Positions 1 through 64,000 of a stretch of 64,000 nucleotides of DNA are shown one piece after another. Both the position numbers and the translations under genes were made by a program. The notes beneath the pieces were generated by a model. That model was given only the letters and a program-made list of their open reading frames with translations, ran no database searches and had not been told where the DNA came from. Position 1 is the stretch's first letter; each line of letters opens with the position of its first letter. The DNA is taken from positions 24,173 through 88,172 of IMG/VR virus record IMGVR_UViG_3300005532_000007; one strand, given 5' to 3'. Source of the DNA: a virus.

Positions 1-8
1 GGCCGCGC

Positions 9-464
9 ATGGGTTCGCAGGGCGCGAACATGGTGATCGCGACCGCGCCGACCTCCGGGATGGGTACCTGGACCTCCGGGTACAGCGCCGGGTACGGCGT
101 GGATGAGGCGGACCTGGCCGCCGGGTATCCGCTGCTGGAGACCGCGGTGCAGTACAACGGGGCGGCGATCACCAGCCAGGCGCAGATCGACGCCTACGCC
201 GACGGGTACCTGGGCATCACCGGGCACTCCCCGACGGTGCCGCCGATCGTGATTGACACCTCCTCGCCGTCGGCGCCGGCGATCCGGGCCCTGGGGCTCG
301 GGGACCGGGCGGCGCTGCTGGCGACCTCGCCGCGGCACCCGGCGCGCGCGGACGGCTCCCCCGGGCTGCAGGCGGTGGTGCGCGTGATCGGCTGGCAGGT
401 GGTGCCTCCGGACGACGGCCAGGACGGGAAGATCACGTTGACGGCGGGGGATGTGGCGGCATGA
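9..464 (+). CDS. Phage minor tail protein, C-terminal part (ORF probably begins upstream of the window)
   Basis: Ends in LGLGDR...VRVIGWQVVP...KITLT, typical of actinophage minor tail C-termini; ATGA overlap with the next gene. Confidence 0.6.
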   Translation: MGSQGANMVIATAPTSGMGTWTSGYSAGYGVDEADLAAGYPLLETAVQYNGAAITSQAQIDAYADGYLGITGHSPTVPPIVIDTSSPSAPAIRALGLGDRAALLATSPRHPARADGSPGLQAVVRVIGWQVVPPDDGQDGKITLTAGDVAA

Positions 465-1291
465 CGCAGTATCCGACGCCGGTCGAGCAGGCGCTGCCGA
501 AACTGATCCGCGACCTGAGGGCGCGGGTGACATCGCTTGAGCAGCGCACCAACGCGCTCGGTTCGGCGGCCGGCACCGGGGCGCTCTCCCTGCCCGCGGT
601 CACGGTGACGGGGCCGAACGGGACGCTGACGCTGGCGCAGAACCCGTCGCTGCCTTCCCCCGGCACCAGCAGCCCGGCGCTGATCCTGAGCGACGGGCAG
701 GGGTCCAGCGCGTACGCGCCGCAGCTGTACAGCCACGAGGTCACTGCGGGCAGTAATCAGCCGTTCGAGGAGCTGGTGGCGGCGGGCCCGCAGTCCTCGG
801 CGGACACGCAACTGTCCGCGGCGAGCATGGTGCTGGACGGCGGGGGGACGGGGGTGAACGCGGCGCGCGGCGCGCTCAAGTGGGCGCAGAACGTGGGCGC
901 CGCGGCGCTGGCCGCTGTGGGGTGGGATCAGTGGGGTGTCACCCTGGCGCAGCCCGCGTCCGGGTCGGCCGCCTCCGGTGGGGCGCAGGTGACCGGGTCG
1001 GCGGTGCAGAACGATGTCGCGCCGTCCGGTGGTTCCAGCGCGAAGTTCGTGCGCATGGGCGTGTTGTCCGGGACGACGGACGGATCGGGGAACCTGGCGG
1101 TCACCGGCCTGGCGCTGGGTTTCACCCCGTCCGGGGTGGTGGTGATGCGCAACGGCGGCACAGGGCCGGCCGCGGTGGCGTGCAAGTCGGCGTCGGGCCT
1201 GTCGTCGTCGGGGTTCTCAACCTATTGGGACAACGCCGGGGTGGCTTACGCATCCAGTGCGGTCGCGGGCTGGTTCATCGTGTTCGGCTGA
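461..1291 (+). CDS. Phage minor tail / tail fibre-like protein
   Basis: N-terminal LIRDLRARVTSLEQR coiled coil followed by a Gly/Ser/Ala/Thr-rich beta-type region; last gene of the + strand tail run. Confidence 0.6.
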   Translation: MTQYPTPVEQALPKLIRDLRARVTSLEQRTNALGSAAGTGALSLPAVTVTGPNGTLTLAQNPSLPSPGTSSPALILSDGQGSSAYAPQLYSHEVTAGSNQPFEELVAAGPQSSADTQLSAASMVLDGGGTGVNAARGALKWAQNVGAAALAAVGWDQWGVTLAQPASGSAASGGAQVTGSAVQNDVAPSGGSSAKFVRMGVLSGTTDGSGNLAVTGLALGFTPSGVVVMRNGGTGPAAVACKSASGLSSSGFSTYWDNAGVAYASSAVAGWFIVFG

Positions 1292-1707
1292 GCGGGCGGC
1301 ACGGTGATGGCTTCCTCGGTCGCGGCGCCGTGGTGGATGCGCCAGGCGCGCAGCACCGGCGCGGCTGGGTCTTTGAGCGACACGATCAGGTAGAGGGTCT
1401 GCGGGTCGGCGGCGTGCAGGATGTCCACGGCGGAGGGCCGCGCTTCGGTGGCGGTGTGGGAGTGCACGATCGCGAGGGGGTCTTCGCCGCGCTGGTCCAT
1501 GTCCTGGTAGGCGGCGAGCTGTTGGGCGGGGTCGAACTGGTAGAGGTAGGGGCGTGCGGGCTCGTGGGCGGCGTTGCGCATGGGGATGTACCGGGTGGGG
1601 GTGTGGCTGCCGGGTGGTCCGGCGAGGATGCCGCAGGCTTCGTCGGGTTTCGCGGCGAGGGTGTGCGCGAGTATTTCGTGGCGCAGGGCCTGGGTGAGGG
1701 TCAGCAC
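1246..1707 (-). CDS. JAMM/MPN+ (M67) metallo-isopeptidase, Mec-like
   Basis: EACGIL Glu plus HSHTATEARPSAVD (HxH-x7-S-x2-D) JAMM motif; GTG start at 1707 overlaps the upstream stop. Confidence 0.85.
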   Translation of the reverse strand: MLTLTQALRHEILAHTLAAKPDEACGILAGPPGSHTPTRYIPMRNAAHEPARPYLYQFDPAQQLAAYQDMDQRGEDPLAIVHSHTATEARPSAVDILHAADPQTLYLIVSLKDPAAPVLRAWRIHHGAATEEAITVPPAQPNTMNQPATALDA

Positions 1708-1940
1708 GGTGTTTCCGGGTCCGGGTAGACGATGCGGGTCGCGCCGCCGTGTCCGTTGATCGCGATTAGGTCGTCGAGGCTGTCCCAGTGGACGGTGGAT
1801 GGCCGGGCGCCTCGCCAGCGGACGGTGATGGTGCCGTCGGGCCATTGCACGCCGTCGGCGACGTGCCCGGTGCCGGAGATCCCGCTCACGTCCACGTCCC
1901 GCTCGAGGCGGAACAACCGCGGCGCTGGTCCCCCGCTCAT
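1701..1940 (-). CDS. Small conserved-type actinophage hypothetical protein
   Basis: DVSGISGTGHVADGVQWPDG...HGGATRIV pattern; translationally coupled on both sides. Confidence 0.7.
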   Translation of the reverse strand: MSGGPAPRLFRLERDVDVSGISGTGHVADGVQWPDGTITVRWRGARPSTVHWDSLDDLIAINGHGGATRIVYPDPETPC

Positions 1941-2521
1941 CGGGCGGTCGCGTGTTCGTCAAGGAATCGGGCGATCACTCGGTTGTGTCGGGCGTCCTGC
2001 AGAGCGTTGTGGTGCCCGTCGATCTGCGGTGGCATGTCGTCATCGCTTAGTCCGAGGCGCGCGGCTTCCTGCTTGAGGTCGTTGGTCCACATCGGGATGC
2101 CGTCGGGCAGGTCGATCATCCGGCCGAACAGCTGCGCTAGTACCACGTGGTCGTAGGCGCCGTACCAGGCCCACAGCTGCGGGCTCGGGTGGCTAAGGAT
2201 GAATCTGCTCACGTCGTGGGCGATCTGCGCGCGGGTCGCCACCTCGTCGGCGCCCCAGTTGAACAGGCGCTTGACGTGTCGGTACGCGGATGCGCCTTCG
2301 CTCATGGACGCGAGGAGCATCATCCGGGCATCGCCGCGCACCTGGGGCAGCGACGGCCACACGTTGGCCATCAGCCAGTCGTTCTTGGCGAAGGCCTTGC
2401 GGTCGAACTCAGAGCTGACGGCGTAGTACTCGGCACCGGTTTCGGCGACGATGCCGATCGAGACGAGGTCGATCGTCTTGCCGTCTTCGATGAACTCGCA
2501 GTCGTAGAAGAGCCTTGTCAT
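1937..2521 (-). CDS. DEDDh 3'-5' exoribonuclease, RNase AS/Rv2179c-like
   Basis: FYDCEFIEDG (ExoI), WAWYGAYDHV (ExoII), HNALQDARHN (ExoIII). Confidence 0.85.
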   Translation of the reverse strand: MTRLFYDCEFIEDGKTIDLVSIGIVAETGAEYYAVSSEFDRKAFAKNDWLMANVWPSLPQVRGDARMMLLASMSEGASAYRHVKRLFNWGADEVATRAQIAHDVSRFILSHPSPQLWAWYGAYDHVVLAQLFGRMIDLPDGIPMWTNDLKQEAARLGLSDDDMPPQIDGHHNALQDARHNRVIARFLDEHATAR

Positions 2522-2757
2522 TGTTCGCGCTCGATCCTGCTCGGGCCGATCCGCTGGAACGTGACGACCAGATCGCGATGCCGCCGCGGCTCCAGCGGGC
2601 CGCGCACCACGAGCTTCGTGCCGTCGTCCGCCACCGACTCCACAAACGCCACATGCGACTGGCCGTCACCGGCCTGCACGTGCATCAGATCCCCTAGCCG
2701 CGGCGGCACATGCCCGCACGCGGTCTGGACTGGCCGGTCGATCACAAGAGTGTCCAT
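2518..2757 (-). CDS. Hypothetical protein
   Basis: ATGA-coupled ORF in a reverse-strand operon. Confidence 0.55.
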   Translation of the reverse strand: MDTLVIDRPVQTACGHVPPRLGDLMHVQAGDGQSHVAFVESVADDGTKLVVRGPLEPRRHRDLVVTFQRIGPSRIEREQ

Positions 2758-2761
2758 GCCG

Positions 2762-2962
2762 CTAGTCGCCGATCCGATCGTGGAGCACGTGCTTGCCGTC
2801 GCTGTCCTTGCCGACGCTGACCCAGGCGTCGCCGACGCCGAGCTCCAGGCGCATATTCGGGGAGATCCGCACTCCGGTCTTCGCCTCGACCTCGTCCAGC
2901 AGCTCCAGCGCTTGGGCGAGTTGCCGCAACTCCTGCGGGCTCGCCACGATCGGCATGCTCAC
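2762..2962 (-). CDS. Hypothetical protein
   Basis: GTGA overlap with upstream gene; MPIVASPQELRQLAQ... Confidence 0.5.
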   Translation of the reverse strand: MSMPIVASPQELRQLAQALELLDEVEAKTGVRISPNMRLELGVGDAWVSVGKDSDGKHVLHDRIGD

Positions 2963-3282
2963 GGCTGCTCCGGTACGTGCGGCTGCTGCGGGTGCTCCAG
3001 CGCGTACGCGATCCGCGCGTCCTGGATCGCGTCCCAGTGCTGCGAGACCCACGCCCCGAACCCGGGATCCTCCAGGGACGGTGTGGCCTGCTGCGCGAGC
3101 GCCGCCAACCCCTCCAGCTCGCCGCGCACCGACCCCAGATCCGCGTTCAACACCGCGACCGCCTGCTGAGACTCCGCCAGCGCGCTCTGCGCGAACGCCA
3201 AATCGTGCGTAACCTCCGCGAGCCTGCTGCGATACCACTCCACGACGTTCGCCGCGTTCGCCCGCACCTGCTGCCCGCTCAT
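2959..3282 (-). CDS. Coiled-coil hypothetical protein
   Basis: MSGQQVRAN... with heptad pattern; ATGA coupling. Confidence 0.55.
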   Translation of the reverse strand: MSGQQVRANAANVVEWYRSRLAEVTHDLAFAQSALAESQQAVAVLNADLGSVRGELEGLAALAQQATPSLEDPGFGAWVSQHWDAIQDARIAYALEHPQQPHVPEQP

Positions 3283-3773
3283 GCCCGGCCCCTCCCCTGC
3301 GTGCTGTTCATCGCCGCCATGGCCTGCGCCGCGGCCTGCCCCATCGCCGTGCGCCGCCGCGCATCCTGCGCGAGGCTCAGGATCGCCCGATTCCAGTCCC
3401 GGACGCGGTGCTGCGGGATCAGGATCCCGGTGACGCCGTCCACGATCAGGCCGCGCAGCGGCCACCGCGCGGTCGCGATGACGGGAACGCCGGCGCGCAT
3501 GACCGCGGTGGCGCGTTTCGCCAGAGCCGCGCCGTCCACCGGGGGCCGGATCAACGGGGCGAGCATGATGTGGAAGTCGCGTGCGGCACCGGGCGGGCTG
3601 ATGCGCCAGCGGCCTTCGAGCCGCCACAGCGGTTCGTCGGCGGCGCCGGGGTAGCCGATGGTGTGCACGCTGATCGCGGGTTCGGCGAGGGCGGCGCGCA
3701 GGATCTCGTCCTGGATGGAGGTCAGGTGCGGGGCGTCGGCGGGGGCGCCTTCCCAGCCGACGATCACGTCCAC
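3279..3773 (-). CDS. Degenerate glycosyltransferase family 1 (GT-B) C-terminal-domain protein
   Basis: AVMRAGVPVIAT...IVDGVTGILIP...RRTAMGQAA resembles the GT4 C-domain; the EAM Glu is missing. Confidence 0.6.
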   Translation of the reverse strand: MDVIVGWEGAPADAPHLTSIQDEILRAALAEPAISVHTIGYPGAADEPLWRLEGRWRISPPGAARDFHIMLAPLIRPPVDGAALAKRATAVMRAGVPVIATARWPLRGLIVDGVTGILIPQHRVRDWNRAILSLAQDARRRTAMGQAAAQAMAAMNSTQGRGRA

Positions 3774-3852
3774 GCGTTGCCTTTCCGGTGGTCTCGGCCC
3801 GAGATGCTGAGTGATTGTAACCTTTCCGTGGGTTAAGCATCAGGAGGCCGTC

Positions 3853-4146
3853 ATGGCGTGGCTCGCGCACATCCTCGGCATCGACAACGTCTCCGGGGCC
3901 TGGTACGCGTTCTGGTCGGGCTTCGGGTCCGACCTCGGTGAGGTCGCGATCGTCGGGAGCCTGTTGGCGGCGTACCGGCGGCATACCTGCCATGTCGATA
4001 GCCCGCGGTTCTGCTGGCGCCCCGGGGTGCATCCCGTGGAGGGAACGCCGTACAAGGTGTGCAAGCGGCATCATCCGCGCGTTCCGGACGCCGTATCCGC
4101 GCATCACATCGCTCAGGCACATCAACAGGCGAGCGCTGATTCCTAG
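3853..4146 (+). CDS. Small membrane protein with Cys/His-rich tail at the start of the lysis cassette
   Basis: GGAGG RBS; hydrophobic WYAFWSGFGS segment; CH...CW...CKRHHP. Confidence 0.65.
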   Translation: MAWLAHILGIDNVSGAWYAFWSGFGSDLGEVAIVGSLLAAYRRHTCHVDSPRFCWRPGVHPVEGTPYKVCKRHHPRVPDAVSAHHIAQAHQQASADS

Positions 4147-4224
4147 CGGCTGGGTGCAGGAACACGAGCGGCGAGTACCATCGCCTCAGCACTAGTTACA
4201 GTCCCTCACAATCAGGAGCACCGC

Positions 4225-4626
4225 ATGTCTCTGGGTGAACTTCTCGCGGACGCTAAGGACGCGATCTCCCGGCTGCTCACGCACGCCGACCCGCAGGTGA
4301 CCGCGATCGCCCAGGAGGTGCACGACAAGGTCGGCGCCGCGCTGGAGCAGGCCGGTGCGGACGCCGCGGCGCTGGGGCACGAGGCGGTCGCGGACGCCGA
4401 GCAGCTCGGGCGCGAGGGTTCCGCCGCGGTCGCGCCGCTCGTGACGGAGGCCGAGCACGACGTGCAGGAGCTCGGCGGCGAGGCCGTGCATGACGCGGAG
4501 AGCATCGCGCAGTCGGCGGCCTCACCGCAGCAGGCCGCGGCCACCGAGCCCGCCCCCGCGCCGACCCCGGAGGCGCCGGCCGAGGGCGCCGCTCCCGAGG
4601 CCGAGCCGTCCGCGCCGACCGCATAA
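4225..4626 (+). CDS. Acidic Ala-rich hypothetical protein
   Basis: AGGAG RBS; repeated HD/HE..V motifs. Confidence 0.6.
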   Translation: MSLGELLADAKDAISRLLTHADPQVTAIAQEVHDKVGAALEQAGADAAALGHEAVADAEQLGREGSAAVAPLVTEAEHDVQELGGEAVHDAESIAQSAASPQQAAATEPAPAPTPEAPAEGAAPEAEPSAPTA

Positions 4627-4710
4627 CGGCGGCAGCGCCACACATCTGTACGGGCCACCGCCACCATCCCCGGGCGGTGGCCCGTCACATACCCCCGGAA
4701 GGAGCCGCCG

Positions 4711-5505
4711 GTGAGCAGGAGCATGTATGACGGCGTGGACGCCTCGAGGCTGCCCGCCGGCGCGCAGCTCGTCGCCGGCTACGTCGACGGCCTCTACGCG
4801 TGGTCCGACGCGGACTGGGCGAGGTTCCCGAACTCGGTGAAGGTCCGCATCGCCTGCTTCGCCGACACCGACGACGGCGAGGTCCTGGACGTCGAACCCG
4901 GCAACGCCACCCCGGCCGAATCAGTGGACTGGGTTCTGATGCGGCGGCGCGCCGGAGCGGACCCGACCGTGTACATGAACACGTCCACCTGGCCCACCGT
5001 GCGTTCCGCGTTCGCCGCGCGGAACGTGGCCGAACCGCACTACTGGGTCGCGCAGTACGACGGCGTCGCCACGCTGCCCGCCGGGGCGCACGCCAAGCAG
5101 TACTACAACAACGACCAGGCCGGATACGACCTGTCCGTGGTCGCGGACTACTGGCCCGGCATCGACCGCGCACCCGCCGGGGGCGCCGCTGTGAACCTGA
5201 CCCCCGCGGACACGCGCAGGAGGAACGACATGCACGTCGACCTGAAGCCGAACACCCCCGTGGTGTTCACCAACCCGGCCGCCGCGCTCGGCGGCACCTC
5301 CACGCTGCTGCTCGCCTCCGACTTCGGCGACGCGACCGTGCGGGTGGCCACGTTCAGTTTCAAGACCGCGAGTTGGACGGTCGTGAACCACGTGATCGGC
5401 AGCAAGGGCGGCGCGTTCAGCATGCCGATGCCGCCGGATACCAACAAGGTCAGTGTGGTGTTGCAGACCGATGGTGTGCCCGTCGGCCTGGACGTGCTGG
5501 CCTGA
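4711..5505 (+). CDS. Endolysin, GH25-like muramidase
   Basis: LDVEPG acidic motif, PTVYMN, YWVAQYDG, AKQY and DLSVV; location in lysis cassette; AAGGAG RBS. Confidence 0.7.
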   Translation: MSRSMYDGVDASRLPAGAQLVAGYVDGLYAWSDADWARFPNSVKVRIACFADTDDGEVLDVEPGNATPAESVDWVLMRRRAGADPTVYMNTSTWPTVRSAFAARNVAEPHYWVAQYDGVATLPAGAHAKQYYNNDQAGYDLSVVADYWPGIDRAPAGGAAVNLTPADTRRRNDMHVDLKPNTPVVFTNPAAALGGTSTLLLASDFGDATVRVATFSFKTASWTVVNHVIGSKGGAFSMPMPPDTNKVSVVLQTDGVPVGLDVLA

Positions 5506-5506
5506 C

Positions 5507-5815
5507 ATGGCCACCGTCGCGGGAGACAGCCGCGGCCCGGTGCGCCAAGCGATCGACCAGGAAGCAGCGCACTACCACCCGTGGGCGCAACTGGCCTGGT
5601 TCCTCACCTTATTCACGGGTGCGCTGATCATGCAGCTGTTCGGCGGTGCACACGTGGCCGGGTGGGCGGATCTGCGTTCCCTTTTAGTGAGCTGCGCCGG
5701 GATCGCGTGGAAGCAGTGGCGCAAGACCCTACCGGTGAAAACTGCGCAGCGCGTCGCGACAGAACACGAACAGGCCTGCGCCGGGCGTGATCCAGCAAAC
5801 CCAGCAACACCGTAA
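5507..5815 (+). CDS. Holin-like membrane protein
   Basis: Two hydrophobic segments, directly downstream of the lysin. Confidence 0.5.
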   Translation: MATVAGDSRGPVRQAIDQEAAHYHPWAQLAWFLTLFTGALIMQLFGGAHVAGWADLRSLLVSCAGIAWKQWRKTLPVKTAQRVATEHEQACAGRDPANPATP

Positions 5816-5825
5816 AAGGAGCCCG

Positions 5826-6041
5826 GTGAATGGCGACCCGCCGCGCAACCTCACTCTGGCCGAACTGTGGCGGATGCTTCAAGCCCTCACCGAACGCCTC
5901 CAGAAAGCCGAGGACGCGATCGAAGAACTGGAGAAACGCGGCCGCTGGACGCGCGCCGAGGTCATGCAGTTCGTATCGGTGGCGATCGCGGCGCTGGTAG
6001 TGGTGTGGAGCGTGTACACGGCGACGAAGGGTGCGAAGTGA
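5826..6041 (+). CDS. Small coiled-coil plus C-terminal TM protein (lysis cassette)
   Basis: [11 protein letters not shown]...coiled coil, C-terminal TM; AAGGAG RBS. Confidence 0.65.
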
Positions 6042-6904
6042 GCGGGCCGGGTCTGACGCGTAGTCGGCGGCGCTGGCGCGCGGCTGGTGTGGTGCTGCTG
6101 GTGGTGGTCGCCGGGTACGCGGTGTGGGGTATCCGGCAGTTGCAGGAGGCGAACGCGTCGCGGGACCGGGCGATCAGTGCTCTGTCGGTGCAGGTGGAGG
6201 CCTACCGGTCGCAGGCGGCTCAGCATGGGTTGCCGACGGGGCCGCCTCCGGTGCAGATCGTGCAGGGCGCGACGGGCGCGGCGGGTCCGCAGGGCGTGGC
6301 GGGGGCGCCGGGGATGCCGGGAGCCGCGGGCAGTCCTGGGCCGCGTGGCGAAACCGGTCCGGCCGGCAGTCCAGGTCCGGTCGGGCCAAGCGGCCCCGCT
6401 GGCGCTGCCGGTCCAGCCGGACCGGCCGGTGCGCAAGGCGAACCCGGGCCGGTGGGACCTCAAGGCGAGCCGGGCCCCGCTGGCCCGAGCGGCCCACCGG
6501 GGCCTGCCTGCCCGGACGGGTACAGCCAGCAACCGGAGAAGATCAACGGGCATGAGGCGCTGGTGTGCGAGGTGACACCGTCGCCGTCGCCCACCGGATC
6601 AGCCAGCGCTTCCGCGTCGCCGCCGTCCGCGTCTCCGACTCCTGTGCTGTCGACACCGGCACCGTCGGCCCAGCGCCGCGCGGCCGCACAACCGAGCCCG
6701 GCAGCCGTGATGGCGCGCAGTGCGCGCGTGGACATGGCCCCGGCCGCCGACGTGACGCCCACTTGCCCTGCCCCGGGTGCGCCGTCGCCGTCCACGCCGT
6801 CAGGTCCCGGGCCGCTCGCGCCGCTGAGCCTGTCGGATCCCGCGGCCCGGGTGCGGCGGATCGTGCCGGGGCCGGGTCAGCCGGTGTGGCCCACGGCGGC
6901 GTAG
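6038..6904 (+). CDS. Membrane-anchored collagen-like protein
   Basis: N-terminal TM, about 27 consecutive Gly-X-Y triplets, CPDGY...LVC motif, Pro/Ser tail. Confidence 0.8.
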
Positions 6905-7407
6905 GCCAGGCCGTTCTTCGCGGCACGGCCTTCGTTCATCAGCTGCACGAGGGTCGCGCCGAGCAGGGTGCCGGTGATGCCAGTGTCTCTGGCGATGGTT
7001 TTGGAGTCGCTGGCGCCGTGGGCGCGCAGGTAGGCGAGGATCACTTGGTCGGGGCTCAGGTCGGCCTCGTCCTCGGCGTCGGCTTCGGCAGGCTCGTCGG
7101 CGGTGGCCGGTCCGGGCAGGCTGGTGACGAAGCCCTCGTCCTGCGGGGTCGTGACGTGCTCCAGGAGCGTCTGCTCGTCGTAGACCGTGCCCAGCAGGGT
7201 GTGCGCGGCGCCGGCGCTGCTGGTCATGCCGAGGGCGGCCGCGAGCCGCTGGACGTCGACCGGCCCGTCTACGGAGAGCACGACGTACGGGGTGCCGTCG
7301 ACTTTGAGGAAGCCCTGGATTTTGGTGAGGGTCGCCATTTCGCGCTTGTGTTGCGCGGTCGGCGCGGCCGGGGCCTGTTCGGTCTCAGCCGTCGGGGTGG
7401 TGGTCAC
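6877..7407 (-). CDS. Hypothetical protein with C-terminal winged-helix
   Basis: [25 protein letters not shown]...LVQLMNEG wHTH pattern. Confidence 0.55.
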
Positions 7408-7435
7408 GGTGGCTCCCGGCGGTATCGGTGGGACG

Positions 7436-7472
7436 AAAAACGGCCCCGGCCACGTGGGGCGGCCGGGGCCGT
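7436..7472 (-). terminator. Intrinsic terminator after the transfer operon
   Basis: CGGCCCCGGCC/GGCCGGGGCCG hairpin followed by a T-tract on the minus strand. Confidence 0.65.
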
Positions 7473-7661
7473 GTGCGCGAGGCGAAGTTGCTGTGGGATC
7501 CGGGTCCGCAATGGCCCCGCGTCGCGCCTGTTGAGGATATCGCGTGCGGCGTGGGCGAGCCCCGTACGCCGGGGGGAAGGACGTGACGGGGCTCGCGATC
7601 CGGATCCAGGACCCACGGTAGCGGGCACAGCGCCGCCAGATGGAGCAGTTGAGCGCGGCGC

Positions 7662-8492
7662 CTACAGATACTGCCCAGTACCCCGCTCGGCGTCAGGCTC
7701 CGGTTCCCGGGAACCGACGCCCCACGCCGGGGCGAGCAGTGCCGCCGTGGCCGGGTCGTTGCCCAGCGCGGCGCGGGCCTCCGGACCCAGCTGCAGCAGC
7801 TCGCGTAGCGACGCGCCGATCGCCGGGCCGGTCCAGCGGGCCCCGGCCTGCTGCGCGTATGGGTCGTAGCCCAGGGCCATCGCGGTCTGCGCGCGCAGTG
7901 CCTCGCGCTGGGTGCGGGCGTTCTCTTTGATCCGGGTGCGTTCGATCGCGGCGTCGGCCCGCACTTGTTCGACAGTGATCGTGGTCGCGGCCTCGATCTG
8001 TTTGTGGCTCAAATCGGCGGCCCGCTGTGCCCGGCGTTCGGCGTCGCCGCGGCCGAGCAGGTGCCGCACGGATCCGGCGACCACGGCGGCGACCACGGCC
8101 CAGCCGACACGCAGCCACGGGTTGGTGGTGTACGCGCCGATCCCGAATTCGACGGCGCCGGCGGTCACGCCGAGGCAGGTGGCGGCGAGCCCCGGGTGGC
8201 GGCGCACCAGCACACCGCAGGCGCAGCTGGCGCCGGCAACCAGTCCCGCGATCACGGCGTCGCCTGCTGAGTGCGCGGCTCCGCCGGCGGATGCGCTGAA
8301 GGATGCCGCGAGGATGGCGGCGGGAGCGATCGAGGGTGGCCCGGCGGCGCGCAGGGCACGCCACAGCCAGCCGCCTGCGGGTTGAGCCGCGCCCTGAGCA
8401 ACTGGATAGGTTCCGTCGTGATGCTGGTACGAGCTCGGCGCCCACGGTGCCTCGTACGGCGCGGGCAGCCGGCTGCCAGGGGTGTGGTTCAT
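7662..8492 (-). CDS. Multi-TM Spd-like (spread) membrane protein
   Basis: About 4 TM segments plus a coiled coil; ATGA-coupled downstream of traB. Confidence 0.55.
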   Translation of the reverse strand: MNHTPGSRLPAPYEAPWAPSSYQHHDGTYPVAQGAAQPAGGWLWRALRAAGPPSIAPAAILAASFSASAGGAAHSAGDAVIAGLVAGASCACGVLVRRHPGLAATCLGVTAGAVEFGIGAYTTNPWLRVGWAVVAAVVAGSVRHLLGRGDAERRAQRAADLSHKQIEAATTITVEQVRADAAIERTRIKENARTQREALRAQTAMALGYDPYAQQAGARWTGPAIGASLRELLQLGPEARAALGNDPATAALLAPAWGVGSREPEPDAERGTGQYL

Positions 8493-10555
8493 GCTGCTGC
8501 TCCGTCCAGGACAGTGGCGCCGTTTCGCTGCGCGGCCGGGGCGAGGTATTTCGCCAGGGTCCAGCGGCCGGTGCCGGGTTCCTGGACGGCGCCGTTGCGC
8601 TGTAGGGCGTTTATCACGGCCGTGTCGGTGGCGCCGACCGCGGCGGCGATGTCGCATACGCGTTGCGGGTCGCCGGTGAACTCGAGGAACTGCTCCACGC
8701 GCGGCCAGGTCTCGCCGCGGGCCGGCTTGGTCTTCACGGTGATCGGCGTTGCCGATGCGTTTGCCGCAGGGGCGGCGTGCTCCGGTGCTGGTTGCGGTGC
8801 CGCGGCGCGGGTGTTCGCGGCGACCAGCGCGGGGTCGCGCAGCTGCCGGGCGAACAGTTCGCGCAGCGCGGCCGCCTGCTCGACGTGCGCCGAGCGGCCC
8901 GTGGCCAGCCAGCGGGCATCGGACTGCACGAAACGGATCGGCTGCCCGACCTCATCGCCGCCCGACGCCCGATAACCCAGGCCGCCGGTCGGCGAGCCGT
9001 CCGCGAAATGCGCCTGCAGTCCGCGCGGATCCACCCCGGCCACGCCGGGCGCCATGTTCAGCTTCGTCGCCAGACTCCCGCCACGCAGCAGGAACTTGTC
9101 CCCGGACACCAGGGCGTCGCGCAGCGTGTGGCTCGTGAGCACGTCCTCCGCGACCGAGATCGACAGGACGGTCAGGCGCACTGCCGCCTTACGGCCGCCC
9201 TCGGCGAGCTCCTCCAGCAGCCCGAGGATCTTCTTGTCGCGGCGCATCAGCGTCGGGACCTCGTCGATGTACCCGGACACCAGCGGCCGCTCAAAGGTGG
9301 GCCGGATCAGGTCGATGCCCTCGGCGGCCATCTGCCCGACCCGGGTGCGCAGCACCTGCACCATCGCCTCGAGGCTCAGGCGGATCTGCACGTACAGGTC
9401 CTCGATCGGCAGCGGGCGCGCGAACAGGTCGAGCTTGTCCAGCCACCCGGCGTAGGAGGCGCCGGCGTGCGGGTCGAGCACCCACGGCGCCACCACGGGA
9501 CGCCCGTGCTCGTCCGTGGTGTGCATGTCCAGGGTCAGCAGGGTGCGCGCGAGCTGGCTCTTGCCCGAGCCGGTCGAGCCGACGGCGACACGGTGTGGTG
9601 AGCCGAATCCGTCGATCCACACCCGGTAGGGCTGGTATTCGCCGGTGACGGTGCGGGCTAGCTGCGGGTGGGTGAACGAACCGGGCTGCGCGACGCGCTC
9701 GAGGCGGGCGGTGGCCTGCAGCGGGTTGCGTTCGAACACGTACAGGCGGGCGGTGCCGTCCGGGCGTGGCTGCGCGATGACGTTCGCCGGGTGGATCGCG
9801 GCGCGGCCGTCGCCGACGCCGGTGTACGCCTGCGCGATCAGATCGGTGTGCTCGATCAGCATCGCGGGCCGCTGCCGCACGGGCCCCTTGCCGAGGTTGA
9901 AGCGCACGGTGGCGGCGAACGCGAACCCGCCGGTGTCACTGAGCCGCTCGATCTGGTCGAGGGCGGTGCGGGGGAACTGGCCGCCCTCGCAGGCGAAACC
10001 CTCCTCCCACACATCCGCGATCAGGCGGGTGAACGCGTCGCGCGGATCGGCTGGGTCTTGCTGCTCGCCAGCAGACGGCTGGGTTTCGGCCGCGGCCGGG
10101 GCTGCGGGCGCTGCGGGCACGAGGCGGCGCAGCCACCAGGCGAGCGACAGCGGCGCGGTCAGCGTCCCGAACAGGATCAGCATGCTCTCGTGCAGCGGAG
10201 AGACCGCGCTGGCGCACGCGAGATACGTGATGGAGGAGGACGCGAGCGCGGCCTGATAGAGGCGGTGCGCGTTGGCCAGCGGGCGGCCGTTGCGTTTGCG
10301 CCACAGCCGGTGCGCGGCGTGCCCGCCGAGCGCCGCCGCCGTGGCGGCGCCCAAACCGAGCGCGTCGGTGACCCCGGTGACGCGGTGTGCTTCGCATCCG
10401 GCGGCGAACAGCACAGCCGCGCCGGTGACGGGCGCGTAGGCGGCGCGGTGACGCCAGTAGTGGCGTGCGGCCTTCCCGGGCGCGGTGTCGGCGAACTTCA
10501 CCGGCGCTGCGGCCGGTGCCGGCAGCACGGGAAGGTTCTGGCTCGGGCGGCCCAT
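8489..10555 (-). CDS. traB: TraB-type FtsK/SpoIIIE conjugative DNA translocase
   Basis: N-terminal TMs, Walker A GSTGSGKS, Walker B GYIDE, GGRKAAV Arg motif, C-terminal wHTH; context of Spd/NUDIX/GntR genes. Confidence 0.85.
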   Translation of the reverse strand: MGRPSQNLPVLPAPAAAPVKFADTAPGKAARHYWRHRAAYAPVTGAAVLFAAGCEAHRVTGVTDALGLGAATAAALGGHAAHRLWRKRNGRPLANAHRLYQAALASSSITYLACASAVSPLHESMLILFGTLTAPLSLAWWLRRLVPAAPAAPAAAETQPSAGEQQDPADPRDAFTRLIADVWEEGFACEGGQFPRTALDQIERLSDTGGFAFAATVRFNLGKGPVRQRPAMLIEHTDLIAQAYTGVGDGRAAIHPANVIAQPRPDGTARLYVFERNPLQATARLERVAQPGSFTHPQLARTVTGEYQPYRVWIDGFGSPHRVAVGSTGSGKSQLARTLLTLDMHTTDEHGRPVVAPWVLDPHAGASYAGWLDKLDLFARPLPIEDLYVQIRLSLEAMVQVLRTRVGQMAAEGIDLIRPTFERPLVSGYIDEVPTLMRRDKKILGLLEELAEGGRKAAVRLTVLSISVAEDVLTSHTLRDALVSGDKFLLRGGSLATKLNMAPGVAGVDPRGLQAHFADGSPTGGLGYRASGGDEVGQPIRFVQSDARWLATGRSAHVEQAAALRELFARQLRDPALVAANTRAAAPQPAPEHAAPAANASATPITVKTKPARGETWPRVEQFLEFTGDPQRVCDIAAAVGATDTAVINALQRNGAVQEPGTGRWTLAKYLAPAAQRNGATVLDGAAA

Positions 10556-10599
10556 GATCCTGGCTCCTTCTAGTGGTGCGGTCGGTCGGATGCGGATGG

Positions 10600-11829
10600 T
10601 TAGGCCAGCAGGAAGTCGTGGTCAGCCGAGCCGTGCCCGACGCGCGCCGTCTCGTCGCGGAACCCGCCCTGGTGGTTGGCGAGCGTCGCGCGCACCTGCC
10701 CGGCGACCTGCGCTGCGTTCTCCGCGTCACCCTGCACGCCCGGCATGAGCGCAGCCAGGGACGCTTCCATCTGCGCGATCTGGTCGCTCAGTTGCGCGGC
10801 CTGCGCGGCCTTGGCGGCCATCGCCTGGTAGACCTGCACGCTGTCGGCCATGGCGCCGACGGAGGCCTGGTCCACGCCGCGTTCGGCGGCGTTCTGGGTG
10901 CTGGCGGCCCACGCCGCGGCGGCCTGCCGGGCGGACGCGGCCAGCGCGTCGAGTGCCTGCGCGCGGGCGCCGGCGGAGGCGGCGCGGTTGGTGGCGATCG
11001 CGGCGTGCTGCCCGGCCTGACCGCTGATCTGGGTGGCGGCCTCGGCGCTACCGGAGGCGGCGGTCATGACTTGGCTGTAGGTCTCGGCAGCGGCGGGGGC
11101 GAGTTCATTGGCCATGGTTGTTCCGATCTGTGCGATGGGGATGTTCGTGGTGGGGATGCCGCGCGGTGCGCGCGGGAAAATGCCGTCGATAGTCGGGTCG
11201 TGAACAACCTCGGCGTCGGCGACATCCGCGGGTTCGGCGCGAGCCGTGGGGGCATCGGCAGCGTCGTCGACGATCTCGCCGTCCGCCGTGTCGCCGTCCT
11301 TCCAGTCGGCGGCGCGCGGCGGGGCACCTCCCGCCGGGCCGGGACCCGGCCGGGAGCCACCGAACCGGCGTCCGGCTCGATCGAACGGGCCGCGCGGCCA
11401 CGATCCGGTAAAGCCGCCGCGGGTGCGGTCACCGGCCGGGCCGCTCGCCGCGTCAGGCTCGTCGCCGCTACTCGTCGGCCGTGTGCCTTCGCGCGGGGCG
11501 CCCGGTTCGCGAGCGGGCCCGCCCAGGGCGCCGCGTGCGGCGCGCTTGGCCAGGTGCCAGCCGTCCACACCGGCCGCCCAACCGAACCCGGCGCCCAGCG
11601 CCAGGGCCCAGCCGATGCCCCGCGCGCCGAGATCCGCGAGCACCGATCCGGCGCCCGGGCCGCCCGGTTGCGCGGGGAACGCGTGGCGCAGCGCAGCGGC
11701 GATGCGCTGCGCTGACGCGGGCACCCGCTCGCTGAGCATCTCCCGCCCGTGCCGGACGACGGCGACCAACGACCAGATGATCACCGCGCCGAGTAGCACG
11801 CCCCACGCCTGCGCCGCATTGGTCACCAT
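10600..11829 (-). CDS. Transfer-region protein (N-terminal TM, Ala-rich coiled-coil C-terminus)
   Basis: Long ORF directly upstream of traB, as in actinomycete transfer regions. Confidence 0.55.
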   Translation of the reverse strand: MVTNAAQAWGVLLGAVIIWSLVAVVRHGREMLSERVPASAQRIAAALRHAFPAQPGGPGAGSVLADLGARGIGWALALGAGFGWAAGVDGWHLAKRAARGALGGPAREPGAPREGTRPTSSGDEPDAASGPAGDRTRGGFTGSWPRGPFDRAGRRFGGSRPGPGPAGGAPPRAADWKDGDTADGEIVDDAADAPTARAEPADVADAEVVHDPTIDGIFPRAPRGIPTTNIPIAQIGTTMANELAPAAAETYSQVMTAASGSAEAATQISGQAGQHAAIATNRAASAGARAQALDALAASARQAAAAWAASTQNAAERGVDQASVGAMADSVQVYQAMAAKAAQAAQLSDQIAQMEASLAALMPGVQGDAENAAQVAGQVRATLANHQGGFRDETARVGHGSADHDFLLA

Positions 11830-11836
11830 CGCTGGC

Positions 11837-12463
11837 TCACCCGAGCCCGAACCAAGAGCCGACCAGATGCCCGATCTCCGCCGCGAGCGCGGCGAACGGC
11901 ACCGCAGCCATCGCTCCGGCCGGTCCGGGCAGCGTGACGGTCAGCGGGCCGACGCCGATCGCGCCGTACTTCTCGAAGCGGTGCTCGATCCACTGCCAGG
12001 ACTTGCCGCCGGAGCGGCCCGCGGCGGCGCCTGGCCCGGCGGTGATGGCCGCGGGCCCGCTGCCGGCGCCGGTCCGCGAGCGGGCGGCCCGACGGCCTTG
12101 GACCGCGTCCCACAGGTGCAGGGCCGCCCACAGCAGCAGCGGGATCTCGATCAACGTCAGGATGCCGACGCTCGAGGGCCAGTTCGACGTGAGCTGCGTG
12201 GCGCGCGCCGCGTCGCGCAGCAGGCCCGCGGACCAGGTGTTGATGCCCTGCAGCAGGCGCGCGCCGGGAGACGCGAACAGGATCGTCGCGCCGGCCGCCA
12301 TGAGGATCTTGGCGAGCAGGTCGAGGATGCGGTGGCGGTGGGCGAGCTTGTGGTGCGCGAACCACGCGATCGCCAGGGTGATAGCGCCGACCGCCGCGGA
12401 GACGGCGGCGGTTCCGGCGGACAGTGCGAGGGTGGCGCTCTGCGCGAGCGCTTGCGGGTGCAT
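11837..12463 (-). CDS. Multi-TM Spd-like membrane protein
   Basis: 3-4 hydrophobic segments; GGAG RBS. Confidence 0.55.
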   Translation of the reverse strand: MHPQALAQSATLALSAGTAAVSAAVGAITLAIAWFAHHKLAHRHRILDLLAKILMAAGATILFASPGARLLQGINTWSAGLLRDAARATQLTSNWPSSVGILTLIEIPLLLWAALHLWDAVQGRRAARSRTGAGSGPAAITAGPGAAAGRSGGKSWQWIEHRFEKYGAIGVGPLTVTLPGPAGAMAAVPFAALAAEIGHLVGSWFGLG

Positions 12464-12585
12464 CAGGGGGCTCCGTTTCCGTTTTGACGTGAGTGGATCA
12501 GTGCTCTAATCTCGCGCGCGCGGGCGCGCGCCCGCGTGTAGGACCCGTTTTCGGGCCCGGGGCGGGTGTGAGCGGGGTTGTGAGT

Positions 12586-12915
12586 TCACGTGCCGTACCT
12601 CGCGATCACGGCGTCGAGTGCCTTGGTGGCGGCGGTCAGTGCCCGCTCGTTGTCCAGGGCGCGCACCTGGTCGGCGGCGACTTCGAACAGGGCGCGGGGG
12701 CTGTTGGCGGCGCGGTGGCGGCGGTCGGCGTAGAACGCGGCTCGGCGTGCGGCGCGGCGTTCGGATTTGCGCGGCCGGGCGCCCGCGGTGGGCGCCGGCT
12801 CGTCGTGGGTCGTCGAAGAGCGGCTCGCCGGGGTGGGCGACTCGACGCGTTGCGCGTCGGGTGATTCGCCGAGCCACTGCAACGCCCGCCGCGCCGCGGG
12901 TTTACGCGCCGTCAT
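12586..12915 (-). CDS. Hypothetical protein of transfer module
   Basis: ATGA-coupled to the upstream spd-like gene. Confidence 0.55.
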   Translation of the reverse strand: MTARKPAARRALQWLGESPDAQRVESPTPASRSSTTHDEPAPTAGARPRKSERRAARRAAFYADRRHRAANSPRALFEVAADQVRALDNERALTAATKALDAVIARYGT

Positions 12916-14054
12916 GAGGCACGCTCCTGCGGGGTGTCATCCGCGTTGCCGCGGCCGCCGCTCTTGCTGCGTCGGCTGCGTGTCACGCGCACGTAGACCT
13001 TGTCAACGGTGACACCCCGTGCGGCGAGTAGCGCTACGGCGTGTGAGGCGACACGCCCGGGTAGCAGGTCGTCGAGCCGCCGCACGGCTTCGGCCTGTGT
13101 CATCTCGTGCCACGCCGGGGGCCCGGCGGCGTCGAGGACGCGCAGGTCGGCTTCGAGATCGGCGTGCGGCAGGGGTGTCGCTGCGCCCGCGGTCAGGGGC
13201 GTCACGGTGGGGCGTGTCGCGCGGGGACGGCGGGGTGTCGCGGGAGTGTCGGTGCTACGTGCAGGGCGCGCCGGGGTATCGGCGCCTGCCGTCTCGCCCG
13301 TGGCGGTGGGCGTGTCAGTCGCAGGGGTATCGCCGCTACGCGTCGCGGCGACCGCGGCGGGGGTGTCGCTTTCGCCGAGGGCGATGGAGAGACGTGTCGC
13401 GGCCGATACGTGCCAGCGCCAGGCGCGGCCGTGTGTATCGCGCAGCGCGGCGATGCGGCCGAGACGTACACGTTCCATCGCGAGGGCGGTGCTGTAGGAG
13501 TTCTGGTGCCACAGGATCATGCGCCGCCACAGCTTCAGGGTCGGCCACGGCGAAAGCAGCCAGCGCGCCGCCGGGATCGGCTCGCGCAGGCTGCCGCCGT
13601 GCCGCAGCGCGGTGCGCCGCACGACGTGCCGCATGAGTTCGACGAACATCACCCACACGCTGGGCATCAGGACGTGCGCGACGCGGCCGGTGAGGTCTCC
13701 GCCGGCGGCGTAGTTGAGCCACACGGTCCCGAAGGTGGCGCCGTACACGGTCCAGCGCGCGAGCGGGTGGCTCATGCCGAGCCGGTTGAGGACGAGGTCG
13801 ACGCCGGAGAACACCAGGACGGTCAGGTCGACGACGAGCGGGACAAGCCACGCCCAGCGGGGCCCGAAGCTGGGGGTCATACGCACGGAGACGGCGTGGA
13901 AGGACAGGGCCATGCCGGCGACGGCGATGAGGGCGGCGAGGACGCCGATGACGACGGTGACGGTGAGCCAGCCGGGGCCGAGCGGTTCGGGCGTGGGGTC
14001 CGGGCCGTTGGGGTCGCGCTGGGTGGTCATGGTCGCCTCGCTGGTGGTGGTCAT
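12912..14054 (-). CDS. DUF2637-type Spd membrane protein
   Basis: AWLVPLVVD, TVWLN, HVLMP and IPAARWLLSPWPTLKLWRRMILW motifs typical of Streptomyces plasmid spread proteins. Confidence 0.8.
   Translation of the reverse strand: MTTTSEATMTTQRDPNGPDPTPEPLGPGWLTVTVVIGVLAALIAVAGMALSFHAVSVRMTPSFGPRWAWLVPLVVDLTVLVFSGVDLVLNRLGMSHPLARWTVYGATFGTVWLNYAAGGDLTGRVAHVLMPSVWVMFVELMRHVVRRTALRHGGSLREPIPAARWLLSPWPTLKLWRRMILWHQNSYSTALAMERVRLGRIAALRDTHGRAWRWHVSAATRLSIALGESDTPAAVAATRSGDTPATDTPTATGETAGADTPARPARSTDTPATPRRPRATRPTVTPLTAGAATPLPHADLEADLRVLDAAGPPAWHEMTQAEAVRRLDDLLPGRVASHAVALLAARGVTVDKVYVRVTRSRRSKSGGRGNADDTPQERAS
13172..13442 (+). repeat. About 10 co-oriented GGNGTRTCGC-like repeats inside the spd gene (candidate clt/TraB recognition locus)
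   Basis: Copies at about 13172, 13211, 13232, 13243, 13273, 13309, 13324, 13360, 13391 and 13433, falling in different reading frames. Confidence 0.6.
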
Positions 14055-14146
14055 CGGTCTCGCCTCCTTCGGAACTGGGGGTCAGATGGCGCGGTAGCGG
14101 TCGGTTTGCCCGGGCCAGGGGATGCCGTCCAGGGCGCGGGTCAGGG

Positions 14147-14893
14147 CTAGTGGTGCGGCGACCGGGAAGCGGCGGCCTCGATCACGTCCAGGTCGGCGCC
14201 GGACACCTGCGCGAGCCCGGCATGGACGAGCCACAGCACCCACACCGGTTCGATCCCGGGCGTGTCGGCGCTGCCGTGGGCGTAGGCGACGGTACGGGTG
14301 ACCAGGTCGGTGATCTGGGTGGCGGTGAGCCAGCGGGCGTTGCGGGTTTCGCGCGCGCTGGGGCTCAGCTGCCCAGTGGCGCTGGCGGTGTACACGCTCC
14401 AGTGGTGGCCGATGCCTGCGGGCCCGGCGGGGCGGCGGCAGACGTTGGGGCGCCATCCTCCGGTCACGAGGGTGAGCGGTCCGACGGTAAGGCCGGTTTC
14501 CTCGGCGGCTTCTGCTGCGGCGCCCTGTTCGGGGGTGCCGTGGGTGTCGATGTGTCCGGCGGCGGGGGCGGTGCCGGGGGGCGGGGTGTTGCGGTCGAAC
14601 ATGAGCCAGGTGCCGGTTTCGGGGTTGTGGATGAGGATCCCGACGCTGGTGTTGTCGCAGTGCGGGGTGATCGCGAGGATGCGGGCGGCGTCGAGGACGC
14701 GGGTGTGGCTGGGGCCGTGGGGGGTGAGGCGTGCGGGGATGAGTAGGTGGAGTCCGGGCGTGGGGTTGGTGGTCAGTTCGCGTAGGGCGTCGAGTTCGTC
14801 GGGTGTGACGCTGGCTGTGAGGGTTTGGGGATGGGGGTTGTCGGTTTGGTAGGTGATGTCGGCGGTGAGGGTGGCGGTCATGGTGGGGGTCAT
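14147..14893 (-). CDS. NUDIX hydrolase (pSAM2 Pif/MutT-like)
   Basis: AGHIDTHGTPEQGAAAEAAEETGL Nudix box variant; AICE-like context. Confidence 0.8.
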   Translation of the reverse strand: MTPTMTATLTADITYQTDNPHPQTLTASVTPDELDALRELTTNPTPGLHLLIPARLTPHGPSHTRVLDAARILAITPHCDNTSVGILIHNPETGTWLMFDRNTPPPGTAPAAGHIDTHGTPEQGAAAEAAEETGLTVGPLTLVTGGWRPNVCRRPAGPAGIGHHWSVYTASATGQLSPSARETRNARWLTATQITDLVTRTVAYAHGSADTPGIEPVWVLWLVHAGLAQVSGADLDVIEAAASRSPHH

Positions 14894-14986
14894 GGTGGGG
14901 GTCTCGTTTTCGTTGCGGTCGGGGCTGGCTCTCCGCCGGGGCACGTCCGGGGCACGTCCCGCGTGGGGGCGTGCCCTGGCGGAGGG

Positions 14987-15442
14987 TCAGAGCGTCGGGT
15001 AGTGCGGGACGGGTTCGGTCAGGTAGCCGGGCAGGTCCGGGTCGCCGAGCGGGATGGTGGCGATGACCGTGTGCCAGTCGCCGCGCGTGGTCTCGGTCAG
15101 TGAACTGGCCAGGACGGCGATGATGAGCAGGCCGCGGCCGTGTTCGTCGGTTTCGTAGGGGTCTTCGTTGTCGGCGGGAGTTTTGCCGGGCCGGTCGGTG
15201 ACGGTGAGGGTGAGCAGGTCGCCGGGCAGGTGTGCAGTAATGGCGAGCGGGGGTAGGGCGTGGGTGAGGGCGTTGGTGAAGAGTTCGGAGAGGACGAGGA
15301 CGGCACCGTCGGCGGTGTCGCCTTGGTAGCCGCGGCGGGTCAGATAGTCCGACAGCCAGGTGCGGGCGTGGGCGACGGTGGTTTTGTTCGGGTGGGCATA
15401 GGTGACGGCGTGGGTTGCCTGCTCGATCGTCGCGGCGGTCAT
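14987..15442 (-). CDS. HATPase_c RsbW-like ATP-binding protein (anti-sigma kinase-like)
   Basis: VLVLSELFTNALTHA N-box, VTD, EHGRGLLII G-box. Confidence 0.85.
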   Translation of the reverse strand: MTAATIEQATHAVTYAHPNKTTVAHARTWLSDYLTRRGYQGDTADGAVLVLSELFTNALTHALPPLAITAHLPGDLLTLTVTDRPGKTPADNEDPYETDEHGRGLLIIAVLASSLTETTRGDWHTVIATIPLGDPDLPGYLTEPVPHYPTL

Positions 15443-15486
15443 CGGTCCACTCCCGTGTGCTGCTGTGCGGCGCGCGTTGGTGTGTG

Positions 15487-15765
15487 TCACGCGGCACCGT
15501 CCAGGTGCGGCAGGTGGTCGAGGGCGTCGAGGGCGCTGACGGCCTGCTGGTCGTGTTCGGGGGTGTCGTTGAGGGCTTGGGTGGCCCATGCGGCGGCGGC
15601 GCGCCAGATGTCGGCGAGTACGTCCGTGGGGCGGCGGCCGGCGGCGAGTTGGTCGAGGCCGATTTCGACGGCGTCGTCCATGGCTTCGAGCTGTTCGAGG
15701 ATCGCGCCGCGCGGCGCGGTCGAGGTGTGCCGGTGGCCGGTGGGGAATTCCAGCACGACGCTCAC
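15487..15765 (-). CDS. Hypothetical protein
   Basis: GTGA-coupled ORF. Confidence 0.5.
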   Translation of the reverse strand: MSVVLEFPTGHRHTSTAPRGAILEQLEAMDDAVEIGLDQLAAGRRPTDVLADIWRAAAAWATQALNDTPEHDQQAVSALDALDHLPHLDGAA

Positions 15766-16103
15766 GAGGCCACCTGCCCGCTGTTCGCCGCGTCGGCGGC
15801 GGTGTCCCACAGATCGAGCAGCGTGTCGCGCACGGTGCCGCGGGCGTTTTCGTGCAGGGCGAGCGCGGTCATGAGCGCCGTGGTGGCCTGCTCGACGAGC
15901 TCGTGGGTGTCGGTGGGCTGGCCGTTCACAGACGGCGGGTCGATGCGCGGGGTGCCGGCGGTGACCCCACCCAGGTCGCTGAACTTCTCGATCTCGAGGG
16001 CGGCCTCGGACGCCATGAACTCGGCATACTTGGCCGCAGTCGTGCCGGCCGGGACCTCGAACGTGACGGGCAGGTGCAGGACGGTGCGGGCAGTGTCGCT
16101 CAT
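15762..16103 (-). CDS. Hypothetical protein
   Basis: TGATG-coupled ORF MSDTART... Confidence 0.55.
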   Translation of the reverse strand: MSDTARTVLHLPVTFEVPAGTTAAKYAEFMASEAALEIEKFSDLGGVTAGTPRIDPPSVNGQPTDTHELVEQATTALMTALALHENARGTVRDTLLDLWDTAADAANSGQVAS

Positions 16104-16468
16104 CAGGCGCCCGCGGTTTCCGCGGTACCCGCGAGGGCCTGCAGCTCGTAGTAGCGGGCGAGGTCCAGGTCGCCGTGCAGCAGCGCGTCGGTGGCCAGCA
16201 GCGCCATCGCCATCGGCTTGATCTGGTCCGGCTCCAGGGACATCCCGAACCCGGCCATGACGGTGAGCTGGGTGTTGCCCTTGTGCCGCTGCAGGGAGAA
16301 GACGGCCTCGGTCACGGCGTCTTCGTGGGGTCCGCGGTCGCCGAAGTTCAGGCGGATCGGGGTGTTGTAGCAGGAGCCGGCACCGGGTTCGTCGGGGTCC
16401 TCGTAGTGCTCGGCGGGGCTGCACCACGCGGCGTGGTTGTCGGCCGGCTGGGGTACGGTGGTGGTCAT
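16103..16468 (-). CDS. DUF6907-like hypothetical protein
   Basis: HAAWC...H...C motif and LEPDQIKPMAMALL ending. Confidence 0.55.
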   Translation of the reverse strand: MTTTVPQPADNHAAWCSPAEHYEDPDEPGAGSCYNTPIRLNFGDRGPHEDAVTEAVFSLQRHKGNTQLTVMAGFGMSLEPDQIKPMAMALLATDALLHGDLDLARYYELQALAGTAETAGA

Positions 16469-16617
16469 TGATCCGGTTCCTCTCGCGTGGTGGCGGATCG
16501 CGGGCCCGGCGGTGAAGGCGTCACCGCCGGGCTTCGGCCTGCTCGGGGATGGTGCTGGTCGGACTGGGCGCCCAGCGGCCGTGCGTGGAGGGGGCGGCCG
16601 CCGGGCTTCCGGCCCGG

Positions 16618-16812
16618 TCAGGACGTGCTGATCTCATTGCGCACGGCGTTATAGACCAGGTCCATGTCGCCGTCGTTCAGGTCGATGCCGTTGTCGGCGC
16701 AGTAGTCCTCGATCCACTGGGTGATCGAGGCGCCGTCGGGGTGGGGACCGTGCTCGTCAAGCAGCCCGGGGGTGACCTGCTTGGCGAGGTCGGCGGCTTC
16801 GATGGCGTCCAT
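16618..16812 (-). CDS. Small acidic hypothetical protein
   Basis: AAGGA RBS; high-GC codon usage. Confidence 0.55.
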   Translation of the reverse strand: MDAIEAADLAKQVTPGLLDEHGPHPDGASITQWIEDYCADNGIDLNDGDMDLVYNAVRNEISTS

Positions 16813-16898
16813 CGGTTCGGGTTCCTTCCTGCTGGCTGGTGCGGGGTGGCTGCCGCCCGCGGCTGGAGTGCGGCCAGGCCGCGGGCGGCGGCTCGGGG

Positions 16899-17069
16899 TT
16901 ACCGCGGGACGCCGTCGGGCCAGATCAGCGCGGTCAGGCGCGCCGAGTCCTGCGCTTGGTCTGGGGAGGGCTCTCCTGCCGCGTTGGTGTGGTTGTTGAG
17001 CCGGTTGCGCAGGGACTCGGCTTGGGTTTCGAGCGTGACGCGTTCTGCGGGGGTCAGGGGTCTGGGCAT
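16899..17069 (-). CDS. 56-aa hypothetical protein (below the ORF-track cutoff)
   Basis: AAGGAG RBS then MPRPLTPAERVTLETQAESLRNRL...VPR*. Confidence 0.6.
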   Translation of the reverse strand: MPRPLTPAERVTLETQAESLRNRLNNHTNAAGEPSPDQAQDSARLTALIWPDGVPR

Positions 17070-17114
17070 GTCGGTCTCCTTGTTTGGCCGGTTTCGGGCG
17101 GCGCTCGTGGGCGG

Positions 17115-17327
17115 CTAAGCCGCAGCGGGGGTGGCGCCAATCGCGTTGCGAGCCATGTACGCCTCGACGGATGAGCGGGTTACGCGGATGCGGGTCTTAG
17201 TCGGCCCGACGCGAAACGCCTCGAACTCCCCTGCCGCGATCTCCCGCAGGATCGTCGCCTTACTCACGCCGACGATGCCGGCGACCTGCGCGGGCGTCAG
17301 CTTGTCGGTGCCCTCGGTGGTCTGCAT
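17115..17327 (-). CDS. xis: Excisionase-like HTH_17 DNA-binding protein
   Basis: LTPAQVAGIVGVSKATILREIAAGEFEAFRVG...IRVTRSSVEAYM. Confidence 0.85.
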   Translation of the reverse strand: MQTTEGTDKLTPAQVAGIVGVSKATILREIAAGEFEAFRVGPTKTRIRVTRSSVEAYMARNAIGATPAAA

Positions 17328-17366
17328 CGGTCGGCTCCTAGCTGGTGCGTTACTTCCAACGCCTCA

Positions 17367-17401
17367 ACCGTAGCGCTATGGTGCTATGGCGTCAATGACG
17401 C
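17367..17401 (-). promoter_or_regulatory. SigA/HrdB-type promoter of the xis-transfer operon with operator repeats
   Basis: TTGACG-N17-TACGGT; tandem CCATAGC in the spacer; ATAGCGCTA shared with the GntR promoter. Confidence 0.75.
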
Positions 17402-17418
17402 TAGGCTGAATCAGGCAA

Positions 17419-17445
17419 AGAAAAAGCCCCGGAGTCAGCCGGGGC
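17419..17445 (-). terminator. Intrinsic terminator downstream of the GntR gene
   Basis: GCCCCGG-CTGACT-CCGGGGC followed by TTTTT. Confidence 0.7.
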
Positions 17446-17461
17446 CGCTGGCGAGGAGGTG

Positions 17462-18211
17462 TCAGGCGTCGTGAACCGGAAGGTCATACTCCAGCTCGTA
17501 GCGCTCGGCACTGAACACGATGTCCAGCGCCTCAACCGGATGCCCATCGTCAGTCCACGTCACGCGCAGGGTGCGCAGAACCGGGACACCCGACGGAATC
17601 CGCAGTGTCTCCACCTCGAACGAAGTGGGCATTCTGCCCGTCACCCATTCGCGACAGGCCCGCGGCGGGTAGCCCAGCCGCTTCAGCACCGTGGGCGTCG
17701 CACCCTTGAGCTTCGCTCTGAAGGCGAGTGGCGTGTCGAATGCGACGTCCAACGGGAAGTACGAGGTCGCGATCTCCAGCGGATCACCGTTCGCGTTGCG
17801 CATGACGCGCCGCCGCATCACGACCTGCTCGTCGGGTTCGACCTCCAGCTTCAAAGCCACTTCATCAGGAGGCGTCACGACATCAACCTCTGGCGGGTCA
17901 GAGCGGCCGTGTGGCGGTTTGGTGCCTTCGGCGACCGGCGATACGAAGTCTGCCGATCGGCTGATCTCGCGCTTCACCTGCCGCACGTAGACACCCTTGC
18001 CAGGCGCGGATTCCACCAGGCCGGCCGCCTTGAGTGCGCGCACCGCCTTCTGGACCGTCGTGGCCGCCACATGATGCTGAGCGGCCAACGCCGTCACCGA
18101 GGGGATCGCGGCGCCTGGTGGGATCTCGCCGTTCTCGATCTTCTTCCGAAGATCCGTCACGATCCGGATGTACGCCGGTTCGCCACTCCACTCGGTCATG
18201 GGCGGCCTCAC
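17462..18211 (-). CDS. GntR/HutC (UTRA) regulator, KorA/KorSA/TraR-like
   Basis: PAYIRIVTDLR...IPSVTALA...TVQKAVRALKAAGLVESAPGKGVYV HTH plus UTRA domain; adjacent to the transfer module. Confidence 0.9.
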   Translation of the reverse strand: MRPPMTEWSGEPAYIRIVTDLRKKIENGEIPPGAAIPSVTALAAQHHVAATTVQKAVRALKAAGLVESAPGKGVYVRQVKREISRSADFVSPVAEGTKPPHGRSDPPEVDVVTPPDEVALKLEVEPDEQVVMRRRVMRNANGDPLEIATSYFPLDVAFDTPLAFRAKLKGATPTVLKRLGYPPRACREWVTGRMPTSFEVETLRIPSGVPVLRTLRVTWTDDGHPVEALDIVFSAERYELEYDLPVHDA

Positions 18212-18340
18212 TCCCTGTCGGCGTCTAAGCGCTACAGCACCAAAGATGCTCTAGCGCTATACGCTACACAGTGTGTAGGGCGTCCCGTCAATGCGACCCG
18301 ATATCCGCTACCTGCGGCTTTCGTGGCAACGACAGAGCAA

Positions 18341-18784
18341 CTATGCGGCTTTCCCGTGGCTGCCGCGGTGCAACTGCGTATCCGACGTGTGCGCCGCCAA
18401 ATCAGCCTTAATCGCCTGAACCACCCGCTGCACATCCTCAATCCGCGATGTCAACCGCGCCTCGGCCCGACCCACCTCACCGGTCACAAACTCCGGCAAA
18501 GCAGCGATCGCCTGCTGCTGCTGATGCACGATCCCCGAGATCGCCTCAAGGGTCTGCGTGGTCTCCGTGTGCCGAGATTCGGCCAGCTCAACATATGCGT
18601 GGAAGTCCAGCCTCAGCGTGCCCAGATCAGACTTGATCCCGGCGACGTCATCACGCACCGCGTTCTGGCCAGCCGCAAGAGCAGCGATCGCCGCACCATG
18701 CTCACCCTGCACACGAGCCACCGCGCCGATCGCATCCAACACGTCACGCAGCGTCGGCTCGCCAGCGGGCTGAGGGCTCGTCAT
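18341..18784 (-). CDS. Coiled-coil hypothetical protein
   Basis: Heptad-like composition. Confidence 0.55.
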   Translation of the reverse strand: MTSPQPAGEPTLRDVLDAIGAVARVQGEHGAAIAALAAGQNAVRDDVAGIKSDLGTLRLDFHAYVELAESRHTETTQTLEAISGIVHQQQQAIAALPEFVTGEVGRAEARLTSRIEDVQRVVQAIKADLAAHTSDTQLHRGSHGKAA

Positions 18785-19114
18785 GACACCACCGTACCGG
18801 GCGGCGCTGCACGCATAAAGCGACTCTCCGGAAACGCATCAGCACGCGGCTTGATCAGCAAAGACGCACGGAAACGAGAAACGCTTCAATGCGTCATTAT
18901 TGAGGGGCACTCACTACCCCAAGCAAAAGGAAAGGCCGGTTCCCGGGGAAGGAACCGGCCCCCACGATCAGCGAGTTGGCCGCTCGCCAGACCACTTGCG
19001 CTAAGGAGTCGCGACACCCGATGGACAACACGATCAACTCATCCACAAAGCAGTCGCACTCATGACGATAACGCATCTCGCCGACAGCCGCCGCCGACCA
19101 CCACGCGGTGCCTC

Positions 19115-19897
19115 GTGAGCCACGAAGCCATCGACTGGGCCATCAAGCAGGACGCACGCGGCAACGCCCCCCGGAAGCTGATCCTCATCCTCCTCGCCAA
19201 CCGCGCCGACGACGCATGGGTCTGCTGGCCAAGCAACCGCCTGATCGCCGAGGAGTCCGGGCTGAGCATCCGACAAGTCGTCCGACACATCGCATCACTC
19301 GAACAGGACGGCCTGATCCGGCGCGTGCCCTGGGAACGGGCAGATGGCGGCCAAGGCGCGAACGTCTTCGCGCTCGGCCCAACAGCCACCGATGCCCCCG
19401 TGTCATGTACGACACGGGGAGGGGGTCATGTACGACATGGGGGGTGGGTCACTGATGACACCCCCCGGGTGTCATACACGACACCCCTAGAACCCAAAGA
19501 AGAAACCACAAAGAACCCTCACTCATCCGGCCCGCGCGAAGAATCGCGGGGCCGCTCGCTCGCTGACGCGAACGAGACGCACACGCCGCACCAGCCAACC
19601 GAACGCGAACTCTGGCAAGCGATCCGCGCCACCGCGCTCCACAACCCCGACACCTACCAACGGCAAATCGACACCATCCGCGCCCGCGCACCCCGGCTCT
19701 GGCGAGACGCCACAGACGCCGCGTTCACGCAGTTCCGAGAGAACGACTCTCCCCACCAGCACGACCCCGCGCAGGTCGCATTGCTCGCCTACCAGTACGT
19801 GATCCAGATGCGGGCACCGGATTGGCCGGCGTGGCTGCTCGGTCCGCTGCTGCCGATGCTCGCCACAACCCAAACCGACACCACCCGCGCCGCATGA
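19115..19897 (+). CDS. HTH_36 replication-initiator-like protein
   Basis: MSHEAIDWA...KLILILLANRADD..CWPSNRLIAEESGLSIRQVVRHIASLEQDGLI; internal iterons. Confidence 0.8.
   Translation: MSHEAIDWAIKQDARGNAPRKLILILLANRADDAWVCWPSNRLIAEESGLSIRQVVRHIASLEQDGLIRRVPWERADGGQGANVFALGPTATDAPVSCTTRGGGHVRHGGWVTDDTPRVSYTTPLEPKEETTKNPHSSGPREESRGRSLADANETHTPHQPTERELWQAIRATALHNPDTYQRQIDTIRARAPRLWRDATDAAFTQFRENDSPHQHDPAQVALLAYQYVIQMRAPDWPAWLLGPLLPMLATTQTDTTRAA
19400..19484. repeat. Four iterons GTCA-N5-GACA at an exact 23-bp period (putative origin)
   Basis: GTCA starts at 19402, 19425, 19448 and 19471. Confidence 0.8.
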
Positions 19898-19914
19898 CCA
19901 GCACCGGAGCAACC

Positions 19915-20034
19915 ATGGCCGAAGCGAAATCGCAGGTTCACATAGTGCCTGTCGGCTTTGCCGACGCGTGCGCCTTCAGTGAGTTGCGCGGCACCGAAGG
20001 CGTGCAGCGCACCCTGTGGGAGGCCGCCGCGTGA
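19915..20034 (+). pseudogene. Internally deleted remnant of an XF1762-like phage gene
   Basis: Retains only the N-terminal HIVPVGFADACAF and C-terminal RGTEGVQRTLWEA segments; family recalled from memory. Confidence 0.4.
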
Positions 20035-20039
20035 TCATT

Positions 20040-20873
20040 TCAGCACTTCGTCCAACCACCCGTCGGATCCGAACACACCTGCGCCGACGCGATGTTGTAC
20101 CCGCCATCCGCGCTCGCGCTGTTGCTCGTCTGATCCGCGAACCCGCCCAGATCGTCGATCTGCACGGTGGTTGTGCACGACACGCTGCCGCCGCCTTGCA
20201 GTTGCGCGCTGGTGACGTAGTACAGAGCGCCCTGGGTGAGCGGGTCGGTGTGGCTGAACGGAAGGCTCGACGCGGAGTGCTGCGACCCGTTCGGGCCGTA
20301 GGTGATGTTCACGCCACCGTGCCCGGTACAGGCGTAGGTGACTTGTTCGGGGGCGGGTGTTGCGGCGACGGTCGGGGACGGCGACGGGTCCTGCGTATAG
20401 AGCACGCCGCCGAGAATCCCCTCGGCTTGCTGCGCGTAGGCCGGCGGAGCCTCCAGGGACCAGTTCACGCCGGTGAGCATCACGCGGCCGTCGTCGAACT
20501 GGAAGTGCGCCGAGACCAGGCTCATGACGTCGCTGTGTGCTTTGAAGACCACGATGTCGACGTCGAGGGAGGCGGTGTTCGGGCTTGCGCATTCGTCGGA
20601 GGCGATTGCGTTGTCGAGTTGCGATGGGTCCTGTGCCTGTACCGATCCGCAGGGCGCACCGCCGTATGCGAGTGCGCGTTCGATTTGTTCGGCGTCTCCG
20701 TAGGTGCCGCCATCTGCGGGCAGTTGCGTGGCGACTGGGCTGACGGCCGGGGTGGTCGGTGGTGGGGTGGATGCGTCTGCGGCCGGCTTGTTGCCGCTCG
20801 ACGAGCAGCCGCACGCCAGACCCACAACCAGACCCACAACGACCGCCGCAAATCGACAACGCATCAGCCCCAC
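20040..20873 (-). CDS. Lipoprotein with MmpS-like C-terminal domain
   Basis: Signal peptide with LACGC lipobox; VTYACTG...ITYG...LPFS...VSCT. Confidence 0.7.
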   Translation of the reverse strand: MGLMRCRFAAVVVGLVVGLACGCSSSGNKPAADASTPPPTTPAVSPVATQLPADGGTYGDAEQIERALAYGGAPCGSVQAQDPSQLDNAIASDECASPNTASLDVDIVVFKAHSDVMSLVSAHFQFDDGRVMLTGVNWSLEAPPAYAQQAEGILGGVLYTQDPSPSPTVAATPAPEQVTYACTGHGGVNITYGPNGSQHSASSLPFSHTDPLTQGALYYVTSAQLQGGGSVSCTTTVQIDDLGGFADQTSNSASADGGYNIASAQVCSDPTGGWTKC

Positions 20874-20914
20874 CTCTCACGATTCGCTATCAGTGCTCGC
20901 ACGGTAACGCCGGG

Positions 20915-20932
20915 CGCTGACTGCTTACAGCA
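20915..20932. promoter_or_regulatory. Probable phage-repressor operator
   Basis: CGCTGACTGCTTACAGCA fits the GCTGA-N6-(T/A)CAG motif of the immunity region; lies between divergent genes. Confidence 0.45.
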
Positions 20933-20974
20933 CTTTGACGCAACCGTGACCGCGACGACTGGAAGGACCCGAAC

Positions 20975-21736
20975 GTGACCACTGCAACGCTCCCCACCAT
21001 TCCGATCGAACGCCCCGACGACGGGATCGCCATCGTCACCCTCACCGCCCCGCTCGACGCCGACACGACTGCGGCCCTGCGCGGCACGCTCACCGCGCTC
21101 TCCGCCGAGGGACGCCGGCACGTGGCCATCGATCTGGCCTCTGTAGTTTTCGCTGGCACCGCCGCTGGGATTGCGGATCTTGCCCGCCAGGTTGAGAGCC
21201 AGCGTGCGGCGGCCGGAGACCTGTACCTGATCAGCCCGCCCAGCGGCCTCGCGGAGGCAGTCAAGGCCCGCGCGTTCAGGGACCGGGCGTTCTGGGACCG
21301 GTTCGGCGGCCTGCGCCTCATGCCGATGCCGCACCCGATCCGGTACACGCCCATCGACCGGGTCCTGGCCGACTCGGAGGTCTTCTACGGCGTGCCGGTC
21401 GTGGAGATCGGCGAGGACGGCGAGATCGTGCTGGTCCTCGGGCATCACGAGCCGCGCAGGTTCTACGCTGCGCTGTGCGCGTTCGCCCGTCGTAACGGCT
21501 GCGACCCGGCCGACTACCTGCTGGACCGGGTCGAGGACTTGGCTGGGTTCGCGGCGAAGGCGACTGGCTGGCATGTGATATACACGCACGCCGACCGGGC
21601 GACGCTCGGCAACGCGCTGCCGGGCGACGACCCGCAGTGGTGTGTGTGCGACGAGGGCTGCGGCTGGTACGCGGACCAGGTCGTCGAGGGCACTGAGCGC
21701 GCGGTCCCGACGATGACGTACTGGATCGGGGGCTGA
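20975..21736 (+). CDS. STAS (anti-anti-sigma) domain fused to a phage domain
   Basis: VTLTAPLDADTTAALR...VAIDLASVVF; canonical DS(S/T)G phospho-site replaced by GTAAG. Confidence 0.7.
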   Translation: MTTATLPTIPIERPDDGIAIVTLTAPLDADTTAALRGTLTALSAEGRRHVAIDLASVVFAGTAAGIADLARQVESQRAAAGDLYLISPPSGLAEAVKARAFRDRAFWDRFGGLRLMPMPHPIRYTPIDRVLADSEVFYGVPVVEIGEDGEIVLVLGHHEPRRFYAALCAFARRNGCDPADYLLDRVEDLAGFAAKATGWHVIYTHADRATLGNALPGDDPQWCVCDEGCGWYADQVVEGTERAVPTMTYWIGG

Positions 21737-21737
21737 G

Positions 21738-22412
21738 GTGACCACACCAACCGCTCCCCCGCCGCCTGGGATTCTTTCGCACGCCGACCTGCGCGACGCG
21801 GTCGAATTCGCACTCACCAACACCCCCGCGAAGCACGCGGCGGACCGCGGCGGCCAGATCGACACGCACGGCACTGAGCATCGCTACAACGGCAGCTGCG
21901 CTTTATGCCGTGGTGAGGCGGACACGCTCACCGACGCCGTCATAAACCTGATGGGCGACCAGAACCCGAAACCACACGCTGATGAAGCCGCGCGGATCGT
22001 GCGCGCTTTCGCCGTGCGCTGGATACTCAAGATCGCCGAGGAAGGCTACGCGAAGGGTTTCGACGCTTTCGACGAGCAGGGTAAGCCGATCCGGATGACA
22101 CCGGAGCATCTGCTCACCGTCGTTACTGACCGGATGCTCGCGATTGCTCATGACCGGCAGCCGTATCCGACGCCGTTCGCGTATGAGCAGGCGTGTGAGG
22201 CGCTGCGTAAGCACCGTGAGCGCGCGGACGCTGCGGAGGCGCGCGTTGACGCGCTACGTGCGCTGCCTGAGCGGTTGCGTGTTACGGCGGCCGCGGCTGG
22301 CCCGAATCCTGATGCGCGGCGTGCCGCGTTGCGTGAGGCGGCGCTGCTGATCGACAAGGCGCTGATCGACACCGCGCCCAACCCGTTGACTGCCCCAGAA
22401 GTCGAGGGCTGA
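21738..22412 (+). CDS. Hypothetical protein
   Basis: YPTPFAYEQACEALRKHRERA segment; part of a + strand operon. Confidence 0.6.
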   Translation: MTTPTAPPPPGILSHADLRDAVEFALTNTPAKHAADRGGQIDTHGTEHRYNGSCALCRGEADTLTDAVINLMGDQNPKPHADEAARIVRAFAVRWILKIAEEGYAKGFDAFDEQGKPIRMTPEHLLTVVTDRMLAIAHDRQPYPTPFAYEQACEALRKHRERADAAEARVDALRALPERLRVTAAAAGPNPDARRAALREAALLIDKALIDTAPNPLTAPEVEG

Positions 22413-22415
22413 GCG

Positions 22416-22655
22416 ATGGCGACCTATTCGCGCCGTGAGCGCATCACCCGCACCGTCGAATTCCCCGTCCCAGCCGAACCACCGTACGGCGCGTGCTGGG
22501 CCGAAGTCTGGAAAGCGTTCAATGCAGCCAGGCAGGAACTGGTAGCGGCTGGCCTGCTGGAGAAGGACGTCATGCCGCCTGACGACGTGATCCGGATCCT
22601 CGCGGGCGACGACGAGGTCATCGTCTGCTACGAGATGGAAGAAGCCAAGCCATGA
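22416..22655 (+). CDS. Hypothetical protein
   Basis: GAGG RBS; ATGA-coupled to the next gene. Confidence 0.65.
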
Positions 22656-23278
22656 CCGGCTGGGAAATGTACGGGCACGAACGCCAACGCTTCGAGCGCG
22701 ACGCCGACCCACAGACCATCACCGAGCGACTCGTCAAAGCACGCCAAGAACTCGCCACCCTGCAGGCGCACATCGAATGGCTCGACAAGCTCTACAACCA
22801 GCGCGTCACCGAACAAGCCGCAGGCACCTGGCCCTACCCGCCGAACCCGCGCGCCGAGCGCTTCCCCTGCGGCCGGTCGCACGTATGCGTTTCGTGCTCG
22901 CCGGAGCTCGACGTGCGCGGGCCCGGCTGCATCAACTGCCGCCAGACCGGCTATGACCAGACGCCCTGCCTCGCCTGCGCGAAAGCGATCCGCGGCCGAA
23001 CCCCGATAGGTTCAGACCTCGGCATGCTGATCGAGGCCGCCGAGCAGGTCATCTCCACGCAGTTCGGTTCCCGCTCCATGGTCCAGCGGCGCCTGCGCGT
23101 CGGGTTCGCCAAGGTCGGGCATCTCATGGACTTGTTGGAGGAGCGGGACATCATCGCTCCGGGTGTCGGCTCGGCCGCTCGGCGGGTGCTTGTGCCGCGA
23201 GACAGGCTCGCCGAGGCCATCGACGCGATTCGGTCCGAAGCCGGCACCGAGACGACGAGCCCGAGGACAAACCAGTGA
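22652..23278 (+). CDS. Zn-ribbon protein with stand-alone FtsK gamma domain
   Basis: CxxC pairs then [38 protein letters not shown]...VLV. Confidence 0.85.
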
Positions 23279-23565
23279 TCCGCGACTACTCAGCCGGCGC
23301 CACTGGCGTCACGCTCCCCCACCAGCGCCTCACCTGGCATCCCGCGGCCAGCATCCGCCTGCACCCCGTGGGCGACTGGCCGACTCCTGTCGCCGAGCCG
23401 AAGACCACGCTCGCGATCAACTCGGTCGCGTTCGCGGACGGCTGGGTCATCACCAGCGGCGGCGGCCCTGAACAGCCCGCAGTGGTGGTCGCCTATCCCG
23501 CATGGCGCGTGATCGAGATCGCCTTGCAACCGATCCCCACAAAGCAGGAGGTTGATCGTGATTGA
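23275..23565 (+). CDS. Hypothetical protein
   Basis: GTGA-coupled ORF. Confidence 0.5.
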
Positions 23566-24046
23566 GATTCGCGGGTTATCGGTCCGCCAGCCCTGGGCGG
23601 CGTGCATCGCCTCCGGCCGCAAGACCACCGAGAACCGCACCTGGCCCACCCGCTACCGCGGCCCGGTCCTCATCCACGCCGCGCAAGCTGTCGACACCGA
23701 CGCCCTGCAGATCAGCGCGAGGCGCGAACACATGTGGCGCGCCCTCGCCGCCGATCCCACACTCGTCCACGTACGCGGCGCCGTGATTGCGATCGCGCGC
23801 CTGACCGACTGCCACCTCGAAGACCACCAGGGCTGCTGCGCCCCGTGGGGCGAGACCGGCCGCGGGATCTGGCATTGGACGCTTCAGGATGTGGTCAAGC
23901 TATCGAGCCCGGTGCCGTGCAAGGGTCGGCTGGGGTTGTGGATCCCGGACGGCGGGTTGATGGCGGCGTTGCGGGAGCCGTTGGGGTTGACGGATGCTGT
24001 GCTCGCCGAATACACGCTCACCGCCGCGGCGAAAGCAGCCCGGTGA
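23552..24046 (+). CDS. ASCH domain protein
   Basis: LSVRQPWA...GRKTTENRTW.T.YRGPVLIHA...CKGRLGLW. Confidence 0.9.
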   Translation: MIVIEIRGLSVRQPWAACIASGRKTTENRTWPTRYRGPVLIHAAQAVDTDALQISARREHMWRALAADPTLVHVRGAVIAIARLTDCHLEDHQGCCAPWGETGRGIWHWTLQDVVKLSSPVPCKGRLGLWIPDGGLMAALREPLGLTDAVLAEYTLTAAAKAAR

Positions 24047-24393
24047 CCTCCAGCGTCGGTCCGCGTCTGGGCCCCGAGGACACCGAGCCCCGCGCGATCT
24101 GCGGCTACGCCGACGACGAACAAGCCCCACGCTGCCAGGCCCCTGCGGAGATCCACCTATGGGTCCTGATGCCCGACGGGTACGAGACGATGCTCGCCGC
24201 CTGCCTACGCCACTACCCGATCGCGCGCCTGGTCGGCACGGTGATCGACCGGCACCGTCATTGGGGCGTGTGCGGGCTGCCGGGCACGGTGTGGTCGTTC
24301 GATCTGCAGCAGTGCGTGCTCGACGACAGCGGCCAAGAACCGGAACGGTCCGCCGAGAACGCGTCGCCCGTTCTCACCGCCGCCCACGCATGA
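24043..24393 (+). CDS. Cys/His-rich hypothetical protein
   Basis: GTGA/ATGA coupled on both sides. Confidence 0.55.
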   Translation: MTSSVGPRLGPEDTEPRAICGYADDEQAPRCQAPAEIHLWVLMPDGYETMLAACLRHYPIARLVGTVIDRHRHWGVCGLPGTVWSFDLQQCVLDDSGQEPERSAENASPVLTAAHA

Positions 24394-24953
24394 CCAGCCG
24401 CGCCACGAGCGAGCACGCTGCGCGTGAAGCCGAACGCATCCTCACCACACACCACCCCACTGGCACACTGCCCATCCCGGTCGAAGCCATCGCCCACGCC
24501 CTCGGCTACCGCGTCCTACGCAACCACCACGACGGCCCGCAGATCAGCTTCTACCTGCAAGACGCCAACGGGCGCCCGCATCTCGGCCTGAACACCGCGA
24601 TGAGCCACGGCCGGCAGCGGTTCGCCGCGGCGCATGCCCTCGGCCATGGGCTGCTGCATCCTCGTGATCTGGTCATCTGCTCGTGGCTGCGCCTCGACGA
24701 AGACGGCGAGCATCGGCGGCCGGCCGAGGCGACGGACGCGGAGGAGAGCGCGGCGACCCGGTTCGCGACGGAACTGCTCATGCCGCGCCAGGTCTTCATC
24801 GAGCACACAGGCCAGCTACTCGCCGCGCTGCCGCCCAGGTTCACCGACACGGCGCAACGCGACAGCATCGTGCAGGAGTTGGCGCGCGAGTTCGGGGTGA
24901 GCTGGGAGGCTATCCGGTTCCGAATGATGGATCTGGCGATCGTCGGTAACTGA
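24390..24953 (+). CDS. ImmA/IrrE-family metallopeptidase-like protein with HAxxH in place of HExxH
   Basis: PIPVEAIA, RQRFAAAHALGH, EESAATRFATELLMP, LAREFGVS. Confidence 0.8.
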   Translation: MTSRATSEHAAREAERILTTHHPTGTLPIPVEAIAHALGYRVLRNHHDGPQISFYLQDANGRPHLGLNTAMSHGRQRFAAAHALGHGLLHPRDLVICSWLRLDEDGEHRRPAEATDAEESAATRFATELLMPRQVFIEHTGQLLAALPPRFTDTAQRDSIVQELAREFGVSWEAIRFRMMDLAIVGN

Positions 24954-25137
24954 CGGACCGCCCCGGTTCCTCTGGCTGCGGCGCCCCCGCTCGAACGAGG
25001 ACGCCGCACGTGCCTGCCCAGCGTGACGATCAGCTCTGAAAGCCGCCACCGATGACGCTACCGGTTGTCGCCCGGCGTTGCGCCTTAAGCCCGCGAACCC
25101 GGACAGGTGTCCGCGGATCCGGACAGCGCTCACGGTC

Positions 25138-25383
25138 TCAGCTGTCGCTCGCGTGTTCGCGTAGCCGCTCGACCATCGCCACCAACTCGTCCACGACCTC
25201 CCGCCGCAGCAACCGATCCGGACCGAACACGCCATTGCGCGCGAGCCGCATATCCCGCAGCAGCGCCAGCACCGCGGGCCCGGTGCGGATCCCGAACTGC
25301 GCGAGGGGCCGGGTCAGCTCGGACCAGATGGCGAGCGCGATGTCCTCGTCGTCCTGACCCGGCGGTGTCGGCGGGGGCGTCAC
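25138..25383 (-). CDS. Hypothetical protein
   Basis: GTG start; plausible codon usage. Confidence 0.45.
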   Translation of the reverse strand: MTPPPTPPGQDDEDIALAIWSELTRPLAQFGIRTGPAVLALLRDMRLARNGVFGPDRLLRREVVDELVAMVERLREHASDS

Positions 25384-25463
25384 GCGCCCACCACTAGGGC
25401 CACGACACCGGCCGCGGCCAACAGCACCGCCAGACCCGTCAGGAACGCCACAGCGAGCCCCAT

Positions 25464-25913
25464 TCAGCCCTCCCCTGACCCTGCGTCGCCAGAGCCGTTT
25501 TCGGCGCTGTACGACGCCCACAGACGTCTCCCGCGCGCATCCAGCTCCGCGCCCCACTCAAGGCTCGCCGCCTCCAAGCGCGCCACCTGCTCCCGGCCAC
25601 CCGCAGCGAGCAGCCACACCGGCCGCCGCGGCAATGTCTCATGCCGGTCCGCGACCTCCGTGAACAACAACGGCGGATCCCACACCAGCGTTATCTCCAC
25701 CAGCACGTTCGGGTCGTTCGCGCGCAGCCACCCGAGCAGCTCGCCCAGGCCGGTACACGCCGCCGCCTCGAGGTGCCCCAGGCCCCAGTCCGGCAGTTGC
25801 GCCCGCGCGAACAGCCGGGCATTCTCCGCCGCGGAGTCGTCGGCGAGCAGGGACGTGGAGCGGGTTTGCGCGTTCGTCAGCGCCGTCACCACGCCCGCTC
25901 CGTTTCTGGCCAC
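25464..25913 (-). CDS. Degenerate HATPase_c (RsbW-like) ATP-binding protein
   Basis: ARLFARAQLPDWGL..L, EVAD and WGAE..GRRLWA; N-box Asn lost. Confidence 0.6.
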   Translation of the reverse strand: MARNGAGVVTALTNAQTRSTSLLADDSAAENARLFARAQLPDWGLGHLEAAACTGLGELLGWLRANDPNVLVEITLVWDPPLLFTEVADRHETLPRRPVWLLAAGGREQVARLEAASLEWGAELDARGRRLWASYSAENGSGDAGSGEG

Positions 25914-25975
25914 GCCGCATGGTGCCGTGTATTCGTCATGTGACGGACGGTAAACGCGTGTGGTGTTGGCTCGGA

Positions 25976-26120
25976 AGGGCTATTCACGCTCCCGCATATT
26001 GGCTTCCACGTTGCAGCTACGTGCCAACGGTTGCGATGCGTTGCCGGATCGCTGGTTCCTGCTTCACGGACTGGCCAATGCCGAGGTCTCCACAGGCTGC
26101 CACCGCATGCCCTGCGGCGG
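25976..26120 (-). ncRNA. Predicted TnpB omega/reRNA 3' region: right-end hairpin ending GGAAGCCAA at 25999, guide about 25998-25980
   Basis: Overlaps the tnpB 3' end; TTGGC-ACGT...ACGT-GGAA-GCCAA hairpin resembles a degenerate IS605 right end (..GGAAGTCAA); boundaries inferred. Confidence 0.45.
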
Positions 26121-27234
26121 TAAGGATGTTGCGCGCCGCGTTCACGTCGGCGTGCTCGCGATGGCCGCAGGACGTGCAACGGAAGACGGCTTGGCTCTCG
26201 CGCGACTTCGCGTCCACGTGCCTGCATCGCGAACAGGTCTGGCTCGTGTACGGCGCGGGGACTTTCTTCACCTCCGTCCCGGTGTACCGGGCGGCGGAGC
26301 GTAGAGCTCGTTCGAACAGATACCAGCCCTTGTCGAGGATCGTGCGGTTCAATGCCGTCTTCGCTCGCACGTTTCGGCCGGGCTTCTCGACTGTGCCTGC
26401 AGCAGACGAAGTCATGTTCGTCGTCTTCAAGTTCTCGAGGACTACCACTGCGTATCGCACAGCGATCAAGTGGGCTAGCTGGGCGCAGAAGTCCCTACGC
26501 CTTGCTCGTGTGCGGGCGTAATGTCGTTGGATGAGTAGCCTGACCTGCTTCGACTTGCGGGAATCAATGCAAGATCGAGAACGCCGCTGGAGCAACCGCC
26601 GTAATCGCACGCGCTCTGGGGTGGTAGCAAAGAGGCGGTCATAAAACTCAGCATCGCTCGTGACGACGGCAGCTTTCACGCCTCGGTCGACACCGATCGC
26701 CGATGATGGATCCGCATGGCACTTGGGTGCCGTCTCTTCGTCATCGATACAGAATGAGACGAACCAACGTCCTGCGTCATAACTGACAGTCGCATTGCGG
26801 ATTTGGCCTCCGATAGCACGTGTCCATCGGAACCGCGCCCAACCGATCTTCGGCAGCAGAACGCGAGCCCATCTCTTGTTTAACCTCTCGACACGGATCG
26901 CGTAGCCACGGGGGCATCGGAAGGTTGGCTTCCAGTAGCGCGCCGAGCGCCAATGGATCTTCCACACTCCGTGCGTTCGACAGGCCTTATCCAAGTCACG
27001 CAATGCCTGTTGGAGTACCTCGCGCGGCGCTTCTGCAAGCCAATCAGATTCGCGTCGCGCTTCCGTGAACTGACGGGACTGTTCGTTGTAAGAGATGTAG
27101 GCGTCTTTGCGCCGGTAGATGCGGCGCTGTTCCAGGGCGATGTTCCATACGTATCGGCAAGCTTCCGAGACTCGTTCCGCGTTTGCCTGTTGCTCGGGCG
27201 TGAAATCGAGCAGATACTTTCGTCCCGTCAGCAC
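26017..27234 (-). CDS. tnpB: TnpB RNA-guided endonuclease (IS200/IS605 OrfB), no tnpA
   Basis: N-terminal HTH (CRYVWNIAL), RuvC-I IGVDRG, RuvC-II VLENL, CxxC/CxxC ribbon, RuvC-III HADVNAARNI; visibly lower GC. Confidence 0.95.
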   Translation of the reverse strand: MLTGRKYLLDFTPEQQANAERVSEACRYVWNIALEQRRIYRRKDAYISYNEQSRQFTEARRESDWLAEAPREVLQQALRDLDKACRTHGVWKIHWRSARYWKPTFRCPRGYAIRVERLNKRWARVLLPKIGWARFRWTRAIGGQIRNATVSYDAGRWFVSFCIDDEETAPKCHADPSSAIGVDRGVKAAVVTSDAEFYDRLFATTPERVRLRRLLQRRSRSCIDSRKSKQVRLLIQRHYARTRARRRDFCAQLAHLIAVRYAVVVLENLKTTNMTSSAAGTVEKPGRNVRAKTALNRTILDKGWYLFERALRSAARYTGTEVKKVPAPYTSQTCSRCRHVDAKSRESQAVFRCTSCGHREHADVNAARNILTAAGHAVAACGDLGIGQSVKQEPAIRQRIATVGT

Positions 27235-27255
27235 GCGAACGCCCTCATGAGAGCC

Positions 27256-27278
27256 ATTATATGGCCGAGCACTGACAA
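27256..27278 (-). promoter_or_regulatory. RecA-NDp/PafBC-type DNA-damage promoter upstream of tnpB
   Basis: TTGTCAGTG-CTCGGCCA-TATAAT matches tTGTCRgtg-N8-TAnnnT. Confidence 0.7.
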
Positions 27279-27286
27279 TCTCCGTG

Positions 27287-28153
27287 CTACACCGATCGGT
27301 CCATGGCCTGGTACTCGGCAGCTGCGGCGCGCAGAAACGCGGCGGCCTGCGCGCCGACCAACGCCACATCCCAGAACCGATCGAACACCCCGCGGTGGTA
27401 GGCGACGTCCTGCGGGTCGTGCAACAGCACCTCACCACTGAGGACTTCGACGGTGACGAACCGGTCGTCGTACAGCACGAACACGTTCAGGGCCATCAGC
27501 GGCCAGCGCGCGGCGAACGGAACCAGGCCGACCTCCACGCTGGGCGCGCCGGCCTCGGCGAGATCCGCCATGTGCCCGCACTGCCCCGCCATCACGCTCA
27601 GGGGTGCGACGCGGGCGCGGATCGCGGTCTCCGTCATCAAGAACACAAACCGGCGCTCCGGATCGCGCAGCGCGTCCTGCCGGGCCATCTTCGCGTCGAT
27701 CACCTGCCCGAACACCCCCGACGGCACCGTGCCCAACGCCGCGAGCGTCGCCTCCGCGTACGCCCGCGTGTGCAGCAACCCCGTCGGCACCGCCGGCAGG
27801 AAATGCCGCATCACCGCAGCCGAACGCTCCAGGCCCGCGAGCTCAGCCTGCTTGCGGTCCATCCCCCGCTGCCGGCTCGCACGACCCGACCGGTACTCCT
27901 GCGCCGCCGACCGCGCGAGCACCAAGACCCGCGCCGCCATCTCCTCGTCAGCGCCGTACGCCTTCAGCAGCCGCTCGACATCCGAGAGCGACGGCAGTGC
28001 GCGCCCCGTCTCCACCCGGGAGATCTGCGACTGCGACATCAGCGCACGGCGTCCCGCTTCGACCCCCGACAAGCCAGTGGCCCCGCGCAGGTCGCGCAGG
28101 GCCTTGGCGAGGTCGCGACGGGTTGCCGCGGCCGGATCCGGCGGTTCAGGCAT
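27287..28153 (-). CDS. XRE HTH plus DUF5753 regulator (Scr1/WhiJ-like)
   Basis: LRDLR..TGLSG...MSQSQISRVETGRALPS HTH; VPTGLLHTRAYA, RQDAL and FVLYDD motifs. Confidence 0.9.
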   Translation of the reverse strand: MPEPPDPAAATRRDLAKALRDLRGATGLSGVEAGRRALMSQSQISRVETGRALPSLSDVERLLKAYGADEEMAARVLVLARSAAQEYRSGRASRQRGMDRKQAELAGLERSAAVMRHFLPAVPTGLLHTRAYAEATLAALGTVPSGVFGQVIDAKMARQDALRDPERRFVFLMTETAIRARVAPLSVMAGQCGHMADLAEAGAPSVEVGLVPFAARWPLMALNVFVLYDDRFVTVEVLSGEVLLHDPQDVAYHRGVFDRFWDVALVGAQAAAFLRAAAAEYQAMDRSV

Positions 28154-28665
28154 CAGGGCCGGTAGTCGGCGAACGGGATGGAGGCGGCGATCGCGGCGTC
28201 CCTGGCGCGCAGGAACGGCCCAGGGTCTGTGTCGAGCAGTTCCCGGCCGGTCTGCGTGCCGTCCTGCTCATACAGCATCGCGACCACGGCGGTGTCGTCG
28301 AACAGCCAGAAGTCGAAGTTCGGCAGCGCCTCGGGTCTCGTGGTGCGGGAAAGATCGAGGATCCGCACGTCCTCACCCGCCTGCACGCTGTACGGGTAGT
28401 ACCAGCTCGTTTCGAAACGCAGGTACTCGCTCAATGGCGGGGTGAGCACGTGCACCCGGCCGATGCTTTTGCCTGCGGCGCGGGCGGTACGGATCTTGCG
28501 GTGCCAGTCCTCGTTGATTCCCGCGGGGCGTGGGGCACCGGCGCGGAAGGCGGTCAAGGCCTCGGCTTCCTGCGGCACGAGGTACTGGGGCAGTAGTTCG
28601 AGGCGCCACGCGGAGCGCTGGAAGTCCCGGAAATAGGCGGCCCAGGTCTCACCTTCCAAGCGCAC
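28153..28665 (-). CDS. DUF6879-family protein
   Basis: FQRSAWRLE, RVHVLTPPLSEYLRFE, AGEDVRI and DFWLFDD. Confidence 0.85.
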   Translation of the reverse strand: MRLEGETWAAYFRDFQRSAWRLELLPQYLVPQEAEALTAFRAGAPRPAGINEDWHRKIRTARAAGKSIGRVHVLTPPLSEYLRFETSWYYPYSVQAGEDVRILDLSRTTRPEALPNFDFWLFDDTAVVAMLYEQDGTQTGRELLDTDPGPFLRARDAAIAASIPFADYRP

Positions 28666-28873
28666 GCGCGGCCTCCAGCAGGATCTCTCGCGGGATCTCG
28701 ACAATGCCCTCCCCTGTCGGTACCGGGTGGTCGAACACGTAGCCCTGGACAGCGATGCTGCCGGTGGGGGTTTCGTAGACGGTGGGGCAGTCGTCCCCGC
28801 CGCAGGGCGGGTCGTCGTCTCCTGAGGTAGCGGGCGTGGTGGTGCAGGTTCCGGCGAGGCGGGTGAGCTGCAA
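28649..28873 (-). CDS. Small Cys-containing partner of the DUF6879/XRE operon
   Basis: C..DDCPTVYET..GSIAVQGY...GEGIVEIPREILLEAAR. Confidence 0.75.
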   Translation of the reverse strand: MQLTRLAGTCTTTPATSGDDDPPCGGDDCPTVYETPTGSIAVQGYVFDHPVPTGEGIVEIPREILLEAARALGR

Positions 28874-28903
28874 GACGGGCTCCTTCGTCAGTGAGCGCTC
28901 TGA

Positions 28904-28938
28904 TGCTGACGGTATTCAGCGTTCGCTTGGCGCGGCAA
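28904..28938 (-). promoter_or_regulatory. Promoter TTGCCG-N18-TACCGT overlapped by a repressor-type operator
   Basis: TGCTGACGGTATTCAGCG (28904-28921) matches the palindrome TGCTGAA-N4-TTCAGCA of the immunity region. Confidence 0.65.
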
Positions 28939-29034
28939 GCACCCGAGCAGGGTGATTCGCGTTCCCGCATAACCGCGCTGTGGCGAGATGGGATGCTGAG
29001 CCAATGGAAACATCCACTAGCGAAACCGATGCTG

Positions 29035-29586
29035 ATGCCTGAACCGATGCCCACACCCAACGACCACCCGCCGATCCAAGACCTCGTCATCGAGGACATC
29101 GAGAAACGCCGCCGCATCGGCATCCAGACCTACGGCACACCGCTACAGCCGTTCAACGGCCGGCGCAGCCTCGTGGACGCATACGAGGAAGCCCTCGACC
29201 TCGCGATGTACCTGCGTCAGGCGATCTACGAGGCCGAGCACCCGCAGCCGCCACAGCCGTCCGCGACCTGCGGCACGTGCAAAGGTCACGGGTATGTTCC
29301 GGACTGGTCGAACTTCAATCCGGAGTTCGGCGAGCCGAGGCCGAAGCCGTGCCCGACCTGTTCGATCGCTGTCGCGGGCGTCCCGGCTGACCTCGTCGCG
29401 CTGTTCGTCCAGCATGCGGCCTCGGTGGTCTTCGACGAGACGACGCCGGATGACACCCCGATCACTGCGTTGCGCGAGCAGGCGACTGCGCGGGGCCTCG
29501 CCGCGGTCATCCCGCTGATCGAGGCCCGGGCGCTCGATCGGCTGCGACCGTCGGCGGTCGCCGCGACGGGAGCGGAGCGGCCGTGA
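29035..29586 (+). CDS. Phage protein, possible all-alpha NTP pyrophosphohydrolase, fused to a Zn ribbon
   Basis: GIQTYGTPLQPFNGRRSLVDAYEEALDLAMYL; CGTCKG...CPTC. Confidence 0.55.
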   Translation: MPEPMPTPNDHPPIQDLVIEDIEKRRRIGIQTYGTPLQPFNGRRSLVDAYEEALDLAMYLRQAIYEAEHPQPPQPSATCGTCKGHGYVPDWSNFNPEFGEPRPKPCPTCSIAVAGVPADLVALFVQHAASVVFDETTPDDTPITALREQATARGLAAVIPLIEARALDRLRPSAVAATGAERP

Positions 29587-29846
29587 GCGGCGGTATGCCA
29601 GAGTGGGCGCGCACCCCGACGAGCGCCCCGTTCACCCGCGCCGGCTACACCTGCAAGTGGGTGTCCACGCAGTCGCACTATCCGGAATTCCTCGACCCCG
29701 AGGACCCGACGCTGAAAATCGTCGTGTCGGTGCGCGACCGACTGCGGCGCAAACACCTGATCGACTTCGAGCCTGCGGCGTTCTTCCAGATGAGCGACGC
29801 CGTGTTCGCGGCGCAGCTACGTCCGATCGGGAGCGGTGGCGGATGA
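29583..29846 (+). CDS. Hypothetical protein
   Basis: GTGA/ATGA coupling. Confidence 0.5.
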   Translation: MSGGMPEWARTPTSAPFTRAGYTCKWVSTQSHYPEFLDPEDPTLKIVVSVRDRLRRKHLIDFEPAAFFQMSDAVFAAQLRPIGSGGG

Positions 29847-30139
29847 CGAACTTCGTACACACCGACGACTACGACCAGAACCCGGAACGCCAGCTCGAGG
29901 ACATGAAACGCCTCGTCGTGCTCCTCATGAACCGGCTCGGCACAGACCGGATCGAGATCGGCTACGACGAGATCTACGAGTCGCAGCTCCAGCGCGCAGA
30001 GATCGTCATCTGGCCCGACCGGATGACGGACAAGCTGATGGTCGCCGTGCGCACGCCCAGACCGGATGAACCAGTGGACACCGAGACGCTCAACGATGCG
30101 ATCATGGGCGCCGTACGGGAGGCACTCACCGATGGCTGA
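29843..30139 (+). CDS. Hypothetical protein
   Basis: Coupled ORF MTNFVH... Confidence 0.55.
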   Translation: MTNFVHTDDYDQNPERQLEDMKRLVVLLMNRLGTDRIEIGYDEIYESQLQRAEIVIWPDRMTDKLMVAVRTPRPDEPVDTETLNDAIMGAVREALTDG

Positions 30140-30485
30140 GATCCTGCTGCGCTTGCGCGTCCTCGACCACGGCACGAACGAGCGCGCCAAAACCGACAAG
30201 CGCTGGCAGCGTTCGATCGACGTCGAATTCCTGCCTTCGCTCGGCGATCTCATCCAGCTGTGGGGCCGCGAAGACGGTGTTCTGTCTCCGGTGCGCCGGC
30301 GCTGGTGGCGCCCGGACGGCACGCCGTTGCTCGTGCTCGCGCAGCTGAGCGTGGACAGCCCTTATACGACTCCTCCCCCGGATGAACCCGGTCTCGGGCC
30401 GAGGTGGATTCCGTGGTCTTCGGATAAGGGCGATCTCGCGGCGTGGCTGCGCTCGGCCGGCTGGGCGGTGCTCACCGATGCCTGA
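30132..30485 (+). CDS. Hypothetical protein
   Basis: GGAGG RBS; overlapping ORF. Confidence 0.55.
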   Translation: MAEILLRLRVLDHGTNERAKTDKRWQRSIDVEFLPSLGDLIQLWGREDGVLSPVRRRWWRPDGTPLLVLAQLSVDSPYTTPPPDEPGLGPRWIPWSSDKGDLAAWLRSAGWAVLTDA

Positions 30486-31302
30486 GCCGGTCAATAGCCA
30501 CACAATCCTGATCGACGGACCCATGGCCGGGCACTGCTGGCCGATCCCGCCGGAGTGCAAGTACTCGTACGCGATCACCGTCCCGCAACCGCTCAGCATC
30601 GCCGCGTTCGACCCGGAGAAACTCGCCACGGTCACGGACACGCATGCGTACTACCAGCTGCGCACCGTCACCTTCACGGATCAGCTCGGCCTGGAACACG
30701 CGGTCCGGATCGGCTGGAGCAAGGCAGGTCAGCCGAACCAGCAGGATCTTCTCGAGCACGTCCCGACTGGGCTCGCCGAACAGGGCGTCATCCCGTGGGA
30801 ATACGTCCCGCACACGGTCCTCGACCGCATGGCGAAAGTCCCGATCCTCGAATACGGCGACGTCGCCAAGGACTGCGCGATCACCGTCACCAACCCGTAC
30901 ACCTCCTGCGTCGCAGTCCTCGATGCGTGGTGCGGCTGCGGATGGCGCACCGATCGCGTCGCACTGGACCAGCGATCCTGGCTGCTTCGCGCGGCGTACC
31001 GGCATGCGATCGGGCAGGATGCGCGGCAGGAACGCTTCAAGCAGCCGATCCGGGTCGTGTCCGCGGGCAGTGGCGGGCAGCCGGACTGCTATGCCGGGAT
31101 CGCCGAGGACGAGTTCAACGAGTGCGTGTACGGGAAGTGCCGGCGCTGCAGTTGGCAGACCGAGCAGATCGAGTACTACCGCACGGGACCGTTGCAGGCC
31201 CTGTGCCAGGCGCACACGGGTCCTGATGGGGTTCGGCGTGTGCGGGATCAGTTGCTCGCATCGCTCGGGCTGCCGCCGGCCGGGGAGGCGCGGGATGGCT
31301 GA
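30478..31302 (+). CDS. Hypothetical protein with duplicated C.C.W.T Zn motifs
   Basis: WCGCGWRT and CRRCSWQT motifs. Confidence 0.6.
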   Translation: MPEPVNSHTILIDGPMAGHCWPIPPECKYSYAITVPQPLSIAAFDPEKLATVTDTHAYYQLRTVTFTDQLGLEHAVRIGWSKAGQPNQQDLLEHVPTGLAEQGVIPWEYVPHTVLDRMAKVPILEYGDVAKDCAITVTNPYTSCVAVLDAWCGCGWRTDRVALDQRSWLLRAAYRHAIGQDARQERFKQPIRVVSAGSGGQPDCYAGIAEDEFNECVYGKCRRCSWQTEQIEYYRTGPLQALCQAHTGPDGVRRVRDQLLASLGLPPAGEARDG

Positions 31303-31555
31303 CGAGCGTCCGGACGATGCCGCGCTCGCGTGGGCGCGCGACCAGGTCGAGCAGGTCGCCGCGAAATACGACGGGTTCGCAGAACACGAAACCAACCCGA
31401 TCCTCGCGACCGCGTTCCAGCTCACCGCGCGGCTGATGCGCCTCGAGCTCTGCGGCGACCTCGACACCGACCTCGGTAAGCGCGTCATCGGCCGGTTTGA
31501 GCCCGGATTCCGCGACGAGCAGCCCGGTGAGACAACGACGAGTATCGATGCCTGA
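31295..31555 (+). CDS. Hypothetical protein
   Basis: GGAGG RBS; overlapping ORF. Confidence 0.5.
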   Translation: MADERPDDAALAWARDQVEQVAAKYDGFAEHETNPILATAFQLTARLMRLELCGDLDTDLGKRVIGRFEPGFRDEQPGETTTSIDA

Positions 31556-31958
31556 CAACCCGCCGTGGCAGGACGTGCTGGCCGAGTACCAGCGTCTGCT
31601 CGACACGACGCCCCAAGTGCCGCGCGAGATCGCTGCGAGCGACGGTGCGACGGTGGACGCTCTGCTCGCGGGCATTCCCAAATCTGAGCCGGGCGCGCTC
31701 GCCGGCACATTCGGCTCGATCCCGATCGTCATCGACGCGGGCCTGCCACCGGGCCGGGTTGAGCTCCGTGACCGCGACGGCAACGCCACCACCAGGCTGC
31801 GACTGGTGGCCGGGCATTGGTTCGACGAGGACGAACTGGCCGCGGCCGCCGAGTGGGCGCGGCAGATTTCCTTGACGGACAACTTCCGAATCCGCTCGTC
31901 ACTGAGGATTTCCGCAGGTCCGCTCTTTGACGGTCGTTTGCCGCCCCCGGGCGTCTAG
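31548..31958 (+). CDS. Hypothetical protein
   Basis: FGSIPIVIDAGLPPGRVELRD motif. Confidence 0.55.
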   Translation: MPDNPPWQDVLAEYQRLLDTTPQVPREIAASDGATVDALLAGIPKSEPGALAGTFGSIPIVIDAGLPPGRVELRDRDGNATTRLRLVAGHWFDEDELAAAAEWARQISLTDNFRIRSSLRISAGPLFDGRLPPPGV

Positions 31959-31967
31959 GGTCGAGGC

Positions 31968-32426
31968 GTGGACGATGCGCAACAAGGCCGCTGGGTCGAC
32001 GAGCCGCCCTTACGCGAACTCGCCACTCCCCCGCCCCACCTGATCCAGACCCACGGCGCGCAACTCGTGCGCATCTACACAATCGACGACCCAGACCCGC
32101 GCAGACACGAGGGATACACCGAAGCCCTGTTCCTCGCCTGGGCGCCGATCCCCAACAGCAGGGACTGGGCGGTGCTCGCCGCGTGGCTCTCCGCCTGGCA
32201 GGACGGTGTCCGCACCACCGGGAAGGGACGCTACGGCTGGCTGCGGATCGTGATGCCGGCTGATATCGAGAGCGGCCGGGTGCGGGCAGTGAAGCCGTTT
32301 GTGATGGATGAGGATGAATGGCATGGCCACCATCCTTTGGCGGAGTTCTCGATTGCGGTGCGTGCAGCTGTGGCGAGCCTGCCGGAGGGTCTGCGGGAGC
32401 GTGCGGTCAGGCCGCGCGAGACGTGA
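31968..32426 (+). CDS. Hypothetical protein
   Basis: GAGG RBS; ordered composition. Confidence 0.55.
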   Translation: MDDAQQGRWVDEPPLRELATPPPHLIQTHGAQLVRIYTIDDPDPRRHEGYTEALFLAWAPIPNSRDWAVLAAWLSAWQDGVRTTGKGRYGWLRIVMPADIESGRVRAVKPFVMDEDEWHGHHPLAEFSIAVRAAVASLPEGLRERAVRPRET

Positions 32427-32616
32427 CGCCGCGGCGGCGCTGGTTGCGTTCCCGGACGGTGCGCAGCGCGGCCATGGGCAGCGCGGCGGCGAGCGTGCCG
32501 ACCGTGAGCAGCGCGGCCAGCGCGTATCCGATTGCGGCGATCCCGAGTGTGAGCAGCCAGAAGAACAAGCCGCCGCTGACTGTGGTACGGCGTGTGGTGC
32601 GCGCGTGCACGCGCAT
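32407..32616 (-). CDS. Small membrane protein
   Basis: GGAGG RBS; long hydrophobic stretch. Confidence 0.5.
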   Translation of the reverse strand: MRVHARTTRRTTVSGGLFFWLLTLGIAAIGYALAALLTVGTLAAALPMAALRTVRERNQRRRGVTSRAA

Positions 32617-33078
32617 CGTGGTTTCCCTCCCCTGCGGCGCTTTGCCGCTACAGCACACAATACCCGCGGTCGCCGACTGCCATGCTGGGAGGGTGTTCTC
32701 CTTTGGTCCTTTCTCGCCGCTGCAATCGGCCATACGGGCGCAACAGGCGCAGATCGATGCGCACACCAAGCGGCACGATGACGAGCTACTCGGATTGCCG
32801 CCGCGCGGCCCGGAGTTTGGCCGTGCGCCGAGCCATGAGCCGTCGTTTCTACGCCCGGTGGAGGGGCTGCGCCCGTCGCGCGTTCCGAAGTGGCTGATCC
32901 GCTGGCGGTGGGGGCGCTATCGTGTGCGCAGGGTCGGCCGCCAGCAATAGGAACCATCTTCGCGGGCCGACCCGAGGAACCCCATCTCAAAGAGAGGGGG
33001 ACGCAAAGGGAAGGGAGCCAGACCCTTGAGTCTGGCGGGCTCCGCTAAGCCCCGAGAGGCGGTCCCTGTCCCCCGACG

Positions 33079-33528
33079 ATGCAGGGCGTGCCTCCGATGC
33101 CGTGGCAGTGGCGGCGGGAGCAGGTGGCCCGGCGGGTGCCCTGGCCGACCATGGCCAGGGCATCACGCTTTAAGGTGTCAGGCATGGACAAAATCGAGGT
33201 CGCATTCAGCGTGAAGCCAGGTGACTGGATCTGGGATGACCTCGACGTGCGCGCGGCACGGATCAGCGAAGAGCTCGCGGCGCTACAGCGCACCACCTAT
33301 CCGTGGCTGACCGGGACCTGCGTGTGGAACAGCATCGACGGCGCTGACGATGCCGTCGCCAGGACGCCGGGAAACATGGTCGTCAGCGCGGACCTGCATG
33401 ATGATCAGCCGGTCACTGAGGTGCTGACCAGGGTGACGCGGGGGATGTGCCCGGGATTCGAGTTCGAATCGATCACGGCGTCAGTGGTCCACTACGAGGA
33501 CGACGAGGGCTTTGAGTTGAGTGTTTAG
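33079..33528 (+). CDS. Hypothetical protein (true start possibly 33184)
   Basis: Isolated + strand ORF converging on the tRNA-like element. Confidence 0.5.
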   Translation: MQGVPPMPWQWRREQVARRVPWPTMARASRFKVSGMDKIEVAFSVKPGDWIWDDLDVRAARISEELAALQRTTYPWLTGTCVWNSIDGADDAVARTPGNMVVSADLHDDQPVTEVLTRVTRGMCPGFEFESITASVVHYEDDEGFELSV

Positions 33529-33655
33529 TGCCGGGAGCCGGATTTGAACCGGCCTCAAACCACCTGATCGGGCCCGTTCCCCTGCGCGGAGCACGGGGCG
33601 CGGCCCGGGCTGCTCGGCCTACCGCGTGAGCGGGTACCACCTGGCATATCCCGGC
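33529..33655 (-). ncRNA. 127-nt tRNA-like RNA with canonical acceptor/T arm/D-loop and an expanded anticodon-variable region
   Basis: GCCGGGA/TCCCGGC 7-bp acceptor plus A73; GCCGG-TTCAAAT-CCGGC T arm; U8, A14, G15, G18, G19, A21 in register. Confidence 0.7.
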
Positions 33656-33664
33656 AGATCGAGG

Positions 33665-34045
33665 CTAGTCGCCGTCCGCGTCCGAACCGGGCGCCTCGTT
33701 GACGAACGGTCCGTCATGACGCTCGACGATCAACGTGAGCTGCGGGCCCACAGTCGGCATCGGCTCGTTGGCTGGCCAATTCGTTGACCCGCGCTGCGAA
33801 AACATCCACGACCGTTCGATCACCTTGTATCCGTCGCCGAACAACACGAGGTCGCCGACCTGCGGCGGGTGCATCGACCAGATGTCCATCAGGCTGCTGT
33901 GGTACTTGCCGGTGTCGACGGGTTCGTACCGGTAGAGCGGCGCGCCGTCGGCTCCGAGCACGGGGTCGCCGTCGACCGTCACAGGCGTGCGGACGTAAAA
34001 GGACAGGTTGACGAGGTGGCGCTGCGGGTGCTGTTCCATGGTCAC
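33665..34045 (-). CDS. Hypothetical protein (last gene of the leftward early region)
   Basis: PPQVGDLV...YKVIERSW motif. Confidence 0.6.
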   Translation of the reverse strand: MTMEQHPQRHLVNLSFYVRTPVTVDGDPVLGADGAPLYRYEPVDTGKYHSSLMDIWSMHPPQVGDLVLFGDGYKVIERSWMFSQRGSTNWPANEPMPTVGPQLTLIVERHDGPFVNEAPGSDADGD

Positions 34046-34416
34046 GCTTCCTTAATCGCAGTGAACGTCTCGCACGGCCACGCCTCCGGGTTCGCTTCCC
34101 ACCCATCGACCGGATGCGCGCACTCCGCCCAGCCCATCACGCCCTGAACCGGATGATGGACCTTCAACACGGCGAGCGCCGGCGCGTTCCCAGCCAGCCG
34201 CTCGCACACCGCCTTCCAGTCGGCTTGGGCCTGCGCGAGCTGGTCGGCGCGTTCCTGCTCGCGTTTCCGATTCGCCTCGGCGCGTTGCGCGGGTGTCATC
34301 GCGGCCTGACGGCGTTCGGATTCCCGCATCGCCTCGGCGTCGGCAAGGTCGTCCTCGCTCACCTGGACGTGCATCGGGAAGCGACGCGCCTGCAACGGCT
34401 GCTCGGGGCCGACCAT
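34042..34416 (-). CDS. Hypothetical protein
   Basis: VLKVHHP...EC...WPCETF motif common in actinophage small proteins. Confidence 0.6.
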   Translation of the reverse strand: MVGPEQPLQARRFPMHVQVSEDDLADAEAMRESERRQAAMTPAQRAEANRKREQERADQLAQAQADWKAVCERLAGNAPALAVLKVHHPVQGVMGWAECAHPVDGWEANPEAWPCETFTAIKEA

Positions 34417-34712
34417 CAGCAGCACACCTCGCCGGGCGTCGTGTGCGCGCCGATGCAGCCGGGAAGACCGCACCGGTACGGGCCGCGTGCGATCTCCTCG
34501 TCGCGCGGGATCCGTGACGCGGGCGGCTGCATCTCGTTGACCATGGTTACGCGCTCCGCTGGGATCGTCACCGTGACCGTCGGCGTCTTGTCTAACGCGG
34601 GCGCGGGCACGACGATCCCCGCCGTGTACCAAGGGAACGGCTGCCCGTCGATCGTGATCTGCGGCGCTCCGTGCTTGTCCTGGTCGACGCGGATCTCCTT
34701 CGCGAACTCCAC
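34416..34712 (-). CDS. Hypothetical protein
   Basis: ITIDGQPFPWYT...VTVTIPAERV. Confidence 0.55.
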   Translation of the reverse strand: MEFAKEIRVDQDKHGAPQITIDGQPFPWYTAGIVVPAPALDKTPTVTVTIPAERVTMVNEMQPPASRIPRDEEIARGPYRCGLPGCIGAHTTPGEVCC

Positions 34713-34713
34713 G

Positions 34714-34908
34714 TCAGCTCTCCACTTCGCGGTCGACCTGAACACTGCCGTCGACCGGCAGTCCGGCGGCGCGGCGTTTCGCGTGGCCCGCGTCGATCGC
34801 GTCCGCGAGCAGCGGCACACGGCGCGCCCACGCGGGCAGTACCAGCGGATGCACGAACGGGTCCGTCGTGCCATACAGGAGCTCCGCCGTCACGGGTTCG
34901 CTGGCCAT
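34714..34908 (-). CDS. Hypothetical protein
   Basis: Short ORF MASEPVT... within the operon. Confidence 0.4.
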   Translation of the reverse strand: MASEPVTAELLYGTTDPFVHPLVLPAWARRVPLLADAIDAGHAKRRAAGLPVDGSVQVDREVES

Positions 34909-35417
34909 TCCCGCTCCGCTGTCGTCAATTGCACGCCGCTGCCGCTGTGACCCGCGTCGAACCAGCCCGCGCCCAGCACGTCGCACTCGTTGTCCGTCCA
35001 CGACCGCGACTGCCCGTCCGGCTGCGTCGAATGATGGCGCTTCTCTGGCCCGTGCGGCGGCAACTCGCACCGGGTGCGGTAAGCCGTCGCGCTCAGCGAC
35101 GCGCCACACGTACCGGCCGGCGTCCATATCTGCCCGAGTGTCTCCGGCAGCCGCGTGAGCTTCTCGCCGCGTTCCCGCACCGCCTGACCCACCGCAGTCA
35201 GCAACCGGCCGAGCGGATGCGTGCCGACATGCTCCGACACCGCCTGCTCCACGACCGGCTCGGTGCCGCTGGTCTCCCAGTCGCACTCGTGGCACTGCGC
35301 CCGGAACCAGCCGGGTGAGCGCACGGAGTCGGTGTCCTCGAACACGAACACGCGGTCGGCTTCGGCACGAAACAGGTGGTCGATCTGGTGCGCGGTGTAC
35401 TGGTCCGGGGTCATCAC
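34890..35417 (-). CDS. Cys/His-containing hypothetical protein
   Basis: AQCHECDWET and RCELPPHG..HH motifs. Confidence 0.55.
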   Translation of the reverse strand: MMTPDQYTAHQIDHLFRAEADRVFVFEDTDSVRSPGWFRAQCHECDWETSGTEPVVEQAVSEHVGTHPLGRLLTAVGQAVRERGEKLTRLPETLGQIWTPAGTCGASLSATAYRTRCELPPHGPEKRHHSTQPDGQSRSWTDNECDVLGAGWFDAGHSGSGVQLTTAEREWPANP

Positions 35418-35620
35418 GAACCCAGCGTATCCATCGTGACCGTCTTGGCCTCGGTCTTCGGGCAGCGCGTACACGCCCGGATCCGCTGCACGAGATCAAC
35501 GCCACGCCATGTGAACCGGCGCGGGTCCGACCACGGCCCGAACCGGTGACCGAGCAGCCGGCACATCAGCCGCGCGGCGTGCACGCGGCGGTCGCCCCAT
35601 AGGTCGGCACGTAGATTCAC
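35414..35620 (-). CDS. Small hypothetical protein
   Basis: LMCRLLGHRF...CTRC motif. Confidence 0.55.
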   Translation of the reverse strand: MNLRADLWGDRRVHAARLMCRLLGHRFGPWSDPRRFTWRGVDLVQRIRACTRCPKTEAKTVTMDTLGS

Positions 35621-35665
35621 GATCAGGTTCCCCCTTGTCGGGCCGGGTGCAACTGAACCGCGGGT

Positions 35666-36043
35666 TCAGTTGGAAGTCCCGGCCGAACTAGCAACATCAC
35701 TTGACCCGTCGTTGCGCGCTAGCCACGCCTCCAGCGCGCCGCGCACCGGCTCGTCCGGCACGATGCCTTGAGCCAGACGGGTCAACACCGACGCCGGCGC
35801 ACCCACGAGCCGGGCCAGCTCGCGCCACGTCACCCCGAGTTGGGTGCGGGCCGCGTCCAGTCGAGCGTAGAGATCCGCCGCGGCCGGGTGCGGCGGATGC
35901 AGAAGTTCGTGGTGGCGTTGCGCGGCGGCCACGATCTCGGCGAGCGCCGCGATGCCTTCCGCGGTCGGTTCCCGGTCGCCGCGCACGATGACGACCTGCC
36001 CGTCTGGCAGCTCGACTGGACGGCACTGGTCACGTCGTCGCAT
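35666..36043 (-). CDS. XRE-type HTH protein
   Basis: LYARLDAARTQLGVTWRELARLVGAPASVLTRLAQG..P. Confidence 0.7.
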   Translation of the reverse strand: MRRRDQCRPVELPDGQVVIVRGDREPTAEGIAALAEIVAAAQRHHELLHPPHPAAADLYARLDAARTQLGVTWRELARLVGAPASVLTRLAQGIVPDEPVRGALEAWLARNDGSSDVASSAGTSN

Positions 36044-36563
36044 GCGGCGGCTCCCAGGGTTGCGGCGTGAGGTCGGCGCGCAGGTACAGCGGATGCCGAG
36101 GCTGCCCCGCGCCGGTCAACGCCAGCGCGTGCAACCGGCCCGCACCCGGCGCCTTGCGGTGGATCTGAAGGAACCGCGCTATCCGATCCGGCCGAGCATG
36201 CGCACCCCACGCCACCACCACCTCGTGACCGGTCAGCGTCTCGCGCAGATGCTCGTCATTGTCCGGTCCTATCGGATCAGCCGCGCGCCACAGGTCGCTC
36301 GGCTCCGTCGCCCGGTACGCGTACAGGTTCACGACGATCAACCGGCTGAAACCCATGCGCCTGCTGAATCCGGTGATGCGCCGCAGCGTCGGGTCGTCCG
36401 TGTACGCGTCCGCGGTGGAGGGATTGAGCATCACCCAGGTGACGGTGAACCCGCCGGGCGCCCAGCGGCGTTCGAGCCGGTACCGGTAGAGGCCATCGTC
36501 GGAGATGACGGCGGTACGGTCGGCGCCGAACTCGTCGAGCGCGAGCGCGGTCTGCTCAGTCAC
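36030..36563 (-). CDS. DUF1643-family protein
   Basis: YRYRLERRW, VMLNPSTAD, NLYAYRAT, VVAWG and GQPRHPLY. Confidence 0.9.
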   Translation of the reverse strand: MTEQTALALDEFGADRTAVISDDGLYRYRLERRWAPGGFTVTWVMLNPSTADAYTDDPTLRRITGFSRRMGFSRLIVVNLYAYRATEPSDLWRAADPIGPDNDEHLRETLTGHEVVVAWGAHARPDRIARFLQIHRKAPGAGRLHALALTGAGQPRHPLYLRADLTPQPWEPPHATT

Positions 36564-37110
36564 CGAACACCTGCGCCCACGGGCACACAGTGCGCCGCAT
36601 CAACGTCCACCGCGACGCCTCCGCCTCGGTGACCGACAACACCACCTCGCGCGCATCACCCTCACAGTCCATCGGATGCAGGAACTCGCGGCCCATCACG
36701 GACGTGAACCGCACCGCCCACTCAAACTTGATCACGCCCGGGTCCGCAGTCTCGGGAATAACCGAACGCACCTCGCCGATCATCTCCCGGATCTGCTCCG
36801 CGCCCGTGACATCGCCGCTGTCCTCGCGGGCGTCTGCGTATCCGGCGAGGCCGTGCATGACTAGGGCGATCAGGCGTAGCCGTTCGTGCAGGTCGAGGGC
36901 GTCGTGTGATTCGTGGCGTAGGGTCAGGCCCGCGTTGTCGGCGGCGCGCAGCCAGTGCCGGGCTTCGGTGGTCGCTCGCTCGCGTTGGTACTCGTCGAGC
37001 GCCTCCCAGGGCGGGGCGGGAAATGTGTTGGCGCGTGAGGCGATGTGCTGGCGTGCCATGGCCAGGCGCACGGCTTGATCGCGTTCGGCGTCAGATGTGA
37101 AGTCAGGCAT
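36556..37110 (-). CDS. Hypothetical protein
   Basis: Overlapping ORF in the operon. Confidence 0.55.
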   Translation of the reverse strand: MPDFTSDAERDQAVRLAMARQHIASRANTFPAPPWEALDEYQRERATTEARHWLRAADNAGLTLRHESHDALDLHERLRLIALVMHGLAGYADAREDSGDVTGAEQIREMIGEVRSVIPETADPGVIKFEWAVRFTSVMGREFLHPMDCEGDAREVVLSVTEAEASRWTLMRRTVCPWAQVFGD

Positions 37111-37531
37111 CAGCGGCCTCGATCCCGGCGAGCACCCCGAGCTCACCCATCCCGTGTAGCCCGGCCAGATCCGTCACCATCATCGCGACGTGATGCGCAT
37201 AGTCCGAGAACCGCGTCGAGTCCAGCACCATCACGATGCTGCCCTCCCCGATCCAGCCCGGCCGCTTGACGTTCTTGGCCCACTCGGAACACTCGTCGTA
37301 CTGCTTGAACAGGGTCCAGCCGAGCGCGGTCAGGAACGCACGTATCCGCGCCGGGCTGTGGTGTTCGCGGCTGATGAACGGTTCCAGCGAGCGGGGCATG
37401 ACGCGCAGCCTGCGCGCGGCCTCGGCTTCGTTGCAGAGCGCCTCGAGAACGGGTGCCAGTTCGGCTGCGAGGCCGCCCTCGTCAGCGGCGGCGGTCTTAG
37501 CCAGGGCGCGTGCCTGGGTCAGGTCGATCAT
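37103..37531 (-). CDS. Hypothetical protein
   Basis: ATGA-coupled ORF. Confidence 0.55.
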   Translation of the reverse strand: MIDLTQARALAKTAAADEGGLAAELAPVLEALCNEAEAARRLRVMPRSLEPFISREHHSPARIRAFLTALGWTLFKQYDECSEWAKNVKRPGWIGEGSIVMVLDSTRFSDYAHHVAMMVTDLAGLHGMGELGVLAGIEAADA

Positions 37532-37920
37532 GACGGGTGCTCCTCGTCGCTCAGGGATTCGATCTGCTCCAGCAATCGCCGGCGCCCGTTGGCCCACCCG
37601 TTCGCGTATGCCTCGGTCGGGCTGGCCATGAGTAGAGTCACGGGGCCGCGCGCCAGCACGTCCTCCCAGTGAGGGTGCAGCGGCACCTCGTTCGGGCCCG
37701 GGCGGGGCGCGGGCCCGCGGTCTGTGAGCTTCTCCAACTCGCTGCGCGGATCGACCCACGCCTTCGGGCGGCCGAACTCGCCGCCGAGTGGATACCAATT
37801 CCCGATGTTCGCGCCCGAACGAACCCAGATCTCCTGCCGCCGATAGTCGCCCCAGTGTACGGCGACGATCGCGCCGGACTCCTGCGGCTCGTCCTCGCAG
37901 CCGACTGCTTCGGCGGTCAC
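37528..37920 (-). CDS. Hypothetical protein
   Basis: GAIVAVHWGDYRRQEIWVRSGANIGNWYPLGGE. Confidence 0.6.
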   Translation of the reverse strand: MTAEAVGCEDEPQESGAIVAVHWGDYRRQEIWVRSGANIGNWYPLGGEFGRPKAWVDPRSELEKLTDRGPAPRPGPNEVPLHPHWEDVLARGPVTLLMASPTEAYANGWANGRRRLLEQIESLSDEEHPS

Positions 37921-38480
37921 GTCAGAATCTCTTTCAGGTCGTCTCGGGTGATGTGCTGCCGCTGGTCGACGGCCCTTTGCCACGCCGCGCGCACTGCGGG
38001 CAGCAGCCCGAAGGCCACCGACTCCAGGCACCCGGCCGGCATGTCCGCGTCGGCCGCGATCCGCCGCTCGGCATGCGCTCAGTTGATCGGCCACTCGGAC
38101 TCGATGACCGAGGCGAGCGTCCCGTCCGGCGACCACAGAAGCCAGCCGCGCGAGAACTGCCCGGTCACCGCCGTCAGCATCGCGAGCACGTCCTCGGCCC
38201 GATCCGCGACCTGCTGGCAGAACTCCTCACCCAGCAGCAGGATCCGCGGCCCATCGCCGTAGGGAATCGTGCGGCGTCCGAGTTCCATCGGGTAGCCGCC
38301 ACTGTCCCCGTAGGCGACGATCCGCAGCGCGTCCTCGCAGGGCGCGAGCGCCACGGTGAGCGGTGTGGCGGGAGCGCCGGGTTCTACGAGCACGAACGGT
38401 TCGTCGGGGCAGCATTCGATCAGCGCCGTGCACACGCAGCGGGCGATCTCGTTGCCACGGATCTCGATGACGGCCATCAC
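37917..38480 (-). pseudogene. Gene interrupted by an in-frame TGA at 38079-38081
   Basis: The frame stays open about 53 codons past the TGA (AHAERRIAAD...KEILT*) and ends in a GTGA overlap with the next gene. Confidence 0.6.
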
Positions 38481-38857
38481 GTGCCCCTCTCGTTGAGCTC
38501 CGGGTAGCCCTCGTGGCGCAGCCAGCGGGACACCGCCGCGCGGCGCGCCTTGGCCTGCTCGTACGCCTCACGGTCGATGGTGCGGCCGGCGAAGAAGTCG
38601 TTGTGGAACGTGTCGACGCCGCCGGCGTGCAGTTCGATCGACCACACGTCCAGATCGGGTAGGCGCTGGCCGTCGTGGAACGCGGCGAGGGCCGTGGAGG
38701 CTTTGGCCATGGCGCTGTCGAACGCGGCCTGGGCCTTGGCGAGTTCAGCGTGCGCCGTTTCCATCTGGGCTGTGTAGTAGCCCTCGATTTCTTCGCGGGC
38801 GATCTGCTCGTCGTCGGGCTGCATCGGCTCGAGCTTCGGGCGTTTCGCGGCCATCAC
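38477..38857 (-). CDS. Hypothetical protein
   Basis: Coupled ORF. Confidence 0.55.
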   Translation of the reverse strand: MMAAKRPKLEPMQPDDEQIAREEIEGYYTAQMETAHAELAKAQAAFDSAMAKASTALAAFHDGQRLPDLDVWSIELHAGGVDTFHNDFFAGRTIDREAYEQAKARRAAVSRWLRHEGYPELNERGT

Positions 38858-38996
38858 ACGCCTCCGATCCGGATCTCGGCTGCGGTCAGCGGCGGGTCAA
38901 TCCGGATCTCGCCGCTGTAACGGTTCTCGTAGCTCACGGTGCTCCTTCGGTTTGGGCCGCGCGCGCTTCGGGTGGTGGACCGAGCGCGCACGGAGA

Positions 38997-39302
38997 TCAG
39001 TGGGTAGCGGGGTCGAACTCGACCACGAGCGGGGCGAGGCGACGCGCCACCTGCTGCACCCCGGCATCGGCCAGCGCGTCCAGCACCGCGGACAGGACCG
39101 CGTCGTACAGGCCGGGTGGCACCTCGCACGTGACGCCCTCGCCGTGGCAGCGCGCGCACGGCCGGGACGCGTACGGCTCCAGGACACGGGCCTGCGTGCG
39201 GTGGCCGTTGCAGCTGCGGCAGGTCGCGATCTGGATCTCGTTCTGCAGGTCCACGATCGCGCTGGCGAGGTCCACGACGCTCGGAGTTGTCTCGGCCATC
39301 AC
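38997..39302 (-). CDS. DnaJ-type Zn-finger small protein
   Basis: CRSCNG...CARCHGEG. Confidence 0.55.
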   Translation of the reverse strand: MMAETTPSVVDLASAIVDLQNEIQIATCRSCNGHRTQARVLEPYASRPCARCHGEGVTCEVPPGLYDAVLSAVLDALADAGVQQVARRLAPLVVEFDPATH

Positions 39303-39907
39303 GCGATCAGTTCGCTCGCGTGCATCGCCGTGACCACCGCGCCGTCACGCCACACCAGCCGCAGCGGACCGAACGAGTCGTAAGCGCGCTCGGCGGCCAT
39401 ACCGTCGCCACCGACGTAGAGGTGTCCGCCAGCGCCACAAACCAGCGGCTGCGGGATCGACTTCTCGAGGTTGCCGAGCCACACGTCGCCGACCTGCGGC
39501 GGCCAGAACGTCGACCTCGGGTCAGGCTCGGGTGGCGTAGGCTCGGCGCCCTTCGGCGCGAGCAGCTCCAGCGCGCCCTCCACGGTCTCGGCGTGCGGGA
39601 TCGCCTTATGCACGCCCGTGACCCGCAGCGATTTCCCGGGGCGGCTGTCGAGGTCTACGAGGAGGGCCAGCCGGCCGCCGTGCGCTACCGCGCGCTTGGC
39701 TGCGCCGACGATCACGCCGAGGCCCGTCGAGTCGAGCAGGTCCACGCCGCGCAGGTCGATCACCTGCCGGTATCGGGCCTCGTTGATCAGGCCGATCAGC
39801 TTGCTGCGCAGTTCGGGCGCGGCGTACACGTCACACTGCCCGATGACGGTGACCACGGCGGTGCCCGGTTCGGGCCGGTCGATGGTGATTGTGACGTCGG
39901 CGGCCAT
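39299..39907 (-). CDS. BldG/RsbV-like anti-sigma antagonist (STAS) with C-terminal phage extension
   Basis: GQCDVYAAPELR...IDLRGVDLLDSTGLGVIVG with intact DSTG phospho-Ser. Confidence 0.85.
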   Translation of the reverse strand: MAADVTITIDRPEPGTAVVTVIGQCDVYAAPELRSKLIGLINEARYRQVIDLRGVDLLDSTGLGVIVGAAKRAVAHGGRLALLVDLDSRPGKSLRVTGVHKAIPHAETVEGALELLAPKGAEPTPPEPDPRSTFWPPQVGDVWLGNLEKSIPQPLVCGAGGHLYVGGDGMAAERAYDSFGPLRLVWRDGAVVTAMHASELIA

Positions 39908-39908
39908 C

Positions 39909-40181
39909 TCAGGCTCCTTCGATTTCAGTCTTGTTGGCGAGCTCGGCACGGCCCGCGTCGGTGATCGCTGCGTACACGACCAGGCCGCGCGCCTCGCCCT
40001 CCACGACCAGGCCGCCCGCAATCAGGGCACGCATCTGCGGCGTCACGAGGGCGCGGTAGCCGCGTCGGCCGGGCGCGGACCACTTCGAGATCGGGTCGTT
40101 GTAGCGGTAGACCTCGCCGCAGGCGACGCCGGACAGGACCTCGCGGCGAGATAGGGGCGCCTGCGGCGGATTCACGGCCAC
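39909..40181 (-). CDS. Hypothetical protein (winged-helix-like end)
   Basis: RALIAGGLV...AITDAGRAELA. Confidence 0.5.
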   Translation of the reverse strand: MAVNPPQAPLSRREVLSGVACGEVYRYNDPISKWSAPGRRGYRALVTPQMRALIAGGLVVEGEARGLVVYAAITDAGRAELANKTEIEGA

Positions 40182-40183
40182 GG

Positions 40184-40960
40184 TCAGGCTCCGTTCGGGG
40201 TCAGGTCGATCACGAGGGCGGTCGCGTTGTCCGCCTTCTCGCCCGCAGCCCGGGCGGCACGCACCGCGCGGAAGGTCAGCCGCCGGGCGCAGGTCGAGGC
40301 GTCCGACGTGTTCGCTAACGTGCTGCGGATGTCCTCGTCCGTGAGCGGCCCGCACACCCCGTCCGTGCACAACAGGACCCGCGCGAACGTGTTGAACGGC
40401 GAGCCGGGCAACGGCTGCGCGACCTGCGGGGTGTGCGGGACGCAGTTGCCCAACGCGCTGCCGTGCCGGTGATCCAGCGGCCCGAGCAGGCAGCGCGTGA
40501 GCTGCCACGGCAGGCCCCACTGGCCGAGGTTGTGATCCTCCGTCAACTGGTGCAGCGCCCCGTCAGCGGTGAGCGCGTAGGCGCGGGAGTCCCCGATCCA
40601 CGCGACCCACAGCGATGCGGCGTTGAAGTAGGCGAGCACGAGTGTCGTGTTGTCGTTCGGGCCGCGCCGCAAGTGGCGCTGGTCGATGATTTCGCGGGCG
40701 GCGTCGACCGCCCGGTCGAGGTGCTCGGCGCCGTAGGTGGACGCGATGCTGACCGCGAGCCTCACGGCGTCGCGCGAGATGCGCCCGGACCCGGCGCCCG
40801 ATCCGCAGCCGTCAGCTATCGCGGCGACGATCGCGGGCAGGCCCGTGTCCGGGTCGATGGTGCGCGTCCAGTCGCAGGCGTCTTGCTGGTAGGCGCGGTC
40901 GCCCTTCAGGGTGCGGTTCTCGACGGGCGCGAAGGTCAGATCGCGAACGGTCGTGGTCAT
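40184..40960 (-). CDS. PP2C-family Ser/Thr protein phosphatase
   Basis: R..QQDA, IADGCG, TTLV, WIGDSRAY, LTEDHN, LCTDG and DNAT motifs all present. Confidence 0.9.
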   Translation of the reverse strand: MTTTVRDLTFAPVENRTLKGDRAYQQDACDWTRTIDPDTGLPAIVAAIADGCGSGAGSGRISRDAVRLAVSIASTYGAEHLDRAVDAAREIIDQRHLRRGPNDNTTLVLAYFNAASLWVAWIGDSRAYALTADGALHQLTEDHNLGQWGLPWQLTRCLLGPLDHRHGSALGNCVPHTPQVAQPLPGSPFNTFARVLLCTDGVCGPLTDEDIRSTLANTSDASTCARRLTFRAVRAARAAGEKADNATALVIDLTPNGA

Positions 40961-40963
40961 GGA

Positions 40964-41161
40964 TCAGCCTTCCTTGACGTGCAGTTCGACGCGCCCGTAA
41001 CGGCGCCTCAGGACGTCTCGCAGGGTCCGGATGCTCGTGTTGTCGAAGCGTGTGCCATCGGGACCGGTGCACTCGTAGTACGGAGTGCTGCGACGCGTCA
41101 GATCGCTGTAGATCCGCGACTTCGCGACCTCGATCCGGACCGCGGGGGCGTTGGAGTTGGT
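40964..41161 (-). other. 65-codon open frame without a start codon, in frame directly after the TAG of the upstream gene
   Basis: GGAGG-TCGCC-TAG-ACC AAC...GGC TGA; TNSNAPAVRIEVAKSRIY... Confidence 0.5.
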
Positions 41162-41707
41162 CTAGGCGACCTCCACGAGCGCGGAAGTGGCGTGGTAGCC
41201 ACGCGCCGTGGACTCGAGCAGCCCGCGGTCCGCGTACGCGAACACCCGCATCAGCTGCCCGCGCACCAGTGCCAGGCCGTTGCGGGTCGGCTCGCTGCCG
41301 GTCGCCGCCCGGTAGGCCTGCGCGACCTTGCGACCGAACGCGGACGCGTACCGGCGGATCGTCTCGGCGTCGGCGCCGACGGAGGTCAGGTAGTCGGCGG
41401 TGGTCTTGCCGGCGTTGCGGTAGGCGAGCATGGCGCGCTGGTGCAGGGTGCCGACCTTGCCACTGCGGCGGCGGGGCTGCTTAGGCAGGTGGTCCTGCGG
41501 CTTCGGGCGCGCCGGGGTTGCAGCGGCGGTGGCGTTGACCAAGCGCACCTCGGCGACCTGGGCACGCTCCACGATCAGGCCGCGCTCATCGTATGCGTAG
41601 GTGGCGTTCCCGTTGAGCGGAGTGAGCGAGTAGCGGATCTCGCTGGCGTGGAAGGTCTTGACGTCGCCGTTTGTGAAGCTGATCTGTACGGCGTTCGTGG
41701 CTTTCAT
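41162..41707 (-). CDS. Hypothetical protein
   Basis: AAGGAGG RBS; RYASAFGRKVAQAYRAATG.EP motif. Confidence 0.65.
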   Translation of the reverse strand: MKATNAVQISFTNGDVKTFHASEIRYSLTPLNGNATYAYDERGLIVERAQVAEVRLVNATAAATPARPKPQDHLPKQPRRRSGKVGTLHQRAMLAYRNAGKTTADYLTSVGADAETIRRYASAFGRKVAQAYRAATGSEPTRNGLALVRGQLMRVFAYADRGLLESTARGYHATSALVEVA

Positions 41708-41744
41708 CGGGTCCCCTCCTTGCCGGAGCACCTTGCTCCGCGAT

Positions 41745-41812
41745 GCCAACTCTATTGGCAAACAGAGTTGGCCGCAACCCGTTTGGCCTATGCACTTGGC
41801 CGCACGTCTGGC
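41745..41812. promoter_or_regulatory. Operator array between divergent genes
   Basis: GCCAACTCT-N10-AGAGTTGGC inverted repeat plus further TTGGC copies. Confidence 0.55.
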
Positions 41813-41824
41813 ATGATTGCCGCC

Positions 41825-42079
41825 ATGAGCGACGATCTGCGCGACGAAATGGACGACCTCGGCGCCACCTACAAACGCGCCAAGCGCCGATACCGCGACG
41901 CCCAGAAGAAGCTGGTCGACCGCATCCCGGCGTGGGTCGAAGGCGGCATCAAACAGCACGAGATCGTCGAAGCCACCGGCCTGACCCGCGAGTACATCCG
42001 GCAGGTCGTCATCAAGGCCGGCGACCGGCAGCTCGAACAAATCGAGCGGGATCTCGCCGCGCTGGGCGACGCCGACTGA
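41825..42079 (+). CDS. Small HTH regulator
   Basis: GIKQHEIVEATGLTREYIRQV. Confidence 0.7.
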   Translation: MSDDLRDEMDDLGATYKRAKRRYRDAQKKLVDRIPAWVEGGIKQHEIVEATGLTREYIRQVVIKAGDRQLEQIERDLAALGDAD

Positions 42080-42084
42080 CCCGT

Positions 42085-42493
42085 TCACCGCCGTATCCCG
42101 GCGAGCATGAGCACGACCGTGAACAGGCCGGTGAACGCGAACCAGCCGACGACCGCGCCGACGACACGCAGCACGCCGAGCGGCCACGGCTCGCGACGTG
42201 GAGCGCACCGGCGGCTCATCGGATCGCTCCCGCGCCGACCATCGCCCCGAGCGTGACCGCGACGCCGAGCGTGAACGGGAACGCGACGAACCAGCCGATC
42301 AGCTTGCGCACATTCGCCGCGTGAACGAGCGCGGCCTCGTCCCGACCTTCGAGCGGTCGGCCGCAGCGCCGGCAGCGACGCGTCACCGTCCCGTCCCCTT
42401 CGCCGCGGCCAGCAGCAACCACGCCCACATCCCGACCCCGACACCACCACACACACCCAGCACCAGTCGGCCAGCCACATACACGCCGCTCAC
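42085..42493 (-). other. Three consecutive tiny TM-peptide ORFs (42383-42493, 42216-42386, 42085-42219)
   Basis: Each has one hydrophobic helix; linked by GTGA/ATGA overlaps. Confidence 0.45.
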
Positions 42494-43002
42494 GGCGCAC
42501 CCACCCACTCCCCTGGCGGCGCGACCCGTTCCACGGTCTGCGGCGGTGTCGCCTCACCAACCGCCCCAGCCGCCACCGCGGCCCAGCGACCACCCAGCGC
42601 CGCCAACGCCTCCGCGCCGAACCGCGTCGCAGCCCTCACCTGACCCGACGTCAGCGCCAGCGCACACGCCTCCAGCAACTCCAAGGCGTCCGCCGGGACA
42701 GCGACCGCCCCGACACCCGGCCGCATCCGCGTCCGGCCCGGATGCCCCTCCTTCACCTTCGCCGCGCCCCGCACCGGAGTCGGCAGAACATGCCGCCGAT
42801 GCGCCAGCGACACCGCGTGAGGCGCGTTCTCCGCGCCGAGCTTCACGAAGATCCGCCGCAGATGGGTTTTCACCGTCGTCGGCTCGATCCCGAGGCGTCT
42901 CGCGGCTTCCTCGTTCGTCATGCCGGCCGCGACGAACGCGAGCACGTCGACTTCACGGCGGGTAAGCGGGTCACCGAACTGCGCTGCGGCGCCGAAGCTC
43001 AT
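42490..43002 (-). CDS. LuxR-type HTH regulator (no receiver)
   Basis: LTRREVDVLAFVAAGMTNEEAARRLGIEPTTVKTHLRRIFVKLGA. Confidence 0.85.
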   Translation of the reverse strand: MSFGAAAQFGDPLTRREVDVLAFVAAGMTNEEAARRLGIEPTTVKTHLRRIFVKLGAENAPHAVSLAHRRHVLPTPVRGAAKVKEGHPGRTRMRPGVGAVAVPADALELLEACALALTSGQVRAATRFGAEALAALGGRWAAVAAGAVGEATPPQTVERVAPPGEWVGAP

Positions 43003-43409
43003 CGTGGCTCTCCGATCATGGGCAGGATCCCGATCTCGTGCGCGGTCCGGATCGCCTGCACGCGGTTGTGCGCGCCGAGCAGCCGGTACAGCCGCGCGAT
43101 GCGGGAGCCGGCCGCGGCGGGGCTGATGCCGAGCTGTGCGGCGATCTGGTCGCGGTGCAGACCCTGGGCGAGCAGCGGCAGGAGCCGGGCGAGGTGCGCG
43201 GGGACGTCGGCGGCGTGCGGTGGGATGGTGATGCCGAACGCGTCCGCGAGGGTTTCGGCGTTGAGGCGTAGGGGTGCGCCGGGCCGGGATGATGCCCTGG
43301 GGGCGCACAGCGCGTCGCTGAGCGCGTTCAGGACGGCTTTGCGGCTCCGGGTAGGGGCGGGGCGTGTTCGGGCCGCAGCGTGGCGCTGTGGGGCTGTGCG
43401 GGCGTTCAC
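42999..43409 (-). CDS. LuxR-type HTH regulator (no receiver)
   Basis: LLPLLAQGLHRDQIAAQLGIS...RLYRLLGAHNRVQAI. Confidence 0.75.
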   Translation of the reverse strand: MNARTAPQRHAAARTRPAPTRSRKAVLNALSDALCAPRASSRPGAPLRLNAETLADAFGITIPPHAADVPAHLARLLPLLAQGLHRDQIAAQLGISPAAAGSRIARLYRLLGAHNRVQAIRTAHEIGILPMIGEPR

Positions 43410-44167
43410 GCGACACCACCGAGATCCAGGACGCCCTGCGACAGGCGCTGCGCAGCGGCGCGCGCGTAAGGGTGGAACCGTTCGATACCGATCGCGCGAC
43501 GACCGGTCAGACGGGCAGCCTCCAGGGTCGAGCCGGACCCGGCCATCGGATCGAGCACGACGCCCCCCGCCGGGCAGCCGTACTCGATCAGTCGCTGCAG
43601 GATCGGCAGCGGTTTCTCGGTCGGGTGGATCGCGACGCCGCGTAGGTTCTTCGCGAACATCACGCTGGTGACCATCCGCGTCCCGTCGTCCACCCACGTG
43701 TTGCGGCGCAGACCCCCGTAGTGCGGCACCCTGTTCGCGCCGCCGCGCACGGCGCCCTGGTCCGGCCCGTCGTTCGGCTGACGCGGCGCTTCATGGTGGA
43801 TCTGCGCCCATGGGCCGCGGTACCAGTGCAGGGCATGCTCGTGAACGCGCCGGAACCGGTCGGCCTGGAAGCCTGTGCCGTTGTTCTTCTGCCAGATCAC
43901 GTCCTGCGAGAGCTGCCAGCCCGCAGCGGTGAACTCGTCGCGGCGTTCCAGGAACATGCGCATCGAGCCGAAGCACCACATGGAGCGCGTGACCTTCGCG
44001 ATCTCGGTAGGCCAGCCGTCGGGCCACTGGTCCCATTCGAGGGATGTCTCGGCGTAGGGCGGGTCGCAGACGGCGAGGTCGAGGTGCTGGTCAGCGAGCA
44101 GCGGCAGCACGTCCTCGAATCGGGCGTGGTAGAGGGTTACCTGGCCGTCGTCGAACAGGGGCTTCAT
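43406..44167 (-). CDS. Site-specific DNA methyltransferase (N4-C/N6-A, beta class)
   Basis: CDPPY, IWQK, HPTEKP, VLDPMAGSGST and AIGIE. Confidence 0.92.
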   Translation of the reverse strand: MKPLFDDGQVTLYHARFEDVLPLLADQHLDLAVCDPPYAETSLEWDQWPDGWPTEIAKVTRSMWCFGSMRMFLERRDEFTAAGWQLSQDVIWQKNNGTGFQADRFRRVHEHALHWYRGPWAQIHHEAPRQPNDGPDQGAVRGGANRVPHYGGLRRNTWVDDGTRMVTSVMFAKNLRGVAIHPTEKPLPILQRLIEYGCPAGGVVLDPMAGSGSTLEAARLTGRRAIGIERFHPYARAAAQRLSQGVLDLGGVA

Positions 44168-44988
44168 GCGGCACCTGCTTCGAAATCGAGCACGCCCTGC
44201 GCGCCGAGCGGACGGTTGGACCACAGCACTTCGACGCGTGCCTGCTCGCCCGACCGGCCGTTACCGGTGGACGCGGCGGTCTGCTCGCGGTACCAGCCGT
44301 CGTACAGCTCGTCGTAGAGCGGCGAGGGGTATCCGGACAGGACGACCGCAGCCGCGCAGTCCCACAGCGCTTCGGCCAGCGCGCGATGGTCTGCCTCGTC
44401 GCGCATCTCGTGCTCGTACCGGTTGGAGTGGGTGCGCAGGTCGCCCGGGTAGGGCGGGTCAACGTACAGCAGGCAGCCGGGACGGGAGCCGTAGGCCGCG
44501 ATCACTTCGAGTGCGGGCCGGCATTCGAGCGAGACGCGCATGAGGCGTTCGGCGCCGGCGGCGAGGCGGGAGCGGTAGCCGTCGAGGTAGGCCGGCATGG
44601 AGGTGCATGAGGTGGGTTCGACGTAGTGCCGCCAGCCGGTTTTGCGGGGGCTTCCGCCGCGGGATTGGGTCAGGCGCACCCAGACGCGACGGGCGAGTTC
44701 GAGTTCGTCATCTGTGTCCTGCCATGCGGCGTCGAACTCGGCTCGGGAGTGTGGGGTGAGCACGGCCGCGCGGATCAGCTCGTCGGGGCGGTCGCGCAGG
44801 ATCCGCCAGAAGGTCACCAGTTTGCGGTCAAGGTCGTTGACGGTCTCCATGCGAGACGGCGGTTTGGCCATCAGCACCGTGAGCGAGCCGCAGTACGGCT
44901 CGACGTAGTGCTCATGCGGGGGCAGCAGGGAGACGATCCATGGCGCGATGGTCTGCTTGCTGCCGAAGTACGGGATCGGGGGCCTCAT
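44164..44988 (-). CDS. DNA adenine methylase (Dam/D12 class)
   Basis: YFGSKQ, YVEPYCGS, VNDLD, YVDPPY, LSGY and EVLWSN. Confidence 0.92.
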   Translation of the reverse strand: MRPPIPYFGSKQTIAPWIVSLLPPHEHYVEPYCGSLTVLMAKPPSRMETVNDLDRKLVTFWRILRDRPDELIRAAVLTPHSRAEFDAAWQDTDDELELARRVWVRLTQSRGGSPRKTGWRHYVEPTSCTSMPAYLDGYRSRLAAGAERLMRVSLECRPALEVIAAYGSRPGCLLYVDPPYPGDLRTHSNRYEHEMRDEADHRALAEALWDCAAAVVLSGYPSPLYDELYDGWYREQTAASTGNGRSGEQARVEVLWSNRPLGAQGVLDFEAGAA

Positions 44989-45236
44989 GCCGCCCTCGAC
45001 TTGGCGCGGGCGGCGCGCCGCTTGAGCGCACGCCGCTCATCCTCGCTTGTCATCCCCCAAACCCCGGCGTCCTGCCCGGTCGCGAGCGCCCACTCGAGGC
45101 ACTCGTCCACTGCCGGACACCGGCGGCACACCGCCTTCGCGTCCTCGATCTGCAGCAGCGCCGGCCCAGTGTTCCCGATCGGGAAGAACAATTCCGGGTC
45201 TTCGCCTCGGCATTCAGCCCTGTGTCGCCAGTCCAT
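44985..45236 (-). CDS. whiB: WhiB-family Fe-S regulator, WhiB1/WblE-like
   Basis: MDWRHRAEC..EDPELFFPIGNTGPALLQIEDAKAVCRRC...CLEWAL..GQDAGVWG. Confidence 0.95.
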   Translation of the reverse strand: MDWRHRAECRGEDPELFFPIGNTGPALLQIEDAKAVCRRCPAVDECLEWALATGQDAGVWGMTSEDERRALKRRAARAKSRAA

Positions 45237-45672
45237 TGGGTTTCCCTCCCTGGTGGTTGGTGTTGTTCGCGAGGTGGATCAGGTGAGCGGCGTGGCACTC
45301 GTCCGGCTCATCGAAGACCGGCAGCGGACACCAACACGCAAGCGGCCTGCCGGTCAGGTCGGACAGGTGATCGAGGATCCAGACGCGGCGCCGCGCGGTG
45401 AGCTGCCCGGCCAGTGCGTCGGCGACGTCCCGGTCACCTTGCGGGTCGCCGGCAAGCCACAGCCGGAACCGGGTGACGCACAGGGCCTGTGCGGCCGCAA
45501 CGTTGATGGACCGCTGGTCGAGGAGTACTTGGCCGATGGTGAACGGGTTGCCGAACCTAGTCGGCCGCGCTACGACAATCGCCCCGGGATAGGACTGCTG
45601 GAGGCGGAATCCGGGCCGGCGCGAGAGACGCACCCGCTGTGGATAACCCTTGTGGACAACCGGTGCGGTCAC
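45214..45672 (-). CDS. DUF4326-family protein
   Basis: VARPTRFGNPF, L.GRPLACWCP and CHA. Confidence 0.85.
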   Translation of the reverse strand: MTAPVVHKGYPQRVRLSRRPGFRLQQSYPGAIVVARPTRFGNPFTIGQVLLDQRSINVAAAQALCVTRFRLWLAGDPQGDRDVADALAGQLTARRRVWILDHLSDLTGRPLACWCPLPVFDEPDECHAAHLIHLANNTNHQGGKPNGLATQG

Positions 45673-45986
45673 GACGCCACCTGCTTCTTCGCGCCATAGC
45701 GCGCCGCGCCCGGGTGAGCGCGCTCGAACTCGGTCAGGTCCGCGAGCAGCGCGCGACGGCGTTCCTGGATGCCCTGCCAGCTGTCCGGGTCGATCTGCGG
45801 GGCGGCCTTCGGTTTCGGCGGCCGGCGCGGGAGCTTGTTCTTCGGTCCGCGCCGCACGCTTGCTTGTGCGGCGTCCAGGACGGCGAGGCGCACGGCGGCG
45901 TCCACGTCCCGTGTGCCGAGCAGTTCCGCCAGCCGCTCACGCGCTTCGGTCGCCGTCGCGCGCGGCTCCCCCATGGTCAACGTCAT
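45669..45986 (-). CDS. Hypothetical protein
   Basis: Coupled ORF. Confidence 0.5.
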   Translation of the reverse strand: MTLTMGEPRATATEARERLAELLGTRDVDAAVRLAVLDAAQASVRRGPKNKLPRRPPKPKAAPQIDPDSWQGIQERRRALLADLTEFERAHPGAARYGAKKQVAS

Positions 45987-46330
45987 GACGCCATCAGCTC
46001 CCAGGCCTGCGCATCCGACTCGCCGTGGGTGCGGCGGATCGCCTCGACACAGATCGCGCCCAGCGCCTTACGCCTCGCTGAGGTGTTGATCGACCCGCCC
46101 GGCCCGAGCGTCGTCGTGGCTGGCGGAACGAACCCGTTCCACTGGCTTGCCTGCGCGTAGCCGATCGGCGGCTGCGTGAGCAGCGCGGCGAGATCCGGCT
46201 GCGAGAGCACCAGGCCGCGCAGCCAGCCCGCGATCTCCGCTCCGCGCGCACCGGACGCGCGCACCGATGCGGCGCGCGGGTCGCGCGGCAGGGCCGGTAT
46301 CCCGGCCGGCCGGGGATCGGTGGTGGTCAT
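45983..46330 (-). CDS. Hypothetical protein
   Basis: QWNGFVPPAT...NTS.RR.ALGAI. Confidence 0.55.
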   Translation of the reverse strand: MTTTDPRPAGIPALPRDPRAASVRASGARGAEIAGWLRGLVLSQPDLAALLTQPPIGYAQASQWNGFVPPATTTLGPGGSINTSARRKALGAICVEAIRRTHGESDAQAWELMAS

Positions 46331-47004
46331 GCCGCCCTCGCTCGGCGCAGGTCGGCGCCCTTGAACGCGATCAGGTAGCCGCGGCACATCTCGGTGAGGC
46401 GGGAGGTCACGCGCTCGCCGATGTTCTTCGCGAGCTCCTCGGTGGTGGCGAGGTTGGTGGCGAAGATCGATGGCAGGCAGTTGTTGTAGCGGGCGTCGAT
46501 GAGCCGGTAGAGGATCTCTTCGACCCATTCGGACCATTTCGCGGCGCCGAGGTCGTCGAGCAGCAGCAGCGGCGCGGTGCAGTAGCGGGCGAGCACGGCT
46601 TCGCTGTCGCGTCCGGGCGTGGGCCGCAGTTCCCCGAGCATGGCCGCGGTGGAGATGGCGTGCCAGTTCGCGGGGCGCAGGCTCTCGGAGTACAGGCGCA
46701 GCGCGGCGTACGCGGCGTGCGTCTTGCCGGTGCCGGTCGGGCCGGCGAGCAGCAACGATGGCGTTGTGTCGGGGGTTTCGAGCGCGCAGTACACCCACTG
46801 GTGGATCTGGGGCCGGTCGGTGGTGGCGTCGGCGTAGCGGCGCGGGATGCGTTCCTGGGCGTAGGCGCGGTTCTTGGCGCGCCACCAACCGGTGGTCTGG
46901 GGGACGTCGGGGTCGTCGTATTCCCAGTCGATGACTTGCTGGCCGTGGGTGCGGCGGATGCCTTCGAGCAGGTCGGGGTTGATGGGGCCGAGGTCGGGGG
47001 TCAT
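46327..47004 (-). CDS. DnaC/IstB-like helicase loader ATPase
   Basis: IPRRY, GPTGTGKT, LLLLDDLG, ATNL and ERVTSRL. Confidence 0.9.
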   Translation of the reverse strand: MTPDLGPINPDLLEGIRRTHGQQVIDWEYDDPDVPQTTGWWRAKNRAYAQERIPRRYADATTDRPQIHQWVYCALETPDTTPSLLLAGPTGTGKTHAAYAALRLYSESLRPANWHAISTAAMLGELRPTPGRDSEAVLARYCTAPLLLLDDLGAAKWSEWVEEILYRLIDARYNNCLPSIFATNLATTEELAKNIGERVTSRLTEMCRGYLIAFKGADLRRARAA

Positions 47005-48074
47005 TGGAGCAGTCCTTCGTACGCGTTGGGGTCGGTGGGGTTGCGGTAGGGGCCGGAACCGCCGGAGACGGCGCGTAGCGCGGGGACCGGGGGGCCTTCG
47101 ATGGCTGTGCGCAGGGTGTTGGCGCTGACGGACCAGCCGGTTTCGACGAGTTCGGCGAGGCCTGCCTCGATCTGCTGGTCGGTGTAGAGCGGCTGGTTGT
47201 CGTCGCCGGTCGCGCGGACGGCTTTGCGGACGACACCGGCGACGGCGTTGAAGTTGGAGAGCTTGACCCGGTCGGTGTAGGTGCGGGCGAGGCGGTTGAC
47301 CCGTTGCCCTTCGGTCTCCGGTTTGGCTGTGTCGTTGGTGCGCTTCGGCGGCTTGTCCGCCGCGAGGTCGGGGACGATCGAGAGCTGCGCTGTGCGCTGT
47401 GACGGGACCGCGTAAGCACTTAGTACTTCCGTAGGAAGTACGGGTCGGGTCGGGTCGGGTCGGGGGGACCGTGACTCACGGGTGCAGTCACGGCGTGACA
47501 CATCGGCCGAATCGCTGTGACCTGCTGGTTTTTCAATCGACCCAATCGGCGCTTCCGTGACTGTTTCGTTACCGTTCTCGGCGTGCGCATCGGGAGACGC
47601 GTGAGTCACGGCGTGACACTCGGCGTCGTGCACGCCCTGTGAAATGTGACTCACGCCGTGAGTCACGGCAGGCGTCACGGCGTGACTCACGGCGTTACGG
47701 TCGGGACCGCCATCCGCCTCTGCGGCCTTCCGCTTGGCCTCCTCGCGCGCCTGGCGCGCCCGCTCCCTGGCATTGCGCTGACGCGTCTTCGATGCCTCCC
47801 GCTCGGCGAGCACCTGCTCCCGCGTCGGGTTGTAGACCCCGTAGTCGTGGATCTGCCAGCCGCCGTCGACCGCCTTGAACAGCCCTACCTTCACGAGGGC
47901 GTCGATCAGGTGCGTGTCGCCGTACATCAGGGCGATTACGCGCGGGACGAAGCCCTCGGTGAGTTGCTGCGAGCTGTAGGAACCGCAGCGGACATAGAGG
48001 CCGATGGCCTCGTTGCCCGCTTCGAGCACCTTCGGGTGGCAGTGAAACCCGTCGTCGATCTTGAACCAGGACAT
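47001..48074 (-). CDS. Phage replication initiator (O-like)
   Basis: MSWFKIDDGFHCHPK...GWQIHDY..YNP; PDPTRP linker; internal iterons; followed by DnaC. Confidence 0.85.
   Translation of the reverse strand: MSWFKIDDGFHCHPKVLEAGNEAIGLYVRCGSYSSQQLTEGFVPRVIALMYGDTHLIDALVKVGLFKAVDGGWQIHDYGVYNPTREQVLAEREASKTRQRNARERARQAREEAKRKAAEADGGPDRNAVSHAVTPAVTHGVSHISQGVHDAECHAVTHASPDAHAENGNETVTEAPIGSIEKPAGHSDSADVSRRDCTRESRSPRPDPTRPVLPTEVLSAYAVPSQRTAQLSIVPDLAADKPPKRTNDTAKPETEGQRVNRLARTYTDRVKLSNFNAVAGVVRKAVRATGDDNQPLYTDQQIEAGLAELVETGWSVSANTLRTAIEGPPVPALRAVSGGSGPYRNPTDPNAYEGLLQ
47470..47700. repeat. Iteron cluster CGTGA(C/G)TCACG / GTCACGGCGTGAC (putative origin)
   Basis: Multiple palindromic copies at about 47470, 47487, 47600 and 47646-47700. 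Confidence 0.75.
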
Positions 48075-48195
48075 GCGCTGTTCGCTTTCCCCGAGCTGAG
48101 GCGGATGGGTGGGCTGCGTTCCGGCGCTGACGCCGGCCGGGTATGGGGCGGCTCGGCCGCGAGGTCGAGCAGGTCAGCGCCGGAGTAGCGGCCGA

Positions 48196-48543
48196 TCAGC
48201 CGGACAGGGCACCCAGCAATCCCGCCAGCCGCTCCGTCACGCGCTCGCCCGGCAGCGGCACGTTCGCGCGCTCCGCGAGGTCCGCGGCCTGGAGGATCTG
48301 CAAGGCGAGCTGCCGCGCTTCCGCGACGGTGTAGTCCGCTTGCGGGGTGTCGATGTCGACGAGCGAGACCATCGAGGGGGATTCGCCGTTCTGGGTGACG
48401 GCGACGCCAAGGCGCCCGAAGTATTCCCAGGGTGTGGCGTGCGCGGTGAGCGAGGATTCGTCGGAGTGCCCGGCGCAGTAGAACCGGCCACAGGGGGGTC
48501 GCTGGGTGTCTTCGGGCATGAGAACGCCGATAGAGTCGTTCAT
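48196..48543 (-). CDS. Hypothetical protein
   Basis: YTVAEARQLALQILQAADLAE ending. Confidence 0.55.
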   Translation of the reverse strand: MNDSIGVLMPEDTQRPPCGRFYCAGHSDESSLTAHATPWEYFGRLGVAVTQNGESPSMVSLVDIDTPQADYTVAEARQLALQILQAADLAERANVPLPGERVTERLAGLLGALSG

Positions 48544-48676
48544 CAGATCCGCTCCCGGTTTCGTCGGGTGTTGGGTCCAGGCCCCGGCCGGTGTTGCGAT
48601 CACCGGTTCGGGGCCGTTCTGTATCTGCGAAACCGAGTCTACATGTACATCGCGTCTTTGTGTACACTAAGGTTTT

Positions 48677-48940
48677 ATGAGCATCGCGACGATCCCCTAC
48701 ACTGACGCCGTGCCAGCCGACATGAGCGCCGACGACATCGGCATCGCCGAGGCCCGAAGCAACCTCACCGAGGTCGTGGCGAACGTTCGTCTGCTGCGTC
48801 GAGCGAAATACCTCACGAACCGATCGCGTCGCGTCGCGTCGGTCGTTCCTGTCGAGCTCTCCGAGGCTGCGGATAAGGTTGGCGGCCCCGACGAGGCGAC
48901 TGAGATCCTGCTCGCGGCTTTCGAGGCCCGGAAGCGCTGA
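48677..48940 (+). CDS. Orphan Phd/YefM-type antitoxin-like regulator
   Basis: IGIAEARSNLTEVVANV...LTNRSRRVASVVPVE; TGTACA boxes at 48644 and 48661. Confidence 0.8.
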   Translation: MSIATIPYTDAVPADMSADDIGIAEARSNLTEVVANVRLLRRAKYLTNRSRRVASVVPVELSEAADKVGGPDEATEILLAAFEARKR

Positions 48941-48948
48941 ACGTCGCG

Positions 48949-49263
48949 TCACGGTTCACCGTCCGGCACGCCGAACGCCACCCGCGCGCACTCCACACCC
49001 GGCCGCGCGAACCGGATCGCCGACCACACCTCGCGGCCACTCCCCCGCGCCACGGCCCGTTCCTGCACAAGCCAGAACCGCGCCCCGCGCTTCACCAGCT
49101 CCCAGTCGTCCGGCGCGAGCCACGACCCGCTAAACGAGCGTTCCTCGGCCAGCCCGACCTGCGCGTCCAACAGCAGCTCGTCACCGCCCCACACGGTGGT
49201 GACGGTGCCGGTTTCGACGAACCGGGCGGTGACCTCTTCGCCGTCACGCAGCCACGACTTCAC
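48949..49263 (-). CDS. Hypothetical protein
   Basis: GTGA-coupled ORF. Confidence 0.5.
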   Translation of the reverse strand: MKSWLRDGEEVTARFVETGTVTTVWGGDELLLDAQVGLAEERSFSGSWLAPDDWELVKRGARFWLVQERAVARGSGREVWSAIRFARPGVECARVAFGVPDGEP

Positions 49264-49691
49264 GAGAGCTCACCGGCCTCGGGCTTGACTGCGCTCGCAC
49301 CGAACAGCCACGTCTCTGACTCGCCATCAAGCCGAACACTGCGGCAGCCCTCACCGCATTCCACGAGCACGCCAACACGCCCGTGATTCGGACTGACACC
49401 GGGCGCATAGATCCGCACCCGATCGCCCGGCTCAAGCGCCTCGCTCGCCGCAAGAACCTGTTCCTGCGCCTTGATCCGTTCGGCCTGCTGTGCGCAGTAC
49501 TTGCACGTCGGAAGCGCCGCAGCCTTCTCGTGCTCGGCTTGCGAGCCCGTGCCGAGCCACGGCGTGTGCCAGATCGGCGACAAGCCGCACAGCGCGGACG
49601 CCCAGCTATCTGGTCTCTGTCGGATATCGAGCAGATGGGCGCGTTTCCCTGTGATCGTGTAGACGCGGGTCTCGGGCGCGGTCGCGGTCAT
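49260..49691 (-). CDS. Hypothetical protein (Zn motif plus SH3-like end)
   Basis: ALCG...WLGTGSQ.E...LPTCKYC; LEPGDRVRI. Confidence 0.6.
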   Translation of the reverse strand: MTATAPETRVYTITGKRAHLLDIRQRPDSWASALCGLSPIWHTPWLGTGSQAEHEKAAALPTCKYCAQQAERIKAQEQVLAASEALEPGDRVRIYAPGVSPNHGRVGVLVECGEGCRSVRLDGESETWLFGASAVKPEAGELS

Positions 49692-50491
49692 GATGCGCCT
49701 GCCGGCGCATCGCGTAGCACGTAGCCCGCGCTACGCACCGTCCAAATCAGCCGCGACCCACCCCGCGCCTCCAACTTCCGCCGCAGATAACCCACATACA
49801 CCTGCGGCGAATTCGACCGCGGACCCTGCATGTGACCCCACACCTCACGGTCCATATCGGCCGTGGAAATGACCCGGCCCGGGTTGCGCAGGAACAAAGC
49901 GAGGAGCTCGGCCTCAGTCCGGCTCAGGTGTATGGTGCGTCCGCTGCGGGTCATCTCCCGCAGCTCCGTGTCCAGCACCAGGTCCGCGAACGTCAGCGTC
50001 CGCGACACCGCGCGCTCAGGCAGCTCGCGGTAGGCGCGCGACGGCGCCGGCTGGCCCGTCGCGGCCGCCCACCAGCCCGCACAGACCGCCGCACCCAACG
50101 GCAGACTCGGTGATTCCCCGATCCAACCCGCCGGGCTGTAGCCGCGCGCGGTGCGCTGCAGACCCTGATGGCAGTAGAACACCCCCGCGTCACCCGTCGG
50201 CAGCAGCGGCGAGCCTTCCTCCGGCGACCCCGGCCGGTACGCGCACTCGATACACGGACGCGCCATGACCCCGGGCGGCCGTGGCGCGGGTGTGAGCTCC
50301 GCGTCGCTGTGGCCGCCGCGGTCGTTGGTCAGGCCGATGCCGGCGCAGTGGTAGCAGGGCCCGTCGTCGCCCCAGCGGCCGTCACCGTCGCAGAACGGGC
50401 ACACCCACCGGTACACGACCACCAGGGGCTGCGGTGAGCCCTGCGCCAGCGCGCTGCCACAGACCTGAATCGTCGAGACGGCCTCAACCAC
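49688..50491 (-). CDS. Cys-rich domain fused to an OmpR/MprA-type winged-helix DBD
   Basis: LTFADLVLD...LSRTEAELL..FLRNPGRV...VWG...NSPQVYVGYLRRKLE..G.SRLIWTVRSAGYVLR; N-terminal CxxC clusters instead of a receiver. Confidence 0.85.
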   Translation of the reverse strand: MVEAVSTIQVCGSALAQGSPQPLVVVYRWVCPFCDGDGRWGDDGPCYHCAGIGLTNDRGGHSDAELTPAPRPPGVMARPCIECAYRPGSPEEGSPLLPTGDAGVFYCHQGLQRTARGYSPAGWIGESPSLPLGAAVCAGWWAAATGQPAPSRAYRELPERAVSRTLTFADLVLDTELREMTRSGRTIHLSRTEAELLALFLRNPGRVISTADMDREVWGHMQGPRSNSPQVYVGYLRRKLEARGGSRLIWTVRSAGYVLRDAPAGAS

Positions 50492-50762
50492 GCGGCGCCT
50501 CCCCGAGCACCGTACGTGCCAACTTCAACGCCGCCGTCCACGTCGCGACGTTGTCCAGGCGCGGCCCATCGATCTTTACGTGCACGCCATGCGGGCCTTC
50601 GACCACGTTCGGGTACTCGTCGATCTCGTCGGCGATCGCGTGCAGTACCTGCGCGCCGCCGAGCCGCAGTTCAGCGATCTCCTTCGGCGTGATCCGCGTT
50701 TCGGCTTGCTCGCGCAGGCATTCGGCGCCGCGGCGGATCGTGTCGGCGGGAGACTCAGGCAT
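50484..50762 (-). CDS. Hypothetical protein
   Basis: ESPADTIRRGA...AALKLARTVLG. Confidence 0.55.
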   Translation of the reverse strand: MPESPADTIRRGAECLREQAETRITPKEIAELRLGGAQVLHAIADEIDEYPNVVEGPHGVHVKIDGPRLDNVATWTAALKLARTVLGEAPRG

Positions 50763-51372
50763 CGCCAGCCGCCTGAGACTCCTCGTCCGTCGCCAGCCGC
50801 GACGCCACAACCTTGTCCGCGCCACACACCGGGCACGTCAGCGCGTACACGTCGTGCCCGACCGAGAACACCATCACGATCGGCTTGGTGTGGCAGTTGT
50901 AGCAGGACCCGATCATCCGATAGGTCGCCTTGTTGCAGCTTCTGTTCCTGCACGAGCCGTCAACAGTCAGCAACCTGGCGCCGGCGTGGCCGAGCTCCAC
51001 GTCGGCCAGCGCCTGACCCCAGTTGTGGAACCTGACCGCACGATCGTCGATGTACGCGACTGCGGCCAGCTTCCGGTTCGTCACGAACAGGATGTCGCGC
51101 GCATTCCAGAACTCTGGCGAGTCCGGATCGCCGTCAATACGCACGCCGAACCCGAGCGGCACGAGCCACTCGGCGACCTGATGCACGGACCGCGTGGTGA
51201 ACACGAACACCGCATAGCGGGCCAGCAGCGCCCGCAGGCCCTCCACCGCGCCGGGCATCGGCTCGTCGTAGATCGACCCGTCCTGCCAGCCCTTGGAGTA
51301 GCGGTGGATGACGCCGTCGAAGTCCACGCCGACGCTCTGGACGCGGCGGGTTGGCGCGGTCGTTTCCGTCAT
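50755..51372 (-). CDS. HAD-superfamily phosphatase/nucleotidase with C-terminal Zn ribbon
   Basis: VDFDGVI, FTTR, K, YIDDRA; CYNC...CPVC. Confidence 0.85.
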   Translation of the reverse strand: MTETTAPTRRVQSVGVDFDGVIHRYSKGWQDGSIYDEPMPGAVEGLRALLARYAVFVFTTRSVHQVAEWLVPLGFGVRIDGDPDSPEFWNARDILFVTNRKLAAVAYIDDRAVRFHNWGQALADVELGHAGARLLTVDGSCRNRSCNKATYRMIGSCYNCHTKPIVMVFSVGHDVYALTCPVCGADKVVASRLATDEESQAAGDA

Positions 51373-51743
51373 GATTCGGCGCTCCGTTCACGCTGCTGGA
51401 CCTGCTCCTCGACGACGGCCGCGAGCGGGCCAGCGAACCGGCGCCGCAGCTCGTCACGCGCACTGCGCGGGAGCATCCGTGTCCACCACGGCAGCTCCAC
51501 GAAGTCGGCGGCGATGATCGCGCTACCAAGCGCCTCCGTCGAAGCACCCTCGAGGGCTAGGCGCGTACCGCAGGCCTCGTGGAATGCGCGCCGACACACG
51601 ACCTTGTGACCACAGAATGCCCGCCGCGTCCGATCCGGCATGACCGCAACCGAATGACCGGTCGCGCGCACCCGCCGGCCGCAGCGGTAGCAGCGCGGCC
51701 TCACCGGCCGCTCCGGTCCCTGCGCCCGTTCACGCCTCGGCAT
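51369..51743 (-). CDS. Hypothetical protein (Zn-finger-like)
   Basis: CYRCG...FCGH..C. Confidence 0.5.
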   Translation of the reverse strand: MPRRERAQGPERPVRPRCYRCGRRVRATGHSVAVMPDRTRRAFCGHKVVCRRAFHEACGTRLALEGASTEALGSAIIAADFVELPWWTRMLPRSARDELRRRFAGPLAAVVEEQVQQRERSAES

Positions 51744-52002
51744 CGGACACCGCCCCGGCCAGCTTCGGCGCACACACCCTGCACGCGCACGACGTCCCGG
51801 TCAGCGCACCCACCTCAACCACCGGCAGATGCGCGGCGTGCGCCTCCTCGGCCGCGGTCCCGGCCCAGCCGTAAATCACCGCGTCACGACACGGCCCACA
51901 ATGGTCGAGCCGGTAGATCTCCACGTGCTCCGGATCGACAGGCCTCGCCCCCGCAGCCAGTGAACCGGCCGCGGGAACGAACGCCTTACCAGCGATGACC
52001 AT
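51730..52002 (-). CDS. Hypothetical protein
   Basis: CGPC...CACRVC. Confidence 0.5.
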   Translation of the reverse strand: MVIAGKAFVPAAGSLAAGARPVDPEHVEIYRLDHCGPCRDAVIYGWAGTAAEEAHAAHLPVVEVGALTGTSCACRVCAPKLAGAVSDAEA

Positions 52003-52005
52003 CGT

Positions 52006-52341
52006 TTACTCGCCGGTCGCGCCGTACGAGTCCGTTAACACCGCGAGCGTGTCATCCTCGAGATCCGCCGGCAGCATCGGACGACCCGTACGCTCCTCCA
52101 GCGCCCGCTCCATCAGCCGGTGCGCCGTCTTGCGGTCCTCCGGCCGGATCGGCTCGATCCGCAGCACGCGAACCGTCGGAACGATGTACCCGGTGTCGAC
52201 GTCCGTGGTCACCGACTTGGTGTCGATGACGGCGAGCACGAGGTGCATCTTGTTGGGGTGGTCGGTCAGGTCGTCGAGGATCGACGGTAGGCCGTTCTTC
52301 GATCCGCCGGGCAGGTTCCCGAGCATCTTGATCGCGGACAT
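52006..52341 (-). CDS. Hypothetical phage protein
   Basis: GNLPGGSKNGL...VPTVRVLRIEP...RTGRPMLP. Confidence 0.7.
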   Translation of the reverse strand: MSAIKMLGNLPGGSKNGLPSILDDLTDHPNKMHLVLAVIDTKSVTTDVDTGYIVPTVRVLRIEPIRPEDRKTAHRLMERALEERTGRPMLPADLEDDTLAVLTDSYGATGE

Positions 52342-52359
52342 TGCTCCCCCTTCTGAGGG

Positions 52360-52587
52360 CTAGTGGTTTCTCTCGTGCGGGCATTCGCACCCGGGCGGGT
52401 GCGGCCGCGGGTCGTCACCACGGCGCGCGAGGTTCGCGAACAGCAATGTGACGAGCGCGAGCATCAGGGCCAGCGAGAAGCCGGCCAGCAGGAGCGGGTG
52501 GTGCGTTTTCGCCGTGTACACGCACCCGCATGCGGACAGCGCCGAGGCAACTTGGGCGATCCGGGCGGCGATCAGCGGGGCGTTCAC
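52360..52587 (-). CDS. Small 2-TM protein
   Basis: Two hydrophobic segments. Confidence 0.5.
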   Translation of the reverse strand: MNAPLIAARIAQVASALSACGCVYTAKTHHPLLLAGFSLALMLALVTLLFANLARRGDDPRPHPPGCECPHERNH

Positions 52588-53039
52588 GTGGCCTCACCGG
52601 CCCGCACCACCAGATCAGCGAGCACCACCGCGAGAGCCGCAAGCCCTTGACGATCCAGATCGCACAGCGCCGCCGAAACAGCCTGTGCATCCTCGTCCTG
52701 GACCGCTTCGACCAGCTCCATGGCGCGATCCCACGCGGCAGCCGCCAACACGTTCTTCTCCGCGTCCGAGACGGCGCGACGGGCACGCGTGATCGCCGCG
52801 TCCACCCCGGCCCGCTGCCGGAACCCGAGCCCCTTGGCGACGACCTCGCGATCCATGCCGTGCGTGTCCGCGATGGAGATCACGACGCCGCGTTCCATTG
52901 CGGTCAGCGCGACCGGGCAGCCGGAGAGTGCGCGCCGGATCGCGGTGGCGTCGATCAGTTCGACTTCGCGTTCGTGTGCGTCGCGCGTTGGGGTCGAGGT
53001 CCCGGACATGCCGAGTTCGGGTGAGCGTCGGGCGGCCAT
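52584..53039 (-). CDS. Hypothetical HTH-like protein
   Basis: IDATAIRRALSG..VALTAMER...VVAKGLG. Confidence 0.55.
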   Translation of the reverse strand: MAARRSPELGMSGTSTPTRDAHEREVELIDATAIRRALSGCPVALTAMERGVVISIADTHGMDREVVAKGLGFRQRAGVDAAITRARRAVSDAEKNVLAAAAWDRAMELVEAVQDEDAQAVSAALCDLDRQGLAALAVVLADLVVRAGEAT

Positions 53040-53638
53040 CACAGCACCGTCTCCGTCAGCGGCCATACGCGGATCACCGCGCCGGGCCGATCCAGAACAT
53101 CGGTCGCGGGGTGTCCCGCGTAGTACTTCGCGAGCCGCGTGTATTCGACGACCCGGGCGTCATCGGTCCAGATCACGCCGGTCAGAGCGTCTTCCGTGGC
53201 ACGCAGCAGCTTGGACAAGTCAGGCGTCGAAGCAGGCCGCCAGCGCAGCGCCTTGGACCAGCGCACGCCTTTCGGCCACCAGCTCGGCCGGCTCGCGGGT
53301 TGCTCGCGCATCGTGAACACGATCGATGCGGCGAGCGGCCCATCCAGCAGCGCCGGGCGCTGCGGAGTGGCCTCCACGACTTCGAGCGCAGCGGCCTTCA
53401 CGTCCGCGCGCCACGGCTTGACGCGCTTCGACATCTCGATCATCACGCCGTTGCCGACGTTCCTCTTCGAGCCCTGTGGCGCGGGCTGCCCGTAGACGGT
53501 GATGACGATGGTGTCCCGCTCCGGCCGGGCTTCGGCAGCCTGAGCCGGTGCGGTGGCGTCAGACGTGGCACCGGCCGGAGCGGGGTTCTGTACGGGCGCG
53601 GTGTCGAACAGTGCGCCCTGGTCCGTGGTCGTCGTCAT
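53039..53638 (-). CDS. rusA: RusA Holliday junction resolvase
   Basis: GQPAPQGSK, KPWR, PDLSKLLRATEDALTG.IWTDDARVV. Confidence 0.9.
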   Translation of the reverse strand: MTTTTDQGALFDTAPVQNPAPAGATSDATAPAQAAEARPERDTIVITVYGQPAPQGSKRNVGNGVMIEMSKRVKPWRADVKAAALEVVEATPQRPALLDGPLAASIVFTMREQPASRPSWWPKGVRWSKALRWRPASTPDLSKLLRATEDALTGVIWTDDARVVEYTRLAKYYAGHPATDVLDRPGAVIRVWPLTETVL

Positions 53639-53898
53639 GAGGCACGCCCCGACCTAGCTGTGATCGCCTCAGCGAGGCACCGCGGGCACAGTGGATTGCC
53701 GCCCGGGCCGTACTTGCGGCACCGCGCCGTGCAGCTTGAGCAGGGTCCGAACGCGGTGGCGGACCACACCGCGCGCGGGTTCTCGTAGCTCGGGAACTCC
53801 TGGCTGGAGTAGTTGACGCGGACGGCTGGACGCCAACCGAACGAGACCGGCGCCTCATCCACGGCCGCCGCGGGCACCTCGATCGTCGGGGCGCTCAC
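53635..53898 (-). CDS. Hypothetical protein
   Basis: CSSC...YGPGGNPLCPRC. Confidence 0.6.
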   Translation of the reverse strand: MSAPTIEVPAAAVDEAPVSFGWRPAVRVNYSSQEFPSYENPRAVWSATAFGPCSSCTARCRKYGPGGNPLCPRCLAEAITARSGRAS

Positions 53899-54806
53899 GC
53901 TGGCACCCCCAGCGAGCCTGCGGCAGACGAGACGAGCTCGCCCTCAACCACCCGCGGATACTGCCGAACACGCAGATCCAACGGCCACTCAGACGGCTCG
54001 CCGCCCTTCGGATCCACCGACCGATGCACCCGAGCCCACGGCGTTCCGAGCTGCTTGACATACACCGGAACCCCGGCATCACGGCACTGCGACACCAGCG
54101 ACCGCGCCCAGTCGAGATCCATCGCCCGCGGCGCGGAACCGACACCCGACTCACCGCCCACAACGACCCAGTCCAACCGCGGGTTATCCCCAAGCCAGCG
54201 GTCCGCCAGCCGCACCGCCGAAAGCAACGGCTCCGCCGAGATCCACCGCACATGCGCCGGCGTCGACAAGAGCGCCTCAATCCGCAGCGTCGCGTGCGGC
54301 TGGTCCTCCGTGCTGACACCGAGCCACACGTTGCGCAGCGGCCACCAGCCGTCACCGTGCTCGGCGTCGAACATGGCGAGCGACGTACCTGTCTGCGCGA
54401 CGTAGGCGGACCGGACGGCGGCCTGGAACCGGGGCGAGGACAGCAGGGCGCGCATGCGCCCGTGCCGCTTGGTGAGGATCTGATACGAATGCTGCGGGGT
54501 GCGCAGCATTACCGCGAACGCCCGCGCCACGAGATCCACGGGCACCTGCTTGTGGAACAAGTCCGAGAGGCTGTTCACGAACACGCGCCGCGGCTTGCGC
54601 CACGTGGTGGGCAGCTCGAGCTTGTGCGGCATCAGGATGATGCGCGTGGAGCCGCCGATCGCCTTGGAGTCGAAGAAGTTGCGCTGCTGCCTGAACGGCG
54701 GCTGCTTGTCGATGTAGCAATTGACGCAGCCTTCCGAGACGCGTGTACACCCGTGGACGAAGTTCCACGACGCATCCGTCCATTGAATAAGACTGTTGTC
54801 GCTCAT
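53895..54806 (-). CDS. DUF5131 (phage Gp37/Gp68) protein
   Basis: IQWTDASWN..GCTRVSEGCVNCY, FVNSLSDLFH, LTKR, SAEPLL and WVVVGGESG. Confidence 0.92.
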   Translation of the reverse strand: MSDNSLIQWTDASWNFVHGCTRVSEGCVNCYIDKQPPFRQQRNFFDSKAIGGSTRIILMPHKLELPTTWRKPRRVFVNSLSDLFHKQVPVDLVARAFAVMLRTPQHSYQILTKRHGRMRALLSSPRFQAAVRSAYVAQTGTSLAMFDAEHGDGWWPLRNVWLGVSTEDQPHATLRIEALLSTPAHVRWISAEPLLSAVRLADRWLGDNPRLDWVVVGGESGVGSAPRAMDLDWARSLVSQCRDAGVPVYVKQLGTPWARVHRSVDPKGGEPSEWPLDLRVRQYPRVVEGELVSSAAGSLGVPA

Positions 54807-55089
54807 GTCGGCTGTCCCCCACGGAAAGCGAAATCTGAAAACGGCGCGCACTCGGCGGCCGGCGTCGGGACGTGCTCGCGCACCCGCGCCAGGCAGCCGA
54901 CGCCGAAGTTCTCGAACTCCAGCAGCCGCGCGTCCGGATCCGCGCGAGCTGCGCACGCGTGGTGATGTCCTCGCGCGCGAGGACGTTGCGGGCCTGGTGG
55001 CCGAGCCGGTCGTGCCCGAGCAGGTCGTCCAGTTCGGTCGGGTACTCGCGGCAGGACAGGTCGCGACACTCACCGCGCTGGGGGCTCAC
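54803..55089 (-). pseudogene. RNA polymerase alpha-CTD-like gene split by a 1-nt frameshift near 54935
   Basis: LGHQARNVLAREDITTRAQLARI in one frame continues as PDARLLEFENFGVGCLARVRE in another; both ends coupled to neighbouring genes. Confidence 0.65.
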
Positions 55090-55382
55090 CGGCCCGCTCC
55101 CTTGCGGTCGTTCTGCGCGAGCCGGTCGATCCAGTGCTGCAGCCCGGCGAGCTCGGTCGCGTGCCGGTATTCGCACATGTATGCGATCGTGACCGGGTCC
55201 ATGTTGTCGATCAGCCGCACTCGGGATTCGCGCGCGGCGCGGCACGTGTCCGACACCGGGATGCGGCGGCTGCGTGCACGGCGATCCCGCGTCGTCACGT
55301 AAATCTGGGACAGGGCGATCGCCAGCGAGGCCGCGAGCAGCACGATAACGATCACGGTCGTGGTCAGGTCAGCCGTGTTCAC
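55086..55382 (-). CDS. Small membrane-anchored protein
   Basis: N-terminal TM; GTGA coupling. Confidence 0.5.
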   Translation of the reverse strand: MNTADLTTTVIVIVLLAASLAIALSQIYVTTRDRRARSRRIPVSDTCRAARESRVRLIDNMDPVTIAYMCEYRHATELAGLQHWIDRLAQNDRKGAGR

Positions 55383-56191
55383 GACGCACCGTTCCCACTG
55401 AACGGCTTCAGCGGCCAGCACCGGTCAATCACCGCGGCCGGATCCGATCGGCGCAGATACGCCTCGAAGCTCTCAGCCCACTGCGCATGCCAGCGCTGCT
55501 GAAGCGTGAACAACTCCTCCAGCGACACCCCGGCCAGCGCGTCGAACCGCGCGCCGCCATCCCGCAGCCGCCACACCCAATCCGGACGCCGCTGCGCAGG
55601 ACGATGCGCGATATCACCCATCAGCCAGGCCACGCGCACCGACTGCATCGCGTCGTAGTCGGCGCCGTGCGCCTGCTCCTCATCCCACGTCAAGCCGTAC
55701 GTCTCGGCCGTGGTGCGCATCTGGTACGGGCCCTGCGTCGCCGAGACACGGCGGCGGAACGGCGCGGTGTGCCGGTCGATCACCATCGTGTCGATCACGC
55801 GGGCGAGCGGCTGCCCGCACACGTCCTCCAGCGAACCGAGGCCCTTGCGGCGGCATTCACGGTCCAGGACGCACAAGTCGAAGCCGATGTTGTGCCCGAC
55901 CAGGGGAATACCCGCCCGAACGTGCTCGGCGACCGCGGTCGCGATCTCGAGCACGCCGGTTTTCGCGTCCATGCCGTGCTCGGCGGCATATTCGTCGGTG
56001 ATGCCGTGGATCGCGATCGCTTCCGGGTTCATCGGGATCCCGGGGTTGAGCAGCCACGTCGCGGGCAGGGTCGGCTTCTCGCCGCCGACGCCGATCAGTG
56101 CGCAGGTGACGATGAGCGCGGTCTCAGGGTCTTTGTCGGTGGTCTCGAAGTCGAAGCCGGCCATCCGGCCCAGGTGCCATGGGGTGTTCAT
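55379..56191 (-). CDS. DnaQ-like DEDDh 3'-5' exonuclease
   Basis: FDFETT, IHGIT, GHNIGFD, IDT and AHGADYDA. Confidence 0.9.
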   Translation of the reverse strand: MNTPWHLGRMAGFDFETTDKDPETALIVTCALIGVGGEKPTLPATWLLNPGIPMNPEAIAIHGITDEYAAEHGMDAKTGVLEIATAVAEHVRAGIPLVGHNIGFDLCVLDRECRRKGLGSLEDVCGQPLARVIDTMVIDRHTAPFRRRVSATQGPYQMRTTAETYGLTWDEEQAHGADYDAMQSVRVAWLMGDIAHRPAQRRPDWVWRLRDGGARFDALAGVSLEELFTLQQRWHAQWAESFEAYLRRSDPAAVIDRCWPLKPFSGNGAS

Positions 56192-57090
56192 GCGTCACCA
56201 CCGGCGGCACGCTGGTCTGCGTCGCGGGACTCGGCGATGCAGCCCTCGCAGCCGTCCATCCACTCGTCTTCCGGATGCCCGTTGTGCTCTGGCGATGCCG
56301 GCTTCGGCTTCGCCTTCGGCCAACGCTGCTCACTGATCCCCAGCAGTAATTGACCGAGTTCCAGCCGCTGACCCTGATGTTCCACCACCGAGGTCAGCAG
56401 CCGGTGCTGCATCAGCTCGTTGTAGATCTGCCGCATGCGTTCTCGCGGCGTGAGCGGATTCGTAACCTCAGCCAGATACGCCTGCGCCGTCGGAGCCGAC
56501 GGATCACCGCGCTCGACATATGACTCATCCGGATCGGGCTCGTTCGTCGGGATCAGCCCCGCGCCCAGCAGCAGCACCCGTAGAGCAACGGTCTGCGCCT
56601 TCGACGCCGCTTTGTCGGCGTAGTCCGTTGCCTGCCCTACGGACTGCGCGATGAATGAGTCCTCCATCGGCCCGGTGATCTGCCAGGTCACAGTCACGCA
56701 GCATTCGCGCATATGTGTGCCCTTGGACGAGCGGGTGTCGTTGAAGGTCGCCTCGGTCTTGATGGGGATGACGTCCACGCCGTGCAGTAGTGTCGCCGGG
56801 CCGAATGCGTTGATCACGCGGTCTGCGCCGCGGAAGTTGTATTTGGTGCCCGAGGCGTTATACAGGTCGTTCTTGCCGATCGCGCCGACGGTCTGCCGCA
56901 CGCGGCGCCATGCGACGCGCACCGACACGAGTTCTGGACCCTCGGGGCCCGGTTCGGGGATCCCGAGGTCTGGCAGCGGCTCGACCACGGGTCGCGAAGG
57001 CAGCGATACCTGGTCCGCGATCACCGTGCTCTCATCTACCTCCGCCCGCGCCAACTGCGCGGCCCGCTCGCTCAAAGTCGCAGCGCTCAT
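56188..57090 (-). CDS. ERF-family ssDNA annealing protein
   Basis: IGKND...YNFRGADRVINA...GQATDYADKAASKAQTVALR...IPT.EPDPD. Confidence 0.85.
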   Translation of the reverse strand: MSAATLSERAAQLARAEVDESTVIADQVSLPSRPVVEPLPDLGIPEPGPEGPELVSVRVAWRRVRQTVGAIGKNDLYNASGTKYNFRGADRVINAFGPATLLHGVDVIPIKTEATFNDTRSSKGTHMRECCVTVTWQITGPMEDSFIAQSVGQATDYADKAASKAQTVALRVLLLGAGLIPTNEPDPDESYVERGDPSAPTAQAYLAEVTNPLTPRERMRQIYNELMQHRLLTSVVEHQGQRLELGQLLLGISEQRWPKAKPKPASPEHNGHPEDEWMDGCEGCIAESRDADQRAAGGDA

Positions 57091-58136
57091 CGCGTCCTCC
57101 CCCATGTCCTTCGGTACTGATTCGTCACATTCAGGCGGCGCGAATTTCGATCCGATACACACGCCGCGTACGCAGCCGGGAACTCGTTCAGCAGCCGCGC
57201 CGTATCCACATGCGTCCGTGACTGCAGCTCGTACGTGAACGCTGCCTTGTCGTCGATCACACCGATCTCGGCGTCGCCCAGCGCCTGCACCAGCAGCGCC
57301 TTCGCCATCGCCTTGCGGCTTTGGGCGTCCTTCTCCTCCGCGCCCGCCTCCAGGTAGGCATCCAGCGCGTCATGCACGTCGAGGTCACGGTCGAAGCGCT
57401 GCACACCGCCGCGATCCGGGTTCAGCTCGTCGAACAGGTCGACCAGCGACTCCGGGTTCCCGGACGGCTCCGGCGGCCGGCCGACGATGATGTGCTCGTG
57501 CCACAGCCGGTCGGCGATCGTGGTGATGTCCTCGATCAGCTGCGCGTGCTCACGCCCGAACACGGTGAACTGCCGGAAGTCCGAGCTGCCGATCAGCGCC
57601 GCGACGTGAATGTGGTCGAAGCCGGTGACCTTGTGCTGCCACAAGGTCTGCGCGAGCACGTCATCCGGGCAGCCCTTACGCCACTTGCCCGCGGTGAACG
57701 CGTTGCGGTTCTTCACCTCGAGCGCACACGCCTCGGTGCGGTCGCGGTCCAGCGGACACACGGTTACGCGCCGGTCCAGGGTGCACATGCGGTGCGGAGC
57801 GTCGATCTGCTGGACGAGGCCGACGCGGCGAATCGCGGACTTATTACGGCGCGCCCACTCCCGGGCGATGGTGTCCTCATGCAGGTGCCCCCACAGCGCG
57901 GGCTCGCCGGCGTCGTCATCCTCAGGCAGTTCGCCGCGCTTGTTGTAGTAGACGTGCAGCGGCGTTTTCTCGCACTCGGGAAGGCCCATGATCGGGGGGA
58001 TATCGCTGGAGCCGATGCCTTTGCGGCGTTCGCGCAGCCACTGGTCGATCGGTGCGTCGGCAGACAGGACGAGCCGGGCTGTCGGGGTGACGCGGCGCCT
58101 GGTCGGGGCCGGGGTGTCGAATAGCGCGGTGGTCAT
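57087..58136 (-). CDS. YqaJ/lambda-exo-like recombination exonuclease
   Basis: WLRERRKGIGSSD, WGHLHE, TLDR, LEVK and Q..WQ..VTG. Confidence 0.9.
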   Translation of the reverse strand: MTTALFDTPAPTRRRVTPTARLVLSADAPIDQWLRERRKGIGSSDIPPIMGLPECEKTPLHVYYNKRGELPEDDDAGEPALWGHLHEDTIAREWARRNKSAIRRVGLVQQIDAPHRMCTLDRRVTVCPLDRDRTEACALEVKNRNAFTAGKWRKGCPDDVLAQTLWQHKVTGFDHIHVAALIGSSDFRQFTVFGREHAQLIEDITTIADRLWHEHIIVGRPPEPSGNPESLVDLFDELNPDRGGVQRFDRDLDVHDALDAYLEAGAEEKDAQSRKAMAKALLVQALGDAEIGVIDDKAAFTYELQSRTHVDTARLLNEFPAAYAACVSDRNSRRLNVTNQYRRTWGRTR

Positions 58137-58534
58137 GGATCGAGCCCTTCGCGCGCGATGCGCAGCGCGTCGAGCACGATGGAGAGGTTCTCCTCGTCCA
58201 GGACCCGAGCGGCTTCGCGTAGATTCGGGCGGCAGTCGGTCCAGCCGTGCAACGAGGCCGCGATCTCGGCGCGCACTCGCACGACCGTGGATGCCGAGCG
58301 GGCCCAGTCCAGCAGCGCGGCCCAGTCGATGCTCACCCACGCTTCGAACGGGTTACGCATGGGTTCGACGAAGCTGATCCAGCGCAGGTCGCGGATCGTG
58401 GCGAGGACGCGCAGTGCTGCGGCGGACGGCGATTCGCCAAGCATGTCTTCGTCGAGACGGTCGCGGACCTCAGCGGGCAGGATCCCGAGCAGGTCGGCGC
58501 AGGTGTCGATCCCGGAGTCGATCAGCAGGCTCAT
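58133..58534 (-). CDS. Hypothetical protein
   Basis: IDWAAL...IAASL...LDEENLSIVLDALRIA. Confidence 0.6.
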   Translation of the reverse strand: MSLLIDSGIDTCADLLGILPAEVRDRLDEDMLGESPSAAALRVLATIRDLRWISFVEPMRNPFEAWVSIDWAALLDWARSASTVVRVRAEIAASLHGWTDCRPNLREAARVLDEENLSIVLDALRIAREGLDP

Positions 58535-58791
58535 GCCGCCCTCCCCGCCACCAGCACCGGGCGCGGCGCAGCGGTCCGGGTGTTGCGGTGCAGCGCGGCC
58601 AGCAGTTCCGCGCTGGCGCTGTCCAAGTCGCTGGTCGCGAGCGCCTTCTCGTCCGCGTCGCGCGGATCCTCCAGGCGCTTCGACGCGTCGAGCGCGTCGT
58701 TCAGGGCGTCGCGCACGGACTCGACCTCGTACAGCTTGAGCAGCAGGTCGGTGATGGTGAGCGGGTGGACACCCGCAGGCAGCGTGATCAT
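58531..58791 (-). CDS. Hypothetical protein
   Basis: ATGA-coupled ORF. Confidence 0.55.
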   Translation of the reverse strand: MITLPAGVHPLTITDLLLKLYEVESVRDALNDALDASKRLEDPRDADEKALATSDLDSASAELLAALHRNTRTAAPRPVLVAGRAA

Positions 58792-59837
58792 TCCGCCGCC
58801 TCCGAGCCCTCGTCAGCGTCCGACCCGGCCAGCACGGATTCGGTCTTCCCGCGGCGCGGCAGCTTCTCCGACTCGGCTACGGGCCCGTCTGGAACCGGAG
58901 GCTCCACGGCATCGCCGTCCTGATGAACCGGTGACGGCTGCTCCTGCTTGTCGGCGAACGGCGCGAACGGGAACTGCGGGCCCGCGACCACCACCGTCGA
59001 CACCTCAACCCGCGCCGTGTCCTGCGATTTGCCCGCAGGCACCGCACTCGAGCACGCGAGTTGCTGGCACGTCACCTCCCGCTGCGTCGGCAAATACACC
59101 AACGCCCCCTCACGCACCAGCGTCAGCATCCCGGCGCGCTTCTCCTCATCCAGCACGCATGCGGGGAACGCCACGTCCTGCAGCGGGTCCTGTCGGTGAA
59201 CCACACCGCCCGCGATCACGCGGCCCGTGTACGACGGCGCAGGTGCGGGCATCGGCTCATCAGGCTTGATCACAGGGATGATGCCGGTCTGACCCGGATC
59301 GGCGACCGTGTGCAGGGCCCGCTGCCGCATCGTCCCCGCCTGCCGCGCCGCCAACTCGTCGAACGCGTCCGTACCAGGTGCGGGGATCGCGCCGACCTCG
59401 TGGGAGACGAACAGGCCCGCACCCATCGCCTCGGCCTGCACACGGTTGCGGGACTGGCGCCGCGCCTGTGCGAGCCGCGAATCGAGTTCGGCGAGATGGC
59501 GGTGCAGGTCCAGCGCCGCCTGCTGTGCGGGGATGTCGTGGTTGAGTGCGCTGAGCACGGTGCGGGCGACCGCGACAAATACCGGGTCGGGATTCAGTTG
59601 TGCCGAGGTCGGGTGCTGGGCGACCTCAACGTGCATGCCATTCGTCGTGGCGCTGACCTCGAGATCCGGCGCCGCGGGCTCGGTCTCGTGTCCGGTCTGC
59701 GGTTCGGACTCAGCGGCCGGTTCCTCCTCCGCTGGAACCGACACGCCCACCATGCCGCCGACCACGCGACGCCACACGCTCACGCGCCGGGTGCCACGGT
59801 GCGCCGAGCCGGGTACAGTGGTGCTCAAAGCCACCAC
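58788..59837 (-). CDS. Hypothetical protein
   Basis: GAAAGGA RBS; long ORF in the early operon. Confidence 0.55.
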   Translation of the reverse strand: MVALSTTVPGSAHRGTRRVSVWRRVVGGMVGVSVPAEEEPAAESEPQTGHETEPAAPDLEVSATTNGMHVEVAQHPTSAQLNPDPVFVAVARTVLSALNHDIPAQQAALDLHRHLAELDSRLAQARRQSRNRVQAEAMGAGLFVSHEVGAIPAPGTDAFDELAARQAGTMRQRALHTVADPGQTGIIPVIKPDEPMPAPAPSYTGRVIAGGVVHRQDPLQDVAFPACVLDEEKRAGMLTLVREGALVYLPTQREVTCQQLACSSAVPAGKSQDTARVEVSTVVVAGPQFPFAPFADKQEQPSPVHQDGDAVEPPVPDGPVAESEKLPRRGKTESVLAGSDADEGSEAAE

Positions 59838-59911
59838 ACTTCCTTTCAACTGGGATTGGTGGTTCGTTCGCCGCCCCAGCGCCCGGATGCACCCCGGGCC
59901 GGGGCGGTTAC

Positions 59912-60223
59912 TCACATCTCGGCCAGCAGCCTGCGGTCGCGCTGACGGCGGGCGATCCCGCGGGCGATATCCGCGCTGGTGATCTGCGCCGCCTCGGGCT
60001 GCGCCGGACCGGGGTTCTCGAGCTTCGCGAGGATCGCGGCCACGTGTTCCGGATAGAACCGGTAGCGGCCCTTCGGTCCCGGACTGGTGCGCGCGTGCGG
60101 CCAGTACTCCTGCGGATCGGTGGACTTCAGGTGCTTGCGCACCGTGTCCTTGCCGAGCTTCACCAGCTGGCACAGGCCGTTGAAGTCGAGCGTCGGCGCG
60201 GCGTGTGCTTCCTGGACGCTCAT
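59912..60223 (-). CDS. Excisionase/MerR-like HTH protein
   Basis: LDFNGLCQLVKLGKDTVRKHL...WPHAR...YRFYPEHVAAI. Confidence 0.7.
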   Translation of the reverse strand: MSVQEAHAAPTLDFNGLCQLVKLGKDTVRKHLKSTDPQEYWPHARTSPGPKGRYRFYPEHVAAILAKLENPGPAQPEAAQITSADIARGIARRQRDRRLLAEM

Positions 60224-60609
60224 GCCGCGACCGGTTCGGCCTGGTAGGCGGCGCGCAGCGTCTCGTCGGAGACCGGGTTGCCGTCCTCGTCGACCGTCTC
60301 GAACATCGCGAACAGCGCCGTCTGGAAGTCGGTGCCGCTGGCCAGCGCGTAGCGGGCGGCGATCGTGGCCATGGTGGTGCTGTCCGGCTTGTAGCCGGGG
60401 GTCAGGACGCGGGTGGGCAGGCCGCTGCGGTTCTCCCCGGTCAGGATCGCCTGGTTGGGGGCGTTAAGCCGGGCGCCGCGCGCGTCGCGGTAAGCCTCGT
60501 CGCCGATGGCGGCGGCGAGGATCTGAAGGGCGTTCTCGCGGAGCCGGAATCTGACCTTGAGGTCAGGCGGGGGCATCGACACGGGAGTCTCCTGTACATC
60601 TTCAGCCAT
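60220..60609 (-). CDS. Cro-like first gene of the early operon (start uncertain)
   Basis: Divergent from the repressor; downstream of the TTGACA promoter. Confidence 0.5.
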   Translation of the reverse strand: MAEDVQETPVSMPPPDLKVRFRLRENALQILAAAIGDEAYRDARGARLNAPNQAILTGENRSGLPTRVLTPGYKPDSTTMATIAARYALASGTDFQTALFAMFETVDEDGNPVSDETLRAAYQAEPVAA

Positions 60610-60860
60610 TTTGCTGAGCATCTTCAGCATAGACCGGCGGGGGCTGAGCATGTCAAGACACTCGGCTGAACACGCACAGGATTTGTGGACTGACTTTGGC
60701 TACGCGCCGGTAGCGCGCCCTTGCGTACCCCTTCGAGTCCTGTGACAGTAGACCCGGACGTGTCCCCCACCTGCGTCTTTGACGCATTTGCGGATGCCTG
60801 GCGCACCGCCCCGAACTGGCGCACTGGATAGGACAACCCATATGCTGAAGACGTTCAGCA
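60590..60860. promoter_or_regulatory. Immunity region: leftward promoter TTGACA-N19-TATGCT and operator array GCTGA-N6-(T/A)CAG
   Basis: Perfect TGCTGAA-GACG-TTCAGCA at 60843-60860; near copies at 60612-60629, 60591-60607 and 60664-60680. Confidence 0.75.
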
Positions 60861-60913
60861 CCACGACCGGTCACCGAATACGCCCCCACGTCCCACACCC
60901 CCCGAAGGCACCC

Positions 60914-61429
60914 ATGGCCGCCGACGACACCCCCGCACGCCGCGCCGCCAAACGACCCTCCAGCGACCGCGCCCGCGCCTGGGGCGCCTGGCTCGACCCC
61001 ACCCTCACCCGCCGCGGACTGCGCAACGCCGAGTTCGAACGGCTGCTGGCCAACCCCTCCTACGACTCCGGCCTGATCTCCAACTGGCGCCAAGGCAAGA
61101 CCGCCCCCAGCGAAGCCGCCGCCTGGGACGTGGCCGACGCCCTGTCCCTGCCCGTCCCCGACGTCCTGCGCGCCGCTGGCTTCCCCGAATTCGCCGCCCG
61201 CGTCGAACGCGTCGCCGGACGCGGCGTGCAGCCCCCGCCCCTCGATCCCGTGCTCGAACGCCTTGACGCCCTCGGCGTGCCCGAACTGACCCGGCCCCTC
61301 GCCGCGGAATACGAGCGCGACAAGGCCTCGCTGCGCCGTAGATACGAGCTCGAACTCGCCGAGCTGCGCCGCAAGCTCAAACAGGGCGACGACGACGACA
61401 CAGACGAGCCCCGTACCGGTACCCAATAG
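60914..61429 (+). CDS. XRE-family immunity repressor (CI-like)
   Basis: WGAWL...ISNWRQGKTAPS...VADALSLPVPDVLRAAG; between the early operon and the integrase. Confidence 0.8.
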   Translation: MAADDTPARRAAKRPSSDRARAWGAWLDPTLTRRGLRNAEFERLLANPSYDSGLISNWRQGKTAPSEAAAWDVADALSLPVPDVLRAAGFPEFAARVERVAGRGVQPPPLDPVLERLDALGVPELTRPLAAEYERDKASLRRRYELELAELRRKLKQGDDDDTDEPRTGTQ

Positions 61430-61446
61430 CACACACGCGAATCGAC

Positions 61447-61478
61447 AAGACCCGTCACCCCATGGGGTGACGGGTCTT
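61447..61478. terminator. Perfect 32-bp palindrome, probable terminator after the repressor
   Basis: AAGACCCGTCACCCCA/TGGGGTGACGGGTCTT. Confidence 0.6.
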
Positions 61479-61568
61479 TACCATGGCCTAGAGCATTCCT
61501 ACGCTGACTAACTACCTCAGCATTCGCATGAGCCACAAGAGCACGTCAAACGCTCAAAGGGGGAATAC

Positions 61569-62327
61569 ATGGACACGGGAGACAGCGGTCGAACCAACGC
61601 CGTATCCCACACCGCATGCAAAGCGCTGATTACCCCCAAAGCCACCCTGATCGCCACCGCGATCCTCTGGCCCGCCGCCGTGCTGCTCTTCGCCCTCCAC
61701 CTCGACCACGCGCTCAGCCTCGGGCTGCTCGGCATCGGCCTGTGGTGCTTCTGGCTCCTCGCCCTCGGCTGCGTCGGGTTCTGGACCACGTTCCTGCGCG
61801 TGACCAGTCCCCTGCTCGCCGAGGACTGGCGCATCGGCGTCGCGTTCGGGGACCTCAACCACCTGCCCGTGACCGAATCCACCTACGAGGCGCTGCTGGC
61901 CGACGACAAACCCCCCAACCCGTTCGTGCGCGGGGCGCTGTGGCCGATCTTCACGTGGATCGGCGGCATGTGCTGGGGGATCGCCGCGCTGCTGACCGGC
62001 GCCGCGGCGAGCGGGCTCATCCACGCCCCCACCACCGACATCCTCGTCGCGCTCGTGATCATCATGATTCCCGCCGTGCAGTGCACCGCCGCCGCCGTCA
62101 ACGGGCCGCCGCTGACCCGCCAGTGGCAGCTGCGCAACGCCGCGGCGCTCGCGCACCTGCGCATGCGCGCGATGGCGCAGCAGGTCGCCGACGCCCGCGC
62201 GCTGAACACCTCCGTGCCGGACACGATGGCGGACACGGCGGAGATCCCCGGAGCCACCCTGCACGTGGTGCACGGCAGCGGCGTCAACGGCCGCTCGCAC
62301 AGCTGGCACACGGCCGGCGAATCCTAG
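61569..62327 (+). CDS. 4-TM membrane protein (possible exclusion/moron gene)
   Basis: Four hydrophobic segments; between the repressor and the integrase. Confidence 0.6.
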   Translation: MDTGDSGRTNAVSHTACKALITPKATLIATAILWPAAVLLFALHLDHALSLGLLGIGLWCFWLLALGCVGFWTTFLRVTSPLLAEDWRIGVAFGDLNHLPVTESTYEALLADDKPPNPFVRGALWPIFTWIGGMCWGIAALLTGAAASGLIHAPTTDILVALVIIMIPAVQCTAAAVNGPPLTRQWQLRNAAALAHLRMRAMAQQVADARALNTSVPDTMADTAEIPGATLHVVHGSGVNGRSHSWHTAGES

Positions 62328-63763
62328 GCCGCCGCGGCGAACCCCACCCGGGACAGGCGCGCATCCAGCGCCACCGTCATGTCGTCCTCCACCTCGGGCA
62401 GCAGGTGCCCGTACCGGTCGTAGGTGATCTGGATCGACTTGTGCCCCAGCCGGCGGGAGATCGCGAACAGCTGCACGCCGATCGCGATGAGTACCGCGAC
62501 GTGGGAGTGCCGCAGGTCGTGCACGCGCGGTTTGCGTTCCAGGGTGCCCTCGTGCCCGCACCACTGGATTTCGACGTCGCGCAGCGTGGACGGGCCGCGG
62601 CGCCCGATCCCGGCCGCGTAGTCCTCGCCCCGGCACGCCACGCACCGCATCGCCCGGTACAACGCCGGCCTCCAGCGCCCGGTGTAGAAGGTGGAGTGCG
62701 TCCAGCGGCCGCCGGCCGGGCCGGTGAACACCAGGTCCGTCGGACGCTTGCCCTCTAGGCGTGGCCGGATCATCTCCACCTGACGGCGGGTCAGGGCGAT
62801 CCAGCGCACCGACGCCTTGGTTTTCGGCGCGCCGAGGTAGTAGCTCTTCTTCTCGGTGTTGTTCTTCGCGTGCTTGACCACCGACTGCTTCCACGCGCGG
62901 CGCACCCGCACCCGCGGCCGGGGGCCTTCCAGCTCGAAGTCCCGCACCTGGTGCGCCGTGGCCTCGCTGAAGCGCTCCCCCGTGCCGTAGAGCCACTCGG
63001 TCAGGTCCGCCGCCTCGGCGTCGTCGAACCAGCCGTGCAGGATGGCGAACTCCTCCGGGTCCAGGAACATCATCTCCTCGTCGTCCTCGCCGTCGTCCAG
63101 TGACGGCAGCGAAGTGTCGGCGCACGGGTTGCGGGAGCGTTTGGGCACCTCCGCGTCGACGAGGAACTGCATGATCGCGTACAGCAGGCCGTGGATGTTG
63201 CGGACGGTTTTCGCCGAGACCGGTTCGCGCGCCCACGGCCAGTCCTCCTCCGGCACGTCCGGGTCGCCGGGATCCTCGCGCTCGCCCTCGAGCAGCCCGC
63301 TGATCCACGGGCCGATGCTCTCGGGGCTGATCTGCTCCGGATCCAGCACGTTCATCTCCCCGAACTTCGGCTCGAGGTGGTTGCGCACGATCGCGTGATA
63401 CCGGGCGAGGGTGCCGGATTCGATCCCGGGGGCCATGCGCGCGAGCGCCGCCTTGGCGTGGTCGCGAAAGAGCAGCACCGGTTTATCGTCGGCGCCCTGG
63501 GCGGCGTCGATCGCGGCGGCCTGCGCGGCGGTGACGAACCCGATACCGGGCAGGTAGTTGACGGGCCAGTCGTAGCCGTTGGATTCGACGGCGAGGGCGA
63601 AGAACTGCGCGGCCTTCAGGTCGCGCTTGGGGTTCTTCTTCGGGTTGAACGTCTCGGTCTTCTGCGGACCCTTGGAGCCGCCACGCAGGCGCCATTTGAC
63701 GTCCCACACGGTGGTGCCGTCGGCCAGGGAGCGGGGTTTCGGTGTGAGCGCCATGCGTTCCAC
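62324..63763 (-). CDS. int: Tyrosine integrase
   Basis: TGERFSE (R), PKT (K), HDLRH, LGH and YGH (Y) catalytic set. Confidence 0.95.
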   Translation of the reverse strand: MERMALTPKPRSLADGTTVWDVKWRLRGGSKGPQKTETFNPKKNPKRDLKAAQFFALAVESNGYDWPVNYLPGIGFVTAAQAAAIDAAQGADDKPVLLFRDHAKAALARMAPGIESGTLARYHAIVRNHLEPKFGEMNVLDPEQISPESIGPWISGLLEGEREDPGDPDVPEEDWPWAREPVSAKTVRNIHGLLYAIMQFLVDAEVPKRSRNPCADTSLPSLDDGEDDEEMMFLDPEEFAILHGWFDDAEAADLTEWLYGTGERFSEATAHQVRDFELEGPRPRVRVRRAWKQSVVKHAKNNTEKKSYYLGAPKTKASVRWIALTRRQVEMIRPRLEGKRPTDLVFTGPAGGRWTHSTFYTGRWRPALYRAMRCVACRGEDYAAGIGRRGPSTLRDVEIQWCGHEGTLERKPRVHDLRHSHVAVLIAIGVQLFAISRRLGHKSIQITYDRYGHLLPEVEDDMTVALDARLSRVGFAAAA

Positions 63764-63883
63764 GCTGCCCGCGAAACCGGGGCCCGGCCAGGGTTTTTGC
63801 CCAGTTGTGATGTAGAACCTGCTGTAGGGTTCTTTACCCCTCGCGGACCCGTACTATATCCGCTGGTAGTGGCTATCAATGTC

Positions 63884-63910
63884 TGGTGTCCGAGGGGGGA
63901 CTTGAACCCC
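63884..63910 (-). other. att core = 3' end of tRNA-Leu (T arm + acceptor + CCA); no full tRNA present
   Basis: GGGGTTCAAGTCCCCCCTCGGACACCA; upstream sequence is not tRNA; GGCGA(C/G)T repeats at 63951, 63961 and 63971. Confidence 0.85.
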
Positions 63911-64000
63911 GCTTGCACAGCAGGTCAGCAGGTAGACGGCTCGCGCGAATGGCGACTAAAGGCGACTGGCGGCGAGTTTTGACCGCTGCGTGCTCCAAAA

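Follow-up and report, generated by a model that had tools for sequence, protein, structure and literature searches.

A candidate TraB-type DNA-transfer block resident in an integrative temperate phage of a Streptomyces-like actinomycete

Phages and conjugative elements are usually viewed as alternative transmission strategies. TraB-type systems possess neither a relaxase nor type IV secretion genes, and probably escape the usual detection for that reason. TraB consists of an FtsK-type motor and a winged helix at the C-terminus, and binds the 8-bp repeats of clt. In 2010, Zhong et al. reportedly described pZL12, a plasmid-phage of Streptomyces that bears a tra locus. Passages of the literature cite the tra genes of pZL12 for conjugal transfer, and part of a 2025 review states that no phage-plasmid had been found conjugative. 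Descriptions of clt are given in sections of PMC3583192. The phage phiM2 of Streptomonospora litoralis is a chromosomal prophage and also a low-abundance circular episome, and the passages of PMC8448680 on it do not mention a transfer function. According to sections of PMC2440964 and PMC3218068, the pSAM2-type AICEs possess a tRNA-targeting tyrosine integrase, the GntR-family repressor KorSA and the NUDIX immunity factor Pif, with spread genes next to a single FtsK-like Tra, and transfer double-stranded DNA. Furthermore, sections of PMC3218068 describe AICEs as short, att-bounded clusters of Int, Rep and Tra without virion genes, and a review abstract gives 10.9-17.3 kb for the named ones.

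The element IMGVR_UViG_3300005532_000007 is one metagenome-derived viral contig of 88,172 bp with a G+C content of 69.5%. The window, to which all coordinates refer, is the analysed stretch of 64,000 bp. The virion genes were recognized by PHROG matches to TerL (phrog_38, 2e-59), portal (phrog_104, 8e-63) and major head protein (phrog_10, 8e-20), and several tail families were also matched. The early genes included YqaJ, ERF, DUF5131, methylases, a DnaC-like loader and M78/HTH. With terminase, portal, major capsid and tail genes and an integrase with attP, the element is an integrative temperate tailed phage (Caudoviricetes) of about 88 kb from soil, with a Streptomyces-like actinomycete as the host.

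Both Phage_integrase matches of a six-frame search fell in one ORF, 62324-63754, the sole recombinase found, and the search for a second recombinase gave no Resolvase. The terminal overlap contained a 27-nt att core (63884-63910, minus strand) and 90 nt of phage-specific sequence. In 79 of 80 host loci, the core corresponded to the final 27 nt of tRNA-Leu(GAG), and the identity to the host loci ended at the core in all 80; therefore, the overlap is the attP of the closed circle. The site of integration, served by the one tyrosine integrase, is the 3' end of tRNA-Leu(GAG). Just two copies of the core were present, both at the ends of the record, and no internal copy was found in it. That the record ends are the attP junction had been missed in the sequence-only reading. 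In addition, there was no Rep_trans match for a rolling-circle Rep, and no match to the partition families ParB_N and AAA_31 (ParA), the latter being the ParA family searched. Exact direct repeats on the two sides of the block reached 13 bp at most; in 177 pairs of control zones, the longest such repeats were 12-19 bp. The proposal that the phage carries no RepSA, no second integrase and no att duplication held as far as tested, and no att pair flanked the block.

As shown in Table 1, the putative transfer block is a leftward run on the minus strand (6877-18211). All genes of the run were open, with GC3 values in the coding range (0.84-0.94) from the 176-aa gene through HTH_17, and the G+C content of the block was 72.6%, compared with that of the whole record given above. 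The run had been read as starting directly after a lysis cassette. Pfam matches and TM-like segments supported its GntR/UTRA, HTH_17, RsbW-like, NUDIX, DUF2637 and membrane proteins, but the landmark was not supported; a collagen-repeat tail-fibre gene, not a lysin, lies there. Searches of 4225-4626 and 4711-5505 against Pfam and PHROGs gave no lysin or holin match, and no lysis gene was identified among the tested genes with the families tried in these two collections. The C-terminus of the 176-aa protein resembled the winged-helix end of the translocase family (profile A3, E 3.7e-7, profile positions 524-623). The start of the 7662 gene is uncertain: a 331-aa form from 8657 is possible, and one TM-like segment (Kyte-Doolittle of 1.6 over 19 residues) occurred in the long form only. 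The 409-aa protein gave a weak DUF7427 match (0.001, below the cut-off), and plasmids had a similar-sized gene at the same position. The DUF2637 domain covered aa 39-188 and was followed by a tail; two TM-like segments of this protein were above the threshold. The STAS and PP2C partners of the RsbW-like kinase were encoded elsewhere in the phage. The GntR protein was 33% identical to pZL12.80 (E 1e-15).

Table 1. Features of the transfer block, its flanks and the integration site (window coordinates)
Feature	Position	Strand	Basis
Collagen-repeat tail-fibre protein, 345 aa, last late gene before block	5867..6904	+	PHROG tail-fibre best 4e-22; Pfam Collagen 5e-14
176-aa protein, final gene of leftward run	6877..7407	-	No Pfam/NCBIfam family
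183-aa protein, hydrophobic N-terminal part	7662..8213	-	GC3-based gene call; no family (Pfam, NCBIfam)
TraB-like dsDNA translocase, 688 aa	8489..10555	-	Profile, fold, Walker motifs
409-aa protein, one N-terminal TM-like segment, Ala/Gln-rich C-terminal half	10600..11829	-	Hydropathy
208-aa membrane protein, three TM-like segments	11837..12463	-	Spd-like by position only; no family (Pfam, NCBIfam)
98-aa basic protein, between DUF2637 and 208-aa genes	12586..12882	-	Gene call; no significant family (Pfam, NCBIfam)
DUF2637 membrane protein, 380 aa	12912..14054	-	Pfam 5.5e-21; Spd-type by position
Candidate clt, eight GG[GCA]GT[GA]TC copies in 196 bp	13172..13367	.	Inside tail-coding part of DUF2637 gene
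NUDIX hydrolase, 265 aa	14147..14944	-	Pfam 6.5e-12; Pif-like by family and context
RsbW-like anti-sigma-type kinase (HATPase_c_2)	14987..15442	-	Pfam 4e-11
Five small acidic proteins (92, 113, 121, 64, 56 aa)	15487..17069	-	Gene calls; no Pfam family
HTH_17 (excisionase/MerR-type) DNA-binding protein, 70 aa	17115..17327	-	Pfam 2e-10
GntR/UTRA (HutC-type) regulator, heads leftward run	17462..18211	-	Pfam 3e-16 (GntR) / 2.5e-20 (UTRA); KorSA-like by family
HTH_36 protein, right flank of block	19115..19897	+	Pfam HTH_36 1e-13
Tyrosine integrase, 476 aa, adjoins attP	62324..63754	-	Pfam Phage_integrase 1.5e-10
120-bp terminal overlap, attP junction closing circle	63881..64000	.	Identical to record bases 1-120

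The translocase has an FtsK/SpoIIIE-type RecA-fold motor with Walker A and B. The Walker A motif GSTGSGKS and a Walker-B-like pair, D431-E432, were present, and G326, G331, K332 and E432 were invariant in 130 sequences. The family profile matched EccC (2e-23), FtsK (3e-19) and TcpA (1e-10) in the PDB, and the best Foldseek matches of the AlphaFold model (pLDDT 85.4) were FtsK motor domains (E 5e-13, TM-score to target 0.60-0.64). The protein also has a C-terminal winged helix: residues 616-666 of the model formed three helices and a hairpin, profile positions of about 570-650 matched Z-alpha, MarR and other winged helices (7e-7 to 1e-2), and MarR_2 was matched by 14 of the 65 family members. 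Four confident N-terminal helices (residues 25-143) were modelled, none of which reached the TM-like threshold. Thus, profile and fold bore out the motor and winged helix of the proposed TraB. The protein itself matched no Pfam family at E 0.01, FtsK_SpoIIIE (PF01580) included, and its sole NCBIfam match was to EccC, over 26 residues at the Walker A site (0.003). PF01580 was matched by 37/65 family members. The comparison with an experimentally studied TraB was the profile alignment of the family to the FtsK/SpoIIIE-like pZL12.71c, covering the motor region only (hhalign probability 95, E 4e-8). Relatives of the translocase are publicly annotated as hypothetical or helix-turn-helix proteins.

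A ninth copy of the candidate clt motif occurred at 12931, and 9 of the 21 plus-strand matches in the 88 kb fell at 12931-13367, the region from which the motif was defined. The cluster had the top score of the 64-kb window (9; median 3; 95th percentile 5), whereas in the exact-8-mer scan it only tied with three others. Six of the copies shared one codon phase and three another, and two of the six comparator loci had no repeat cluster beside the translocase. The repeats could be a by-product of the low-complexity protein tail.

Relatives of the translocase were found by tblastn in 21 plasmid records (18 Streptomyces, 2 Kitasatospora and 1 Streptosporangium), and none among 50,697 phage records. 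Two plasmids shared the order of GntR, DUF2637, small genes, a protein of about 400 aa and one of about 690 aa. The Streptomyces and Kitasatospora plasmid blocks (e.g., NZ_CP106800 and NZ_CP119148) had this same order, with identities of 31% for GntR, 30% for DUF2637 (over 204 aa on NZ_CP106800) and 27% for the translocase. These plasmids differ from the phage in being linear and without virion genes in the stretches viewed, and their identity to the block is low. Judged by gene content and order, the block is of the actinomycete plasmid/AICE type for double-stranded-DNA transfer.

Compared with the described phages, pZL12 (phage ZL12, GQ919031, 90,435 bp) is likewise a tailed-phage genome of about 90 kb with a Streptomyces host, and its GntR, small genes, membrane protein and 725-aa FtsK/SpoIIIE-like protein lie beside the virion operon, as here. 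We infer the assignment of the pZL12 genes to traA-traC. However, ParA and ParB are annotated for pZL12, and its description is that of an autonomous plasmid, whereas this phage has virion genes with an attP at tRNA-Leu and a tyrosine integrase in place of ParB_N and AAA_31. Moreover, pZL12 had matches for only 5 of the approximately 135 genes of this phage, and pZL12.73c showed no similarity to its DUF2637 protein. Given the precedent of pZL12, the novelty implied for a conjugative phage was overstated; the idea of a phage with a transfer block is already known, and this phage is an integrative variant. Like this phage, phiM2 (NZ_CP036456, 89,998 bp) has a complete set of virion genes, and its terminase was 41% identical. 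Its DUF2637 gene is followed, two genes on, by a 718-aa protein aligning to the translocase family (hhalign probability 96, E 3.8e-9). Nevertheless, its host belongs to a different genus and order, ParB-like genes are annotated, and only 8 genes of this phage were matched. The tRNA-targeting tyrosine integrase and the GntR, NUDIX and Spd-like genes near an FtsK-like translocase resemble the AICEs. Unlike AICEs, the phage encodes a complete virion gene set and no Rep_trans replicase was found; the att pair encloses the whole 88 kb, virion genes included, and the integrase is 45 kb from the translocase.

Two backbone relatives, G013 (109.5 kb) and G014 (116 kb), have direct terminal repeats and a CheckV score of 100 and are classed as complete. 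Their structural region was colinear with that of this phage at 69-80% nucleotide identity (portal 77-78%). Their translocases matched the family profile at 6e-30 and 2.5e-26, respectively, with a weak DUF2637-like match (below the Pfam cut-off) directly upstream, and the GntR identity was 34% in each. In G013, homologues of the 113-aa and 121-aa small proteins (43% and 35% identity, tblastn) and of HTH_17 (51%) were found. The contig of G014 starts inside terL, which indicates that the G014 circle carries the virion genes and the block together. The neighbours of the block differed between this phage and G013; therefore, the block has the character of an exchangeable cassette and may be cargo.

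The reading we prefer is a resident block with a transfer function in an integrative phage, and its probability as a whole is estimated at about 0.55. In the lysogen, the GntR/UTRA repressor would hold the leftward operon off. Once the repressor is relieved and the prophage excised, a membrane-associated TraB-like hexamer could bind the 8-bp repeats in the DUF2637 gene via its winged helix and pump the circular double-stranded DNA into an adjacent hypha. Spread of the DNA across septal cross-walls may then fall to DUF2637 and the other membrane proteins, and the NUDIX protein may limit redundant transfer among cells already carrying the element. By analogy with the described elements, it is plausible, at even odds, that the phage genome is carried by the block from one mycelium to another or within a single one. 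AICEs replicate before transfer according to parts of PMC2440964, which weighs against the transfer reading for this phage. More tentatively, the 88-116-kb integrative actinophage clade of this phage, G013 and G014 might possess a fast-evolving "second transmission module" for virion-free hypha-to-hypha pumping of the excised circle, comprising a GntR switch, a NUDIX immunity factor, Spd-type membrane proteins, a divergent unannotated TraB family and a clt in the tail of the spd-like gene.

An artefact, either a chimeric assembly or an independent AICE in or beside the prophage with its own excision, is suggested by the metagenomic origin of the record. Moreover, eight IMG/VR proviruses with full-length translocase relatives had uncertain borders, and the probes used found a phage hallmark in three of them. 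This explanation is very improbable and largely refuted. In one sequencing run, which may be the sample of origin and is then not independent, a 9,041-bp contig spanned 5229-14269 with 0 differences and bridged the left junction, and a 46.6-kb contig from 14877 to past 22000 bridged the right one, likewise without differences and at equal depths of 14.1 and 14.7. A run from another study contained 90% of the sampled words, with flank and block pieces at a depth of 6.8-10.3; none of its listed pieces crossed the left junction (6704-7884). Among the joints listed, none had a side of at least 30 letters. The lack of a second recombinase, Rep_trans match or internal att copy, the background level of the flanking repeats and the circularly closed G014 with both gene sets also argue against an artefact. 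The earlier claim that the module is part of the phage genome was thus upheld by the single att/integrase pair, the bridging contigs, the second study and the same kind of block in G013 and G014. With high confidence, the block can be regarded as integral to the phage and as travelling with the excised circle.

The function of the resident block is less certain. It may work within one mycelium only, with the translocase and the Spd-like membrane proteins moving phage or prophage DNA across septal cross-walls of a multicellular host, or into spore compartments, without conjugation to other mycelia. The dominance of DUF2637 and other membrane proteins in the block fits this, as do the intramycelial spread genes contiguous with tra in Streptomyces elements (sections of PMC3218068), and related phages share the kind of block without conserving its sequence, as expected of a host-interaction function. 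We consider this rather unlikely, since this kind of block serves plasmids as their transfer locus, the pZL12 tra genes are linked to conjugal transfer in the passages noted above, and a Pif-like NUDIX and a KorSA-like GntR suit the control of inter-cell transfer (parts of PMC2440964). Somewhat less likely still, the block could be a captured plasmid or AICE fragment retained for the exclusion of incoming plasmids, AICEs or superinfecting phages, or for a role of its FtsK-like ATPase in maintaining or segregating the prophage or episome, with no self-transfer. Its higher G+C content, its relatives on plasmids instead of phage records, the immunity role of Pif (parts of PMC2440964) and its differing neighbours agree with such a cargo. 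However, the genes are open with coding-type GC3, the Walker residues of the motor are intact, and three related phages, despite deep divergence, retain the complete operon, including regulator, membrane partners and a repeat cluster, which exceeds the needs of an exclusion gene.

Under the more tentative reading of a second transmission module, virion-free pumping would be a receptor-independent route of spread for a temperate phage, which would contradict the statement of the 2025 review. If the block works, adsorption-resistant hosts would be reachable, the phage could move through mycelia without lysis, and prophage-borne genes in antibiotic-producing actinomycetes would have a second route of horizontal transfer. 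The blocks in this record, G013, G014 and phiM2 suggest that TraB-type blocks recur in temperate actinophages, chromosomally integrating phages included, and are not confined to plasmid-phages.

The HTH_36 protein on the right flank of the block had been overlooked in the sequence-only reading. Its N-terminal half resembled the lambdoid replication protein O, and tblastn gave matches in 125 phage records, the best of which were annotated as replication proteins.

The IMG/VR record is classed as a virus with direct terminal repeats, a single record of 88,172 bp with a G+C content of 69.5%, and the window corresponds to its bases 24173-88172. The virion genes lie partly before the window and partly within its first 7 kb, and encode the large terminase (phrog_38, 2e-59), the portal (phrog_104, 8e-63), the major head protein (phrog_10, 8e-20) and several tail proteins. 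The terminase was closest to those of Streptomyces phages, with about 43% identity. Two further structural-region proteins, of 1020 and 965 aa, had no PHROG match at 0.001, and the latter occupies the expected tape-measure position. The right two-thirds of the window carries temperate-phage early genes, namely a YqaJ exonuclease, ERF, an RNase_T exonuclease, DUF5131, two DNA methylases, a DnaC/IstB-like loader, an M78 peptidase and HTH regulators. In addition, a DUF6879 gene (9e-51) followed by an HTH_31+DUF5753 regulator (8e-31) forms a conserved actinomycete pair of unassigned role. The gene flanking the transfer block on its right resembles, in the N-terminal half, the lambdoid replication protein O, with matches in 125 phage records, and both flanks of the block are therefore phage-type. 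The sequence-only reading had placed a lysis cassette beside the run, which was not borne out: the left neighbour encodes a tail fibre with collagen repeats, and neither of the two preceding genes matched a lysin or holin family.

The 120-bp terminal repeat begins 3 nt outside a 27-nt core, and in 79 of the 80 actinomycete loci examined this core matched the 3' end of tRNA-Leu(GAG) exactly. Host identity ended with these 27 nt, plus 0-3 nt downstream, in all 80 loci, and the remaining 90 nt of the repeat were phage-specific. This indicates that the right end is made up of integrase arm, core and terminase arm, an attP junction. Judged by its ends, the contig is a closed circle with its break point at the edge of the core. 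At least 120 stretches of actinomycete genomes contained the exact core; most were from Streptomyces, others from Micromonospora, Kitasatospora, Nocardiopsis and further genera, so the host genus is not identified by it. A reading of the 120-bp repeat as an attL/attR pair was ruled out, since no more than 27 (+0-3) nt of it are common to hosts. Rfam detected no tRNA or tmRNA in the repeat, and ARAGORN none in the whole record.

Features of the phage element and its transfer block (window coordinates unless record bases are stated; block genes in order from 18211 to 6877)
Feature	Position	Strand	Remark
1020-aa structural-region protein	record bases 9093-12155
965-aa structural-region protein	record bases 18270-21167
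Exonuclease-like gene	1937-2521	minus	phrog_2259, 7e-49
Collagen-repeat tail fibre	5867-6904		directly left of block
Block 1, GntR+UTRA		minus	run starts at 18211
Block 2, HTH_17		minus
Block 3, five small acidic proteins		minus
Block 4, RsbW-like HATPase_c_2 protein	14987-15442	minus
Block 5, NUDIX		minus
Block 6, DUF2637		minus
Block 7, 98-aa protein		minus
Block 8, 208-aa protein		minus	three TM-like segments
Block 9, 409-aa protein		minus	one N-terminal TM-like segment
Block 10, 688-aa translocase	8489-10555	minus
Block 11, 183-aa (or 331-aa) protein		minus
Block 12, 176-aa protein		minus	ends run at 6877
Candidate clt repeats	12931-13367	plus
Two STAS-domain proteins and PP2C phosphatase	20975-21736, 39299-40021, 40184-40960		early region
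FtsK gamma protein, 208 aa	22652-23278	plus	about 4.4 kb right of block
DUF6879 and HTH_31+DUF5753 pair	27287-28704	minus
D12-class methylase	44164-44988
Iteron-like repeats	46800-47830
Tyrosine integrase	62324-63754
Terminal repeat	63881-64000		equals record bases 1-120

The block had been proposed to be accompanied by neither a second integrase nor an att duplication, and both points were upheld. Six-frame searches returned a single integrase ORF, and Resolvase, Rep_trans, ParB_N and AAA_31 were all without a match. The att core was present at the two ends of the record only. Furthermore, exact direct repeats on the two sides of the block reached 13 bp at most, compared with maxima of 12-19 bp (mode 14) in 177 control zone pairs. 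A tRNA look-alike at 33529-33655 was rejected as an internal att copy, since it had the T-loop motif alone in common.

Genes were called by third-position G+C, and these calls, together with family matches and TM-like segments, confirmed the leftward gene list proposed earlier. A partner-switching set was scattered over the phage: the RsbW-like kinase belongs to the block, and the early region encodes two STAS-domain proteins and a PP2C phosphatase. The location of the kinase's likely partners outside the block hints that block and phage are integrated in their regulation.

The 688-aa translocase alone matched no Pfam family, NCBIfam gave only a 26-residue EccC match at its Walker A site, and phmmer with the single protein found 0 matches among PDB sequences. 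The word-indexed search yielded four relatives, and the exhaustive profile search 607 cluster representatives at E<=0.001. Three close relatives, encoded on contigs of 8.5, 47.9 and 129.6 kb, were 81-84% identical to the translocase. Pattern scans with a narrow family alignment gave a relative in 0/55 genome-contig and 0/62 viral-contig stretches. In the 130-sequence alignment, G326, G331 and K332 of Walker A and E432 were invariant. Over the motor, the family profile matched EccC (2e-23), FtsK (3e-19) and TcpA, a clostridial coupling protein (1e-10); its C-terminal part matched many winged-helix domains. Among 65 family members, 37 matched FtsK_SpoIIIE, 14 MarR_2 and 7 TrwB_AAD_bind, and the 688-aa query itself none of these. 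A fold from five sequences (pLDDT 40) was discarded; that from the 130-sequence alignment reached pLDDT 85.4. FtsK motor domains were its best structure matches (E 5e-13), and EccC and TcpA came next. The protein thus has the architecture of Streptomyces TraB, in which N-terminal helices precede an FtsK-type motor and a winged helix forms the C-terminus. Its family is a divergent branch, with the public names "hypothetical" or "helix-turn-helix"; the names of 10 representatives were uninformative.

The linkage of the block to the phage was also followed in public sequencing runs. In the run X1, which may be the source sample, a 9,041-bp contig covered 5229-14269 with 0 differences at a depth of 14.1, and a 46.6-kb contig extended from 14877 to beyond 22000 at a depth of 14.7. 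The run X2, from another study and another habitat, contained 90% of the sampled words. The pieces listed for it included both flanks and the block, at depths of 6.8-10.3 and with 0-2 differences each, and none of those listed crossed 6704-7884. No RNA run containing the sequence was listed among the public runs. Joints from the mapping of the runs (15 listed of 92, with sides of 20-26 letters) were excluded, because such joints are unreliable in metagenomes.

The portal was 77-78% identical in four IMG/VR contigs. Two backbone relatives, G013 (109.5 kb) and G014 (116 kb), are classed as complete, and their whole structural region was colinear with the phage at 69-80% nucleotide identity. In both, the translocase was recognized by the family profile (6e-30 in G013, 2.5e-26 in G014) with a weak DUF2637-like match immediately upstream, and each had a GntR gene with 34% identity to that of the block. 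Moreover, G013 carried homologues of the HTH_17, 113-aa and 121-aa genes. The G014 contig begins inside the terminase gene, indicating that it was assembled as a circle holding virion genes and block together. Across the relatives, divergence is far greater in the block than in the backbone, and in G013 the block has other neighbours. This suggests a cassette that is conserved in kind and either exchanged or fast-evolving.

Phage hallmarks were also sought in the 11 IMG/VR records with a translocase relative. Pfam probes were poor, with TerL_ATPase found in 0/11 (no positive control) and PhageMin_Tail in 1/11, and were replaced by the PHROG families matching this phage's own genes. Full-length family members were present in eight of the 11 records, and a hallmark in three of these eight (G002, G004 and G006), all predicted proviruses with uncertain borders. 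The other three records, which include both direct-terminal-repeat records among the 11, were set aside because they encode only short ATPase-core proteins of 234-354 aa; three contigs of 5.6-17.4 kb (L021-L023) lay outside the search. Taken over the five lines of record ends, mobility genes, flanking repeats, public runs and relatives, the sequence evidence identifies the block as part of the phage genome. This agrees with the sequence-only reading, given an attP closing one circle, X1 contigs at both junctions and the relatives G013 and G014.

Similar blocks are carried by plasmids. A tblastn search with the translocase found 21 plasmid records (18 Streptomyces, 2 Kitasatospora and 1 Streptosporangium) at 26-30% identity, and none among 50,697 phage records. 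Two linear plasmids had the same order as the block, with a divergent GntR gene, small genes, DUF2637, small genes and proteins of about 400 and 690 aa, and one of them had a NUDIX gene near such a neighbourhood. The GntR, DUF2637 and translocase proteins of block and plasmids were homologous, at 27-31% identity.

Among phages, pZL12 (phage ZL12, GQ919031) is circular, has 90,435 bp and is described as a plasmid-phage. It is also reported as an extrachromosomally replicating temperate singleton phage (PMC7157519), and pSLE1 (86.4 kb) as syntenic with it (PMC4487206). Beside its virion operon are a GntR gene (pZL12.80), small genes, a membrane protein (.73c), a 766-aa protein (.72c) and an FtsK/SpoIIIE-like 725-aa protein (.71c), and the record also carries ParA and ParB. 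The FtsK-like protein aligned to the translocase-family profile with a probability of 95, and the GntR proteins were 33% identical, although only five genes in all were common to pZL12 and the phage. pZL12 is a precedent for a phage with a transfer block. The Streptomonospora litoralis prophage/episome phiM2 (NZ_CP036456) combines a virion gene set with DUF2637, a 291-aa gene and a 718-aa FtsK-family protein with a Walker A motif G-x4-GKT, at 916-6271. This protein aligned to the translocase family with a probability of 96, and eight genes were common to phiM2 and the phage; the passages considered in the phiM2 paper make no mention of a transfer function (PMC8448680). Only two genes were found to be common to all three, the exonuclease-like gene (44-45% identity to phiM2 and pZL12) and the D12-class methylase.

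Compared with a pZL12-type phage-plasmid, the element had no partition genes found and possesses an integrase and attP; compared with an AICE, it lacks clustered Int-Rep-Tra and possesses virion genes. By gene content, it is neither, and would work as a cross between them: a temperate phage that integrates and carries a TraB-type transfer block. The analysis places this combination in a clade of integrating phages, with a translocase family that annotation pipelines miss. A limited literature search found no description of an integrating prophage with a TraB block, though one may exist in print.

The probability that the block transfers the phage is put at about one half. According to two AICE reviews (PMC2440964, PMC3218068), KorSA is a GntR-family repressor, spread genes adjoin tra, and Pif is a NUDIX protein conferring conjugal immunity. 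The main alternatives are that a block of this kind gives intramycelial spread only, or that it has an exclusion or cargo role.

Transfer by a TraB-type translocase would use a clt site. The motif GG[GCA]GT[GA]TC had 21 plus-strand matches in 88 kb, nine of them in the candidate clt, with eight of these nine within 196 bp, the motif being defined from the same region. In a motif-free scan (any 8-mer, one mismatch, 300-bp windows), this site was the top cluster of the 64-kb window, with 9 copies versus a median of 3 and a 95th percentile of 5; an exact-8-mer scan gave a four-way tie. The copies sit where the DUF2637 gene encodes its tail and occupy two codon phases, with six read as Asp-Thr-Pro and three as Ala-Thr-Pro/Arg, which points to constraint on the DNA, though low-complexity protein tails can generate such repeats. 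The top cluster of G013, 10 copies of a different 8-mer, occupied the corresponding place, in the tail of the DUF2637-like ORF that immediately precedes the translocase. A cluster ranking among the top two lay in or beside the membrane-protein gene adjoining the translocase in phiM2, pZL12 and one plasmid, and the same scan found no such cluster in another plasmid and G014. The repeats are therefore only suggestive as a candidate clt. To the right of the block, an FtsK gamma domain (Pfam 1.7e-14) was recognized in a protein of 208 aa. It is an FtsK-type DNA-recognition domain that stands alone, and might cooperate with the translocase.

Iteron-like repeats (GGTCGG x8, GGTCGGG x6 and CGTGACTC-like x8) fall within a 357-aa gene immediately upstream of the DnaC/IstB-like loader. 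In lambda, the replication origin lies within the initiator gene O. Similarly, RepAM binds 8-bp repeats located in its own gene, according to an AICE review. These repeats are probably the replication origin of the phage, inside its initiator gene.
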